Shown: piece by piece, positions 1 through 24,000 of the stretch
Position numbering within the stretch: the first letter of the stretch is position 1
Layout: the number at the start of each line of letters is the position of its first letter
DNA from: Candidatus Micrarchaeales archaeon
GTDB taxonomy: Archaea > Micrarchaeota > Micrarchaeia > Micrarchaeales > CABMGC01
Reading direction: 5' to 3'
NCBI GenBank assembly: GCA_050749785.1
Contig: JBOGSA010000002.1
Span: 37,447-61,446, forward strand
Length of the DNA: 24,000 nucleotides
Notes under the pieces: model-generated
The model's input: the letters and a program-made list of their open reading frames with translations, nothing else
Told to the model about the DNA's origin: nothing
Database searches by the model: none
Translations under genes and position numbers: made by a program

Positions 1-1
1 G

Positions 2-220
2 AAGATCCCAAGAGTTATCGGAAAGGCAAACACAATGATTCAGCAGATAAAGGACGGAACAAAGAGTGTGGTCATTGTCGGGATGAACGGCAGGATCTGG
101 GCCAAGGGCGGAGATGTCTCACTAGCTACTGATATAATACTTAAGATAAGCGAGGAAGCGCACACCAACGGACTTACCGAGAGGGTGAAGGCTCTTCTGG
201 GCGCAAAGCAGGGTGCTTAA
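2..220 (+). CDS. rrp4: Exosome complex RNA-binding protein Rrp4, C-terminal (KH domain) part; 5-prime end lies outside the window
   Basis: The frame is open from base 2 (KIPRVIGKANTMIQQIKDGT...IVGMNGRIWAKGG), which looks like a KH domain. It sits directly upstream of rrp41/rrp42, as in the conserved archaeal exosome operon. Confidence 0.85.
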   Translation, partial: KIPRVIGKANTMIQQIKDGTKSVVIVGMNGRIWAKGGDVSLATDIILKISEEAHTNGLTERVKALLGAKQGA

Positions 221-221
221 C

Positions 222-962
222 ATGAGTTCAAGTGGAAACAAACCGGATTTGATAATAGATGGAAAGAGGCTGGACGGACGAGCTTTCGGAGAGCTGCGAC
301 CAATCAAGATAGTCGCAGGCGGACTCAAGAACGCAGCCGGCTCAGCATACCTGGAATGGGGCAACAACAAGGTGCTTGCAGCGGTATACGGGCCAAAGGA
401 GGCGCTCCCAAAGCACACCCAGGACCCAGAGAAGGCTGTGGTAAAGTGCAAGTACTCGATGGCACCGTTCTCTTCGCTTGAGGAGCACAACAGGTCAGGC
501 CCCAACAGGAGAGCTATCGAGATTTCGAAGGTCACAAGAGAGGTGTTTGAGAAGGTCATATTACTTGAAGATTTCCCGGGCAGCGAGATTGACATATTCG
601 TAGAGGTTCTGCAAAGCGACGGAGGAACAAGGGCAGCGGGAATAACATGCGCAGCTGTTGCGCTTGCAACATCAGGCATACCTATGACCGATCTGCCATA
701 CGCAGTCTCTATCGGAAAGGTCGGCGATACGCTCATACTCGACCTTAACAAGGCAGAGGACAACTACTCAGATGCGGACATGCCAGTTGCAATCGGGCCT
801 AGAAACGACGACATTCTTTTGCTTCAGATGGACGGTACATTGACAAAGGAAGACGTGAGCACTGGTTTCAAGATGATCAAGGAAGCCGGAAAGACGATAA
901 CAAAGCTGCAAAGAGATGCGCTCACATCACCGTATGAGCGCATTCTGGAGAGATACAAGTAA
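222..962 (+). CDS. rrp41: Exosome complex exonuclease Rrp41 (RNase PH family)
   Basis: RNase PH-like sequence (DGRAFGELRPIKIVAGGLKNAAGSAYLEWGNNKVLAAVYGPKE, DGGTRAAGITCAAVALA). ATG at 222 follows the rrp4 stop (218-220). The track start at 213 is a GTG alternative. Confidence 0.9.
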   Translation: MSSSGNKPDLIIDGKRLDGRAFGELRPIKIVAGGLKNAAGSAYLEWGNNKVLAAVYGPKEALPKHTQDPEKAVVKCKYSMAPFSSLEEHNRSGPNRRAIEISKVTREVFEKVILLEDFPGSEIDIFVEVLQSDGGTRAAGITCAAVALATSGIPMTDLPYAVSIGKVGDTLILDLNKAEDNYSDADMPVAIGPRNDDILLLQMDGTLTKEDVSTGFKMIKEAGKTITKLQRDALTSPYERILERYK

Positions 963-970
963 GTGATAAC

Positions 971-1765
971 ATGAATCCATTAAAAGCTGTAAAAGGAGAA
1001 TATGTAAAGGAGATGCTCAGCAAGGGCACAAGAGAGGAAGGCAGAGAGATGCTTGAGTATAGGCCGATAAAGATAAGGCACAGCCTGCTTCCAAACGCAG
1101 AAGGCTCTGCGCAAGTAGAAATCGGCAACACAAAGGTTTTGGTTGGAATCAAGCTTGATGTTGCAACCCCGATGGCAGACAAGCCGACGGATGGAAATCT
1201 GATGACAATGGCAGAACTGCTTCCGCTTGCATCACCTGACTACGAATCAGGACCACCAAGCCCGGATTCAATCGAACTCGCAAGAGTTGTAGACAGGGGA
1301 ATAAGGGCAGCAGGAGTAGTTGACCTTTCATCGCTCTTCATAGAGACTGATAAGGTATGGTCTGTTTTCGTCGACATCTATGTTCTGAACTACGATGGCA
1401 ACCTCTTTGACGCATGCACACTTGCTGCAATGGCGGCACTCAACAACACAAGAATGCCGATATACGATTCGCAGAACAAGAGCACAATCAGGGAAGGCAA
1501 GCTTGAAAAGCTAAAGATAAGCAACATGGTGACGTCTTGCACATTCGCAAAGGTTAACGGCAAGATACTCCTTGATGCCGATGGGGCAGAAGAAGGAGTG
1601 ATGGAGGGCAGAGTCACGATTGCAACTGACGACAAAGTGATAAGGGCAATGCAGAAGGGATTGCCTGGCGCTTTTAGCGAACAAGAGCTCGACCACCTAA
1701 TCGACAAGACATTCGAAAAGGCTAAAGAGCTTAGAGACATAATAAATAGCAGCACAAGTGATTAG
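971..1765 (+). CDS. rrp42: Exosome complex subunit Rrp42 (RNase PH-like, inactive subunit)
   Basis: RNase PH-like second subunit (REMLEYRPIKIRHSLLPNAEGSAQVEIGNTKVLVGIK) in the conserved position after rrp41. Confidence 0.9.
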   Translation: MNPLKAVKGEYVKEMLSKGTREEGREMLEYRPIKIRHSLLPNAEGSAQVEIGNTKVLVGIKLDVATPMADKPTDGNLMTMAELLPLASPDYESGPPSPDSIELARVVDRGIRAAGVVDLSSLFIETDKVWSVFVDIYVLNYDGNLFDACTLAAMAALNNTRMPIYDSQNKSTIREGKLEKLKISNMVTSCTFAKVNGKILLDADGAEEGVMEGRVTIATDDKVIRAMQKGLPGAFSEQELDHLIDKTFEKAKELRDIINSSTSD

Positions 1766-2005
1766 ATGGCAAACGCTAGCATTAGATACGGAGTCAGCCT
1801 CAGAAAGAGGTTACGATCGGTACAAAAAGAGAAGAAGGGACGCTACAAGTGCGATGTTTGCGGAAAGGAAGCAGTCAAGCGCGTAAGCACCGGAATATGG
1901 ACCTGCAGAAGTTGCGGGGCAACATATGCAGGAGGAGCGTATTCGATGAAGACAGCAACTGGCGACACCTTCAACAGGGTAATCAACCAATTGAGTGGGA
2001 AATAA
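1766..2005 (+). CDS. rpl37ae: Ribosomal protein L37Ae (eL43)
   Basis: Zn-ribbon C-x2-C...C-x2-C (YKCDVCGKEAVKRVSTGIWTCRSCGATYAGGAY). ATG immediately follows the rrp42 stop. Confidence 0.9.
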   Translation: MANASIRYGVSLRKRLRSVQKEKKGRYKCDVCGKEAVKRVSTGIWTCRSCGATYAGGAYSMKTATGDTFNRVINQLSGK

Positions 2006-2364
2006 TGGCAAAGATATCTTACCTGCCAACGCAGGAACTAATAGTCCACGATGTAATATCTCTCCAGAAGGAGGATATGCTCAGGGCGAATGTCACCCCG
2101 AACGGCAACATGCCGCTGTATTGGTGCGATGGAATGCTCTATAGCTTCTCGTCCCCGCCCGCAACAGAGGAAGTCATCGCAGACATGCTCAAGGGAAGGA
2201 TACACTGGCTTGAAGTAAGATATTCAAAGATGGAGAAGTTCCAGAGCATGCTCTCGCTCAACGAGGAGGAGTACAAGGCGACGATGAACTTTAGGATAAT
2301 AAGTACAGACAAGTTCGATCTTCATAAGGAATTCATAAAGTGGCTAAAGACTCATATAAAATAA
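2006..2364 (+). CDS. Hypothetical 119-aa protein embedded in the exosome/ribosomal superoperon
   Basis: ATG at 2006 directly abuts the rpl37ae stop. The track ORF 1849-2364 extends upstream only by overlapping rpl37ae. I recognise no family. Confidence 0.6.
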
Positions 2365-2374
2365 TGGTGAAAAA

Positions 2375-2509
2375 ATGGGATACGTTTGTTTGCACTGCGG
2401 GAAGAAGATAAAGGCGATAGGGCCGAATTTCATAAGGTGCCCGTTCTGCGGCTACAGGGTACTTGCGAAGGAGAGATCATCTCTTGCAAGAGAAGTCGCC
2501 ACGGATTAA
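2375..2509 (+). CDS. rpoP: DNA-directed RNA polymerase subunit P (Rpo12/RpoP), 44 aa
   Basis: Hand-translated: MGYVCLHCGKKIKAIGPNFIRCPFCGYRVLAKERSSLAREVATD. It has the C-x2-C...C-P-x-C-G-x-R-[IV]-L-x-K pattern of RpoP/RPABC4 and the expected superoperon context. It is below the 60-aa track cutoff. Confidence 0.8.
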   Translation: MGYVCLHCGKKIKAIGPNFIRCPFCGYRVLAKERSSLAREVATD

Positions 2510-2632
2510 GCTAATTCTACACATCACGCATCTGGCATAGGTTTGCCCATGCACCGCATTTAAATTAAACCGGAAAAGAAAAGGTTAATAATAATGAGAA
2601 TCCACTTCACTTAAGAATTACGCGTTGGTAAA

Positions 2633-3724
2633 ATGAGCGAAAAAGTAGTAGATGCATGGGGGTCTGCGGAAGTTTCAATAGACGAGAAACTCATCCATCA
2701 ATTCGGGCTCAAGACATTCTCAGCTGAAGAACTTAAGCACTACAAGCACTACCTGTTCGAAAGAGGCATAGTGGTGGCCCACAGAGATTTCGACCTAATC
2801 AAAAACAGAACGCAGCACGATCAAAACTTTATCCAAGTAACGGGTATAGCATCGACAGGCCAGCTGCATCTTGGGCATAAGGTGGACATAGACCTTTTCA
2901 TGTTCCTTAACAAATTAGGTGCAAAAAGCTATTTTGTTGTGAGCGACATCGATGCCTACACATCAAGACCAAACACAGCAGTCCCAAGCATGGAAGCAGC
3001 AAAGCAAAATGCGGTTGGCAATGTTGCGGATCTTCTCGCACTGGGCGTAGATAAAGGTGACATATACATCCAGAGTAGAAAGGAACCAAGATACTACGAG
3101 TTTGCATTTGAACTATCAAAAATCCTCACAGAGAACGAGATCAAGGCGATATATGGCTCACTTAATCCGGGAAAGATAGTCGCAAACCTGCTGCAATATG
3201 CCGACATATTGCATCCGCAGCTAAAGGAATTCAACGGCCCAATGCCATCGATAACCGGAATTGGCATAGAACAAGATCCTCATGCAAGGGCCGTGCGCGA
3301 TATCGCAAGACGCCTGCCTTACAAATTCATCTCGCCAAGTTTCATCTACTTCACGCATCAGCCAGGCCTGCAGCAGGACAAGAAGATGAGCAAGTCCGAA
3401 CCTGATACTGCAGTATTCCTATCAGATTCAGCAAAGGAGATAAAACGAAAGATAAACAAGGCGTACTCTGGCGGACGCGACAGCGTAGAGGAGCAGAGAA
3501 GGCTCGGTGGAAATCCGGATATTGACCGCGCATTTGCGATTCTCAAGTACCACCATCCAGATACAGAACTTGTGAATGAGATACACGATAAATATGCAAG
3601 CGGGAAACTCCTGAGCGGTGAGCTCAAGCAGATATGCATAGAGTTCCTTACAGAAATCCTTGCAAAACATCAGGAAAAGGTTGAAAAGCTAAAGTCTGCT
3701 GCAGAAAAGATCGTATACGGGTAA
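2633..3724 (+). CDS. trpS: Tryptophanyl-tRNA synthetase (archaeal/eukaryotic type)
   Basis: Class I motifs HLGH and KMSKS. The N-terminal W..AEVSIDEKLIHQFG, RGIVVAHRDFDLI and C-terminal GGNPDIDRAF...SGKLLSGELKQ resemble the TrpRS pattern rather than TyrRS. Confidence 0.85.
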   Translation: MSEKVVDAWGSAEVSIDEKLIHQFGLKTFSAEELKHYKHYLFERGIVVAHRDFDLIKNRTQHDQNFIQVTGIASTGQLHLGHKVDIDLFMFLNKLGAKSYFVVSDIDAYTSRPNTAVPSMEAAKQNAVGNVADLLALGVDKGDIYIQSRKEPRYYEFAFELSKILTENEIKAIYGSLNPGKIVANLLQYADILHPQLKEFNGPMPSITGIGIEQDPHARAVRDIARRLPYKFISPSFIYFTHQPGLQQDKKMSKSEPDTAVFLSDSAKEIKRKINKAYSGGRDSVEEQRRLGGNPDIDRAFAILKYHHPDTELVNEIHDKYASGKLLSGELKQICIEFLTEILAKHQEKVEKLKSAAEKIVYG

Positions 3725-3728
3725 AAAC

Positions 3729-4064
3729 ATGGATGAGAACACAACGCCTCCACCCCCTGCTGATCCTATAGTTACTCAAAACCAGCAGAAAAAACCAAAT
3801 CCATTTGCAGGCGTGTGGAAAGACAAGAAGTATGTCACAGTTTTCATAATCGCCCTACTTATCGGATTTTTTGTATCTCAGCCGCTTGCTATAATACTTA
3901 TACTAATCAATTTGGCTTGGTATGGAAGAGCACACGGAATATTTAAGAGCGATAAGGATGCAGCGAAATTTGCAGGAAAGCAGCTTGGAATAATACTTAT
4001 TACATTTACCGTGGTAGTAGCTGTAGTTCTACTTATACTGTATTTTGCCGGAGTTTTCTCCTAA
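3729..4064 (+). CDS. Small membrane protein (Pro-rich N-terminus, about three predicted TM helices)
   Basis: Hydrophobic stretches VTVFIIALLIGFFV, LAIILILINLAWY and LGIILITFTVVVAVVLLILYFAGVF. Starts 4 nt after the trpS stop. Confidence 0.6.
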   Translation: MDENTTPPPPADPIVTQNQQKKPNPFAGVWKDKKYVTVFIIALLIGFFVSQPLAIILILINLAWYGRAHGIFKSDKDAAKFAGKQLGIILITFTVVVAVVLLILYFAGVFS

Positions 4065-4078
4065 GGCTCCTCGCTCTG

Positions 4079-4624
4079 CTACGGTCCAAGTCTCTCCTTA
4101 AGGTTTAGGTACATGAAGACATTGTCTATGTAGGTTCTCCTTCTCTTCAGGCCGTTAGGCAAAACCCCAAATTCAACAAAGCCCACCTTCTTATACAGCT
4201 TCTTAGCATCGTTTGTTGCAAATACCGAGAGCCTGAGCATCTCAAACTTATGTTTAGATCTTTCAATGATGTCTCTAAGGAGCATCTCTCCTATACCAAT
4301 GCCACGCGAATCCTTTCTGATTGCAATACCAAGTTCTGCAATGTGGAGTGTCTCTGCCATTCTCTTGTATCTATGCACATCACACATCCCAACAACATGA
4401 CCGTTTCGCTCGGCTATCGATGCGATAGCATCCCCCCTTTTGATATCCTTCATGAGGCCAGCAAACCACTTGCGCTCCTCTTTCAGTGTCGGTATCTTAG
4501 GCTGCGAGCTCAGGCCAAAATGAACATCACGTTTGATCTCCTTCTGGTAAGAGTAGTAGTTCTTAATCAGGGCTTCCCTGTCCCTGCGTTCTACTGGCCG
4601 AATGATAAAAAGTGTGCCCTCCAT
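4079..4624 (-). CDS. GNAT-family N-acetyltransferase
   Basis: Acetyl-CoA binding core (LGIAIRKDSRGIGIGEMLLRDIIERSK...ATNDAKKLYKKVGF) typical of GNAT motif A/B. Confidence 0.8.
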   Translation of the reverse strand: MEGTLFIIRPVERRDREALIKNYYSYQKEIKRDVHFGLSSQPKIPTLKEERKWFAGLMKDIKRGDAIASIAERNGHVVGMCDVHRYKRMAETLHIAELGIAIRKDSRGIGIGEMLLRDIIERSKHKFEMLRLSVFATNDAKKLYKKVGFVEFGVLPNGLKRRRTYIDNVFMYLNLKERLGP

Positions 4625-4679
4625 GATATAATTTGGCTTTCAGGGTTTTTAGTGCTAATCTACTGTTTGTATAATTAGA

Positions 4680-4916
4680 TTATTTGGCGCTGACTATGAT
4701 TGTTTCAGCAACGTTCTTCACTCGGTCGTAGAGGATCCTGTGTTTCGAAAGCTGACTCCTTACATCATCGCTCTTTGCGAGCTGTTCCATCTTCACAAGA
4801 AGCAGATGAGCGACCTTACCTTCCTCTAAGTCCAACACAACTTCCTTAACGTCTCCGAGTATGCTTCCTGTATTAGTAATTATCTTCTTCCCGTAAAGTT
4901 CCGATATGTAGACCAT
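4680..4916 (-). CDS. PRC-barrel domain protein
   Basis: The N-terminus (ISELYGKKIITNTGSILGDVKEVVLDLEEGKVAHLLL) matches the PRC-barrel pattern. It is the last gene of the minus-strand operon with the histone. Confidence 0.7.
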   Translation of the reverse strand: MVYISELYGKKIITNTGSILGDVKEVVLDLEEGKVAHLLLVKMEQLAKSDDVRSQLSKHRILYDRVKNVAETIIVSAK

Positions 4917-4920
4917 GTCC

Positions 4921-5481
4921 TCACTTGTTTATCTTCATCCTTGCAAGCTTTTTAGAAGCGAATATCCGTATCATATACTCCTGTATCTCTTTGATAAAGG
5001 CCGCCTCGTTGGTCTTGCGCATCTTCTCCTCATCGGGCTCAAAGAGGCCTACATTTCTGACAACAAGATTTTTGAGGTAGCTTTGGGTTATGGAATAAAG
5101 TTTCTTTTTGCAGTTGCTGCACACAAAGAGTGGGATAACGGGCACTGTTGTTATTGCAGACGGGTGCACGAGGTCCATCTCCCTGCTTATCTTTCCATTT
5201 GTGCAAGTCTCGCATGTTGCATTCACCTTTACATGCTCGTAGTTATCCACATTTTTTATCATGATCTTTTCCGTCACATTCTTCAGATGCACCGCAATCT
5301 CGGCGAGCGGCTCCTTTGACTTGTTGTATGTCTGATCAAGGACTTCCCCGTCCTTGCTGAATTCAGAAACTAGGACTCCATGCGCAGTTTTTTCTATAAC
5401 AGCAAACGCTTTCTGCCCCTCAAACTCATAGAAATCGGTCCTGTACCTTCCATCAGGGCTTTTGTGAACCTCGAGCACCAT
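4921..5481 (-). CDS. Hypothetical protein with a putative Zn-ribbon (C-x2-C ... C-x2-C)
   Basis: The pairs CETC and CSNC lie about 35 aa apart. Its start codon abuts the histone stop (5481/5482). No family recognised. Confidence 0.6.
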   Translation of the reverse strand: MVLEVHKSPDGRYRTDFYEFEGQKAFAVIEKTAHGVLVSEFSKDGEVLDQTYNKSKEPLAEIAVHLKNVTEKIMIKNVDNYEHVKVNATCETCTNGKISREMDLVHPSAITTVPVIPLFVCSNCKKKLYSITQSYLKNLVVRNVGLFEPDEEKMRKTNEAAFIKEIQEYMIRIFASKKLARMKINK

Positions 5482-5718
5482 TCACTCACAGTCTATTACG
5501 TATTTTGCAACGTCCTCCTTTGTTATCTTTGCCCTCCCTTGCTTCTTTGCGTTCTTTACCGCGTACTTTGATATCTTCACTGCCTTCTTTTCGAGTATCC
5601 GGCCCAGCGCGCTCGCGCCGTCGTCGGTTATGTTGACGTTCGCATACCGCTTGATAAGCTTCTTTATCGCTTCATTAGGTATGTTCGCCACATTATCAGC
5701 ACTCAAGATCGTCATCAT
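5482..5718 (-). CDS. Archaeal histone-fold protein
   Basis: 78 aa. The pattern IPNEAIKKLIKRYANVNITDDGASALGRILEKKAVKISKYAVKNAKKQGRAKITKEDV parallels the HMf-type histone fold (helix-loop-helix-loop-helix, R-x-T-[IV]-x-x-x-D). Confidence 0.8.
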   Translation of the reverse strand: MMTILSADNVANIPNEAIKKLIKRYANVNITDDGASALGRILEKKAVKISKYAVKNAKKQGRAKITKEDVAKYVIDCE

Positions 5719-5874
5719 GTGTTTCAGACTTGATCTTACTCATCACACACCTATTCTGGTAGAGAGCTAATTTATAACCTTCCTCTTGCTTCCGCTATTC
5801 TCCTTGAAAACGTAAAAAACAAAGTTGTAGATTTGATTTATAAAGTCCGAAAAGAAGAATATTAGTGTGAAACG

Positions 5875-6339
5875 ATGGCATATGTTTTCCAACCAAAAGA
5901 TGCGGGCGCAAGAAGCGACCAGACGCTAGCACTTGCCATCAAGGTCGGAGAGGTGATAAGGGGGACGAACCTCGGCGCAGAAGTGGTTAACGATCTGATA
6001 AACGCATGCAATCTAGAGCAGAGCCTAAAGAACGAGGTGAGGAAGGTATTCCGCTCAATCGGCGAGGAGATACCACAAGAGGAGCCGGTAACATACAAAG
6101 GCCACACGGTTAAACTCAAGCAGAAGAACAAGATAAGGAGGATTGCACTAAAGTACCCTGACCAGATAATGGGCACAATAGCGATTGCAAGAATGCTCAA
6201 CCTTGAGAGGGCGGTGGCAATACTTAAGAGGGAACTTGCCAAGCAGCAATCTAAATCCGATCCGCTGATGGACAAGCTCGCACTCTCGAGCTTCAACTAC
6301 GAAGTGAGAAAGATAGAGAACAGGAAGCTTGGCTTCTAA
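5875..6339 (+). CDS. Hypothetical 154-aa protein
   Basis: Long ORF preceded by a TTTATAAA box about 35 nt upstream. No family recognised. The antisense ORFs 5862-6296 and 6148-6540 are treated as shadows. Confidence 0.6.
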   Translation: MAYVFQPKDAGARSDQTLALAIKVGEVIRGTNLGAEVVNDLINACNLEQSLKNEVRKVFRSIGEEIPQEEPVTYKGHTVKLKQKNKIRRIALKYPDQIMGTIAIARMLNLERAVAILKRELAKQQSKSDPLMDKLALSSFNYEVRKIENRKLGF

Positions 6340-6391
6340 AGCTTCTAAACTTATATATCTATTCCCGACTGAAGTAGTATTGGTGTTTTCT

Positions 6392-6712
6392 ATGGCAGTA
6401 GATGATATTAACAAGGATAAATTCGACGCAGACGTATTGAATTCCAGCACTCCGGTAGTGGTGGACTTCTGGGCAGAGTGGTGCGGACCGTGCAGGGTAT
6501 TCTCCCCTATAGTCGAGGAGGTCTCAGGCGAGTTTGACAAGAAGGTAAAGTTTTACAAGCTAAACGTGGATGATAATCCTGAAATCGCAGAAAGGTACAA
6601 TGTGATGAGCATTCCAACGGCGGTTCTTTTCGAGAAAGGGGAAGTCAAGGCGGTGTCGATAGGCGCACTGCCAAAGGAGAGCCTCAAGAAATGGATATCG
6701 ACAAACCTATGA
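6392..6712 (+). CDS. trxA: Thioredoxin
   Basis: Canonical WCGPC active site (VVVDFWAEWCGPCRVFSP) and thioredoxin length when started at ATG 6392. The track start at 6329 adds a hydrophobic extension. Confidence 0.92.
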   Translation: MAVDDINKDKFDADVLNSSTPVVVDFWAEWCGPCRVFSPIVEEVSGEFDKKVKFYKLNVDDNPEIAERYNVMSIPTAVLFEKGEVKAVSIGALPKESLKKWISTNL

Positions 6713-6724
6713 TTGGTGCTTTTT

Positions 6725-7993
6725 ATGCCACTCTCACAGCCAAGGGGCGTTAGGGACTTCGGACCCGCAGATGCCATTGCAAGGAAGAGAATAATCGCGG
6801 TTGTAGAAGAGACATTCAAGAGATTCGGATTTTTGTTCATAGAAACGCCGGCAATCGAGAACCTAGAAGTTCTCAACACAAAAGCGTACGGCGACGAGGC
6901 CTCAAAGCAGATCTACAAAATACAAGACGATGATTCTGCGCTCAGGTTCGATCTTACAATCCCAATGGCTAGATATGTCGCGATGAACGGCAACATGCCG
7001 CTGCCATTCAAGAGATACCAGATTGGCCAGACATGGAGACGCGACGAGCCGCAGAAGATGCGCTATAGGGAATTCACGCAAGCAGACATCGATATAGTTG
7101 GAGGCGCCGGCCCGGAAAACGATGCAGAGATAATCGCCGCATCATCTTTTGCGCTTGAGGAACTGGGGCTCACCGACTACAAAATCCTGCTAAACAGCAG
7201 AATAATACTCAATGCAGTGATGGAGTCATTTGGAATCGGCGCAGAGAATCAAGCAGCCGCGATAAGAACGCTTGACAAGCTCGCAAAGGTGAGCATCCAG
7301 GAGACAGAGGACCAAATCGCAAAGCTTACGGATGCAAGGAATGCAGAAAAGCTCGTGGAATTCATAACCCAAGAGGGATTAAACGAAGAGAAGCTCGAGA
7401 GGATTGCGGCAAACATCACAGAAACAAAAGTGGAGGTTGACAAGCTGCAGAAGCTAATCGAACTGATCCGCACCTACAAACTGCGCGGCGAAGTTGTCTT
7501 CTCACCATCGCTTGCCCGCGGGCTTGACTACTACACAAGCTTCGTGTGGGAGTTCGTGATCACCTACAATGGAAAGACGCTGCCCACAATCGCCGCTGGC
7601 GGAAGGTACGACAATTTGATGGAATTATACTCAAAGAAGAGCATGCCGGCGGTCGGATGCTCAATCGGGATCGATAGGGTCTTTGATGTGATCGAGACGC
7701 AGCCGATGCAAGCACCAACTTCGAAACTATTTGTTGCTGTCATAGGTGATGAAAATTACAATTACGCACTCACAATCGCAAGCAGTGCACGCGCAAAAGG
7801 AATCTACACCGACATAAACACCACAAAGCGCAACATCTCAAAACAATTAGAGTATGCAAACGCACTTAAATTCAGATATGCAATAATAGTAGGTAATCAG
7901 GAGAGGTCTGCAAACAAGCTAAAGCTCAGGGATCTTGCAAGCGGCGATGAGGAATTGCTCTCGCTTGATGAGGCAATGCAGAAGATCGGGTAA
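6725..7993 (+). CDS. hisS: Histidyl-tRNA synthetase
   Basis: Class II HisRS motifs: PRGVRDFGP, YQIGQTWRRDEPQKMRYREFTQADIDIVG, GGRYDNL, GCSIGIDR. ATG at 6725; the track start at 6713 is TTG. Confidence 0.92.
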   Translation: MPLSQPRGVRDFGPADAIARKRIIAVVEETFKRFGFLFIETPAIENLEVLNTKAYGDEASKQIYKIQDDDSALRFDLTIPMARYVAMNGNMPLPFKRYQIGQTWRRDEPQKMRYREFTQADIDIVGGAGPENDAEIIAASSFALEELGLTDYKILLNSRIILNAVMESFGIGAENQAAAIRTLDKLAKVSIQETEDQIAKLTDARNAEKLVEFITQEGLNEEKLERIAANITETKVEVDKLQKLIELIRTYKLRGEVVFSPSLARGLDYYTSFVWEFVITYNGKTLPTIAAGGRYDNLMELYSKKSMPAVGCSIGIDRVFDVIETQPMQAPTSKLFVAVIGDENYNYALTIASSARAKGIYTDINTTKRNISKQLEYANALKFRYAIIVGNQERSANKLKLRDLASGDEELLSLDEAMQKIG

Positions 7994-7997
7994 GAAA

Positions 7998-8492
7998 ATG
8001 GCAAAGGATGAAGTAAGCAAGGTAACGCACGACGCGCTCCAAGAAGGCGGAGTTCTAGCCAAGCTTTATTTTGACATGCACAGCGAGAAAGAGGAGGATC
8101 TGCAGCCGCTGATGACAGATCTGATAAGCAATAGGCTGCTCAAGACGCCGGGCGTAATATACTGCGTGGGTGAGATTGCCGAGCCAATAAAAATAGAGGA
8201 GATTTATTCCACCAACGCCGTGGCAACAATACTCTTCAAGGACATCGGTGCTCTGATAAACGTCACATTCAACTACGCACCAGCCGGCATCGAGATAATA
8301 AAACCAGAAAAGGAGGTTGCGATAAAGGTTAGCGAGCTCCAATCCATACTTCTCGACCTATCGAAAGTTGCGATGGAGTATTCACAGTTCATACTCAGCC
8401 GGGTCCTTTCAAAGGAGGACTACGAAAAAGTGCAGGGCGACCTCAAGAACAGGGAACTCGTGGGAAAGAGGCTGCTCGAGAAGAAGGAGTAG
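7998..8492 (+). CDS. Hypothetical 164-aa protein (gene X; left flank of the cassette array)
   Basis: ATG at 7998, 4 nt after the hisS stop. Its last 86 codons are duplicated at 11067-11327 with a purifying-selection pattern, which argues for a real, conserved gene. Family not recognised. Confidence 0.7.
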   Translation: MAKDEVSKVTHDALQEGGVLAKLYFDMHSEKEEDLQPLMTDLISNRLLKTPGVIYCVGEIAEPIKIEEIYSTNAVATILFKDIGALINVTFNYAPAGIEIIKPEKEVAIKVSELQSILLDLSKVAMEYSQFILSRVLSKEDYEKVQGDLKNRELVGKRLLEKKE

Positions 8493-8524
8493 TAGTTTGG
8501 TTATAAACGAATCTTGTAATCAGC

Positions 8525-8532
8525 TTTATAAA
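8525..8532 (+). promoter_or_regulatory. TATA-like box (TTTATAAA) inside a 36-nt block conserved at the left edge of both cassettes
   Basis: Block 8497-8532 aligns with 11419-11454 at about 27/36 identity and ends in an identical TTTATAAA. It lies upstream of small gene E in both copies. Confidence 0.5.
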
Positions 8533-8588
8533 TAAGGGCAAACAACATTAACTTGAAGCAAGAACCATATTTGCAACTGCGTGAAAAA

Positions 8589-8774
8589 ATGGGCGGAACA
8601 ATAAATAAGAACGGCAAACTGTATAAAACAGAAAGAAGGATAACCTTCGTTATGTCACCTAAGAATGGTTGCCCACGTTTCAGCATAACGGGAAACGTAA
8701 CAAAATTCAGAGACGACTTTGGCGGCAGAGTTAAATCAAAAGGAAAGCTTATAAGACACTTTACCTCTGTTTAA
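8589..8774 (+). CDS. Cassette 1 small protein E1 (61 aa), function unknown
   Basis: ATG 8589 within track ORF 8553-8774. An ungapped alignment with hand-translated E2 shares CPR..(I/V).G..(V)KF.DD(F/Y). Position and the 3-prime/3-prime overlap with R are conserved in both cassettes. Confidence 0.45.
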   Translation: MGGTINKNGKLYKTERRITFVMSPKNGCPRFSITGNVTKFRDDFGGRVKSKGKLIRHFTSV

Positions 8775-9789
8775 CTACTGATTTAATAAATTCCCTTTGT
8801 TTCTCATACTCCTCCAAATGAGAAGGCCACTTGCCAACTATAATATCGGTAAGTATTGCCCTATCTATTTTTGGCTTTTCTGTTTTCCACATAGTTTGTA
8901 CTAGTTCGGCGCCTCTTTTTGACATCTCCTCCCCATTCTTGAAAGTGCACATAGAAAACACATCATAAGTGCCATTAATGTTAACATCGAGCACATAGTC
9001 ACTTGTTGCCCCATTAAAACTTTCTGTAGTAAATTCTTTTGCCAAATTAAGGGCCAGTTCTTGGTGGTTTTTTACAGGTGTTAATGTTGCCCCATATGCC
9101 AAAATAATCTTCTTATCTGTCTCTTGAGTTAGGGCAGCAAATTTCCTAATAATTTTCTTTTGTTCAAGTTTTTCAAGTATGTAAATGGCCCTCATCTGCG
9201 TTGTCTTCGCCTTATTCACCAGCTCCTTTAACTTTATTCTTGAGTTTTCATTTACCGCTTTTAGCACCGCTTTTTCAGTTTTGTTGAGTATTGGACTTAG
9301 TTCAATCAGCTCATTTTTCAACGGTAAAAACCCAACAATGTATTCATTGATCGTAGAAGTCTTGAAGATCGGCACATAATCGCTCAAATCCATCCTGAGC
9401 TTAAACTGCCATGTTTGGAAGTCTTTTGAGGTTAAACCTACCACATAAAGAAGAAGGTCAAAGTCTCCCGTTCCCAAATAAGCGTCCTGTACGAAGACAT
9501 CCCTCCTGAATTTATTGTATAGAAATTCTCTCGTAGGCGTATTCTCAAATTTTACCGTTATGAGTCTGCCCTCAGAAAAACCTAAGGCAACCTCGTCAAG
9601 TTCAACTGTATAATATATATGGTATCGTGCCTCCAGTTCCTTTAAAACTTTGGAGATAGTAAAATGGGAAACCCCTATTTCACGAGATAATTCCCTAATA
9701 GTAATTCGGGAATTTTTGGCTATTCTAACTAAAATCTGATAAGGCACTTCTTCCCGTATGAATTTCATAGCTTTTCGCGTGTGCACCAT
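8761..9789 (-). CDS. Cassette 1 regulator R1: two tandem wHTH + RAM-like modules (Lrp/AsnC-like)
   Basis: HTH-like segments: ILVRIAKNSRITIRELSREIGVSHFTISKVLKELE and VLKAVNENSRIKLKELVNKAKTTQMRAIYILEKLEQKKIIRKF. Each is followed by a RAM-like segment, e.g. LITVKFEN...VQDAYLGTGDFDLLLYVVGLTSKDF. ATG at 9789; TTG alternative at 9801. Confidence 0.7.
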   Translation of the reverse strand: MVHTRKAMKFIREEVPYQILVRIAKNSRITIRELSREIGVSHFTISKVLKELEARYHIYYTVELDEVALGFSEGRLITVKFENTPTREFLYNKFRRDVFVQDAYLGTGDFDLLLYVVGLTSKDFQTWQFKLRMDLSDYVPIFKTSTINEYIVGFLPLKNELIELSPILNKTEKAVLKAVNENSRIKLKELVNKAKTTQMRAIYILEKLEQKKIIRKFAALTQETDKKIILAYGATLTPVKNHQELALNLAKEFTTESFNGATSDYVLDVNINGTYDVFSMCTFKNGEEMSKRGAELVQTMWKTEKPKIDRAILTDIIVGKWPSHLEEYEKQREFIKSVVKQR

Positions 9790-9912
9790 TTTATCTTCCA
9801 AAATAATTATTTATTTATTATATTAATGATAAATACTATAATTTATTTGATTTATTTGCCAATAAATATATATACCCAAAACTTCATAATTATTTCCAGA
9901 GGGAATTGGATT
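9790..9912. promoter_or_regulatory. AT-rich divergent control region of cassette 1 (between R1 and the A1-D1 operon)
   Basis: About 85% A+T by eye, with multiple TATA-like boxes on both strands. Contains the tandem direct repeat ATTTATTTG x2 at 9841-9858. Confidence 0.55.
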
Positions 9913-10182
9913 ATGGGGATATACACTGCCAATGCTTTCCCAAAGTTTGGCAAGACTGATTTTCTTCACTCCCTAAAGAATACCCATCCCAAGGTAAGTT
10001 CCCATATCCTTCCCTCCATCTACAACTCCTTCATCAAAAGATTCGTAAGACCGAAATTTGTCAGAAAATCGTACCTATGTTGGCAGTGTGAGGAGAAATA
10101 CTCCGATCCCCTGAAATATACCATGCATATGCGGGACTGCTGTTGCATAAAGCAATGTGCCACTATAGAGGTAATTAAATGA
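9913..10182 (+). CDS. Cassette 1 protein A1: small classical (beta-beta-alpha type) C2HC zinc-finger protein
   Basis: The segment YLCWQCEEKYSDPLKYTMHMRDC fits Y-x-C-x2-C-x3-Y-x5-Y-x2-H-x3-C. About 65% aa identity to A2. ATG at 9913 within track ORF 9781-10182. Confidence 0.8.
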   Translation: MGIYTANAFPKFGKTDFLHSLKNTHPKVSSHILPSIYNSFIKRFVRPKFVRKSYLCWQCEEKYSDPLKYTMHMRDCCCIKQCATIEVIK

Positions 10183-10346
10183 AGCCGCATGAACGTGCCA
10201 TGGAGATGCTCTTGCAAATAAGCGAGATGAACCTCATGCTGCCTGAGCTCTATAGCCACCTTCCAAGGAACGACTGGATAAGGATTAAGCAGCTTCTCGA
10301 GGAGACACAGCAGATACTCGAAAAGCATAGGAGGGTGCCGATATGA
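10179..10346 (+). CDS. Cassette 1 protein B1: 55-aa helical protein
   Basis: Hand-translated: MKPHERAMEMLLQISEMNLMLPELYSHLPRNDWIRIKQLLEETQQILEKHRRVPI. ATGA overlap with the A1 stop. 44/55 identical to B2. Below the track cutoff. Confidence 0.75.
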   Translation: MKPHERAMEMLLQISEMNLMLPELYSHLPRNDWIRIKQLLEETQQILEKHRRVPI

Positions 10347-10504
10347 ACTACTACGCCTACATCAGGAGAAGGTGCGCAGACCTTATCAGCCTGAGGTTCA
10401 AGTTGCACAAGCTATTCAATTTCCTGCATGGCCCGGATTTTGAAAGGCTGCAGGAATTGCTTGATGAAGCAGAACAGATACTTAAGAAATACGAGAATAT
10501 GTGA
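10343..10504 (+). CDS. Cassette 1 protein C1: 53-aa helical protein, paralogous to B
   Basis: Hand-translated: MNYYAYIRRRCADLISLRFKLHKLFNFLHGPDFERLQELLDEAEQILKKYENM. ATGA overlap with the B1 stop. The first 51 aa are identical to C2 despite about 13 synonymous nucleotide differences. Confidence 0.85.
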   Translation: MNYYAYIRRRCADLISLRFKLHKLFNFLHGPDFERLQELLDEAEQILKKYENM

Positions 10505-10517
10505 ATTGTGTGTTTTC

Positions 10518-10802
10518 ATGTCTTCAAAAAGGAAGTGTAGGATAGCATGCGAAAGCCAAAAGCTGCGCAGTTTCATAATGCTAAAGCCCTCACTGCCTGC
10601 CAACTCGCACGCAGTAGCAAAGGAGATCGCGATGTGCAGGGGCGTGAGGGAGGTGGCACTTACGACAGGCGAATTTGGATTTATTGTAGGAGTAGAGTCA
10701 GAGCCATTGGTTGAAGAGATCAAAAGGAAGATTCACACAATTGCACATTCCAAAAAGATGAGTGTGCTTGTCAAGCATTTTTCGTACAAAAATACACTAT
10801 AA
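10518..10802 (+). CDS. Cassette 1 protein D1: stand-alone RAM (Lrp/AsnC ligand-binding-like) domain protein
   Basis: FIMLKPSLPANSHAVAKEIAMCRGVREVALTTGEFGFIVGVES resembles the RAM beta-alpha-beta-beta core (V.EV..VTGEYDLIV.VE). About 65-70% identical to D2. ATG 10518; TTG 10506 is possible. Confidence 0.75.
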   Translation: MSSKRKCRIACESQKLRSFIMLKPSLPANSHAVAKEIAMCRGVREVALTTGEFGFIVGVESEPLVEEIKRKIHTIAHSKKMSVLVKHFSYKNTL

Positions 10803-10804
10803 AG

Positions 10805-11062
10805 TCATTTCGCCAGCCCGCGCAGGAAAAACCTCTTTATCACGACGCTCGGCCTGTCCATGTCGCCGTATTTTCCAAGGAACGATTCGAGGCCCATCAG
10901 TTTTATCACCCTGGCAATCCTCTCAAGGCTCTTTTTGCTCTGCGTTGCGTAAAGGTTGTAGAAGAAAGAATGCAGCCTGACTTCTTTCTCAAACTCCTTC
11001 CTCCATTTGCGCTCATATGTGCTGAGCTGCGTTCCTTTGTTTATGTGGCTTGCGATTGCATC
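10805..11062 (-). pseudogene. 3-prime fragment (last 85 codons + stop) of a GGR-family gene
   Basis: Encodes DAIASHINKG...FFLRGLAK, 85/85 aa identical to the end of 13807-14913, with about 9 nucleotide differences that are all synonymous. It lacks the remaining ~283 codons. The upstream extension of track ORF 10805-11107 is antisense of the X fragment. Confidence 0.88.
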
Positions 11063-11066
11063 AGTG

Positions 11067-11327
11067 CTCTTCAAGGACATCGGCGCGCTGATAAACGTGG
11101 CGTTCAACTACGCCCCGGCGGGAATCGAGATAATGAAGCCGGACAAGGAAGTGTCGATAAAGACGAGCGAGCTCCAGTCCATAATACTCGACCTATCGAA
11201 AGTTGCGATGGAGTATTCACAGTTCATACTCAGCAGAGTGCTATCCAAGGAGGATTTCGAAAAGGCCAAGACCGACCTGCAAAACAGAGAGATGATAGGC
11301 AAGAAGCTCCTTGAAAAGAAGGACTAA
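11067..11327 (+). pseudogene. 3-prime fragment (last 86 codons + stop) of a gene-X homologue
   Basis: LFKDIGALINVAF...LLEKKD is 71/86 identical to the X C-terminus, and the replacements are mostly conservative. It lacks the first 78 codons. The upstream part of track ORF 11007-11327 is antisense of the GGR fragment. Confidence 0.88.
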
Positions 11328-11446
11328 AAAATCAATAATCGCATTTTATTCTCCACCCATCTGGAATATCTATTTTTATTTCCATTTTCCTCCATTTTTA
11401 GACCCCTTGAAATATCAATTGATAATAAACGAAGTTACATATCAGA

Positions 11447-11454
11447 TTTATAAA
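11447..11454 (+). promoter_or_regulatory. TATA-like box (TTTATAAA) of the conserved left-edge block, cassette 2
   Basis: Counterpart of 8525-8532. Lies about 36 nt upstream of the E2 ATG. Confidence 0.5.
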
Positions 11455-11489
11455 GGGGGATTGCAATGATTATTTGTATAGTGAGTTAA

Positions 11490-11660
11490 ATGAGAATTAT
11501 AAAGAGCAACAATAAGACAGTAATAGTAGCATCGGGGGGGGACAATGGCTCACAGTGCCCACGAGGAATCGTATCTGGCAGTCATGTTAAGTTTGCTGAT
11601 GATTACCACAATAAACTTATAGCTAAGAAATCTCTCGTCTTTAAGCTATTTCTTGTATGA
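11490..11660 (+). CDS. Cassette 2 small protein E2 (56 aa), function unknown
   Basis: Hand-translated: MRIIKSNNKTVIVASGGDNGSQCPRGIVSGSHVKFADDYHNKLIAKKSLVFKLFLV. Weak but positional homology to E1. Overlaps the R2 3-prime end by 15 nt. Contains a G8 run. Confidence 0.4.
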   Translation: MRIIKSNNKTVIVASGGDNGSQCPRGIVSGSHVKFADDYHNKLIAKKSLVFKLFLV

Positions 11661-12767
11661 TTTTGGTATTAATTTTGCCGATTCTAGGAATTTATATTGT
11701 CTAGAGTATACGGCATCAAAATCTCTGACACCTGTATTACCAAGCAATATCTGTGTCATGAAGAAGGGTTTTATTGATGATCCATGTAACTCTGTCCTTA
11801 ATTTATTAAGGAACTTTTCAGCAGAATTACCATCAACAAAATTCATAAAAATTATTATGCCTTGTGGGGTAGAAATATCGCACATGAAAGTATACTCTAT
11901 GTGTTTATCATAATCCCTAACCATATCTAGCCACCAGACTGATCTGCTATTTAGAAATTGTTTGTCGTTAAGTATCGTGACTTGGACTATGAGCGTAACA
12001 ACATTGTTTGGCTTATTTTCATAGTAAGTAATTCTGCGAAGCATTCCTGTATCTATCAACCTTTCATACGCATAGATAATATGCGGTAATCCATGTTTTG
12101 ATTCTTTTGCAATGGCACTAAACTCCTTTCTCCCATCTTCATTCAATGCTAGCAGAATGTGTTTATACGTATCTAGTATTTGGAATTTCTCTACGAGATT
12201 ATTTTGCATAGGGAAGAAACCGAAGGTCGTGCGTATGTTCAATAGCTCAGAACGTATTTCATAATGTTTATCAAGGCTGCTGATGTCCTCTCTAAAAGTA
12301 TTTAAAAATCTGTTTATCTCGTCGTAGCTTCTTGCAATTCCATATATAACTACATCATATTCGCCATGCAATCTTGCTGCAAATTGCGGTATATAATGTT
12401 TTTCAAGAGCTTTTGAGAACTCAATGTCTGTAGGGATACCATCTATGAATTTGATGAATATTAGGTACTCTTCGAAGCCTAACTCCGGCAACTTTTCAAT
12501 AACGTTTTCTAAGATTCCCTTCTTATTGTAGGTTCTCGCATATTTTACAAATTCCCATCGCCACAATTCCTCTATCCCTATTTCGGGAGTAAAACGTATG
12601 TCCTGTTCCTTTACCGTCTCTCTAAATAATCTATTCAAGGTGGTTTGGGGGACATTAAGTTTTGAAGCAAGATCCCTTATACTTCTTCTTCCATCAACAC
12701 TCAAAAGTTTCAGCATCCTTCTCTTAATTGCTGCCTTTTCCTCATCACTAAATATTCTGTCAGGCAT
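11646..12767 (-). CDS. Cassette 2 regulator R2: two tandem wHTH + RAM-like modules (Lrp/AsnC-like)
   Basis: HTH-like segments: LKLLSVDGRRSIRDLASKLNVPQTTLNRLFRE and ILLALNEDGRKEFSAIAKESKHGLPHIIYAYERLIDTGMLRRI. RAM-like segment: LIFIKFIDG...AARLHGEYDVVIYGIARSYDEINRF. Same architecture as R1 but only about 20% identity by eye. ATG at 12767; TTG alternative at 12785. Confidence 0.7.
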   Translation of the reverse strand: MPDRIFSDEEKAAIKRRMLKLLSVDGRRSIRDLASKLNVPQTTLNRLFRETVKEQDIRFTPEIGIEELWRWEFVKYARTYNKKGILENVIEKLPELGFEEYLIFIKFIDGIPTDIEFSKALEKHYIPQFAARLHGEYDVVIYGIARSYDEINRFLNTFREDISSLDKHYEIRSELLNIRTTFGFFPMQNNLVEKFQILDTYKHILLALNEDGRKEFSAIAKESKHGLPHIIYAYERLIDTGMLRRITYYENKPNNVVTLIVQVTILNDKQFLNSRSVWWLDMVRDYDKHIEYTFMCDISTPQGIIIFMNFVDGNSAEKFLNKLRTELHGSSIKPFFMTQILLGNTGVRDFDAVYSRQYKFLESAKLIPKSYKK

Positions 12768-12915
12768 ATTTCTCTTTTGAATCAAACATTTTTAAGTCTT
12801 TGGTTTATATTAAGAATTATTTACCAATTTATTCAATATTTAGCCTATTAATAGCACATATTATTCTAACTACTTATAAAAGTATCTAACTGCATATTAT
12901 ATTTGGGATTTGGGA
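12768..12915. promoter_or_regulatory. AT-rich divergent control region of cassette 2
   Basis: AT-rich with TATA-like boxes, e.g. CTTATAAAAG about 38 nt upstream of the A2 ATG. Contains the tandem repeat ATTTGGG x2 at 12901-12914. The sequence is not alignable with the cassette 1 control region. Confidence 0.55.
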
Positions 12916-13179
12916 ATGGGAACTTACATCGTCGAAACTTACAAGTTAGGCACTACTGATTTTCTTCACTCCCTGAAGAACAACCCCCAGAAGGTAAGTT
13001 CCCAAACCTCTCCCTCATTCTATAAGTCCTTTATCAAAAGATTCGCAAGAACAAAAGTCATAAAGAAAGCCTACTTGTGCTGGGAATGCGAGGCGAAGTA
13101 TTCTGATCCTTTGAAATATGCTATACACTTGGAAGACTGCTGCACTAAACAGTGTGCCACAATCGAGGTAATTAAATGA
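12916..13179 (+). CDS. Cassette 2 protein A2: classical C2HC zinc-finger protein
   Basis: YLCWECEAKYSDPLKYAIHLEDC has the same spacing as A1. ATG 12916; the track start at 12910 is TTG. Confidence 0.8.
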   Translation: MGTYIVETYKLGTTDFLHSLKNNPQKVSSQTSPSFYKSFIKRFARTKVIKKAYLCWECEAKYSDPLKYAIHLEDCCTKQCATIEVIK

Positions 13180-13343
13180 AGCCGCATGAACGTGCCATGG
13201 AGATGCTCTTGCAAATAAGCGAGATGAACCTCATGCTGCCTGAAATATACAATCACCTTACCATGAATGATTGGTACAGACTAAAGCAGCTCCTCGAGGA
13301 GGCAGAACAGATACTGGAAAAACACAAGAAGGTCTCGATATGA
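13176..13343 (+). CDS. Cassette 2 protein B2: 55-aa helical protein
   Basis: Hand-translated: MKPHERAMEMLLQISEMNLMLPEIYNHLTMNDWYRLKQLLEEAEQILEKHKKVSI. ATGA overlaps at both ends, as in cassette 1. Confidence 0.75.
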   Translation: MKPHERAMEMLLQISEMNLMLPEIYNHLTMNDWYRLKQLLEEAEQILEKHKKVSI

Positions 13344-13504
13344 ACTATTATGCCTACATAAGGAGAAGGTGTGCAGATCTAATCAGCCTAAGGTTTAAGT
13401 TGCACAAGTTGTTTAACTTCCTGCATGGCCCGGATTTTGAAAGGTTGCAGGAATTGCTTGATGAAGCAGAACAGATACTTAAGAAATACGAGAGAAGCAT
13501 GTAA
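13340..13504 (+). CDS. Cassette 2 protein C2: 54-aa helical protein
   Basis: MNYYAYIRRRCADLISLRFKLHKLFNFLHGPDFERLQELLDEAEQILKKYERSM, the C-terminal part of track ORF 13271-13504. Confidence 0.85.
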   Translation: MNYYAYIRRRCADLISLRFKLHKLFNFLHGPDFERLQELLDEAEQILKKYERSM

Positions 13505-13515
13505 TGGTGTGTTTC

Positions 13516-13818
13516 ATGTCTTTGAAGAACAAGTGTAAGATAGCGTGCGAAAACCTGCGAAGTCAGCATGGCTTCATAATTCTGAAGCCCTCTTCGTCTA
13601 TTAATTCACACATTGTTGCAAAGGAGATCGCGATGTGCGAGGGTGTAAAGGAAGTGGCGTTGACAACTGGCGAATTTGGATTTGTAGTGAGGGTGGAGTC
13701 AAGAATAGGGATTGAAGGCATCAAAAGGAAAATTTCTGCAATTACTCATTCTAAAAAGGCAAGTATCCTCGTAAAGCATTTTTCATACCGAAATACCATC
13801 CATAATTCATTTAGCTAA
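13516..13818 (+). CDS. Cassette 2 protein D2: stand-alone RAM-domain protein
   Basis: FIILKPSSSINSHIVAKEIAMCEGVKEVALTTGEFGFVVRVES. ATG at 13516 is homologous to the D1 start; an upstream ATG at 13504 is possible. The 3-prime end overlaps the GGR stop region by 12 nt. Confidence 0.75.
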   Translation: MSLKNKCKIACENLRSQHGFIILKPSSSINSHIVAKEIAMCEGVKEVALTTGEFGFVVRVESRIGIEGIKRKISAITHSKKASILVKHFSYRNTIHNSFS

Positions 13819-14913
13819 GCCGCGCAGGAAAAACCTCTTTATCACGACGCTCGGCCTGTCCATGTCGCCGTATTTTCCAAGGAATGATTCGAGGCCCATC
13901 AGTTTTATCACCCTGGCAATCCTCTCAAGGCTCTTTTTGCTCTGCGTTGCGTAAAGGTTGTAGAAGAAAGAATGCAGCCTGACCTCCTTTTCAAATTCCT
14001 TCCTCCATTTGCGCTCATATGTGCTGAGCTGCGTTCCTTTGTTTATGTGGCTTGCGATTGCATCTGCGGCATATCGAGCTCCGTTTCCGCCGAATATTAT
14101 TCCGCCTCCGGTGGTTGGCTTCACCTGACCTGCAGCATCGCCGACAAGAAGCACCTCTTCTTTGTCCTTCACGAAATGTTCGCGCATCCCAACCGGAATG
14201 AAACTTGCGCCTTCTGTTATGAATTTTCCGCTCTTTACTACCTCTGCAATCGCAGGGATTTTCTTGAATTTCTCAAATGATGACTTGCTGTTGCCAAACT
14301 TCGAGTCAATCCCTATTCCTATTTCCGCGATATCTTTTGAGTTTGGGCAGATCCATCCGAAGAATCCAGGGGTGAGGTCGTTGTCGAAAAATAGCTCCAC
14401 CATGCTGTTCTCCTCTAACTTATAATCATATTCCGCCCTGAAAGTGAGAATCTGCCTTTGTATTGCAGGAAACTTGAAATGCCTTGCCACAGACGACACA
14501 GCTCCATCGGCGCCTACCACTATCTTCTCCTGCGACAACTTATCGAATAGGGTAGCATCAACCTTTGTACCAATATGCATCTTCACTCCCTTCTTCTCGC
14601 TCTCTTCTAAAAGCAGCTTGTTGAGTTCAAATCGCTCAAGTACATAGGCCACAGCCTTCTGTGATTTTATCTCTAGTATCTCCTTGCCTATGTGTAATTT
14701 TGCTCCGTGTAAGGTGTTGGTCATCACCTTCCTGTAATCTATGCCCAAGGTTTCAAGTCCGCTGATCGAAAGGATTCCGGATGCTCGCACAGGAAATCCA
14801 GGCGTCTTGTTCTGGTCGTACACATCAGTTTCTATTCCAAAATCACGCAGCCTGTTTGCAGCAATTAACCCTGCAGTTCCTGCCCCAATAATCGCAACAC
14901 TATTCTTCATCAA
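13807..14913 (-). CDS. Geranylgeranyl reductase-family FAD-dependent oxidoreductase (right flank of the cassette array)
   Basis: N-terminal dinucleotide fold VAIIGAGTAGLIAANRL...DVYDQ, followed by LLVGDAAGQVKPTTGGGI. Length and motif order are typical of archaeal GGR-family proteins. Confidence 0.85.
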   Translation of the reverse strand: MMKNSVAIIGAGTAGLIAANRLRDFGIETDVYDQNKTPGFPVRASGILSISGLETLGIDYRKVMTNTLHGAKLHIGKEILEIKSQKAVAYVLERFELNKLLLEESEKKGVKMHIGTKVDATLFDKLSQEKIVVGADGAVSSVARHFKFPAIQRQILTFRAEYDYKLEENSMVELFFDNDLTPGFFGWICPNSKDIAEIGIGIDSKFGNSKSSFEKFKKIPAIAEVVKSGKFITEGASFIPVGMREHFVKDKEEVLLVGDAAGQVKPTTGGGIIFGGNGARYAADAIASHINKGTQLSTYERKWRKEFEKEVRLHSFFYNLYATQSKKSLERIARVIKLMGLESFLGKYGDMDRPSVVIKRFFLRGLAK

Positions 14914-14971
14914 AAGCCCAAGTTGGTGTTTAAATAAGTTATCGTTCTTAAGTTATAAAATACGTGTCTTG

Positions 14972-17836
14972 ATGACCTTCTTAGTTCCGGCATTTATATC
15001 ATTACTATCTATAATAGTCCCTGGATTTTTCCTGGCACTAGCCCTGCTCAAAAAAACAAAGCTCAACATGTTTGAGATTGGTGCGATTGGATTCATATTC
15101 GGACTGATTTTCCCGCCAACAATGATCTGGCTCGAAGCCTACCTCATACCAATTTCACATGCATTCGCATTTTCCACAAACCTCTACAACATAAACGTTG
15201 TGCTTCTCACGATAATCGGCATAGTCCTCTGCTTCATGCAAGGAATTTTCTCCACCGACCACATAAAGCCATTCATCGGCATGGCAAAGTCTGCAAAGAG
15301 CCAGGCGACGGCAGAGAGTGTTGTTCTTAGCCCCAGCAAGAAGGGACACTCTTACATCTGGTACATATTGATGGGGCTTATGCTTGTCACATTCGCATCA
15401 AGGCTGCTAAGCCTTGGGATTGCACCAAATTTCTTCGAGTTCGACCCATATTTCGACATGCTCAGCACCCAATCCATACTCGTTCACGGCTATCAGGTTC
15501 TTTACGACCATTCTGCTTGGCCTACGCTAACCGCAGGCAGCCCGCACAGAATAGAACCAATAGTTCCTTATCTTGAGGCTTACTGGTACACAATCACAAA
15601 CCAGCTCCAGACGCACTACACGGCATTTAGCACCTCGCTCATGAGCGATGTTAGCAGCTTCTATCCACCAATAGTTGCTGCGCTGCTCGTCTTTGTCGTT
15701 TTCATGTTCCTATATCATGAGTATGGCGAGTTCCCGGCGATAATCGGCGGCACGCTTGCGACCGCAATGCCGGCACTCATCACAACATTCATCGCAGGAG
15801 AACAGCTCGTCGAACCATGGGGAATCTTCACGCTTTTCTTCTTCTATGCGGCGTATCTGCTCGCGGTCAACAACTTACATGAAAAGAAGTTCGCAATACT
15901 CGCAGGCATCGCCTTCGTATCCACCTTCCTAGGCGCTCACTACTACACGGTGGACGCGGGAGTTCTTGCGATATACATACTGCTGCAAGGAATAGTATTT
16001 GTCCTAAAGAAAGAGCACACAAAGGATTTCTACATCCTCAATATAATCGTAATCGCGATAATCGCAGTCTTCTACGTGCTCTTCGCGCCATATGGAAGCG
16101 TTCTTTCCAACAAGATACCGGCGTTGCTTGGCGTACCGATTATAATCGGCTTCCCGCTCTTTGCCATGATATTCGTCCTGATATTCGAATACATTCCAAA
16201 GCTGCTTGCACAGAAAAAGATACTCTTCAAGCAACTAAACTTCCTAGAATACGCAGGCTTTTTGCTGCTCCTTGCAATCGTTGCGATAGTGCTGATAATG
16301 TTCACATCGCTTGGCGAACCGGTGCAGAAATATATAACACTTAGCACCCACTTCACAACTCCCTCAATACCGTTGTTTGCAACAGTCCAGGAGTATTCGC
16401 CGACAGGATTTAACTTCAACTTCGGGTCTGCAGGCTTTGGAATAATTGGCGCAACCATTTTGGGAGTCAACTTGATAGTATGGCTAGTGCTGATTTTGTT
16501 CACAGCTCTTATGCTGCTTGCAATCTACCACAGGAATTCTAAGTTCAGCATCCTCTCTCTTGCCGCTGTATGGCCGCTTGCGATTGCAGGAATGGTAGAG
16601 GTGAAATATCTGCCGCACTTCGGAGTTGGTTACATACTTGCAATTGGCGCAATAATCGGGGAACTTTTGATACTGGCAAACAACAACTTCAAATTCAAGG
16701 ACATGGCAAATGTGATACCAACACTCAACCTCAAGCTCAGATCGGTGCAAGCGATAGCCGTTATCGCCATAATCGTTGTCATACTCGAATCTGGAGTGTT
16801 CCTAAACATTATAAGCGCTGTGGCTAATCCAAGCTGTGCCTCCCTTTCTAGTTCCAACAATCAGATAGGCTACACTCTTTATTGTGAGGTCGTATCGCAG
16901 CAGTGGCTGAGCGCACTCTCATGGATGAAGGCAAATGTAGGGCCGTACGCCCCAAGGGTGCTTGCATGGTGGGACTATGGAGACTGGATAAACTGGTTTG
17001 GCAACAGCAATGCGGTGCTCAGAGGAGACAACGCTGTAGCAACTTCAGACTACGCCACCGCAGCGCAGTATGTGCTAGTGAATTCTGACGGCGTTAATTC
17101 CTCGACCCTTTCATCTTACATGAACTCAATACAGGCAAAGTATGTGCTCTTTGATGATCAGCTGATGCAGAAGTGGGGCGCGCTGGACTATCTTGCATGT
17201 GTAAATGCAGGACAAACGAGCCTAGCATACGCAGTACAGCAGGGGCAGGCTAACGGCCAGCCCTACCAACTCGGCACATCTCAGTGTGAACTAGCCCACG
17301 ATCCTGTGTATGCGCTCGTTCCTGCAACGACCAACAACATAAACAATTACTGCCAGTTCAGCAATTCATCTGTCCAGGCGCTCAAGGTGATAATGCTAGC
17401 TGGCAACAACTTCCTCAATGTGACATACTGCGTTCCTGCAAGCCTATACAACAGCGTCAGCCCAGTGCATCTCTACACCACCAACGGAACGATGACGAAC
17501 GCAATGATCATACCTTCGCAGACATTCTTCTATGGCACAATTCCACTAAGCGGCCAGACATTTGCGGACTTCCTTGTTGTGTACCTGCCTAACGGGCCTA
17601 ACGACACGATAACAGATGCGCCTACGCAGTTCTACAATTCGAGCTACTACAAAGGATTCTTCTTTGGCAAGGTGAAGGGATTCAGTCTTGTCTACCCAGA
17701 GAACTTCACAGGAGTGAACTACATCAACAGTACGAACACTGTAATGATACTGCAAGTCGACAACTACACCGGCGGCATACCAACGGCGACTCCAAAGGCG
17801 AGCTACGTTACAAACAACTACACAATGCCTGGTTGA
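14972..17836 (+). CDS. aglB: Archaeal oligosaccharyltransferase AglB (STT3 family), 954 aa
   Basis: A multi-TM N-terminal half followed by the WWDYGDWINW (WWDYG) catalytic motif at 16967-16981. ATG 14972 was chosen because the track ORF start at 14741 runs antisense through the GGR gene. A TTTAAATA box lies about 40 nt upstream. Confidence 0.9.
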   Translation: MTFLVPAFISLLSIIVPGFFLALALLKKTKLNMFEIGAIGFIFGLIFPPTMIWLEAYLIPISHAFAFSTNLYNINVVLLTIIGIVLCFMQGIFSTDHIKPFIGMAKSAKSQATAESVVLSPSKKGHSYIWYILMGLMLVTFASRLLSLGIAPNFFEFDPYFDMLSTQSILVHGYQVLYDHSAWPTLTAGSPHRIEPIVPYLEAYWYTITNQLQTHYTAFSTSLMSDVSSFYPPIVAALLVFVVFMFLYHEYGEFPAIIGGTLATAMPALITTFIAGEQLVEPWGIFTLFFFYAAYLLAVNNLHEKKFAILAGIAFVSTFLGAHYYTVDAGVLAIYILLQGIVFVLKKEHTKDFYILNIIVIAIIAVFYVLFAPYGSVLSNKIPALLGVPIIIGFPLFAMIFVLIFEYIPKLLAQKKILFKQLNFLEYAGFLLLLAIVAIVLIMFTSLGEPVQKYITLSTHFTTPSIPLFATVQEYSPTGFNFNFGSAGFGIIGATILGVNLIVWLVLILFTALMLLAIYHRNSKFSILSLAAVWPLAIAGMVEVKYLPHFGVGYILAIGAIIGELLILANNNFKFKDMANVIPTLNLKLRSVQAIAVIAIIVVILESGVFLNIISAVANPSCASLSSSNNQIGYTLYCEVVSQQWLSALSWMKANVGPYAPRVLAWWDYGDWINWFGNSNAVLRGDNAVATSDYATAAQYVLVNSDGVNSSTLSSYMNSIQAKYVLFDDQLMQKWGALDYLACVNAGQTSLAYAVQQGQANGQPYQLGTSQCELAHDPVYALVPATTNNINNYCQFSNSSVQALKVIMLAGNNFLNVTYCVPASLYNSVSPVHLYTTNGTMTNAMIIPSQTFFYGTIPLSGQTFADFLVVYLPNGPNDTITDAPTQFYNSSYYKGFFFGKVKGFSLVYPENFTGVNYINSTNTVMILQVDNYTGGIPTATPKASYVTNNYTMPG

Positions 17837-17840
17837 TTTA

Positions 17841-18971
17841 TTGAAGCTCGTGATAACCCATCCGTATCTGAATCTCAAGGGTGGCGCAGAGAGGGTCATA
17901 CTCGAGATAGCAAAGCACTACGACGCGAAGATTTACTGCATTGATTATGATAAGAAGGAGACCTTTTCTGATTTCAATGATGTAGACATAGAAATTATAA
18001 AGAAGAAGATTCCTTTCTCATCAATCCTTCCATACAGGGCAGGGCAGGGGCTCAAGGCAGGCTATGTCTTTTACAACACGAAGATAAAGGAGGATTACGA
18101 CGTTGTAAATCCACACACCTCGCCGAGCGAGTGGATAAGGCACAAGAATCCAAGGGCGCTATGGTACTGCCACACCCCGATACGGGAGGTATACGACCTC
18201 TACTCGTTTAGGATGCAAAACAGGTCAACAAAAGAGAAGCTGCTCTACTTCACATTCGCAAATTCCTACAAGATAATGTCGAAGGGAATAATAGACAGGA
18301 TAGAGGGCATAGCAACAAACAGCCAGAACACAAAATCTAGAATAAGCAAATATTTCGGAAGGGATGCAACCATAATAAATCCGGCGATTAACCCCAAGGA
18401 GTTCAAGAATTCCGGGGACGAAAAATATTTCCTCTACATATCTAGGTTCTACCTAAACAAGAGGCAGGAATACGTAATAGACGCATTCAAGAGGTTCATA
18501 AGAAAGACAAAACTGACCAACTACAAGTTAATTCTCGCAGGCTCGCTCTCAAATGACAAGGAGCACATCGCATACTTTGAGATGCTAAAGAGAATATCGC
18601 CTAAGAATGTAATATTCAAGCTCCACACAAGCGACGCAGAGGCAAGAAAGCTCTACTCAAATTGCACCGCAGTGCTATTCGCCGCAATAAACGAGGATTT
18701 CGGCATCGCACCGCTTGAAGCGATGGCAAGCGAGAAAGTGCTGATCGCAGTAAATGAAGGGGGCCCGCGAGAAACAGTTGAAGATGGCAAGACAGGTTTC
18801 CTTGTCAACTCTCCAGAGGATATGTCTGAGAAGATGAAATGGATTGTGGAGCACAAGGAGCTTGCAAGCAAGATAGGAAAAGCAGCCAGAAAGAGGGTAG
18901 CTGAGAAATATTCCTGGGACGCGTTCTTTAGGAAGTTTGATAAGATGGCGCAGAAAGTTTCCAAGATGTGA
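17841..18971 (+). CDS. Glycosyltransferase, GT4/GT-B family
   Basis: N-terminal KLVITHPYLNLKGGAERV and the C-terminal EDFGIAPLEAMASEKVLIAVNEGGPRETVEDGKTGFLV motif (E-x7-E type). Apparent TTG start 4 nt after the aglB stop. Confidence 0.85.
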   Translation: MKLVITHPYLNLKGGAERVILEIAKHYDAKIYCIDYDKKETFSDFNDVDIEIIKKKIPFSSILPYRAGQGLKAGYVFYNTKIKEDYDVVNPHTSPSEWIRHKNPRALWYCHTPIREVYDLYSFRMQNRSTKEKLLYFTFANSYKIMSKGIIDRIEGIATNSQNTKSRISKYFGRDATIINPAINPKEFKNSGDEKYFLYISRFYLNKRQEYVIDAFKRFIRKTKLTNYKLILAGSLSNDKEHIAYFEMLKRISPKNVIFKLHTSDAEARKLYSNCTAVLFAAINEDFGIAPLEAMASEKVLIAVNEGGPRETVEDGKTGFLVNSPEDMSEKMKWIVEHKELASKIGKAARKRVAEKYSWDAFFRKFDKMAQKVSKM

Positions 18972-18975
18972 AAAC

Positions 18976-19296
18976 TTACTGGTTGATTACATACCTGCCG
19001 ATTATCTTTGTCGCGTAATCTAGGACCTTTACAATGTTTGCCTCAGTGTTTGAACCTGTGCAGATCAGTTTGCCGTTCTTGAAAAGAATGATTACTGCTG
19101 AAGGCTCCTTTATCCTAAAAATTGCGCCAGGGAACTGCTCGGGCTCGTAGTCCACTTCCTTGACATTCTTTGAAAGCGCGTAAAGATCAATTGTAGCATG
19201 AAGGTCTGCGCTCACCACAATGTTTTGTATGTTTATTTTTGGCTTTAGGTTCAGAACCCTTGGGGTTCCTGGCTTTGCGCTTTCCTGCTTAGGCAT
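18976..19296 (-). CDS. Single-repeat (half-size) TATA-box-binding-protein-like protein, 106 aa
   Basis: INIQNIVVSADLHATIDLYALSKNVKEVDYEPEQFPGAIFRIKEPSAVIILFKNGKLICTGSNTEANI matches one TBP repeat (IQNIVAS.DL...YEPEQFPGLIYR..EP....LIF.SGK.V.TGAK). Only one repeat fits between its own TATA box and the GT4 stop. Confidence 0.8.
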   Translation of the reverse strand: MPKQESAKPGTPRVLNLKPKINIQNIVVSADLHATIDLYALSKNVKEVDYEPEQFPGAIFRIKEPSAVIILFKNGKLICTGSNTEANIVKVLDYATKIIGRYVINQ

Positions 19297-19325
19297 ATGA
19301 TCATCATAGAGTATGGGAGAAAAGG

Positions 19326-19334
19326 ATTTAAATA
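19326..19334 (-). promoter_or_regulatory. TATA-like box (TATTTAAAT on the minus strand) for the half-TBP gene
   Basis: Centred about 34 nt upstream of the ATG at 19296, consistent with a leaderless or short-leader archaeal mRNA. Confidence 0.5.
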
Positions 19335-19386
19335 CCCTCTAAAGTTCGCCTATTGATTTATACAAAAACTAAGTAACGTTTAAATA

Positions 19387-20148
19387 ATGCAAGCCGAGAC
19401 TCTACTAAAACAGGTAGCGAACATGTCATTAGTTCCACATCCCCAGAGCCAAAGCTCACGAGCATATGCCGAATTCAAAGGGCTTAGCGGCGAGGGTCAC
19501 AATTATCTTGCATTTAGGCATGCATTGAGAAATCTTGACGAACCAGAGCAGAGGATATCATTTGCAAGGACCGTAATTTGCCTTTTAAGGGATAAAAACT
19601 ACGAGAGTGCATGGGAATTCGCAAGAGTGTCTGCCGAATTCTCAACAGAACCGCTTAACAGGCTAATCATCACCCAGAGGGTGGGGCAGCTAATGGAGAA
19701 GGACAAGGCCAAGGCGCTCTCCTTTGCTAAGATCTGGGTGAAGAACAAAAAGATAAAGCTCGCAATCGCAAGCGCACTGCACACCGATCTTCTCGCCAAT
19801 AAAAAATATCAACCAGCAGCAATCCTTTGGGATGAATACAACCTCGGGCCCAAAAGGCACAATCTTGCCGCTTTTGAAATGGTGAGGCTGCAGATAGAAT
19901 CCGTCAGAAGCTACGCGCTTAATGAGCCAAAGGAGAAGAATGACAAGCTAAAAACGCTAGAAGAGATAAAGGACAAACTTGAAGACGCCATAGAGTTTGG
20001 CAGGCTATACCCGCGAGCAGTCAAAAGGAAGGATGTGGTAAAAGCTGTCAAACTGCATGCGAAGGCCCAGCAGATGATATTCTCAATAGAGCACGGCCTG
20101 GCAAACCACATACCCCACACATTCGGGCCCTCTAAGCTGCCAAATTAG
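19387..20148 (+). CDS. Hypothetical 253-aa alpha-helical protein
   Basis: Long ORF with a helical-repeat-like composition. A TATA-like ATTTATAC box lies about 30 nt upstream. No family recognised. Confidence 0.6.
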   Translation: MQAETLLKQVANMSLVPHPQSQSSRAYAEFKGLSGEGHNYLAFRHALRNLDEPEQRISFARTVICLLRDKNYESAWEFARVSAEFSTEPLNRLIITQRVGQLMEKDKAKALSFAKIWVKNKKIKLAIASALHTDLLANKKYQPAAILWDEYNLGPKRHNLAAFEMVRLQIESVRSYALNEPKEKNDKLKTLEEIKDKLEDAIEFGRLYPRAVKRKDVVKAVKLHAKAQQMIFSIEHGLANHIPHTFGPSKLPN

Positions 20149-20243
20149 AAAGCTTTAAGTATATTTTTATGCCTAATTACTATCGTATATCGAGAGATCG
20201 GGATACGCTAATTGAAGTTTTCTGCTTATAAAAAAGTGATACA

Positions 20244-21893
20244 ATGGCTGAGAATGAACTATCTGGACAACAGTACGTGATTTTACCGCAGGGCTCTTCG
20301 AGACTTCTCGGAAGGGATGCTCAGAGGACCAACATAGCTGTAGCTTACGCTGTAGCTGGAATAGTAAAGACAACACTCGGTCCAAAGGGAATGGACAAGA
20401 TGCTTGTCAGCGAACTCGGCGACATTGTGATAACTAACGACGGGGCAACGATACTCGAGGAGATGAATGTCGAGCATCCGATCGCAAGGATAATGGTCGA
20501 GATCGCAAAGACTCAGGACAAGGAAGTCGGAGACGGAACAACTACCGCAGTGATAATGGCAGGTGAGCTTCTCAAGGCGGCAGGAAACCTAATAGAGCAA
20601 GGAATTCACCCGACCACGATAGTAAAGGGATACAAGATGGCCGCTTCGACCGCGAAGGGAATTCTAGAGGAGAATTCTGCAACGCTAACAATCAATGATG
20701 TCGACAAGCTAGAGAGGATTGCACTTATCGCAATGGCCTCAAAGAACATCGGCAGCGACGCCACAAAGAAGTATCTTGCAAAACTCGCGATACAGGCGAT
20801 AAAACAGGTCGCAACAACAGAGGGGGGCAAAGTAAGAATCGACCACGACTTTGTTAAGCTAGAAAAGAAGGAGGGAGGAAGCATCGAGGACACAGAATTC
20901 ATAAACGGCGTTCTTGTCGACAAGGAAATATCTCACCCTGGAATGCCAAAGATGGTGAAGAACGCGAAGATCGCAATACTTGATGTTGCTTTGGAAATAG
21001 AGAAGACCGAGACAGATGCAAGAATCGAGATAACTTCTCCTGAACAGATGCAGGCATTCCTCACGCAGGAGGAGAAGATGCTCAAGACCATGGCAGACAA
21101 GATAGTCAAGTCAGGAGCAAATGTGGTATTCATACAGAAGGGAATCGACGATGTGGCTCAGCACTACCTCTCAAAGGCTGGAATAGTAGCAGTGAGGAGA
21201 GTAAAGAAGAGCGACATGGAGAAGCTCGCAAAGGCAACAGGAGCAAGGCTCGTAACAAGCCTCGATGACCTCACAAAGGAGGATCTTGGATTCGCAGGGC
21301 AGGTTGAAGAGAAGAAGGTCGCAGGAGAACAGATGGTATTCGTAGAGAAGTGCAAGGATCCAAAGAGCGTCACAATATTCGCGCGCGGTTCAACGCCTCA
21401 GGTAGTTAACGAGGTAGAGAGATCGCTCAACGACGTTATAGGCGCACTATCAAGCGCAGTTGAAGTTGGCAGATATGTCATCGGCGGAGGAAGCATAGAA
21501 GTTGACATAGCAAACGGACTTCGCGAGTACGCAAGCACTGTAGGTGGAAAAGAGCAACTCGCAATTCAGGCTTTTGCTGACGCAATCGAGGTCGTTCCAA
21601 AGACGCTCTCAGAAAGCGCCGGAATGGATTCGATAGACACTCTTGTGCAGCTAAGGAGCAAGCACAAGGGCAAGGCAGGCAGAGTGTTCGGCGTCGACAT
21701 CTACCACGACCAGATAAGCGACATGGAGAAGCTCGGAGTCATCGAGCCGCTCAAGGTAAAGCAGCAGGCAATATCAAGCGCAAGCGAGGCTGCAGAGATA
21801 ATCCTTAGGATCGATGACATGATAAGCTCTAAGGGCAGAGGCGGCGGAGGAGGAATGCCGCCAGGCGGAATGCCAGGAATGGGCGGAGAGTAG
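20244..21893 (+). CDS. ths: Thermosome subunit (group II chaperonin)
   Basis: [33 protein letters not shown] and a C-terminal [16 protein letters not shown] tail. Confidence 0.95.
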
Positions 21894-21907
21894 AAGCAGA
21901 AACACGA

Positions 21908-22480
21908 ATGGTTTCGATGGGACGGATAATAATCTTTATGGGCACCCCGGGCGCAGGAAAGAGCTCTGTAATCAGCGGGATATCCCATAATTTCAAGCTC
22001 ATCAACATCGGCACTGAGATGCTCACAATCGCAGTAAAGGAGCACGGAATCAAGGACCGCGACGACATGCGCAAGCTCGGAGCAGAAAAAATAAAGCAGA
22101 TTAGGAACAAGGTCTTTGATGGCATCAGGACGGACAAATCAAACATAATACTAGACACTCATGCCTCTGTAAGATCCGGTCCAAGGTTCGTTCCAGGCTT
22201 CACGGTAGATGAACTGCAGAGCCTAAACCAGATAGAGACTATAGTCTATGTAGATGCGAGTTCAAAGGAGATAATGGCAAGGCGGGGAAAGGACCTCACA
22301 AGAAGAAGGGACGTCGAGGATGAGACCGACCTAGAGGAACAAAGAGAGATAAACCTCTCTCTCATCGGCACCTATGCGGCAATAATTGGGATCCCGATAT
22401 ATATTATTAAGAACAATGATGGCCATCTTAAGCAGGCGCTTGAACAGGCAAACAAGATAGCAACCGACATCTTTGCGTGA
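21908..22480 (+). CDS. adkA: Adenylate kinase, archaeal type
   Basis: P-loop GTPGAGKSS. DTHASVRSGPRFVPGF...VYVDASSKEIMARR...RRRDVED parallels the archaeal AdkA layout. Conserved adk-DUF106-cmk neighbourhood. Confidence 0.85.
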   Translation: MVSMGRIIIFMGTPGAGKSSVISGISHNFKLINIGTEMLTIAVKEHGIKDRDDMRKLGAEKIKQIRNKVFDGIRTDKSNIILDTHASVRSGPRFVPGFTVDELQSLNQIETIVYVDASSKEIMARRGKDLTRRRDVEDETDLEEQREINLSLIGTYAAIIGIPIYIIKNNDGHLKQALEQANKIATDIFA

Positions 22481-22484
22481 TAAC

Positions 22485-22961
22485 ATGATTGACCCAGTAA
22501 TAATTGTACTTCTGATTCTCGGCGGCATAGGCTATGCGATGCTGATCATACTATTGCAGCACAAGCTCACCAACATGCGCCAAGTCTACAAACTCCAAAA
22601 CACAATGAAGGAGAAGCAAAAGAACCTAACAGCGCTCACAAAGATGGAGAATGTGGCAAAGGCAGACCTGGAAGCTGCTCAGAAGGAGATAATGCAGCTA
22701 GCAAGCGAGAGCATGAAGCATCAGATGAAGCCGATGCTGATAATTTTCCCGATTTCGTTGATAGTCTTCTATTACGTATTGCCTCTTGTTCCAGGAATCG
22801 CAACACCACCATTCATACCGATAGTTCATCTTAGCTACTACCAAGGACTCTTCGTTTTGGTGGGAGCGATATTCAATGTCTTGCTGACAAGGATAATAAT
22901 GAAAAGGCTGACAAAGGACGACGTGGCGCAGCCTGCTCCAGCCGCAATTCAGCAGCAATAA
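22485..22961 (+). CDS. DUF106/EMC3-TMCO1-like membrane protein (archaeal YidC/Oxa1-like)
   Basis: TM helix, a long charged coiled segment (KEKQKNL...EAAQKEIMQL...MKHQMKPM), then TM helices. Conserved position between adkA and rpl34e/cmk. ATG 22485; the track start at 22473 is TTG. Confidence 0.65.
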   Translation: MIDPVIIVLLILGGIGYAMLIILLQHKLTNMRQVYKLQNTMKEKQKNLTALTKMENVAKADLEAAQKEIMQLASESMKHQMKPMLIIFPISLIVFYYVLPLVPGIATPPFIPIVHLSYYQGLFVLVGAIFNVLLTRIIMKRLTKDDVAQPAPAAIQQQ

Positions 22962-23063
22962 TCCGTATAATACCCACTTCACACTCTCTCAAATGCGCTC
23001 TCACGATAGCCTTTTATATTTTCAGAATAAAATGTATTTTACTGATTTTAATCGGTGTTTAAT

Positions 23064-23390
23064 TTGCCAAGACCAATGTATAGATCGAGCAGCTATAGGA
23101 GGCTATCAAGAGTGACTCCTTCAGGCAGAAATACGATCCACTATAAGAGAAAGAAGAACTCATTGCCGCACTGCGCGATATGCGGAGCAGAACTCAACGG
23201 AATCTCGATAAGCAAGAGTGCCAAGGGAAAGTCCCTCAAGACGAATTCACGCAAGTTCGGTGGCGTGCTTTGCAGCTCGTGCAACGCAGACGTGATAAAG
23301 CTCGCATCAAGGATTGAGAACGGAGAGATGAAGCTCAATTCCATCGGCATAAGGCAAAAGCAGTATGTCCTTCAGATGATTGCTCACTGA
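23064..23390 (+). CDS. rpl34e: Ribosomal protein L34e (eL34)
   Basis: PRPMYRSSSYRRLSRVTPSGRNTIHYKRKK...CAICGAELNGI is the L34e pattern. TTG at 23064 gives the canonical MPRPMYRS N-terminus. GTG 23055 is an alternative. Confidence 0.85.
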   Translation: MPRPMYRSSSYRRLSRVTPSGRNTIHYKRKKNSLPHCAICGAELNGISISKSAKGKSLKTNSRKFGGVLCSSCNADVIKLASRIENGEMKLNSIGIRQKQYVLQMIAH

Positions 23391-23406
23391 ATTTTCTGGC
23401 ATCAAC

Positions 23407-24000
23407 ATGGAATCAATAATACTATGCGGACTGCCAGCCTCGGGCAAGACAACAGTCGCGCAACTACTCGCAAAGGAGCTCAACTTCAAGATGGTTGGCG
23501 CAACCGACATCCTCAAGGAGATGGCAAAGGAAAGAGGATACAAGATGTCTGGCGCAGACTGGTGGGACACGCAGGACGGGATAAAGTTCCTTATGGAGCG
23601 AAAGAGCAATCCGGACTTTGACAAGGAGACCGACAGAAGGGTAATTCAGATAGTAAAGGAGGGCAATGTGGTCATAACAAGCTACACAGCTCCATGGATC
23701 TGTGACATAGGATTCAAGTGCTGGCTTTTGGCCTCTTTGGAGAAGAGATCGGAAAGGATGGCAAGACGTGACAGCATAGACCTCCAAGAGAGCATACAGG
23801 CCACAAAGCTAAGGGACAAGGAGAACAAGGAACTCTATAAAGAGCTCTATGGCTTTGACTTTGGCAAGGACCTAAAGCCCTTTGATCTGGTGATAAAGAC
23901 CGATGATAGGACAGCAAAGCAGGTCGCAGCGATAATACTGGAGAAATACAAGATTCACGCTAAGGTTAACCGAGTGAGCGGGAAATCCCACATGCTTTAG
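23407..24000 (+). CDS. cmk: Cytidylate kinase, archaeal type
   Basis: P-loop ILCGLPASGKTT with an archaeal cmk-like body (ERMARRDSIDLQESIQATKLRDKENKELYKELYGFD). ATG 23407. The stop coincides with the last bases of the window. Confidence 0.8.
   Translation: MESIILCGLPASGKTTVAQLLAKELNFKMVGATDILKEMAKERGYKMSGADWWDTQDGIKFLMERKSNPDFDKETDRRVIQIVKEGNVVITSYTAPWICDIGFKCWLLASLEKRSERMARRDSIDLQESIQATKLRDKENKELYKELYGFDFGKDLKPFDLVIKTDDRTAKQVAAIILEKYKIHAKVNRVSGKSHML

Follow-up and report, generated by a model that had tools for sequence, protein, structure and literature searches.

Organization of the X–GGR locus

The organism is a tiny symbiotic archaeon (Micrarchaeota) of the DPANN group. In the window analyzed here, a 24,000-nt stretch of a Micrarchaeota genome, two different versions of a six-gene cassette lie in tandem between two host genes, X and GGR. 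The two units (8232-11062 and 11067-14064) are collinear, with E on the plus strand, R on the minus strand and then A, B, C and D on the plus strand, and both carry a 3′ piece of X and a 3′ piece of GGR. Self-comparison of the window with BLASTN, a check proposed along with the original prediction of such a tandem, returned exactly two off-diagonal matches. One corresponds to the X 3′ end (8223-8491 vs 11058-11326, 80% identical), and the other to A–D together with the GGR 3′ end (9943-11062 vs 12943-14064, 82% identical); the order of the ORFs agrees with this arrangement. At the amino acid level, units 1 and 2 are 22–23% identical for R, 67% for A, 80% for B and 68% for D, and C1 and C2 are the same at 51/51 residues over their shared length (dS 0.69, dN 0). 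These recomputed values match the earlier estimates (R ~20%, A and D 65–70%, B 80%, C 51/51). All six cassette genes have homologues on other Micrarchaeota contigs and are therefore real genes, not chance ORFs.

Full-length X (7998..8492, plus strand) encodes a 164-aa protein of the MJ0538 family (Pfam PF27325), whose orthologues, 50–76% identical, adjoin HisRS in 8 Micrarchaeota loci. Full-length GGR (13807..14913, minus strand) belongs to the geranylgeranyl reductase family (TIGR02032, 9.6e-47). The two genes are convergent. When the X–GGR site was compared in relatives, as had been suggested, X and GGR were found to abut with nothing between them in five Micrarchaeota (L002, L004, L005, L006 and L009), indicating that the cassettes are insertions.

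The left homology block, the last 261 nt of X (8232-8492, plus strand), recurs as an X 3′ fragment of 86 codons (11067..11327, plus strand) within an ORF that is open from 11007/11043. The right homology block, the 3′ 258 nt of GGR (13807-14064, minus strand), recurs as a GGR 3′ fragment comprising the last 85 codons and the stop (10805..11062, minus strand). Both fragments are as originally described. The X fragment and the X 3′ end share 80% nucleotide and 83% amino acid identity, with a dS of 1.09 and a dN/dS of 0.09; they are mutual closest relatives, and their distances to outgroups are equal. The GGR fragment differs from the 3′ end of the full-length gene by nine synonymous and no nonsynonymous changes, a pattern with a probability of 6.5e-5 if one copy were drifting neutrally and 7e-7 if both were. 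Between the two flanks, dS differs five-fold (X 1.09 vs GGR 0.19). At the head-to-tail junction (11052..11066), similarity to GGR extends as far as 11062, and unambiguous similarity to X begins at 11067. Only microhomology is present at this joint, possibly extending to 11 nt (GCGATTGCATC) as judged from the sequence. No integrase, transposase, Rep or terminal repeats were found in the window, as the original prediction had stated.

R and E of the two cassette types

R1 (8761..9801, minus strand) and R2 (11646..12785, minus strand) encode fused tandem Lrp/AsnC-type proteins, of 342–346 aa in the R1 type and 373–379 aa in the R2 type. R1 matches HTH_24 (1.3e-9) in two stretches as well as Lrp/AsnC models in NCBIfam, and R2 matches an HTH_AsnC-type domain (5e-9), also in two stretches. 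Among PDB structures, NirDL (4ch7, E 1e-11) best matches the AF2 model of R2 (pLDDT 82.5, pTM 0.81) over its full length, and either half matches Lrp/AsnC regulators. Orthologues of R1 are found in L016, L019 and L021 at 46–55% identity, and those of R2 in L014, L020 and L023 at 54–59%. On these comparisons, the R1 and R2 types are ancient paralogues.

E1 (8589..8774, plus strand) encodes a short, conserved protein (61 aa in the gene call) with the motif CPR...KF.DDY; it is convergent with R1 and overlaps the R1 3′ end. E2 (11490..11660, plus strand) encodes 56 aa. In a 10-member alignment of the E family (A9), C-P and D are invariant. No match to E was found in PDB or Pfam, and its AF2 model is all-beta at low confidence (pLDDT 60). 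The GC3 of cassette-linked E–R genes is atypically low, 0.24–0.45 compared with 0.50–0.70 in the host.

Divergent AT-rich regions separate R from A in both units. The R1–A1 region (9802..9912), which may have a control role, contains a TATATA box and downstream sequence common to copy 3, one of the dispersed cassettes described below. The R2–A2 region (12786..12909), likewise a putative control region, holds the 2-nt indel that distinguishes the two assemblies compared below.

Small proteins encoded by A–D

A1 (9913..10182, plus strand) encodes an 89-aa protein whose C-terminal half carries one zinc finger, C-x2-C-x12-H-x3-C (C2H2/C2HC). The zinc-finger protein A2 (12910..13179, plus strand) is 92% identical in amino acids to A of copy 3, the first ~85 nt of the gene being 100% identical. 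Residues Y, C, W, C, Y and H are invariant in the A family alignment (A8), and the A profile matches C2H2 fingers in PDB in a single stretch (e.g., 7mc1 at 1.4e-5).

B1 (10179..10346, plus strand) and C1 (10343..10504, plus strand) encode paralogous helical proteins of 55 and 53 aa, C being the best-conserved gene of the cassette; their counterparts in unit 2 are B2 (13176..13343, plus strand) and C2 (13340..13504, plus strand). Nucleotides 10165-10246 at the B 5′ end are 100% identical to 13162-13243, and at the protein level B2 is closer to B of copy 3 (89%) than to B1. The B/C family has 24 representatives among 1.84 billion proteins. Searches detected no homologues of known function for B, C or E, and B/C and E are rare small-protein families without prior description.

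D1 (10518..10802, plus strand) encodes a stand-alone RAM (Lrp/AsnC ligand-binding) domain protein of 94 aa, with a weak, below-cut-off match to Pfam AsnC_trans_reg (0.0027). The D profile (A10) weakly matches the 75-aa AsnC proteins 2cvi/2e1a of Pyrococcus horikoshii (5e-4). D2 (13504..13818, plus strand), for a stand-alone RAM domain protein of 100–104 aa, shares 12 nt with the region of the GGR stop. Among 5.8 billion proteins, A and D match only those of this organism. The initial view that nothing in the cassette is recognizable thus holds for B/C and E, but not for R (tandem Lrp/AsnC), D (RAM) or A (C2H2-type zinc finger).

Comparison with known systems

The R and D proteins are reminiscent of FL11 (full-length) and DM1 (RAM-only) of P. 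horikoshii, which form a documented hetero-octamer (PMC2995911), in that R has HTH and RAM units and D is a RAM-only protein of ~90 aa. However, R is a double unit, HTH-RAM-HTH-RAM, in one chain, and the whole set is multi-copy, with a type-specific R and homogenized partners. The locus further differs from described Lrp systems in adding the zinc-finger protein A, the helical proteins B/C and the convergent E. The only solved structures that match R over its full length are those of the NirDL/AhbA-AhbB siroheme decarboxylase, a fused or heterodimeric enzyme resembling Lrp/AsnC proteins (4ch7 and 4czc; E 1e-11; TM 0.5–0.59), and R also has a weak match to AhbA in NCBIfam (0.013). That this best match is an enzyme and not a regulator counts against a regulatory reading of R; however, identity is 11–12%, heme-pathway genes are absent nearby, and this small genome encodes five R paralogues. 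What R shares with NirDL is its architecture and not a demonstrated function.

The likeness to CDI/Rhs orphan arrays raised in the original prediction stands for topology only: ahead of the second module lies a fragment of the conserved gene found upstream, and alleles that have diverged accumulate next to each other. In content the two differ, because the X–GGR locus has no polymorphic toxin, immunity gene, conserved large gene or secretion context. Moreover, fragments of both flanking genes are present here, and these are unrelated housekeeping genes outside the system.

A dispersed cassette family

Contrary to the notion of a cassette limited to the X–GGR locus, the cassette forms a dispersed paralogous family. 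This genome carries four cassettes and one extra E–R pair, and the cassette is also found in other Micrarchaeota, at a different locus in every genome. Two E genes occur in copies 3 and 4. In copy 3, two NUDIX genes have displaced D, and copy 4 has D only as a pseudogene. In L016, two R genes lie 1.2 kb apart, and E–R pairs without A–D also occur. B, C and D cluster by genome whatever the R type, a pattern pointing to patchy gene conversion that keeps A–D homogeneous in each genome. Such conversion among the four copies would produce the observed mosaic, in which the B 5′ end is 100% identical, C differs only synonymously, A and D are 65–68% identical and R ~22%. The cassette is specific to the Micrarchaeota lineage and probably a regulatory gene cluster.

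Origin of the tandem

The same tandem with the same junction is present in a second, independent assembly (GCA_975254265.1, contig CDHSRO010000004.1), which over 20,164 nt is 99.97% identical to the window and departs from it at 4 mismatched positions and one 2-nt indel; the two assemblies may come from the same or related samples. Another NCBI MAG (ACREBF locus tags, 61.5-kb contig) encodes the proteins in the same order. Neither type was recovered from any database as a lone cassette at X|GGR.

It is unlikely that the tandem is an assembly or population artefact, in which a one-cassette chromosome was threaded together with the locus of another strain or with a small [X3′-cassette-GGR3′] circle. 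The source is a short-read MAG, cassette repeats end contigs elsewhere in the same assemblies, and a Logan k=31 contig spans only 11205-12932, short of the junction. Because sequence is identical between the two copies over 82 nt at the B 5′ end and over 68–98 nt at the GGR 3′ end, a tandem is indistinguishable from a one-cassette chromosome plus a ~3-kb circle. However, none of these identical tracts is as long as a 150-nt read, two assemblies distinguishable by SNPs and an indel follow one and the same path, and the assembler stopped at the longer identical repeat of copies 3 and 4 rather than guessing. The GGR|X junction contains no shared k-mer and so must exist in real DNA; even the artefact scenario entails a circle that bears the junction, the alternative named in the original prediction. 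A tandem duplication of the resident cassette and its flanks in situ, followed by divergence or by partial replacement through intragenomic gene conversion, is in our judgment very unlikely, even though the junction resembles a classic microhomology tandem-duplication joint. The family does duplicate repeatedly (double E in copies 3 and 4, double R in L016), intragenomic conversion is demonstrably active, and A2 and B2 are nearer to their counterparts in copy 3, a dispersed cassette (92% and 89% amino acid identity), than to A1 and B1. Nonetheless, pure divergence is excluded by R1 and R2, which are 23% identical and represent anciently separate types, each with orthologues of 46–65% identity in other genomes. 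Intragenomic conversion also fails to account for the X fragment, as the genome has a single other X, yet dS is 1.09 and dN/dS 0.09, and for the 9:0 synonymous pattern of the GGR 3′ end.

Purifying selection was acting on the two flank fragments as they diverged, indicating that the units come from two lineages and not from in situ duplication and decay. Most likely, then, the second version entered by recombination from a related lineage, and not through a mobile-element enzyme. At the corresponding X|GGR site, the donor lineage would have had another allele of the cassette. The repeat unit runs from the 3′ end of X through the cassette to the 3′ end of GGR and is joined head to tail at microhomology; no dedicated recombinase would have taken part. 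To bring the two alleles together, either a circular (or tandem-derived) [X3′-cassette-GGR3′] molecule could have entered the chromosome by one homologous crossover, or DNA transfer could have been followed by an unequal or illegitimate exchange involving two chromosomes. Of the crossover and unequal-exchange model proposed originally, the prediction of two lineages is supported by the selection on the flanks, and the circular intermediate remains hypothetical. Given the flank dS values of 1.09 and 0.19, one transfer event is insufficient, and later conversion of the GGR 3′ end or a mosaic donor is also required.

The proposed import has a parallel in tandem duplications and merodiploids that arise by unequal crossing-over or Campbell-type integration when DNA is exchanged, such as the transformation-induced merodiploids of Streptococcus pneumoniae, whose formation is linked to imported DNA (PMC3784515) and which share with this locus a head-to-tail unit, a novel right-left joint and truncated boundary genes. 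In contrast to those merodiploids, the ~2.9-kb units here are heteroallelic, apparently from two lineages, and the joint lies at microhomology instead of IS-derived repeats. The host is also a DPANN archaeon, a group in which such exchange is scarcely documented.

Proposed role of the cassette

A selfish or conflict function (addiction, toxin-antitoxin-like or defence), under which replacement would be costly and incoming alleles would be kept side by side in the manner of CDI/Rhs orphan arrays, seems to us very unlikely. In its favor, the cassette is multi-copy and differs in locus between genomes, is inserted within an otherwise conserved gene pair, and has E–R genes of low GC3 (0.24–0.45 vs 0.50–0.70). 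In pneumococcus, merodiploids are the survivors when allele replacement is lethal (PMC3784515). Against such a function, PADLOC gave generic HTH matches only, PHROG yielded no informative match, and no relatives were found in 2.9 million viral contigs; these searches thus returned no defence, toxin-antitoxin or viral signal for the cassette. It contains no enzymatic or membrane-active candidate toxin, and E–R pairs exist without A–D. The decayed D of copy 4 and the displaced D of copy 3 further suggest that the set tolerates decay.

Based on its domains, the cassette probably functions in transcriptional regulation. R would bind the AT-rich divergent control region between R and A, and D may modulate R by RAM–RAM hetero-oligomerization, as modeled on DM1 with FL11 of Pyrococcus. 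A may act as a second DNA binder; B and C likely form a heterodimer and, together with E, would serve as accessory factors. Type specificity would reside in R and E, with A–D as common components kept alike within a genome. Overall, we favor, with some reserve, a history in which R1-type and R2-type regulatory clusters from two lineages were stacked at X|GGR by recombination.

Results

Two diverged cassettes are arranged head to tail between host genes

Self-BLASTN of the window returned exactly two repeated blocks, 8223-8491 against 11058-11326 (80% identical) and 9943-11062 against 12943-14064 (82% identical), in agreement with the two collinear tandem units described in the original prediction. 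The full-length host gene X (7998-8492) is followed by E1 and R1 (8589-9801, with R1 on the minus strand), by A1, B1, C1 and D1 in this order, and by a 3' fragment of the geranylgeranyl reductase family gene GGR (10805-11062, minus strand). Directly past the junction lie a 3' fragment of X (11067-11327), E2 and R2 (11490-12785, with R2 on the minus strand), A2, B2, C2 and D2, and the full-length GGR (13807-14913, minus strand). Amino acid identity between the units is 22-23% for R, 67% for A, 80% for B, 51/51 for C and 68% for D, matching the values first estimated for these genes. A head-to-tail repeat with a single novel junction, boundary genes truncated inside and intact copies at the outer ends is the structure of a tandem duplication or a Campbell-type integration product. 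Campbell-type integration and unequal crossing-over are known processes that yield the same topology. Merodiploid formation during DNA uptake is one known route to it (PMC3784515). The search for terminal inverted or direct repeats and for a target-site duplication at the cassette ends gave chance-level short repeats only.

At the junction, homology to GGR is perfect through 11062 and homology to X is unambiguous from 11067. The 15 nt upstream of 11067, read in the X frame, encode A-I-A-S-V, and their counterpart in X encodes A-V-A-T-I; donor X sequence may therefore overlap GGR antisense sequence by ≤11 nt. Since the joint has no long shared k-mer, an assembler could only have built it from reads that contain it. 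Protein C is also encoded on contig CDHSRO010000004.1 of assembly GCA_975254265.1, which is 99.97% identical to window positions 343-20506 and is not the same sequence: over 20 kb it differs by mismatches at 840, 980, 12765 and 14026 and by a 2-nt indel at 12787-12788, within the R2-A2 control region. The public assemblies thus represent one population by two distinct consensus sequences. Moreover, an NCBI metagenome-assembled genome with ACREBF locus tags carries identical proteins in consecutive order on a 61,560-bp contig (R1, B1, C1, D1, one gene, X fragment, one gene, B2, C2, D2). A Logan contig ends at 11205, short of the junction.

The flank fragments appear to have diverged in separate genomes

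An X-based scan of GTDB species representatives returned eight Micrarchaeota loci. In five of them (L002, L004, L005, L006 and L009; X 59-67% identical), nothing separates the convergent X and GGR, whose ends touch or share a few bases, and in L003 and L008 GGR is absent within 10 kb of X. The comparison among relatives that the original prediction proposed thus finds the site empty in five; relative to the ancestral state of the family, the cassettes are therefore insertions.

Between the GGR fragment and the 3' end of the full gene there are nine substitutions, all synonymous, so that the protein is identical over 85 codons; the probability of zero nonsynonymous changes is ~6.5e-5 if the fragment drifted neutrally and the functional copy took synonymous changes only. 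For the X fragment and the X 3' end, dS is 1.09 and dN 0.096, giving a dN/dS of 0.09, where ~0.5 is expected for a decaying fragment compared with a constrained gene. X and its fragment are mutual closest relatives (83% amino acid identity), and each is equidistant, at ~60%, from all outgroups. Together, the nine synonymous and zero nonsynonymous changes in GGR and the low dN/dS in X indicate that both fragments diverged inside working genes, and hence in separate genomes. Such divergence is what was predicted by the model originally put forward, in which a circle carrying the X 3' end, a cassette and the GGR 3' end recombines with the chromosome or two chromosomes undergo unequal exchange. 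The dS of the GGR flank is 0.19, five-fold apart from that of X, showing that the history was not one clean event and that later conversion of the GGR copies or a mosaic donor is also needed. Neither GC3, which is too similar between the X fragment and X 3' end and between the GGR fragment and GGR 3' end, nor the equal outgroup distances discriminate the resident from the incoming unit.

R is a tandem Lrp/AsnC protein and D a candidate RAM-only partner

R contains two winged helix-turn-helix (HTH) domains of the Lrp/AsnC (FFRP) family, each followed by an α/β-sandwich RAM domain. R1 matched HTH_24 (1.3e-9) and R2 an AsnC-type HTH (5.1e-9), in two stretches each and above the Pfam cut-off; PDB profile matches cover positions 8-67 and 191-256, and NCBIfam Lrp/AsnC models matched as well. 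The sequence-level RAM match is weak by itself (0.17). The AlphaFold2 model (20 sequences; pLDDT 82.5, pTM 0.81) has the order HTH-RAM-HTH-RAM, with a β-α-β-β-α-β topology in RAM, and in Foldseek each half matched Lrp/AsnC structures (TMt 0.6-0.74). The best full-length PDB match of R is NirDL, a fused Lrp/AsnC-like siroheme decarboxylase (E 1e-11, 12% identity); the likeness to NirDL/AhbAB consists of the fold and a sub-threshold AhbA match. Because this genome has five R paralogues and none of the loci showed heme-pathway genes, R is more likely a putative DNA-binding regulator than an enzyme.

The D profile (A10) matched the 75-aa Pyrococcus horikoshii AsnC proteins 2cvi/2e1a (5e-4, 70/85 positions). 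Against Pfam AsnC_trans_reg, D scored 1e-3 to 2.7e-3, short of the 25-bit gathering score. Its length and missing HTH fit a stand-alone RAM-domain protein (about 75-100 aa), and D is probably such a RAM-only protein (demi-FFRP, DM1-like). DM1, a stand-alone RAM protein, forms hetero-octamers with the full-length FL11 (PMC2995911).

A carries a single C2H2-type zinc finger, C-x2-C-x12-H-x3-C. The residues Y-x-C-W-x-C...Y...H are invariant in eight sequences, most of which have Cys as their fourth ligand (H-x3-C). Pfam gave no match for single A sequences, and the A profile matched many PDB C2H2 fingers, including the single-stretch 7mc1 at 1.4e-5. B and C are paralogous helical proteins of ~55 aa with the conserved C-terminus D-[FWY]-x-R-[LIM]-[QK]-x-L...E-x-x-x-I-L-x-K-[YH]; PDB profile search returned only designed helical bundles (E>0.08) and no known relatives. 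E is a conserved ~55-aa protein (CPR...KF.DDY) with no match in PDB profile search, and its AlphaFold2 model, all-β and built from a two-sequence alignment, was too poor for a fold search (pLDDT 60).

In a search of 5.8 billion proteins, the A and D profiles matched only proteins of this organism; R has 20 relatives. The B/C profile found 24 representatives among 1.84 billion proteins, nearly all of 42-100 aa. One member, P0040, is fused to a C-terminal CxxC...CxxC zinc ribbon, a hint that the helical mini-proteins B and C may act together with zinc-binding modules such as A.

The cassette family is dispersed within and between genomes

Copy 3 in the same genome (L011 7927-11715, contig 10) comprises E, E, R3, A, B, C, two NUDIX genes and a D-like gene, the NUDIX genes separating D from A-B-C. 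An E-R pair without A-D lies on the same contig (L011 15528-16850). Adjoining it at L011 16913-20162 (CDHSRO010000010.1) are a PIN gene with a small upstream gene, a weakly T4SS-pilin-like gene, two unknown genes and a DUF87/AAA_10/TrwB-like ATPase, which could form a conjugation- or Ced-like DNA-transfer cluster; if so, it would bear on DNA movement between lineages. Copy 4 is split across two contig ends, with E, E, R5 and the 5' half of A at locus L023, and the A 3' end, B, C and D at L013. In its D gene (L013 367-657), an in-frame TAG replaces the invariant Cys codon of the IAMC motif, and this D is likely a pseudogene. L013 also carries, at 5359-8508, a V-type ATPase A subunit with an intein containing a LAGLIDADG endonuclease domain.

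The six gene families recur in other Micrarchaeota, in permuted order and at a different locus in every genome. L014 (GCA_028867335.1) and L020 have R, E, then C, A, D and B with a 172-aa protein; L019, L021 and L022 have R, then B, C, A and D, with E seen in L019 only (L021 and L022 are short contigs). L016 (8001-11655), from a higher-GC relative, packs into 3.7 kb an R1-type R with E, a gene for a zinc finger and another R-like gene, which is longer (461 aa); this is another instance of neighbouring R paralogues. The gene directly 3' of the cassette encodes a Mom-family (DNA-modification-like) 388-aa protein in L019 (6618-7784), and in L014 (6378-6896) and L020 (2636-3154) the conserved 172-aa protein, which contains a CxxC motif but matched no family. 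Downstream of the cassettes in these other genomes there is no sign of a shared cargo. No duplication of flank fragments was found in L011, L013, L019 or L020. An 81-nt exact repeat around a run of N inside the L014 cassette (7038-7205) was rejected as a flank duplication; it is a scaffolding artefact, and gene calls at the D/B boundary there are unreliable.

R types and their partners follow two evolutionary regimes

R1 groups with R of L016, L019 and L021 (46-55% identity), and R2 with R5, the R of L014 and L020, and the cassette-less R4 (46-65%). Across types, identity drops to 20-29%; R3 is a third type, and the R types are ancient. B, C and D cluster by genome, whatever the R type: C is 83-96% identical among the four copies of this genome and 85-92% among L014, L019, L020 and L021, against 64-71% between the two groups. 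In sliding-window comparison, patches of 100% nucleotide identity join different copy pairs: copies 2 and 3 over the first ~85 nt of A, copies 3 and 4 from the A 3' end into B, and copies 1 and 2 at 10165-10246. This pattern marks ongoing gene conversion among dispersed copies, and it explains the mosaic identity of the tandem units. Cassette-linked E and R have a low GC3 of 0.22-0.45 (window 8589-9801 and 11490-12785; L014 8001-9272; L019 4408-5596), against 0.50-0.76 in neighbours and B/C. In E-R pairs without A-D (L011 R4 and the L004 R), GC3 is host-like.

Known defence and mobile systems are not matched

No relatives turned up when 2.9 million viral contigs were scanned with C, A, R2, the B/C profile and the D profile (five scans), and PHROG gave generic HTH matches only. 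In PADLOC, A-E matched nothing, and R matched Csa3/CasR/CARF-HTH models at the level of the HTH only (1.8e-5 and weaker). A viral or mobile origin was rejected on these grounds, and PADLOC did not place the cassette in any anti-phage defence or toxin-antitoxin system. Nothing identified an integrative element, virus or plasmid; no tRNA or other ncRNA family was found, nor any integrase, transposase, Rep or terminal inverted repeat, as first reported. The neighbours are all housekeeping genes: exosome RNase PH subunits, L37ae, RpoP, an aminoacyl-tRNA synthetase, histone, thioredoxin, HisRS, X (PF27325, MJ0538 family), GGR, a 954-aa membrane protein, a glycosyltransferase, TBP and a thermosome subunit. 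The 954-aa multi-pass protein (14972-17836) has no Pfam match, and relatives hold weakly similar (38-40%) proteins at the same position; it may be a very divergent oligosaccharyltransferase-like protein.

The original prediction recognised no described system in the cassette, which holds for defence, toxin-antitoxin and mobile elements and fails at the level of families, as R belongs to Lrp/AsnC and A to C2H2 fingers. Its comparison with CDI/Rhs orphan-module arrays extends to topology only, as Pfam, NCBIfam and PADLOC showed no toxin, immunity or Rhs/CdiA domains. CDI/Rhs arrays have a large polymorphic toxin gene with a variable C-terminal toxin and a cognate immunity gene, and their orphans are preceded by a toxin gene fragment, whereas the fragments in the window derive from housekeeping X and GGR.

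Discussion

We take the cassette to be a putative self-contained transcription-regulatory module and consider its two copies in the window to be probably a real heteroallelic tandem. Two Micrarchaeota lineages, each with a different cassette type between X and GGR, would have recombined, and intragenomic gene conversion among the cassette copies would have followed. An assembly or population artefact, or a chromosome accompanied by a circle, is an unlikely source of the layout: the junction is free of shared k-mers, two differing assemblies take the same path, and the assembler tends to break at longer repeats. Duplication in situ with conversion later, less likely still, is contradicted by the X fragment, and fragments that diverged as parts of working genes argue against duplication followed by decay.

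Two further readings concern the nature of the cassette. In the first, which we regard as a long shot, the cassette is an integrase-free, recombination-propagated polymorphic module that moves between Micrarchaeota lineages with pieces of flanking genes as homology arms, for example on small circles released from tandem arrays. Together with the common A-D set, each type-specific E-R pair would provide something indispensable, for instance addiction, self/non-self discrimination or control of host-symbiont specificity, and incoming alleles would for this reason be stacked, not exchanged. If so, the persistently AT-rich E-R genes would mark a horizontally circulating specificity module. That the cassette is a selfish or conflict module whose alleles are obliged to stack seems to us the least probable reading; multi-copy dispersal and odd composition speak for it, whereas the absence of any toxin-like component and the tolerated decay of D speak against it.

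The recombination topology is already known as an event, as are Lrp/AsnC regulators with RAM-only partners as a system. New are the architecture (a fused tandem Lrp combined with a probable RAM-only protein, one C2H2 finger and three orphan mini-proteins), the multi-copy state in a reduced genome, and the pairing of ancient regulator types with homogenised partners. So is the direct evidence, from sequence, that lineages of a DPANN archaeon have recombined with each other. Our literature search found nothing relevant on regulator expansions in Micrarchaeota.

The genomes of DPANN archaea, Micrarchaeota among them, are very small and encode few regulators, and to our knowledge little is known about DNA exchange in these archaea. 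At this locus, sequence-level evidence points to recombination, homologous or illegitimate, between Micrarchaeota lineages that have diverged; the site is defined and the junction can be recovered. The locus also reveals an undescribed gene cluster, which combines a tandem Lrp/AsnC protein with a probable RAM-only protein, a one-finger C2H2 protein and members of three orphan mini-protein families, and which is maintained at four to five copies in a reduced genome. In this cluster, ancient type-specific regulators stand beside partners kept alike through gene conversion, an unusual evolutionary split. Were the cassette a selfish module, it would represent a new, recombinase-free way to move genes; should its regulators govern genes related to symbiosis or stress, the family would provide a handle on regulation in an uncultivated phylum.

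Follow-up and report, generated by a model that had tools for sequence, protein, structure and literature searches.

Archaeal transcription factors of the Lrp/AsnC family, such as P. horikoshii FL11/PH1519, P. furiosus LrpA and S. solfataricus LysM, are homodimers of about 150-aa subunits that combine a wHTH with a RAM domain, and many of them are transcribed divergently from a neighbouring operon. The demi-FFRPs, namely P. horikoshii DM1 (2e1a/2cvi), S. tokodaii STS042 (2zbc) and T. thermophilus TTHA0845 (2djw), have the RAM-type fold only; DM1 is reported to assemble with the full-length Lrp protein FL11 into a hetero-octamer (PMC2995911). Here we describe two cassettes from a Micrarchaeales MAG that encode a single-chain tandem Lrp/AsnC protein, R, together with a protein, D, that is most likely a stand-alone RAM domain. 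Both lie in the 24,000-nucleotide stretch of DNA that we analysed (the window).

A cassette pair between X and GGR

The two diverged cassettes, at 8497-10802 and about 11419-13818, each carry E, R and the operon A-B-C-D, and the pair is placed between two housekeeping genes that converge on it, X, of the MJ0538 family, and GGR. All six open reading frames that the original prediction had assigned to each copy were present:

8497-8532, plus strand: predicted E1 promoter block, ATAAACGAA ... AG-N-TTTATAAA, TATA box at 8525-8532
8589-8774, plus strand: E1, 61 aa, small orphan family with conserved CPR and DD[FY] motifs
8761-9789, minus strand: R1, 342 aa, type 1, single-chain tandem Lrp/AsnC protein
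9790-9912: AT-rich divergent control region 1, 17.9% GC, type-1 cargo promoter motif CCAATAAATATATATAC at 9859-9875
9907-10012, plus strand: leader 1, outer stem across the A start codon, hairpin P2, and hairpin P3 with a CUCCC loop
9913-10182, plus strand: A1, 89 aa, leader-encoded N-terminal part, linker and C2HC zinc finger
10179-10346, plus strand: B1, 55 aa, helical-hairpin protein, paralogue of C
10343-10504, plus strand: C1, 53 aa, the most conserved cassette protein
10518-10802, plus strand: D1, 94 aa, most likely a stand-alone RAM-type domain
10802-11062, minus strand: duplicated 3' fragment of the GGR gene
11058-11326, plus strand: duplicated 3' fragment of gene X (MJ0538 family)
11419-11454, plus strand: predicted E2 promoter block, TATA box at 11447-11454
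11490-11660, plus strand: E2, 56 aa
11646-12767, minus strand: R2, 373 aa, type 2, tandem Lrp/AsnC protein
12768-12915: AT-rich divergent control region 2, type-2 motif TTCTAA...TATAAAAG at 12864
12910-13012, plus strand: leader 2, perfect UCUUCA-CUCCC-UGAAGA hairpin
12916-13179, plus strand: A2, 87 aa from ATG (ORF call)
13176-13343, plus strand: B2, 55 aa (ORF call)
13340-13504, plus strand: C2, 54 aa (ORF call)
13516-13818, plus strand: D2, probably 100 aa

We found that four Micrarchaeota relatives, the closest one included, have an empty junction between X and GGR in otherwise conserved synteny (about 15 nt in L003). Since X and GGR are adjacent in these relatives, the cassettes represent an insertion; their GC content is 37-39%, compared with 45% for the window. 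The repeated units also include the tails of GGR and X, that is, the 3' ends of the flanking genes. The GGR fragment is 96% identical at the nucleotide level to 13804-14064, with nine synonymous and no non-synonymous differences. The X fragment is 80% identical to 8223-8491, retains an intact ORF (dS 1.0, dN/dS 0.105) and is annotated in the record as a 94-aa MJ0538 gene. In a second assembly, the ACREBF MAG, one 61.5-kb contig encodes both a protein equal to D2 over 100 aa (100% identity; query coverage 96%) and, at a locus tag six genes away, a 94-aa protein that agrees with D1 in length and sequence. The proximity of these counterparts indicates that the tandem arrangement is not an assembly artefact.

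The R-E core and its control regions

The original prediction had read R as a protein with two HTH+RAM modules, and several lines of evidence agree. Two stretches of R1 matched Pfam HTH_24 (37.9 bits; cut-off 21.9), two stretches of R2 matched HTH_AsnC-type (36.3 bits; cut-off 27), and the second module of R2 is LysM-like (E 5.5e-9). PDB profiles matched both halves of R (residues 1-129 and 164-304; E 5e-15 and 6e-11); the RAM model PF01037 alone stayed below threshold (E 0.17 for R2). The AlphaFold model of R1 (pLDDT 94.9, pTM 0.90) contains an HTH plus β-α-β-β-α-β, twice, and in Foldseek alignments 135-160 of its residues superpose on complete Lrp proteins (TM 0.7-0.8). R is thus a single polypeptide of two complete Lrp/AsnC units (wHTH + RAM, twice) and, having both units in one chain, would act as a covalent dimer. 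R2 shares 54-59% identity with other type-2 R proteins and 26% with R1. R and E alike fall into two types, with 23-32% identity between types, and these two R/E types are ancient. All 53 R homologues occur in Micrarchaeota-type MAGs, and the genome of the window holds a third cassette (L021).

The partner gene is equally constant in position: each of 12 E homologues is convergent with R and directly 3' of it. E1 and E2 are 30-31% identical, type-2 E proteins share 37-70% identity (39-54% for E2 of the window), and searches of E1 against Pfam, PHROG, PADLOC and PDB gave no match. The 36-nt conserved block predicted at the left edge of the cassette was recovered at 75% identity between the copies, and exact ATAAACGAA occurs in the window at these two sites only. 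Its core, ATAAACGAA-N10-12-AG-N-TTTATAAA, lies about 35-56 nt ahead of the E start codon and is found whole or in part 5' of E in most related cassettes on other contigs, with exact TTTATAAA in 7 of 12 related cassettes. On sequence grounds, this block is a predicted E promoter rather than a chance similarity.

The region between R and the operon proved as AT-rich as anticipated: control region 2 has 21.1% GC (12768-12909) and, like control region 1, lies well below the 45% of the window. The type-1 motif hardly varies among six type-1 cassettes, some of which carry radical SAM cargo, and the promoter motifs are specific to the R type and kept across contigs. These conserved motifs may be nothing beyond TATA/BRE elements.

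Across related cassettes, the only constant components are E, R and their control regions: E adjoins R in every one, and the cargo changes. B is found in first or last position, and the place of the cargo can be taken by any of three alternatives: D with a 45-aa gene, a radical SAM enzyme, or an A-like protein together with such an enzyme. The divergent cargo of L022 is a 403-aa Radical_SAM + SPASM protein that follows a degenerate leader and a 40-aa ORF; that of L024 is a 350-aa radical SAM enzyme; and in L028 a 335-aa radical SAM enzyme is accompanied by an A-like protein and two small ORFs. C and D group by genome and not by R type, which points to cargo recombination between co-resident cassettes. 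E and R form a conserved core around which the cargo varies and the gene order permutes. The proposal that the six genes work as one unit is only partly right: it stands for the E/R core, but not for the remainder, where order and content change and where A has arisen by fusion. The scattered distribution of homologues that would have counted against the original prediction was not seen; those of the zinc finger, B, C and D are co-localised. Among the neighbours at other loci are a Mom-family protein (L014) and an IS200/IS605 TnpA (L028), and S51 and S66 peptidases adjoin L014 and L028.

The leader and the cargo genes

The roughly 100-nt, three-helix leader that overlaps the A start is new here. 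Leaders 1 and 2 score 97.2 and 89.8 bits with a covariance model whose matches are confined to cassette leaders. In an alignment of only about 6 independent sequences, about 88-90% of cells are paired, compared with 22-53% in slid controls, with 6-8 compensatory pairs and an RNAalifold covariation term of about 0. The MFE z-scores are -2.5 for leader 1 and -2.8 for leader 2, and independent single-sequence folding recovered the same three-helix fold (z-scores -2.5 to -5.2). Rfam covariance models, run over 8300-14000 on both strands, returned nothing at E<=5. The closing stem holds the start codon of the first cistron and an SD-like GAGG, and synonymous change in A is suppressed solely within the part that overlaps the leader. 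Since most cassettes keep open the ORF that the leader overlaps, peptide constraint contributes to this conservation; alternatively, the palindromic P3 hairpin could be a DNA operator.

Gene A, which the recorded gene calls for this contig omit, is a fusion of a leader-encoded N-terminal part and a zinc finger. The finger motif, Y-L-C-W-x-C-x3-Y-x5-Y-x2-H-x3-C, is invariant in 7 homologues, and its profile matches the PRDM9, ZBTB17 and Aart arrays with a summed E of 7e-10 (single-finger E-values are about 1); Pfam zf-C2H2 did not match A at E<=1. In L014-L019, the finger is a gene of its own, of 46-49 aa, located after C; in L028 it is fused.

The 4-nt ATGA overlaps predicted at A/B and B/C were found in both copies, at 10179-10182 and 10343-10346 (read directly) and at 13176-13179 and 13340-13343 (from ORF coordinates). 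We estimated selection by comparing copy 1 with copy 2. B1 and B2 are 80% identical (dN/dS 0.11). C1 and C2 agree at 51/51 residues, with 13 synonymous and no non-synonymous differences (dN/dS 0; P about 4e-10 under neutrality). The values for A and D are 0.08 and 0.19. With dN/dS of 0-0.19, A-D are therefore real genes and not chance ORFs. The suggested paralogy of B and C was borne out by a family alignment; B/C, like E, is a tiny orphan family, and the B/C profile matched just 24 cluster representatives among 1.84 billion.

The start of D2 is probably 13516, as in the identical database protein P0002, and its end overlaps the 3' end of GGR. The D proteins score 18.0 and 19.4 bits against PF01037, under its cut-off of 25 (D1 E 3e-3), and match the RAM region of NCBIfam LysM at E 2e-4 to 8e-4. 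In a search of PDB with a 7-sequence D profile, the 75-aa stand-alone RAM protein DM1 (2cvi/2e1a) was the best match, over its full length (E 1e-3). The AlphaFold model of D1 has the order β-α-β-β-α-β at moderate confidence (pLDDT 71.6), and Foldseek placed generic ferredoxin-like proteins on top and included 2djw, 2cvi, 2e1a and 2zbc at E 2e-3 to 1e-2. D is thus most likely the free RAM domain that had been predicted, borderline by sequence.

Possible roles and comparison with known systems

We lean, at slightly better than even, towards the cassette being a self-regulated, Micrarchaeota-specific add-on module, inserted between X and GGR. In such a module, R would bind the AT-rich region that separates it from the cargo operon and would regulate transcription from the cargo promoter and probably also from its own. 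E would serve as a 55-61-aa partner protein with its own conserved promoter, convergent at the 3' end of R. The predicted pairing of the leader's outer stem over the SD-like sequence and the first start codon suggests a checkpoint at the level of translation or RNA. The most plausible role for D would be feedback on R by entry into its RAM assembly, as the original prediction had suggested and comparable to DM1 with FL11, and the zinc finger, B and C may be small nucleic-acid- or protein-binding factors.

A more ambitious version, whose parts we advance jointly and only tentatively, would make the cassettes portable "plug-in" Micrarchaeota regulons with R and E, a leader RNA, swappable cargo, feedback and spread. 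The tandem-Lrp R and an obligate mini-partner E would act at transcription, and a previously undescribed archaeal class of cis-regulatory leader would act at translation, with three helices, an invariant CACUCCC loop resembling an anti-Shine-Dalgarno sequence, and a start codon occluded by the outer stem. The cargo gated in this way would be interchangeable (radical SAM enzymes, or else small proteins of the zinc-finger, helical and RAM kinds); the zinc finger, D, or B/C might bind the leader or R and so form a feedback loop; and spread from lineage to lineage might proceed via homologous recombination in the flanking fragments of host genes.

It is unlikely that the cassettes are instead what a mobile element, be it an archaeal virus, a plasmid or an integrative element, has left behind or carries as cargo, with E, R and the small zinc-finger and helical proteins as its control module of the lysogeny or maintenance type. 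Archaeal viruses typically carry small C2H2 fingers and wHTH proteins, and such an origin would fit the insertion relative to empty sites in relatives, the presence of at least three copies per genome in differing contexts, the cassette GC below that of the surroundings, and the Mom-family and TnpA neighbours elsewhere. However, neither window cassette has a gene for an integrase, a transposase, replication or a structural protein; neither terminal repeats nor att sites could be found, and the X and GGR fragments are the sole flanking repeats; A, B/C, C and D have no relatives in IMG/VR; and PHROG matches were to generic HTH only. Nor did phage or plasmid collections (INPHARED, PLSDB) yield a DNA match, and the cassette thus corresponds to no provirus or plasmid backbone known from them.

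The radical SAM enzymes in the divergent cargo of L022, L024 and L028, and the peptidases beside L014 and L028, could reflect a peptide-modification (RiPP-like) or peptide-immunity module, in which R/E regulate small-peptide genes for a radical SAM maturase and the window copies are maturase-less derivatives. We consider this improbable: no radical SAM enzyme occurs in the window cassettes or in any examined window gene, C does not vary and purifying selection acts along the full length of B, the zinc finger and D, a pattern unlike that of leader/core precursor peptides, and the folds of D and the zinc finger are regulator-like. Very improbable, in our view, is a toxin-antitoxin or antiviral defence module. 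The cassettes are small, multi-copy and variable, have their own HTH regulator and sit at an insertion hotspot, and R weakly matches the HTH parts of Csa3/CARF models; yet PADLOC recognised the generic wHTH of R only, with nothing significant for A-E (C weakly to PDC-S21, E about 0.02), and domains resembling nucleases, ATPases or toxins are absent. That R is a siroheme decarboxylase-type enzyme (NirDL/AhbAB) and not a transcription factor is scarcely credible: the fused NirDL (4ch7/4czc) is the best full-length Foldseek match of R1 (E 1.5e-14, TM 0.57-0.62), but at just 14% sequence identity, NCBIfam NF040708 AhbA scores 15.2 bits against a cut-off of 140, DNA-binding Lrp/AsnC profiles fit R far better (E 5e-15), and R diverges fast, in two types that co-vary with the promoter regions, as is typical of a local regulator.

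Set beside known systems, the leader, the zinc finger, D and R each combine familiar and distinct features. Like the mRNA leaders that sequester a start codon or RBS (riboswitches, RNA thermometers and protein-binding leaders), the cassette leader is a conserved multi-helix 5' element; unlike them, it overlaps an ORF fused to a zinc finger in this genome and has no Rfam family. The finger of A has the ligand and hydrophobic spacing of classical ββα C2H2 fingers (C-x2-C-x3-Y-x5-Y-x2-H-x3-C), in keeping with the C2HC finger of the original prediction, and its profile also covers the TGEKP-like K-P linker region; it differs from classical arrays in being a single finger, with Cys as its last ligand, fused to a leader-encoded N-terminal segment. 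D shares with the demi-FFRPs a RAM-type fold and nothing more in its 94-100 aa, but has an N-terminal Cys-rich extension (KCxIACE) and is encoded within the operon that the Lrp-type regulator presumably controls. The only solved protein with the fused tandem Lrp-like architecture of R is NirDL/AhbA-AhbB, an enzyme of alternative haem biosynthesis, whereas R behaves like a local regulator. With the archaeal Lrp/AsnC factors, R has in common the wHTH + RAM of each half and divergent transcription from a neighbouring operon; it departs from them in being one chain of 340-373 aa, in its constant convergent gene E, and in its two deeply diverged types.

Two cassettes between X and GGR

The window is chromosomal and archaeal and carries ordinary housekeeping genes (exosome RNase PH subunits, L37ae, a class I tRNA synthetase, a GNAT acetyltransferase and thioredoxin), along with genes for an STT3/AglB-like protein, a GT4 glycosyltransferase, TBP and a thermosome subunit. 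Both cassettes sit between two convergent genes, X and GGR, and in each we found the gene content and order of the original prediction: a putative promoter block, the orphan gene E (+), the Lrp/AsnC-type gene R (-), an AT-rich gap and the cargo operon A-B-C-D (+). R overlaps the 3' end of E by about 14 nt. The ATGA stop/start overlaps are present in both copies, and the divergent gaps are indeed AT-rich (17.9% and 21.1% GC, vs 45% for the window).

Features of the locus (window coordinates)
6713-7993: HisRS
7998-8492: X, encoding a 164-aa MJ0538-family protein
8497-10802: cassette copy 1
10802-11062: copy of the GGR 3' end, 261 nt, 96% identical to GGR
11058-11326: copy of the X 3' end, 269 nt, 80% identical to X
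about 11419-13818: cassette copy 2
13807-14913, minus strand: GGR, encoding a geranylgeranyl-reductase-like flavoprotein

The longest ORF of the AglB/STT3-like gene (14741-17836, 1031 aa) would extend into the 5' end of GGR, which lies on the opposite strand; the product in the contig record has 954 aa and starts further downstream.

Genes A, B, C and D are real. Between the two copies, dN/dS is 0.08 for A, 0.11 for B and 0.19 for D; for C it is 0, with 13 synonymous and no non-synonymous substitutions (P about 4e-10 if neutral). A protein with no difference from D2 over 100 aa (96% of the query) occurs in a second assembly, from this organism or a near-identical one (ACREBF locus tags, 61.5-kb contig), and six genes away from it lies the gene for a 94-aa protein matching D1. 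Because this assembly is independent, we conclude that the tandem arrangement is not an assembly artefact. Gene A (9913-10182 and 12916-13179) is missing from the contig's recorded gene calls despite strong purifying selection, and its counterpart in the ACREBF assembly is a partial call only.

An X alignment scan of species-representative genomes returned 11 Micrarchaeota loci. Four of the 11, including the closest (X 70% identical), keep the order Trx-HisRS-X→←GGR-AglB-GT4 with X and GGR directly adjacent; the spacing in locus L003 is about 15 nt. Neither E nor R nor any of the cargo proteins A, B, C and D was detectable anywhere in these four loci. The cassettes are thus a lineage-specific insertion placed exactly between the X and GGR stop codons.

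The GGR and X fragments that lie between the cassettes are joined head to tail at about 11058-11062. Compared with full-length X, the X fragment has a dS of 1.0 and a dN/dS of 0.105; the GGR fragment differs from full-length GGR by 9 synonymous changes and no non-synonymous one (P about 7e-7). The ORF of the X fragment is still intact and is called as a gene in the MAG annotation. Since the fragments differ from their parents almost only at synonymous sites, they must have diverged inside functional genes, that is, in another lineage. This pattern implies that they were probably imported from a diverged relative by homologous recombination, and makes X-tail, cassette and GGR-tail the repeated unit. 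That unit was, we infer, put together when diverged relatives recombined homologously (Campbell-type or unequal crossover), and not by an element that mobilises itself; the window cassettes have neither an integrase or transposase gene nor terminal repeats. A simple tandem duplication in situ followed by decay cannot be the whole story, given the near-absence of non-synonymous change in the fragments and the fact that R and E (20-31% identical between copies) are far more diverged than the cargo (65-100%). Read as imports, the fragments, which evolved under purifying selection, would also preserve a trace of recombination between lineages, placed at one defined junction in the chromosome of an uncultured symbiont lineage.

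Related cassettes and exchange of cargo

Among 5.8 billion proteins, homologues of A and D were found only as Micrarchaeales MAG proteins assigned to the same organism. Among these, P0001 points to a third copy of the cassette; a search for the contig that carries P0001 gave no match. A third cassette does lie in this genome at L021 1-1800 (contig 14 of the MAG), cut inside A by the contig end: its A is 86% identical to A2, and its type-2 R is followed by two E genes in tandem, which share 62% identity. A scan of genome contigs with the A alignment gave no match. Related loci were obtained through a metagenome scan with C (4 loci) and through look-ups of R homologues, which gave more.

Cassettes in other loci
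L014 and L016/L017, other genomic contexts: E, type-1 R, leader, B, C, 46-49-aa zinc finger, D
L015 and L019, other genomic contexts: E, type-2 R, leader, C, zinc finger, D, B, 172-aa protein
L018: cargo of a 41-aa ORF, D and a 45-aa gene
L022 (radical SAM region 3372-4900): cargo with a SPASM-type radical SAM enzyme
L024 (radical SAM region 3670-4722): cargo with a radical SAM enzyme
L028 (radical SAM region 3191-4853): type-2 R; A-like fused protein (95 aa), two small ORFs, radical SAM enzyme, S51 peptidase

A distant R adjoins an EamA transporter gene. The proposal that six genes in fixed order work as one unit therefore does not extend to the family: order and cargo vary among related loci, and the fixed picture is specific to this genome. 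Because the cargo varies, the constant core is E plus R and its control regions. The cassette is multi-copy and restricted to Micrarchaeota.

R falls into two ancient types, with 46-80% identity within a type and 23-32% between types, and E largely follows the same division. C and D, unlike R and E, group by genome. Overall identity is 96% between C1 and C2 and 85-92% among the metagenome C proteins whatever the R type, whereas identity between the window and metagenome groups is 66-71%. These values indicate that the cargo evolves in concert between co-resident cassettes while the R/E specificity types are kept.

The radical SAM cargo of relatives is compatible with a RiPP-like system, but the window cassettes hold no such cargo and their C is invariant. 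In L022 a degenerate leader and a 40-aa ORF lie upstream of the enzyme, a RiPP-like layout; in L028 the A-like fused protein and the two small ORFs precede it. A mobile-element control module finds no supporting genes or database matches: IMG/VR scans with B/C, A, D and C alignments gave no match, and blastn against phage and plasmid collections gave no DNA match, so the cassette does not correspond to a provirus or plasmid backbone known from these collections; such a correspondence had been named as speaking against a new module. Nor does a defence or toxin-antitoxin system gain support from PADLOC, which, like PHROGs, returned generic HTH matches only. Cassette neighbours in L014 (6557-8340, 10618-11784) and L028 (2466-3185, 6566-7021) include S51/S66 (MccF-like) peptidases, a Mom-family protein and an IS200/IS605 TnpA, which hints at a variable or mobile island context.

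A candidate structured leader at the start of the cargo

In every small-protein cassette, a block of about 100 nt, situated between cargo promoter and first small gene, is conserved at the nucleotide level. In the window it spans the first 32-33 codons (5' third) of A.

Leader positions
Window: 9907-10012 and 12910-13012
L014: 9703-9808
L015: 1756-1858
L016: 2376-2492
L019: 5761-5863
L021: 72-171
L028: 4757-4859

RNAalifold and independent single-sequence folds (z-scores -2.5 to -5.2) agree on a three-helix leader. Its long outer stem contains the AUG/GUG and an upstream GAGG, and pairs across the start codon of the first cargo cistron; hairpin P2 is GCCAA...UUGGC, and hairpin P3 is UCUUCA-CUCCC-UGAAGA with an invariant CACUCCC loop and compensatory variants (UCUUUA/UAAAGA, GAUUCA/UGAAUC). 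Across about 6 independent sequences, for which the RNAalifold covariation term is about 0, 88-90% of cells pair, vs 22-53% when partners are slid, and 6-8 pairs carry double changes; the observed values were reached in 0 to 14 of 500 shuffles. A covariance model run over 270 kb of related sequence matched only cassette leaders, with a weak but correctly placed match in L022, ahead of the 40-aa ORF and the radical SAM gene; it found no leader in L018 or L024. Rfam gave no match.

In most cassettes the block is covered by an open reading frame that has an SD-like sequence. However, a purely conserved peptide is made less plausible by several features. In the codons of A that overlap the leader, and only there, synonymous divergence is suppressed (pS 0.27, vs 0.62-1.16 downstream), and differences over the codon positions number 1/5/5, vs 11/4/21 downstream. 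Every difference between L015 and L019 in the block is non-synonymous and falls in an unpaired region, L016 uses a different reading frame for part of the block, and the hairpin changes are compensatory. With the open frame present in most cassettes, the block may be used both as RNA and as peptide. P3 could alternatively be a DNA palindrome; an IS200/IS605-type DNA hairpin, an idea raised by the TnpA beside L028, was rejected because P3 has an internal and not a terminal position in the cassette, and no transposase is encoded in the window. On balance, we consider it fairly likely that the leader acts in cis as an RNA element and occludes the first start codon. It would be a candidate new structured mRNA leader for this phylum, from which, to our knowledge, none has been described.

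The regulator, its small partners and a proposed circuit

The prediction of two HTH+RAM modules in R was borne out. In each R protein, two HTH_24/HTH_AsnC stretches score above the Pfam thresholds, and the family profile (44 sequences) matches Lrp/AsnC proteins over residues 1-129 (E 5e-15) and again over residues 164-304 (E 6e-11). An AlphaFold2 model from the 44-sequence alignment (pLDDT 94.9, pTM 0.90) shows an HTH plus β-α-β-β-α-β, twice. The best full-length Foldseek match was NirDL, a fused tandem Lrp-like siroheme decarboxylase (E 1.5e-14, TM about 0.6, 14% identity); the remaining strong matches were all single Lrp/AsnC transcription factors (TM 0.7-0.8). An enzymatic R of the siroheme decarboxylase family failed the family test, scoring 15 bits against the AhbA equivalog model (cut-off 140). 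These results argue that R is a single-chain double Lrp-type regulator outside the NirDL/AhbA enzyme family.

Most E genes are preceded, about 35-56 nt before the start, by ATAAACGAA-N10-12-AG-N-TTTATAAA; a tagtGAgttaaATG context is conserved in most of these copies, window copy 1 and L022 lacking it. This motif is the predicted left-edge block upstream of E (+), and its conservation indicates that it is the promoter of E. Type-1 divergent regions, including those of loci with radical SAM cargo, have CCAATAA[AG]TAT[AT]TATA in common (window 9859-9875), and type-2 regions TTCTAA...ATAA[AG]A (12864) and other blocks. Such type-specific conservation fits a regulator that would bind, and co-evolve with, its own operator/promoter.

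D is most likely a free RAM domain, as predicted, with borderline statistics: it scores 18-19 bits against PF01037, under threshold, and matches the RAM half of LysM at E 2e-4, and its profile (7 sequences) matches the 75-aa stand-alone RAM protein DM1 of Pyrococcus over the full length at E 1e-3. An AlphaFold model from a 2-sequence alignment (pLDDT 71.6) has the β-α-β-β-α-β topology, and Foldseek lists the stand-alone RAM proteins 2djw, 2cvi, 2e1a and 2zbc among generic ferredoxin-like folds. A role for RAM-only proteins in hetero-assemblies has long been proposed and is physiologically unproven; a RAM-only D inside a regulated operon would offer a natural test case.

The C2HC zinc finger of A is supported by an invariant Y-L-C-W-x-C-x3-Y-x5-Y-x2-H-x3-C in the C-terminal half and by profile matches to classical C2H2 finger arrays. 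B and C are, as predicted, paralogues; both are helical hairpins with the motif D[FYW]xR[LI]xxL[LM]xExExIL. An exhaustive HMMER search of 1.84 billion cluster representatives gave only 24 matches to the B/C family, 21 of them proteins of 42-100 aa. In one match, P0062 (100 aa), a C-like helical hairpin is fused at its C-terminal side with a CxxC...CxxC zinc ribbon, which connects the B/C family with zinc-binding modules for a second time. E forms an orphan family of 12 members with conserved CPR and DD[FY] motifs and had no match in Pfam, PHROG or PADLOC and no meaningful one in a PDB profile search; a PDB profile search with B/C likewise gave no meaningful match. The components are members of the Lrp/AsnC, stand-alone RAM and C2H2-type finger families plus two orphan mini-protein families.

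We propose that R, as a covalent Lrp dimer, would bind the AT-rich region and control the cargo promoter, with the leader of the cargo mRNA as a second gate. D, made from the regulated operon, would join or cap the RAM assembly of R and so exert feedback on it. The zinc finger, B and C would be small binding proteins, and E an obligate partner of R. The genomes of DPANN archaea are tiny, regulators can seldom be recognised in them, and most lineage-specific genes lack annotation; the locus gives this dark matter a concrete, repeatable architecture, one that would include the obligate mini-partner E.

The proposed feedback by D is modelled, by analogy, on DM1 joining FL11, a RAM-assembly mechanism reported in vitro (PMC2995911). 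R has the fused tandem Lrp-like architecture in common with NirDL, the only protein in which this single-chain double form has been seen structurally so far; NirDL, however, is an enzyme, whereas we read R as a regulator. The assembly as a whole is a variant of the theme of an Lrp regulator with a divergent target operon, here with a tandem-Lrp R, E, type-specific control, a leader and exchangeable cargo.

Follow-up and report, generated by a model that had tools for sequence, protein, structure and literature searches.

The window analyzed here, i.e., the whole stretch of 24,000 nucleotides from a Candidatus Micrarchaeales (Micrarchaeota) metagenome-assembled genome (MAG), carries two copies of a compact gene cassette that share one layout. 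In both, a small gene (E) on the forward strand is followed by a regulator gene (R) on the reverse strand, an AT-rich gap of 120–150 bp, and then four short genes (A, B, C, and D), all on the forward strand. The first cassette comprises E1 (positions 8589–8774; GenBank ACREBF_00490), which is convergent with R1 (8761–9789, reverse strand), and then A1 (9913–10182), which is divergent from R1, B1 (10179–10346), C1 (10343–10504; ACREBF_00505), and D1 (10518–10802). The second comprises E2 (11490–11660), R2 (11646–12767, reverse strand), A2 (12916–13179), B2 (13176–13343), C2 (13340–13504; ACREBF_00535), and D2 (13516–13818). At the A-B and B-C junctions of both window cassettes, a 4-nt ATGA contains the stop codon of one gene and the start codon of the next; this overlap is also present between B and C in two further cassettes of the same genome (L001 and L010). 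A reading of the sequence additionally places a GGAGGGTG motif 5 nt upstream of the C1 start. Based on this arrangement, A, B, C, and D are predicted to form an operon that is divergent from R and has C as its third cistron.

The larger partners of C belong, as far as profile comparisons indicate, to the Lrp/AsnC (feast/famine) regulator family. R1 (342 aa) and R2 (373 aa) each consist of two winged-HTH Lrp/AsnC-like units, although they represent different subtypes and are only 26% identical to one another. Both had two stretches matching Pfam HTH models (R1 to HTH_24, E = 2.8e-8; R2 to an HTH_AsnC-type model, E = 4.9e-9, 36.3 bits against a cut-off of 27). Other matches fell below curated thresholds: the NCBIfam Lrp and AsnC models aligned over positions 6–104 of 149 with scores far below their cut-offs, the NCBIfam LysM model matched R1 below its cut-off, and Pfam AsnC_trans_reg, which would represent a C-terminal RAM domain behind an HTH, matched R2 at E = 0.17. 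We consider R a probable double Lrp/AsnC-type regulator, with the qualification that some of the supporting Pfam and NCBIfam matches are of this sub-threshold kind. The D proteins (D1, 94 aa; D2, 100 aa; 73% identical) have no HTH and appear to be stand-alone RAM (Lrp/AsnC ligand-binding) domain proteins. A profile of the D family matched the RAM domain of PH1519/FL11 (E = 2e-4) and a 75-aa stand-alone RAM protein (2cvi/2e1a, E = 2e-3 to 4e-3), while single D sequences matched Pfam AsnC_trans_reg with 18–19.5 bits (E = 0.003 for D1), below the gathering threshold of 25.

The remaining genes are small and taxonomically restricted. A1 (89 aa) and A2 (87 aa) are 67% identical, A2 being closer (93%) to the A protein of the L001 cassette, and both have a putative C-terminal CCHC zinc finger (C-x2-C-x12-H-x3-C). 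This assignment follows from the invariant ligand signature, as C56, C59, H72, C76, and W57 did not vary among 11 homologs and Y63 and Y69 were nearly invariant; A had no match in Pfam, its zinc-finger models included. The E proteins (E2 being 56 aa and of the same family as E1) have invariant CPR and DD motifs. B1 and B2, both 55 aa and 80% identical, are paralogous to C (see below). Searches of Pfam, NCBIfam, PHROGs, and PADLOC returned nothing credible for A, B, or E, and homologs of A and E were confined to Micrarchaeota MAGs or unnamed metagenome contigs.

C1 is an intact open reading frame for a 53-aa protein (MNYYAYIRRRCADLISLRFKLHKLFNFLHGPDFERLQELLDEAEQILKKYENM), and C2 encodes a 54-aa copy. 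Residues 1–51 are the same in both, and the proteins differ only in their C-terminal tails (ENM* in C1, ERSM* in C2). The original prediction for this locus had described this identity, along with about 13 silent substitutions, as evidence that a gene too small for the ORF track is translated and under intense purifying selection. The gene is not unannotated, since both copies are already in GenBank as hypothetical proteins. The comparison itself was reproduced exactly: the copies differ at 13 nucleotides in 12 codons, the codon pairs are those listed earlier, and all 13 differences are synonymous. Eleven of them are transitions and 11 fall at third codon positions, the other two being silent first-position changes between CTN and TTR leucine codons. 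The chance of a single random change being silent in this ORF is 0.19–0.29, depending on transition bias, which gives a probability of 5e-10 to 9e-8 for 13 out of 13. A pairwise maximum likelihood analysis of C1 and C2 under a Goldman-Yang type codon model, a test that had been proposed along with the prediction, yielded an omega near 0 (likelihood-ratio statistic of 33.5, P = 7e-9 against omega = 1). Moreover, alternative and antisense readings of the region can be rejected, as the other five frames contain 1–6 stop codons each and 2–12 amino acid differences between the copies, leaving the proposed frame as the only one that is both open and unchanged. Judged from these sequence comparisons, C is evidently a genuine translated gene under strong purifying selection, as predicted. 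That a small ORF annotated as hypothetical should be subject to such selection is in itself unsurprising.

Purifying selection alone, however, accounts poorly for the complete identity of the two copies. Under that explanation the cassettes are diverged duplicates, and C is the same in both since every amino acid change is lethal or deleterious. This would fit the near-zero omega, the 13 silent differences out of 13, and the rank of C as the most conserved component of the module, but we consider it distinctly unlikely given how the silent changes are distributed. Twelve of the 13 lie in codons 1–26 and a single one in codons 27–51 (binomial P = 0.002). When the two halves were fitted separately, the C1-C2 branch length was 1.25 substitutions per codon for codons 1–26, a value similar to those of A, D, and distal B and close to silent-site saturation, compared with 0.038 for codons 27–51; the corresponding silent divergences were 0.83 and 0.07. 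No such difference exists in the family at large. Across 17 C family genes (uncorrected divergence of about 0.81 at silent and about 0.18 at non-silent sites), silent divergence is equal in the two halves (0.80 and 0.82), which indicates that codons 27–51 are under no general constraint at the DNA or RNA level and that their near-identity is peculiar to the C1-C2 pair. The same observation bears on the idea that conservation of C reflects an overlapping nucleic-acid feature, such as a structured RNA, an antisense gene, or regulatory DNA, rather than the protein. While the near-identical DNA of codons 27–51 could be taken in its favor, third codon positions vary freely in both halves across the family, and the stop codons in the other five frames also count against it. 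A structured RNA or Rfam family over C was rejected on several grounds: an Rfam scan of C gave no match at E ≤ 1, folding energies are ordinary (z-scores of −0.85 and +0.30 in sense, and −0.91 and −0.37 in antisense orientation), and RNAalifold detected no conserved pairs among 15 family members. A nucleic-acid explanation, already thought unlikely when the locus was first described, is hence extremely improbable.

Because the near-identity of codons 27–51 extends to the DNA and is confined to this pair, it is best read as a recent gene-conversion tract. The tract spans 76 bp on the forward strand (10421–10496 and 13418–13493) with one mismatch, dividing it into identical runs of 27 and 48 bp. 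A second tract of 79 bp (forward strand; 10168–10246 and 13165–13243) is 100% identical and covers the end of A and the start of B, including B codons 1–23. The A-D alignment of the two cassettes is thus a mosaic, with 65–85% identity outside these two blocks. In a comparison of five cassettes, B2 equals B1 over its first 23 codons, whereas beyond this point its closest relatives are abruptly the paralogs on L001 and L009 (93–96% identity). Such a change of nearest paralog is what gene conversion between cassettes leaves behind, and it is difficult to reconcile with selection acting alone. Another such difficulty is that 5–12 non-synonymous differences separate C1 from the other C paralogs of this genome. 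The original attribution of the C1-C2 identity to intense purifying selection consequently stands for codons 1–26, while for codons 27–51 the identity in DNA points to recent conversion or recombination and not to selection alone. On the sequence evidence, both processes have evidently contributed. Nonetheless, other pairs of C paralogs within the genome show 5–17 non-synonymous differences, and the total lack of amino acid change in codons 1–26 of C1-C2 is more extreme than in any of these and is not fully explained.

The DNA between D1 and E2 bears on how the two cassettes may have come to lie in tandem. It contains the last 85 codons of a geranylgeranyl reductase gene (10805–11062, reverse strand), of which a full copy is present at 13807–14910, and the last 89 codons of the upstream gene X (11058–11327, forward strand), of which the full copy lies at about 7998–8492. 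The two fragments meet at a junction (11052–11062) where the parental sequences share a short microhomology. The reductase fragment differs from the full copy at nine sites, all synonymous, so that its 85 residues are identical (omega near 0, P = 7e-7); the X fragment retains 81% amino acid identity to full-length X, with an omega of 0.09 (P = 3e-12). Such a predominance of silent differences in both fragments is not expected of dead gene remnants. Most likely, the copies were still intact genes when they diverged, each in its own lineage, and were brought together afterwards, e.g., via homology-anchored illegitimate recombination with DNA from a relative; alternatively, the truncated reductase and X fragments may still be expressed. 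Under either history, the comparison of C1 with C2 should still measure selection on the C protein.

Two explanations would place the duplicated cassettes in a different light. If the window were an assembly chimera of two co-existing strains, C1 versus C2 would be a comparison between strains. The origin of the sequence in a MAG and the divergence of the X and reductase fragments under selection, as would be seen for alleles from two lineages, are in keeping with this. However, the junction at 11052–11062 joins sequences that are not otherwise adjacent and share only a short microhomology, a connection that strain variation would not lead a graph assembler to create, and three more paralogous cassettes are located on other contigs of the same MAG. 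A second deposited assembly (contig CDHSRO010000004.1, GCA_975254265.1) also contains the same tandem and junction: it is identical to the window from position 9338 to 12764, after which a SNP and an indel set the two apart, and its junction and both of its cassettes are the same as those of the window. We therefore regard a chimera as improbable, and the inference of selection on C would stand even if there were one. Alternatively, the cassette could be a selfish or defensive element (a toxin-antitoxin or anti-virus system, or an integrated virus or plasmid). C would in that case be a small protein of the antitoxin or immunity type, and such a nature of the cassette would explain both the multiple copies and the recombination. 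Five copies are dispersed among unrelated housekeeping neighborhoods in a small genome, the copy on L004 (MAG REEA49) adjoins a 375-aa ORF that reads as integrase-like, and a marginal C homolog (P0022, E = 1.6e-4) is found in a virus-like gene array with Ku and DNA ligase. Against this, A to E had no credible match in PADLOC or PHROGs, and R matched through its HTH regions only (in PADLOC, to Csa3/CasR-type HTHs, the sole matches of the module). A scan of 2.9 million viral contigs returned no relative of C, neither cassette in the window contains an integrase, a transposase, or terminal repeats, and the R subtypes are vertically conserved between genomes. A selfish or defensive nature of the cassette is accordingly very unlikely.

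C belongs to a small family. A word-indexed search recovered seven relatives (64–88% identity), all from Micrarchaeota MAGs or metagenome assemblies. When 1.84 billion cluster representatives were searched exhaustively with a profile, only 19 clusters (50% identity clusters) reached E ≤ 0.001. The cluster members that have a name are all Micrarchaeota, while many others are unnamed metagenome sequences; seven further C loci were found in metagenomes. Searches of curated families with C remained below threshold throughout (best E-values of 0.061 in Pfam-A, 0.09 in NCBIfam, 0.053 in PHROG, and 0.017 in PADLOC), and a C profile compared with PDB sequences matched only designed helical bundles and a G-alpha helix. 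An AlphaFold2 model based on a 22-sequence alignment predicts a helical hairpin with helices at residues 3–24 and 30–52 (mean pLDDT of 88.8). This is a generic fold, and a Foldseek comparison of the model with the PDB gave nothing significant; the hits were to generic hairpins, among them the ESCRT-I headpiece, Rop, and Esx proteins. The neighboring B protein is evidently a paralog of C, as judged by BLASTP (E = 2e-6) and by hhalign over the full length (98% probability, E = 3e-13). The two share a conserved hairpin loop, (N/S/G)-D-(F/Y/W), with a consensus of LHGPDF or VNYSDF in C and LPRNDY in B.

Reading of the C sequence and alignment provides some indication of how the protein might act. 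Helix 1 is strongly basic (R8, R9, R10, R18, K20, and K23) and helix 2 acidic, and hydrophobic positions are spaced 3–4 residues apart with flanking hydrophobics on both helices, a pattern in keeping with a hairpin whose core becomes buried only upon pairing. Conserved residues are in many cases polar and probably exposed at the surface, suggesting that most of the surface of C may be engaged in contacts, which would explain its very low non-synonymous rate. In one member of the family (P0009), the C-like part is followed by a fused C-terminal zinc ribbon (CxxC...CxxC), a motif of a different type from the CCHC finger of A; this fusion, along with the C-A-D gene order of some cassettes, in which A lies directly 3' of C, was counted toward a zinc-binding partner for C. 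Two long proteins (P0019 and P0024), in which helix 2 of C matched three times and which have no informative Pfam domain, were not accepted as C homologs and are treated as sharing a helical motif. The possibility that C is a RiPP precursor was raised because radical-SAM genes adjoin a distant C homolog. It was rejected, given that conservation extends over all of C apart from a variable tail of at most about 10 residues, and that C has no Cys-rich or variable core. The radical-SAM/SPASM cluster lies 3' of the distant homolog in only one locus (L022), where a precursor-like gene distinct from the C homolog is also present; this and another distant locus (L019) were empty when scanned for tRNAs and Rfam families.

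The source genome encodes five C genes with 79–100% protein identity, i.e., the two in the window and those on L001, L009, and L010, and the MAG REEA49 likewise has five copies. C, A, and D occur together in most cassettes recovered with enough flanking DNA, although the order varies: the source genome has A-B-C-D, whereas cassettes of the REEA49 lineage are arranged as C-A-D-B or B-C-A-D. C and D can also be separated by unrelated genes, namely two NUDIX genes on L001 and, on L006, a stretch of about 2.8 kb carrying large ORFs of 347 and 414 aa. B is absent from four cassettes (L008, L015, L016, and L017), and a B-C heterodimer is thus not obligatory within a cassette.

Comparisons among cassettes confirmed the earlier claim that C is the most constrained component of the module. 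It had the highest identity in all 45 pairwise cassette comparisons, with amino acid identities of 56–100%, as compared with 25–89% for B, 33–93% for A, 27–73% for D, 23–69% for R, and 29–54% for E. Between the window cassettes, A, B, and D have omega values of 0.12–0.18, and the stronger constraint on C is significant relative to both B (Fisher P = 0.007) and A (Fisher P = 0.0005). The accompanying claim, that the adjacent regulator has diverged almost beyond recognition, does not hold. Rather than being duplicates that diverged fast, R1 and R2 represent two separate and old subtypes of paralogs, for each of which another Micrarchaeota genome encodes an ortholog with 52–59% identity: R1 orthologs are present on L004 (REEA49, 52%) and L011 (52–53% for the two), and the R2 ortholog on L003 (REEA49) is 59% identical. 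The R proteins of L001 and L006 share 69% identity. In neighbor-joining trees, R groups by subtype across genomes, whereas C groups by genome lineage, which indicates that R and E are old paralogs and that A to D undergo concerted evolution inside individual genomes. From these trees and the mosaic alignment, the A-D block appears to be homogenized among the cassettes of one genome by ongoing recombination, with R and E persisting as old, distinct subtypes.

Taken together, we are confident in the component parts of this picture, namely a translated and constrained C, its predicted hairpin fold, its paralogy with B, its probable place in the operon and recurrent linkage to A, D, and R, and gene conversion and concerted evolution of the A-D block. 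The role of C is a matter of analogy. FL11 and DM1 of Pyrococcus, a full-length Lrp-type regulator and a stand-alone RAM protein, form hetero-octamers in vitro (PMC2995911), and it is by analogy with these hetero-oligomers that an accessory mechanism linking C, R, and D was inferred. In such a mechanism, C would dimerize with itself or with B to form a four-helix bundle and would serve as a shared structural or adaptor subunit alongside the co-encoded zinc finger protein A and the RAM protein D, so that A, C, and D may form a ligand-responsive accessory complex of the feast/famine regulator R. The A-D block could then represent a fixed set of outputs, with regulators of several kinds acting as its sensors. 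Our best guess is that C acts as an oligomerizing subunit of a feast/famine-type regulatory complex. As an overall explanation, we lean modestly toward a constrained hairpin protein that is subject to gene conversion and has an accessory role with an Lrp-type R, while the specific mechanism, with C as a four-helix bundle that is accessory to R together with A and D, is put forward only tentatively. In a variant that we consider rather unlikely, five old and different R/E sensor pairs would each drive the same A-D set, conversion would keep the set uniform within a genome because its products pool in the cell and act on a common target, and C would be a core cofactor in the control of transcription or translation, new to science and specific to Micrarchaeota.

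DPANN archaea have very small genomes, and most of their lineage-specific genes lack a known function. In the source genome, a single cassette takes up five loci, and the smallest protein of that cassette is the most constrained. Relative to the libraries and literature searched, the C/B hairpin family is new, and so are the constant linkage of this family to a putative CCHC finger, to a stand-alone RAM protein, and to a double Lrp regulator, and the five-fold repetition of the set with concerted evolution; a literature search on Micrarchaeota and Lrp found only an unrelated copper-island regulator. If C is indeed a shared subunit of Lrp-type complexes, it would represent a new class of small accessory protein for one of the main archaeal regulator families and could offer a concrete handle on nutrient sensing in host-dependent archaea. 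Independent of function, the locus is a clean natural example of a small operon that undergoes concerted evolution by gene conversion beside regulators that do not participate, and it illustrates how selection and recombination can both lie behind repeats that encode exactly the same protein.

Several known systems resemble parts of the module. Rop/Rom of ColE1 plasmids (63 aa, forming a dimeric four-helix bundle) is similar to C in size and in its predicted helix-loop-helix hairpin of about 50–60 residues; however, the Foldseek matches of C to Rop were not significant (E = 3.9–5.9, TM 0.43–0.55), there is no sequence match, and the context of C is archaeal and chromosomal with no sign of RNA binding. 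WXG100 proteins (EsxA/EsxB, CFP-10/ESAT-6) are comparable in that B and C are tandem paralogous hairpins with a 4-nt overlap that are probably produced in equal amounts, and C has weak, non-significant Foldseek matches to EsxB and EsxEF. B and C nonetheless have no W-x-G loop, are archaeal, and lack a type VII secretion context. Zinc-finger micro-proteins are known from archaea, e.g., the small one-domain zinc-finger proteins of haloarchaea, and small single zinc-finger proteins encoded beside regulators are typical of archaeal small regulatory proteins. The A proteins (45–97 aa, with a single putative finger, encoded beside regulators) resemble these, although they differ in their CCHC spacing and have no Pfam match. 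The closest parallel to the arrangement as a whole is the FL11 (PH1519)/DM1 pair of Pyrococcus, where a full-length Lrp-type regulator is likewise encoded with a stand-alone RAM protein of about 75–100 aa. C has no homolog in that system, and the operon described here adds a putative CCHC zinc finger and one or two predicted helical hairpins, which are without counterpart in described Lrp systems. Moreover, the regulator R is a fused double unit of 342–373 aa, and each genome has five copies of the entire set.

The five cassettes of the source genome are recombination mosaics. The helical-hairpin gene B of the second window cassette (B2) is identical to that of the first (B1) over 79 bp (window positions 13165-13243 versus 10168-10246), and beyond this tract B2 is 93%–96% identical to the copies in two paralogous cassettes elsewhere in the genome, at loci L001 (5798-6162) and L009 (2-365). 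When L001 and L009 are compared with each other, identity is 100% across the first ~100 aligned bases.

Between the two window cassettes, the 3' pieces of a geranylgeranyl reductase gene and of gene X, the full copy of which lies upstream of cassette 1 (7998-8492), are placed back to back (10805-11327) with their junction at 11052-11062. The reductase piece shows nine silent and no non-silent differences from its full-length copy, and the differences between the X piece and full-length X are likewise nearly all silent (omega 0.09). Such near-exclusively silent divergence in both pieces implies that the parent copies would have diverged while intact, in separate lineages, and that joining at a microhomology came later. 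Gene X and its truncated copy (11046-11327) were without a match in the Pfam copy searched; in a precomputed annotation, the truncated copy is assigned to PF27325 (MJ0538 family).

On L001, a tandem pair of genes of the small CPR/DD-motif family E (3927-4271) is located upstream of one gene for the Lrp/AsnC-type regulator R, and an additional E and R pair is found at the same locus (11528-12160); hence, E has multiplied too. The gene for the stand-alone RAM domain D on L009 (352-675) is split into two ORFs (352-495 and 544-675); a sequencing error may account for the split, or the gene may be a frameshifted pseudogene. Adjoining the L009 cassette is a gene for a V-type ATPase catalytic subunit (5359-6365) that, according to precomputed Pfam annotation, contains an intein bearing a LAGLIDADG endonuclease domain.

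Unrelated cargo genes occur between C and D, or after them, in other cassettes. These are two NUDIX hydrolase genes on L001 (6181-7435), two large ORFs of 347 and 414 aa with no family assigned on L006 (6177-8454), and, on a contig with a distant C homolog (L022, 974-4759), a 56-aa precursor-like gene with Cys followed by three radical-SAM/SPASM enzymes. Upstream of the distant C homologs on L022 (400-590) and L019 (510-690) lies a GC-rich stretch of ~170 nt that is ~90% identical between the two contigs. Rfam and tRNA scans of this stretch matched nothing; its apparent ORF is broken by 2-3-nt indels, and it may therefore be a non-coding RNA or regulatory leader.

A C-like protein of 86 aa (P0022; L023, 4001-4261) was recovered at a marginal E value of 1.6e-4; its homology to C is uncertain. 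Its gene is part of an extended array, read in one direction throughout, in which small genes stand together with Ku and an ATP-dependent DNA ligase; the array looks like a virus or plasmid. On one metagenome contig (L018, 640-945), a C-family domain is combined with a C-terminal CxxC...CxxC zinc ribbon in a single protein (P0009), whose gene once again has a divergent Lrp-like gene beside it.

Follow-up and report, generated by a model that had tools for sequence, protein, structure and literature searches.

Probably orphaned ends of two convergent genes at the seam between diverged tandem copies of a 3-kb stretch of a Micrarchaeota chromosome

The window analysed in this study is a stretch of 24,000 nucleotides of a Candidatus Micrarchaeales archaeon, in which a gene of the MJ0538 family (gene X) and the gene of a geranylgeranyl reductase (GGR) converge on a region of 5.3 kb (Table 1). 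The protein X has 107 homologues in Micrarchaeota in a search of a 5.8-billion protein set, and in a scan of GTDB genomes its relatives were found only in Micrarchaeota MAGs, at 50-76% amino acid identity. Two large regulators are encoded between X and GGR, and between them lies a 523-bp feature in which a 3' piece of GGR meets a 3' piece of X. This feature is the seam between two adjacent, diverged copies of a 3-kb segment of the chromosome of this DPANN archaeon. The original prediction had read it as an isolated head-to-head fusion and missed this context: two units, arranged in tandem but not identical, meet here, and both are inserted between genes that lie side by side in relatives. Unit 1 (8223-11062) and unit 2 (11058-14064) are in direct orientation and contiguous, with a single novel joint (J, 11058-11062) as in a tandem duplication. 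Both have the same layout of an X 3' end, an ORF of 56-61 aa, a minus-strand protein of 342-379 aa, four plus-strand small ORFs and a GGR 3' end. The big proteins are composed of HTH and RAM-like halves, each present twice (fused double Lrp/AsnC-type), and the unit 1 regulator has HTH_24/MarR/AsnC-type HTH and Lrp equivalog matches in both halves. Homologues of the 61-aa ORF of unit 1 also adjoin the big ORF in two other Micrarchaeota loci (L012, L014). The 373-aa form of the unit 2 regulator (ORF379) starts with ATG in the window, and ATA stands at that place in the corresponding contig of a second assembly (L010, see below).

Table 1. Features of the two units and of the intact genes on either side, in window coordinates
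Feature	Coordinates	Strand	Evidence or remark
Intact gene X, 164 aa, MJ0538 family PF27325	7998..8492	+	Gene call and precomputed Pfam family
Last 270 nt of X, left arm of unit 1	8223-8492	+	Repeat D3
Unit 1 small ORF, 61 aa	8589..8774	+	Gene call; 36% identity over 28 aa to the 56-aa ORF of unit 2 (distant counterpart)
Unit 1 fused double Lrp/AsnC-type regulator, 342 aa (346 aa from TTG at 9801)	8761..9789	-	GC 38%
Unit 1 small-ORF operon	9913..10802	+	65-90% nt identity to 12910-13818
Unit 1 Cys-rich ORF, unannotated	9913-10182	+	
Unit 1 s55	10179-10346	+	
Unit 1 s53	10343-10504	+	
Unit 1 s94, stand-alone RAM-domain protein	10518-10802	+	RAM / LysM C-terminal matches
GGR 3' fragment, orphaned, 85 codons + stop; right arm of unit 1	10805..11062	-	No gene called here in L010
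Novel joint J	11058..11066	.	5-nt GCATC overlap; three-way alignment of joint, intact GGR and intact X
X 3' fragment, orphaned, about 87 codons + stop; left arm of unit 2	11058..11327	+	80% nt identity to 8223-8492
Unit 2 small ORF, 56 aa	11490..11660	+	Gene call; 50-52% identity to ORFs beside big-ORF homologues in L012, L014
Unit 2 fused double Lrp/AsnC-type regulator (ORF379), 373 aa from ATG at 12767; 379 aa from TTG	11646..12785	-	GC 35%; HTH_AsnC-type and LysM-type matches
Unit 2 small-ORF operon	12910..13818	+	Same evidence as unit 1 operon
Unit 2 Cys-rich ORF	12910-13179	+	
Unit 2 s55	13176-13343	+	
Unit 2 s54	13340-13504	+	
Unit 2 s104, stand-alone RAM-domain protein	13504-13818	+	
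Intact GGR (geranylgeranyl reductase), 367 aa	13807..14910	-	FAD_binding_3 and GGR_cat matches; gene call
Last 258 nt of GGR, right arm of unit 2	13807-14064	-	Repeat D2

The repeat search aligned 10802-11062 with 13804-14064 (261 nt, 96%) and 8223-8491 with 11058-11326 (269 nt, 80%), matches which by their length and identity are far beyond chance. The repeats D1, D2 and D4-D7, of the whole set D1-D7, are collinear across 9943-11062 and 12943-14064 at a spacing of about 3,000 nt, so the region is made of two direct units. Divergence along the units is not even, as it would be if both had come from one ancestral sequence. Nucleotide identity is about 80% in the X arms, the following stretches (8493-9910 and 11328-12910) are essentially unalignable, and identity then stands at 65-90% in the small-ORF region (9913-10802 and 12910-13818) and 96-100% in the GGR arms. 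The homology stops within a few nucleotides of the X stop codon and returns at about 9910/12910. The big ORFs themselves (ORF346 and ORF379) have an amino acid identity of 22% and unalignable DNA, and the homologues of ORF379 in other genomes and in a third module of this genome are 53-58% identical to it, which indicates that the two regulators are different paralogues, older than the rest of the repeat. By these alignments, the two units were not simple copies of each other at the outset. The X arms and the four small ORFs show one level of divergence (dS 0.77-1.44, dN/dS 0.01-0.19), a pattern that would suit two alleles of one locus from lineages about dS≈1 apart. Neither the GC/AT (strong/weak) substitution bias between the units nor GC3 was significant (X arms, p=0.64; small-ORF region, p=0.06), hence there is no compositional mark of foreignness. 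A preference for G-ending codons in the fragments had been considered as a fingerprint and was dropped with this composition test.

X and GGR are directly convergent in eight related loci (L001, L003, L004, L005, L008, L018, L021 and L022), where their stop codons are about 4-45 nt apart as calculated by subtraction of match ends, and the 5.3 kb between them in the window is consequently a lineage-specific insertion. The inserted DNA is AT-rich. The module formed by a small ORF, a big regulator and divergent small ORFs recurs in unrelated neighbourhoods of other Micrarchaeota (L012, L014/L015); in L003 it is located on the other side of GGR, and a third copy in the genome studied here (L024) lies on a contig that ends inside the Cys-rich ORF region. 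No flanking duplications of gene fragments were seen in the homologous modules of L003, L012 and L014, so module insertion does not regularly produce such a joint. Scans of the units with Pfam, NCBIfam, PHROGs and PADLOC detected wHTH and RAM domains only and no integrase, recombinase, transposase or Rep genes, and nothing beyond wHTH came from PHROGs, PADLOC or a Pfam scan at relaxed settings. No tRNA or Rfam family was found between X and GGR, the viral contig scan was negative, and the repeat search returned no terminal inverted repeats. The duplicated flanks, about 260 nt each and diverged, are not those of a transposon or insertion sequence.

The whole structure, including J, is also present in a second public assembly, GCA_975254265.1 (contig CDHSRO010000004.1; L010/L011), which is 99.98% identical to the window, with two mismatches and one 2-nt indel over 20 kb; three of four differences in the shared 18.5 kb are located in unit 2. 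The two assemblies that contain the joint differ by SNPs and may not derive from independent samples. The NCBI MAG "ACREBF", with a contig of 61,560 nt and probably the window's own assembly, contains proteins identical to X (ACREBF_00485), to the X fragment (ACREBF_00520, 87 aa), which is annotated seven locus tags after X, and to ORF379 (373 aa). A Logan contig (L009, from SRR27067714) matches 11205-12934, and its breaks are where the repeats begin.

The GGR arm of unit 1 differs from the intact gene end (13807-14064) at nine of 258 nt (10811, 10814, 10816, 10817, 10883, 10982, 10985, 10988 and 10994). All nine differences are synonymous, and 85 of 85 amino acids and the stop codon are identical, just as the first reading of the sequence had counted them. 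The Nei-Gojobori method (NG86) gave dS=0.19 and dN=0, with S=52.7 and N=202.3 sites. By our arithmetic the probability that nine neutral changes are all synonymous is ≈(52.7/255)^9≈7e-7, and it is similarly improbable that all nine changes arose on the intact copy. The fragment also stays an open reading frame with possible start codons. The differences form two dense patches (10811-10817 and 10982-10994) plus the single site 10883. With 4 differences in 7 nt in one patch and 4 in 13 nt in the other, the patches are at least as dense in differences as the X arm (0.2 per nt). Between and beside them the arms are identical over 65, 98 and 68 nt, and the clustering is significant (P≈3e-4 and <1e-4). 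Such a mosaic is what homologous exchange or conversion between DNAs about 20% diverged would leave, and an exchange or conversion in this arm would make GGR look "younger" than X. The earlier suggestion of a crossover or conversion in the GGR arm gains from this clustering; the position of a crossover alone, however, cannot lower the GGR divergence, for which identity by descent or later gene conversion is needed.

In the X arm (11067-11324 and 8232-8489, counted from LFKD), 50 of 258 nt differ, with 15 mostly conservative replacements in 86 aa. The other differing codons are synonymous, and there is no stop, frameshift or indel, in agreement with the roughly 80% identity and the 15 replacements first noted. 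The X fragment reads GCA TCA GTG ... KEVSIKTSELQSIILD ... REMIGKKLLEKKD. The Nei-Gojobori estimates are dS=1.0-1.1, dN=0.10 and dN/dS=0.09-0.11. An X fragment that had been neutral since dS≈1 should show a nonsynonymous divergence of about 0.5 per site, against the observed 0.10. With dN ≈ f·dS/2 and a constrained partner, the fragment has by our arithmetic been unconstrained for at most about 20% of its own branch. A Monte-Carlo treatment of selection, in which the differences are split evenly between the branches, is too lenient a null, and the dS rate argument is the relevant one. Decay of a pseudogene in place would not give a dN/dS of 0 in GGR and about 0.1 in X without stops or indels. 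Since the GGR differences are all synonymous and those of X have a low dN/dS, the differences arose between functional genes. The view that the fragments are not dead sequences drifting in place therefore held, and the dN/dS proposed as its check, run here by Nei-Gojobori, is not near 1 in either arm. For the further claim, import from a relative, no donor-like lineage was found in any of the collections searched.

The X fragment is called as a gene by two pipelines, as 94 aa (from 11043) or 87 aa (GTG at 11064). The AlphaFold model of X (pLDDT 84.5) predicts a βαββαβ domain, with strands at 19-29, 53-60, 69-80 and 97-100, whose ferredoxin-like matches are weak, followed by a C-terminal helical hairpin. 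The joint cuts X inside the predicted strand β3, so that three of the four strands are missing from the fragment and a helix, a strand and the hairpin are left. No TATA-like box was found upstream of the fragment, and a T5 run is located at 10932. The 15 replacements were polarised with 17 homologues, which placed about 8 derived changes on the fragment and about 4 on intact X and left 3 ambiguous; this leans weakly, and non-significantly, to relaxed constraint on the fragment. The X fragment is more likely an orphaned gene tail than a mini-gene. In the neighbor-joining tree of the C-terminal 86 aa the fragment is the sister of resident X with 71% bootstrap, the outcome that had been named as refuting an import. 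The fragment and resident X are 83% identical; at 71-79% identity, the sequences that come next, P0015 and P0020, are little more distant, and with sampling this sparse the tree has no power to separate import from a copy made in place. Scans of X against GTDB genomes, of the X fragment against metagenome contigs and of both against the 5.8-billion protein set gave no donor-like X allele and no X'-ORF379-GGR' locus, and the best other X was 66-79% identical at the amino acid level in the C-terminal region. The donor, if any, would be an unsampled sister lineage.

At the joint itself, the three-way alignment shows that GGR homology runs through 11062, whereas the homology to X begins at 11058 and becomes perfect at 11067. 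J fuses GGR codon -86 to X codon -88. In the overlap of 5 nt, GCATC, GGR reads GCATC (5/5) and resident X reads GCAAC (4/5); the microhomology that had been put forward as possible is real. Differences of the X fragment reach up to the joint (11061, 11064 and 11066), which fits the end of a foreign DNA, or a replacement tract passing the boundary of the arm. Every scenario in which the DNA is real needs one illegitimate join at GCATC and a homologous interaction in GGR.

On balance, with slightly better than even confidence, we regard J as the scar left when a diverged allelic segment, consisting of an X 3' end, an Lrp-type regulator cassette and a GGR 3' end, was added beside the resident version and did not replace it. 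Most likely the scar was left by recombination that involved a related lineage, which would make it the product of a familiar type of event rather than a new kind of element. One join would be a homologous exchange anchored in the GGR 3' end and the other an illegitimate join at the GCATC microhomology. The simplest single event would be like homology-facilitated illegitimate recombination (HFIR): a linear fragment from a related Micrarchaeota lineage, starting inside X' and ending in GGR', would be anchored by its GGR homology and leave patchy donor tracts there, and its free end would join at the microhomology within the same gene. The resident GGR tail would thereby be pushed aside and the foreign X tail trapped next to it. 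An illegitimate joint at a short microhomology and a homologous anchor with the signs of diverged exchange, as expected of such additive integration, are both found here. Campbell-type integration of a circularised fragment would give the same map, and so would a microhomology-mediated tandem duplication followed by allelic replacement of one unit (unit 1). These three routes differ in which unit is foreign, and their maps are identical. Either the fragments or the intact 3' ends may be the imported copies, and either unit the foreign one. By any of these routes the two displaced 3' ends would be non-functional leftovers, which look "selected" because their differences are those between two functional alleles and not those of decay. 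What the analysis shows is the anatomy of the locus with its joint, the signature of selection, the mosaic in the GGR arm and an insertion specific to this lineage; from these we infer a foreign origin, an order of events and which unit might be foreign. Against the explanation stand the lack of a donor-like locus, the position of the X fragment as sister to resident X, the lack of compositional bias, the calling of the X fragment as a gene by both pipelines, and the fact that each of the two fragments is still an open reading frame with possible start codons.

The sister position of the two X sequences, the dN/dS≈0.1 of a fragment that has no stops or indels and is called by two pipelines, and the clear purifying selection on both copies of the small ORFs would all agree with an old tandem duplication in place through the microhomology. 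Both units would then have stayed under selection, with the X fragment a live protein of 87-94 aa, the GGR arms converted, in keeping with a mosaic of conversion tracts, and one big regulator later swapped. We consider this unlikely. It needs extra events, both the conversion and a cassette swap that would leave the regulators 22% identical while ORF379 has relatives of 53-58% elsewhere, and a foreign or selected source is still required for nine all-synonymous GGR differences (≈7e-7). The supposed protein would lack most of the predicted β-sheet and has no recognisable promoter box before it, and the excess of derived amino acid changes on the fragment (about 8 against about 4) speaks weakly in the same direction. 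Site-specific integration would account for surrogate 3' ends, whose synonymous or conservative differences are typical of integrative elements, and for the AT-rich inserted DNA. One or two such elements at the 3' ends of X and GGR would, however, place the native ends tail-to-tail (X-3' then GGR-3'), and here they are head-to-head; a displaced native end was not found in native orientation at the far end. No integrase, recombinase, transposase or tRNA was found, no recombinase gene lies within the would-be element, and no identical att core occurs at both arm pairs. This explanation is hardly credible, and the head-to-head orientation of the leftovers was the ground for rejecting double site-specific integration at the two genes.

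The remaining alternatives concern the assembly. Opening a circle in the GGR arm would give exactly this structure, and a circle of about 3 kb, closed at J and made up of the X fragment, the ORF379 cassette, the small ORFs and the GGR 3' end, could have existed beside a single-unit chromosome and been threaded into it by the assemblers via the shared GGR sequence. Such a circle could be an episome that was excised, correctly or aberrantly. Identical runs in the arms are as long as 98 nt, the Logan contig breaks at 11205 and 12934 where the repeats start, and the module family occurs in varied neighbourhoods across genomes, with at least three copies in this one. Yet the same integrated phasing appears in two assemblies, and the unit carries no gene for replication, an integrase or a transposase. 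Metagenome assemblers commonly use k-mer sizes above 98 together with read pairs. The arm variants lie within about 100 nt of unique sequence and would be resolvable at such settings. We judge such a circle improbable. A chimeric join of the alleles of two co-occurring strains, made in the library or by the assembler, might be suspected in a metagenome-assembled genome, in a repetitive region, and with three of the four differences between the two assemblies (18.5 kb) in unit 2. A strain bubble, however, offers the graph no edge that leads back from GGR to X. Real k-mers must underlie the joint, which coincides with a microhomology and is out of register by exactly one unit; it is found in two assemblies differing by SNPs and is implied by the annotation of a third record set (ACREBF). 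An artefact of this kind is very improbable.

Among the closest known parallels to the favored scar of added allelic DNA are the HFIR and "displacement" orphan arrays at T6SS and Rhs loci, where the differences between orphan and active copies are allelic rather than those of decay (PMC5361080). Orphan immunity or C-terminal arrays of T6SS, Rhs and CDI systems share with this locus the combination of one homologous anchor and one microhomology join, and the addition of an incoming allele with displacement of the old 3' part as an orphan. The present locus differs in its host, a DPANN archaeon, and in its cargo, a regulator cassette flanked by two housekeeping genes, and no donor lineage was found for it. 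Orphans of two convergent genes were made at once, head-to-head, and the recipient site of the illegitimate join is inside the anchor gene, so that a duplication rather than a deletion resulted. Merodiploids with tandem duplications are alike in the direct repeat, the one novel joint and the redundancy of the partial genes at that joint. Classical duplications start identical and usually arise between pre-existing repeats, whereas this joint is a 5-nt microhomology, and the two units lie dS≈1 apart and have different paralogues of the regulator. Tandem duplications can be triggered by transformation (PMC3784515). Campbell-type (single-crossover) integration of a circle has the same product topology of resident unit, joint, incoming unit and duplicated arms, but vector or replicon functions are absent here, the formation of the circle itself needs an illegitimate join, and the near-identical GGR arms then require later gene conversion. 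Integrase-mediated genomic islands with a surrogate 3' end resemble the locus in the duplicated gene 3' end, the silent or conservative differences and the adjoining AT-rich insert, and differ in their integrase and att core and in the orientation of the leftovers.

There is also a slim chance that the 3-kb unit closed at J is a small, integrase-free mobile cassette of Micrarchaeota with a circular intermediate, whose captured gene ends serve as homology arms. Host recombination would then carry the cassette in and out of the X/GGR site and spread alternative Lrp-type regulators between lineages. For the annotation of these genomes, the "hypothetical protein" of 87-94 aa is most likely an orphaned gene tail, and the conserved Cys-rich ORF next to it has been missed. 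The locus reveals no new mechanism; as recombination scars go it is ordinary, its host is not, and the record of its formation has been preserved well. If the preferred reading of an allelic segment added beside its resident counterpart is true, the locus would be a clean natural example of one homologous and one illegitimate join in a DPANN archaeon, a member of an uncultured and genetically intractable group. It would mean that the chromosome can gain DNA from a lineage diverged by about 20%, that the ends of housekeeping genes serve as recombination anchors, and that alleles of a variable regulator cassette are swapped at a fixed site.

In the repeat between X and the geranylgeranyl reductase (GGR) gene, the Cys-rich ORF, whose sequence includes …YLCWQCEEKYSDPLKY…DCC…, showed a dS of 1.44 and a dN/dS of 0.13 between unit 1 and unit 2. 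It has no gene call in the annotation of GCA_975254265.1, and no family match was found for it. The s55 and s53 ORFs of the small-ORF operon are paralogues with 40% amino acid identity and the common motif …LLEEAEQILEKH…, and therefore an internal duplication has occurred within this operon itself. Another compared locus, L012, has a homologous module whose small-ORF region includes a perfect 81-nt tandem duplication with a spacing of 87 nt (9038-9205). The recurrent motif TTTATAAAG, one occurrence of which lies upstream of the 56-aa ORF of unit 2, is contained in the 33-nt repeat D8 (5813-5845 and 11423-11455, 79%); the motif is a possible archaeal promoter element of the TATA/BRE-like type.

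Coordinates of the features (window positions unless a locus is named)
Feature	Location	Strand	Remark
Motif TTTATAAAG	5837-5845	+	
Motif TTTATAAAG	11447-11455	+	
Motif TTTATAAAG	8524-8532	-	
Cys-rich ORF, unit 1	9913-10182	+	~89 aa; conserved, one copy per unit
Cys-rich ORF, unit 2	12910-13179	+	~89 aa; conserved, one copy per unit
s55/s53 paralogous segments	10296-10332, 10460-10496, 13293-13329, 13457-13493		
Oligosaccharyltransferase gene	L003, ORF 14741-17836		AglB-like, 954 aa

A third paralogous module was found at L024 1-1405 (GCA_975254265.1 contig CDHSRO010000014.1), in the same genome as L010, the second assembly of this region; its protein P0008 has 53% identity to ORF379, the fused double Lrp/AsnC-type regulator of unit 2. 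The L024 contig stops inside a Cys-rich-ORF-like region that is 77% identical to window 9955-10083, which suggests that these repeated modules cause assembly breaks. The window and L010 differ at four places over the 18.5 kb in common, and three of these fall within unit 2 (12765, 12786-12787 and 14026). One difference alters the ORF379 start (ATG versus ATA), and another is a synonymous GGR site at which the window, but not L010, agrees with the orphan fragment. Possible sources of the unit 2 differences are polymorphism among strains, conversion that is still going on, or noise in the consensus.

X (MJ0538 family, 7998-8492) is a protein conserved widely across Micrarchaeota, and its predicted model comprises a ferredoxin-like βαββαβ domain and a long helical hairpin; a profile search against solved structures returned zero sequence matches. 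On the other flank, GGR adjoins the oligosaccharyltransferase gene in three compared loci (L001, L005 and L008), whereas in L003 (11880-16295) these genes are separated by a homologue of ORF379 (37% identity) and by two large ORFs, one of 577 aa and one of 462 aa, read from their sequences as ThyX-like and SHMT. Because these ORFs separate genes that are neighbours elsewhere, the GGR neighbourhood appears to be rearrangement-prone.

Follow-up and report, generated by a model that had tools for sequence, protein, structure and literature searches.

A conserved single-lobe TATA-binding protein in Micrarchaeales, a probable half of a split TBP

The canonical TATA-binding protein (TBP) of archaea is a single polypeptide of ∼180 aa that carries two lobes in tandem, and according to an old idea the protein started out as two single lobes joined in a dimer. 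To our knowledge, experiments have so far had no access to this pre-fusion, single-lobe ancestor. The 24-kb stretch of Candidatus Micrarchaeales DNA analyzed here (hereafter the window) contains a gene that a reading of the sequence alone took for a half-size TBP with one stand-alone repeat, which might act as a homodimer, as one half of a split TBP with its partner encoded elsewhere, or as a TBP-domain paralogue with another role. The locus therefore raises the question of whether this gene encodes a genuine TBP lobe and, if so, which other lobe completes the saddle.

One TBP lobe and its surroundings

Starting from an ATG in the window sequence, the open reading frame (see the table) matches Pfam family PF00352 once, over residues 20-100 and profile positions 1-83 of 85 (E = 8e-24), in keeping with the exactly one domain that had been expected of such a scan. 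In a phmmer search of PDB sequences the protein matched archaeal TBPs at about E = 3e-39 (1mp9), its one lobe aligning with both lobes of each PDB TBP. AlphaFold2 gave a pLDDT of 50 with a shallow alignment of 30 sequences and of 88.7 with 92 diverse sequences; the half-TBP model has strands at residues 26-31, 48-50, 58-62, 67-71, and 76-82 and helices at residues 38-44 and 85-102, that is, a predicted topology of strand, helix, four strands, and long helix. Foldseek fits this model to a single lobe of 44 solved TBP chains (rmsd 0.9-2.0 Å over ∼84 residues), and the TM-scores of ∼0.76 by query and ∼0.45 by target are those of half a TBP. By family and by fold the protein is a TBP lobe, and with its one Pfam match it lacks the two tandem lobes per polypeptide of a canonical TBP. 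The gene encodes exactly one complete TBP lobe, as the sequence-only reading had claimed. Weak Pfam matches to DUF3378 (the N-domain of RNase HIII, E = 6e-4) and RCC1_2 reflect a shared TBP-like fold or chance.

Coordinates of the half-TBP gene, its parts, and its neighbors in the window
Feature	Position	Strand	Description	Basis
B-type half-TBP CDS	18976..19296	(-)	106 aa, one TBP lobe; NCBI ACREBF_00560 (P0001)	ORF list, Pfam, PDB matches, AlphaFold2 and Foldseek
TBP lobe	18997..19239	(-)	residues 20-100; order S1-H1-S2-S3-S4-S5-H2	Pfam envelope and AlphaFold2 secondary structure
Basic N-terminal tail MPKQESAKPGTPRVLNLKP	19240..19296	(-)	length and sequence vary across the family	low pLDDT for residues 1-20
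Stirrup motif YEPEQFPG	19126..19149	(-)	residues 50-57; E51 and E53 predicted to contact TFB, F55 predicted first DNA-inserting Phe	
TATA-like box TATTTAAAT	19326..19334 (plus-strand)	(-), read on the gene's strand	centre ∼34 nt upstream of the ATG	consensus only
Convergent GT4 glycosyltransferase	17841..18971	(+)	conserved downstream neighbor	Pfam Glycos_transf_1 and Glyco_transf_4
Divergent 253-aa ORF	19387..20148	(+)	context only; shares a 90-nt intergenic region with the half-TBP	

Set beside the canonical two-lobe TBPs of Sulfolobus acidocaldarius (1MP9), Pyrococcus woesei (1PCZ/1AIS), and M. jannaschii (2Z8U), the half-TBP has the same PF00352 lobe fold (37-55% identity, rmsd 0.9-2 Å), the same DNA-inserting phenylalanine pair, central Asn/Val, and stirrup YEPEQFPG, and the same expected partners, the TATA box and TFB. 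It differs in having one lobe per polypeptide, with the second lobe a separate gene on another contig, in a saddle that would need non-covalent assembly, and in terminal tails that are basic rather than acidic. In two-lobe TBPs a linker between the lobes leads into the C-lobe, and the LNLKPxI end of the half-TBP tail is similar to it; phmmer aligns the tail to the linker and C-lobe LTGKPKIQIQNIV of 1mp9.

The 3' end of the gene is fixed by the conserved convergent GT4 gene downstream, which ends at 18971, 4 nt from the TBP stop codon at 18976-18978, confirming that there is no room for a second repeat at this end. Nor was a frameshifted repeat found, again as first proposed: when TBP lobes were compared by tblastn with the six reading frames of the 24-kb window, no second TBP-like segment emerged, the next best hits (E = 0.057-0.24) being short chance matches, and none appeared in any frame within ±10 kb of 12 orthologous loci. 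On the other side, the half-TBP has what looks like its own promoter, putative by consensus. The TATA-like box TATTTAAAT lies at the distance from the ATG that had been noted and, as read from the sequence, is preceded by a purine-rich, BRE-like TTAGAGGG. A comparable TATA box is present 25-45 nt upstream in 8 orthologous loci, and the closest relatives (L001 and L002) have TTAGARRG before the box in common. The divergent 253-aa ORF matched no Pfam family and, among the loci compared, is restricted to L083 and L084, two near-identical contigs. It was considered as a TBP partner and rejected because its conservation ends at these near-identical contigs.

A conserved family in Micrarchaeales

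The window protein is 100% identical to ACREBF_00560 from a Candidatus Micrarchaeales MAG. Single-lobe proteins of 90-144 aa that are 64-94% identical to it account for 101 of its best 120 database matches, whereas the two-lobe TBPs among them (19 of the best 120) are only 48-55% identical. The family to which it belongs, here called B-type, comprises upward of 100 protein clusters from the DPANN order Micrarchaeales, with matches drawn from NCBI, JGI, ENA, and Logan assemblies and one member on a 1.2-Mb contig, so that a survey of relatives bears out the single-lobe architecture. B-type proteins are monophyletic in 100% of bootstraps of neighbor-joining (NJ) trees built on 81 columns. Conservation is deep: across 30 diverse members, 30 residues are invariant, including N25, V27, Y50-I59, I69-K73, and G75-C79. 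Two subgroups can be told apart, 1a (…KEVDYEPEQ…GKLICTGS) and 1b (…KAVDYEPEQ…GKMICTGT). Both lie at the same TBP-GT4 position, making them positional orthologues rather than paralogues, and for that reason they were rejected as the two partners of one TBP.

When the B gene was compared with 11 orthologues from GTDB species genomes and the one on the 1.2-Mb contig, pS was 0.75-0.86 (saturated) and pN 0.05-0.17, with a dN/dS of ∼0.07 wherever dS could be estimated, and the gene is under strong purifying selection. The convergent arrangement of TBP and GT4 is kept in 12 loci from different species (L001-L003, L005-L011, L081, and L083), and the same convergent GT4 gene is present at every B locus whose contig extends far enough; upstream of the B gene lies either the thermosome side or a geranylgeranyl-reductase-like gene.

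These comparisons bear on the possibility that the half-TBP is an artefact, whether a pseudogene left by truncation, a two-lobe TBP broken by a frameshift, or a wrongly binned fragment. The sequence comes from a MAG, and some B homologues carry mistaken taxonomic labels (Saccharimonadales, Methanothrix, and Marsarchaeota), showing that binning errors occur. Against an artefact, the same architecture recurs in the independent clusters of all four sources, including the long contig; the stop abuts a conserved convergent gene; the frame search around 12 loci was negative; and the family shows the signature of strong purifying selection. The domain is present and conserved in relatives, and no intact two-lobe TBP adjoins the gene. 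We regard this explanation as refuted in practice.

The function-defining residues of TBP are likewise conserved. The roles of the stirrup glutamates and phenylalanines are known from PMC7221094 and from TBP crystal structures, and B has the predicted DNA-contact residues, an inserting phenylalanine pair and a central S1 Asn/Val, at positions that we take to correspond to yeast F190/F207 and N159/V161, respectively. The stirrup YEPEQFPG is invariant both in the 30 B-type sequences and in the 92-sequence alignment, as is L71, and N25, V27, E51, E53, F55, P56, F72, and I78 are invariant in B and also present in the second single-lobe protein described below, here called A-type. Within the stirrup, E51-P52-E53 is invariant in B, and A has the same glutamate signature. 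The contact partners of the two stirrup glutamates in TFB/TFIIB are a conserved Arg and Thr, and the glutamate pair is a signature of the C-lobe (PMC7221094); B has predicted equivalents of both (C.L3.2 and C.L3.4). Judged by alignment, both halves keep these residues.

A second single-lobe gene beside L21e

The complete genome of Mia14 holds 2 arCOG01764 (TBP) proteins, compared with one in most other DPANN (Golyshina et al., PMC5498576, Suppl. Data 4), a count that led us to search for a second TBP gene. An L21e search located the L21e protein P0400 (ACREBF_03310) in the same MAG as ACREBF_00560, and its gene is divergently adjoined by that of a 112-aa PF00352 protein, which an exact-sequence match identifies as ACREBF_03315. 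The second half that the sequence-only reading had proposed to look for elsewhere in the genome is thus present in the same MAG. Both genes are also contained in assembly GCA_975254265.1, B on contig CDHSRO010000004.1 and A together with L21e on CDHSRO010000006.1. A second MAG repeats the pairing, with ACP5RT_00410 as B and ACP5RT_01910 (94 aa), which adjoins the L21e gene ACP5RT_01905, as A. Both halves therefore occur in the same genome in two MAGs, where contamination is possible, to which can be added the published Mia14 count, in which A and B types are not distinguished. If the two Mia14 proteins are A and B, that count leaves no room for a third TBP gene. In the supplement text of the Micrarchaeum harzensis paper, as far as it was available to us, there are no TBP, PF00352, or arCOG01764 entries. 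The taxonomic labels Micrarchaeales, Micrarchaeaceae, and Micrarchaeia are common to A- and B-type proteins.

Five further L21e loci of the clade have a single-lobe TBP of 109-127 aa, giving A-type proteins a length range of 94-127 aa. Over 88 residues, A and B share 51% identity, which falls in the 41-58% range found between the N- and C-lobes of ordinary archaeal TBPs.

The position of A beside L21e is that of the normal TBP gene. GTDB genomes were scanned by sequence patterns, one of which was YEPEQFPG, so that motif frequencies from the scan are biased; among the matches listed, Micrarchaeota and Iainarchaeota have at least the two-lobe TBPs L017, L018, L020-L022, L024, and L026-L029 and, besides B, at least the single-lobe genes L012-L016, L019, L023, L025, L030, and L051. 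In other Micrarchaeota and in Iainarchaeota, L21e is divergently paired with a two-lobe TBP (L017, L018, L020, L022, L024, L026, L028, L029, and L050). In every Micrarchaeales-type locus examined, the same place is held by a single lobe, A (L013-L016, L019, and L085-L092), and the single-lobe genes L025 and L051 also lie beside L21e. Neighbor clustering and tblastn show that the L21e-adjacent TBP genes sit in a conserved L21e-RpoF/Rpb4-DUF655-KsgA cluster. No B-type gene was found at an L21e locus among the loci examined. A is accordingly the positional orthologue of the normal two-lobe TBP and occupies the ancestral TBP locus.

Of the three roles first proposed, one half of a split TBP with its partner elsewhere is the best supported, given ACREBF_03315 beside L21e and the same pairing in the second MAG. 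We consider it probable that B is one subunit of a TBP that Micrarchaeales encode in two unlinked single-lobe genes. The two subunits would join non-covalently through their central S1 strands and H2 helices, the surfaces that unite both lobes of a normal TBP, and their association would produce a ten-stranded saddle. Insertion of two phenylalanines from each lobe would let this saddle bend the TATA box, and it would recruit TFB through the stirrup glutamates; either stirrup could bind TFB. As elsewhere in archaea, transcription would then take its direction from the contact of TFB with the BRE. According to a passage in PMC7289017 (citing Bell et al. 1999), archaeal polarity is set by TFB and BRE and not by the asymmetry of TBP. 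Binding of DNA and recruitment of TFB by the half-TBPs are predicted from their residues, and the genomes with A and B may contain no two-lobe TBP.

Assembly and origin of the two lobes

The two pieces of the proposed split TBP are themselves homologues, which makes homodimers a serious alternative. B could form a symmetric saddle by itself, either as the main TBP or as an alternative TBP beside an A2 homodimer, and two or three TBP species could then serve different promoter classes, as the multiple TBP paralogues of haloarchaea are thought to do. The lobe-lobe interface of TBP is pseudo-twofold, making a homotypic interface geometrically natural. B has TFB-contact glutamates of the C-lobe kind, so that each side of a B2 dimer could bind TFB, and polarity can be set by BRE and TFB. 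Lobes that are nearly alike do occur together in one polypeptide. P0270 and P0271 are two-lobe TBPs in which both lobes are A-type and 83-87% identical to each other, which shows that a homotypic A-A saddle is viable in nature, so that A2, and by analogy B2, could be the working forms; another near-symmetric two-lobe TBP, P0033, has 85% lobe identity. In general, lobe identity in Micrarchaeota two-lobe TBPs is unusually high, at 59-75% versus 41-58% elsewhere.

Against homodimers, A and B are both retained in the genomes examined, each with its own type-specific conserved sequence, and the simplest reading of this is that they are non-redundant parts of one complex. We also know B alone from no genome, and B resembles a C-lobe whereas A does not. 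A homodimer of B as the sole TBP lost ground with the discovery of the partner gene A, and we now think homodimers of B unlikely. An A-B heterodimer is probably what forms, rather than A2 and B2 homodimers or besides them.

Lobe identity was assessed with HMMs built from the N- and C-lobes of 45 non-DPANN TBPs. B scores 7-19 bits higher on the C-lobe than on the N-lobe HMM, whereas A scores nearly equally on both (-3 to +4.5 bits). Over seven lobe-diagnostic columns, the A consensus has the N-lobe residue at 4 and the C-lobe residue at 1, and the B consensus the C-lobe residue at 3 and the N-lobe residue at 1. The first strand reads QNIV in B, typical of C-lobes, and ENIV in A, commoner in N-lobes. 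A also keeps the position of the two-lobe gene and hence its 5' end and promoter side. On these comparisons B resembles a C-lobe, and A is ambiguous, leaning weakly toward an N-lobe; that A is the former N-lobe and B the former C-lobe is thus only weakly indicated.

In NJ trees, the DPANN-clade lobes (N, C, A, and B) group apart from the canonical N- and C-lobes with 92% bootstrap support, and the lobes of P0270 and P0271 nest in the A clade (82% for A with these lobes). A sister relationship of A and B receives 3%, and the position of B inside the DPANN clade is not settled by the tree. The data would fit either a two-lobe gene that underwent fission or a single-lobe gene that was duplicated. 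The nearest full-length relatives of the half-TBPs are the two-lobe TBPs of other Micrarchaeota and Iainarchaeota (L017, L022, L024, L028, and P0270/P0271), which share the DPANN lobe clade. Those beside L21e are in the exact place of the A half in Micrarchaeales; they differ in being fused, with lobes that are unusually alike (59-87%). P0270 and P0271 look like an apparent re-fusion of A-type lobes. We tentatively put forward a wider proposal, for which the balance is slightly unfavorable at present: that Micrarchaeales are without any two-lobe TBP and recognize their promoters with non-covalent single-lobe dimers, A-B and possibly A2 and B2 as well. Under this proposal, lobes would have parted and joined again more than once in Micrarchaeota and Iainarchaeota, a history to which the occurrence of single-lobe L21e genes in more than one lineage, the tandem A-A proteins, and the close likeness of the lobes in two-lobe forms would point, and nature could do without a covalent link between lobes.

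Stand-alone TBP domains are not in themselves new. From Euryarchaea, Brindefalk et al. (2013, PMC3597702) reported "monopartite" proteins with one TBP domain, whose functions are unknown or non-essential. They comprise haloarchaeal TbpA, a non-essential protein that closely resembles the full TBPs of its own species, and a diverged Thermococcales family of 91-97 aa (e.g., P. furiosus NP_578195). Both exist beside a normal TBP (PMC3597702). Like B, TbpA consists of one free-standing TBP domain and groups with genuine TBP lobes. It coexists, however, with several intact TBPs, whereas B coexists with another half and no full TBP was seen with it. B is also an old, order-wide family and not a recent truncation of the TbpA type, its nearest two-lobe TBPs being 48-55% identical and its synonymous divergence saturated. 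The Thermococcales proteins share with B a single TBP-fold domain of ∼95 aa without an adjacent second domain, but by their description they are far from TBP, form a separate sequence cluster, and have a normal TBP alongside, whereas B is near-canonical.

Such precedents suggest a further reading, in which B is a TBP-lobe paralogue outside basal transcription, whether as a regulator or decoy, capping A or competing for TFB or the TATA box, or as a protein with some other nucleic-acid-binding role. B does lie off the ancestral TBP locus, its branch is longer than that of A, and the basic tails are variable. However, its 45-55% identity to canonical TBP lobes contrasts with the far-diverged Thermococcales proteins, and it is conserved much like the neighboring thermosome (64-86% versus 75-83% identity). 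If B were dispensable, only lobe A would be left at the TBP locus, and dimerization of single lobes would still be required. Since its predicted DNA- and TFB-contact residues are invariant in the 30 B-type sequences and the 92-sequence alignment, we rank a paralogue with another role as the least likely of the three readings and quite improbable.

A two-gene TBP has a parallel of another kind in reduced DPANN genomes, classically that of Nanoarchaeum equitans, in which split protein-coding genes occur. As there, a normally single-chain protein would be made from two unlinked genes in a small-genome archaeon; what sets TBP apart is the homology of its pieces. We know of no case of TBP among the listed DPANN split genes. 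In the literature we found no single, half, or split TBP for DPANN or Micrarchaeota, PMC3597702 being the only relevant work. That study reports no DPANN cases of single-domain TBPs, and a large TBP survey does not mention single-lobe TBPs (PMC7221094). Three features distinguish the micrarchaeal proteins from these precedents: the near-canonical sequence of the halves, the presence of one half at the TBP locus, and the lack of a full-length TBP seen alongside.

Natural half-proteins make the idea of a dimeric origin of TBP testable. If a whole order does rely on two half-TBPs, covalent linkage of the lobes is not essential, and their single-lobe dimers would be a living version of the presumed pre-fusion ancestor. 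Homo- versus heterodimer assembly, the symmetry of the TATA box, and polarity set by TFB and BRE could then be addressed with natural proteins. The half-TBP is relevant to specialists in archaeal transcription and protein evolution and can be tested directly. DPANN comparative papers score TBP only as present, and such scores in genome surveys would then miss a structural change in the core transcription machinery. NCBI names both halves "hypothetical protein", an annotation that needs correcting.

Single-lobe TBPs and their gene neighbourhoods

Single-lobe TBP genes of 89-155 aa occur more widely, and among the matches listed they include genes from genomes labelled Micrarchaeota, Iainarchaeota and Nanobdellati (see table). 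The TBP lobe of L023, a locus in another genome, carries an N-terminal extension of ~70 aa built of AKKKAVKKKPAAKKK repeats, which is rich in lysine and resembles the tail of histone H1.

The L21e-RpoF/Rpb4-DUF655-KsgA cluster is conserved except that PIN-domain or Fic-domain genes have been inserted between L21e and DUF655 in different genomes. These insertions are toxin-antitoxin-like cargo adjoining the A-type TBP, the single-lobe form divergent from L21e.

Coordinates of the features discussed (L loci lie outside the window and are numbered in their own coordinates)
Feature	Location	Coordinates	Remark
Single-lobe TBP gene	L015	3825-4088	adjoins L21e
Single-lobe TBP gene	L025	3206-3466	adjoins L21e
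Single-lobe TBP gene	L051	10001-10264	adjoins L21e
Single-lobe TBP gene	L023	10001-10318; 9860-10318 with N-terminal extension	not beside L21e
Single-lobe TBP gene	L030	10001-10255	not beside L21e
Inserted PIN-domain/Fic-domain gene	L085	10548-11190	
Inserted PIN-domain/Fic-domain genes	L088	4453-5080 and 6156-7097	
AglB-like membrane protein	window	14741-17836	longest ORF, 1031 aa
Segmental duplication, two copies	window	8223-11000 and 11058-14000	~3 kb, tandem

Two-lobe TBPs and putative multi-lobe or fused TBPs

The two lobes of Micrarchaeota two-lobe TBPs are unusually similar, with a lobe-lobe identity of 59-87% (P0270, P0271 and P0033; loci L017, L022 and L024) compared with 41-58% in TBPs of Bathyarchaeia and Thermoplasmata. 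Two of these proteins, P0270 and P0271, consist of the A-type lobe in tandem copies, an arrangement that suggests either re-fusion or concerted evolution.

Three, four or five TBP-lobe matches were found in each of four further database proteins, namely P0122 (272 aa, an archaeal-type three-lobe N-N-C protein), P0121 (376 aa, a TBP core of eukaryote type repeated twice), P0125 (702 aa) and P0247 (329 aa). These could have arisen through misassembly, or they could be genuine TBPs with more than two lobes. In P0575 (389 aa; from an ENA contig of 2376 bp), an SRP54/FtsY-type GTPase domain is followed by an in-frame fused lobe of the B-type, the family of the half-TBP gene in the window. This fusion is probably an artefact of gene calling or assembly, because SRP54 lies two genes away in locus L081.

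Start sites and a tandem duplication in the window

Within region 19379-19425, a TTTAAATA box abuts the listed ATG (19387) of the 253-aa ORF divergent from the half-TBP gene. Since a second in-frame ATG is present at 19423, ~37 nt downstream of this box, the true start of the ORF may be Met13, and translation from it would probably be leaderless. The AglB-like membrane protein, whose 1031-aa ORF had no Pfam match at E <= 1e-5, is 954 aa long in the public gene call, and the longest ORF runs ~170 nt into the convergent GGR-like gene; the real start is therefore probably further downstream.

The two copies of the segmental duplication share 73-95% identity, and each contains a gene for a winged-helix (MarR/AsnC-type HTH) protein (346/379 aa) together with several ORFs of 50-95 aa, one of them MJ0538-like.
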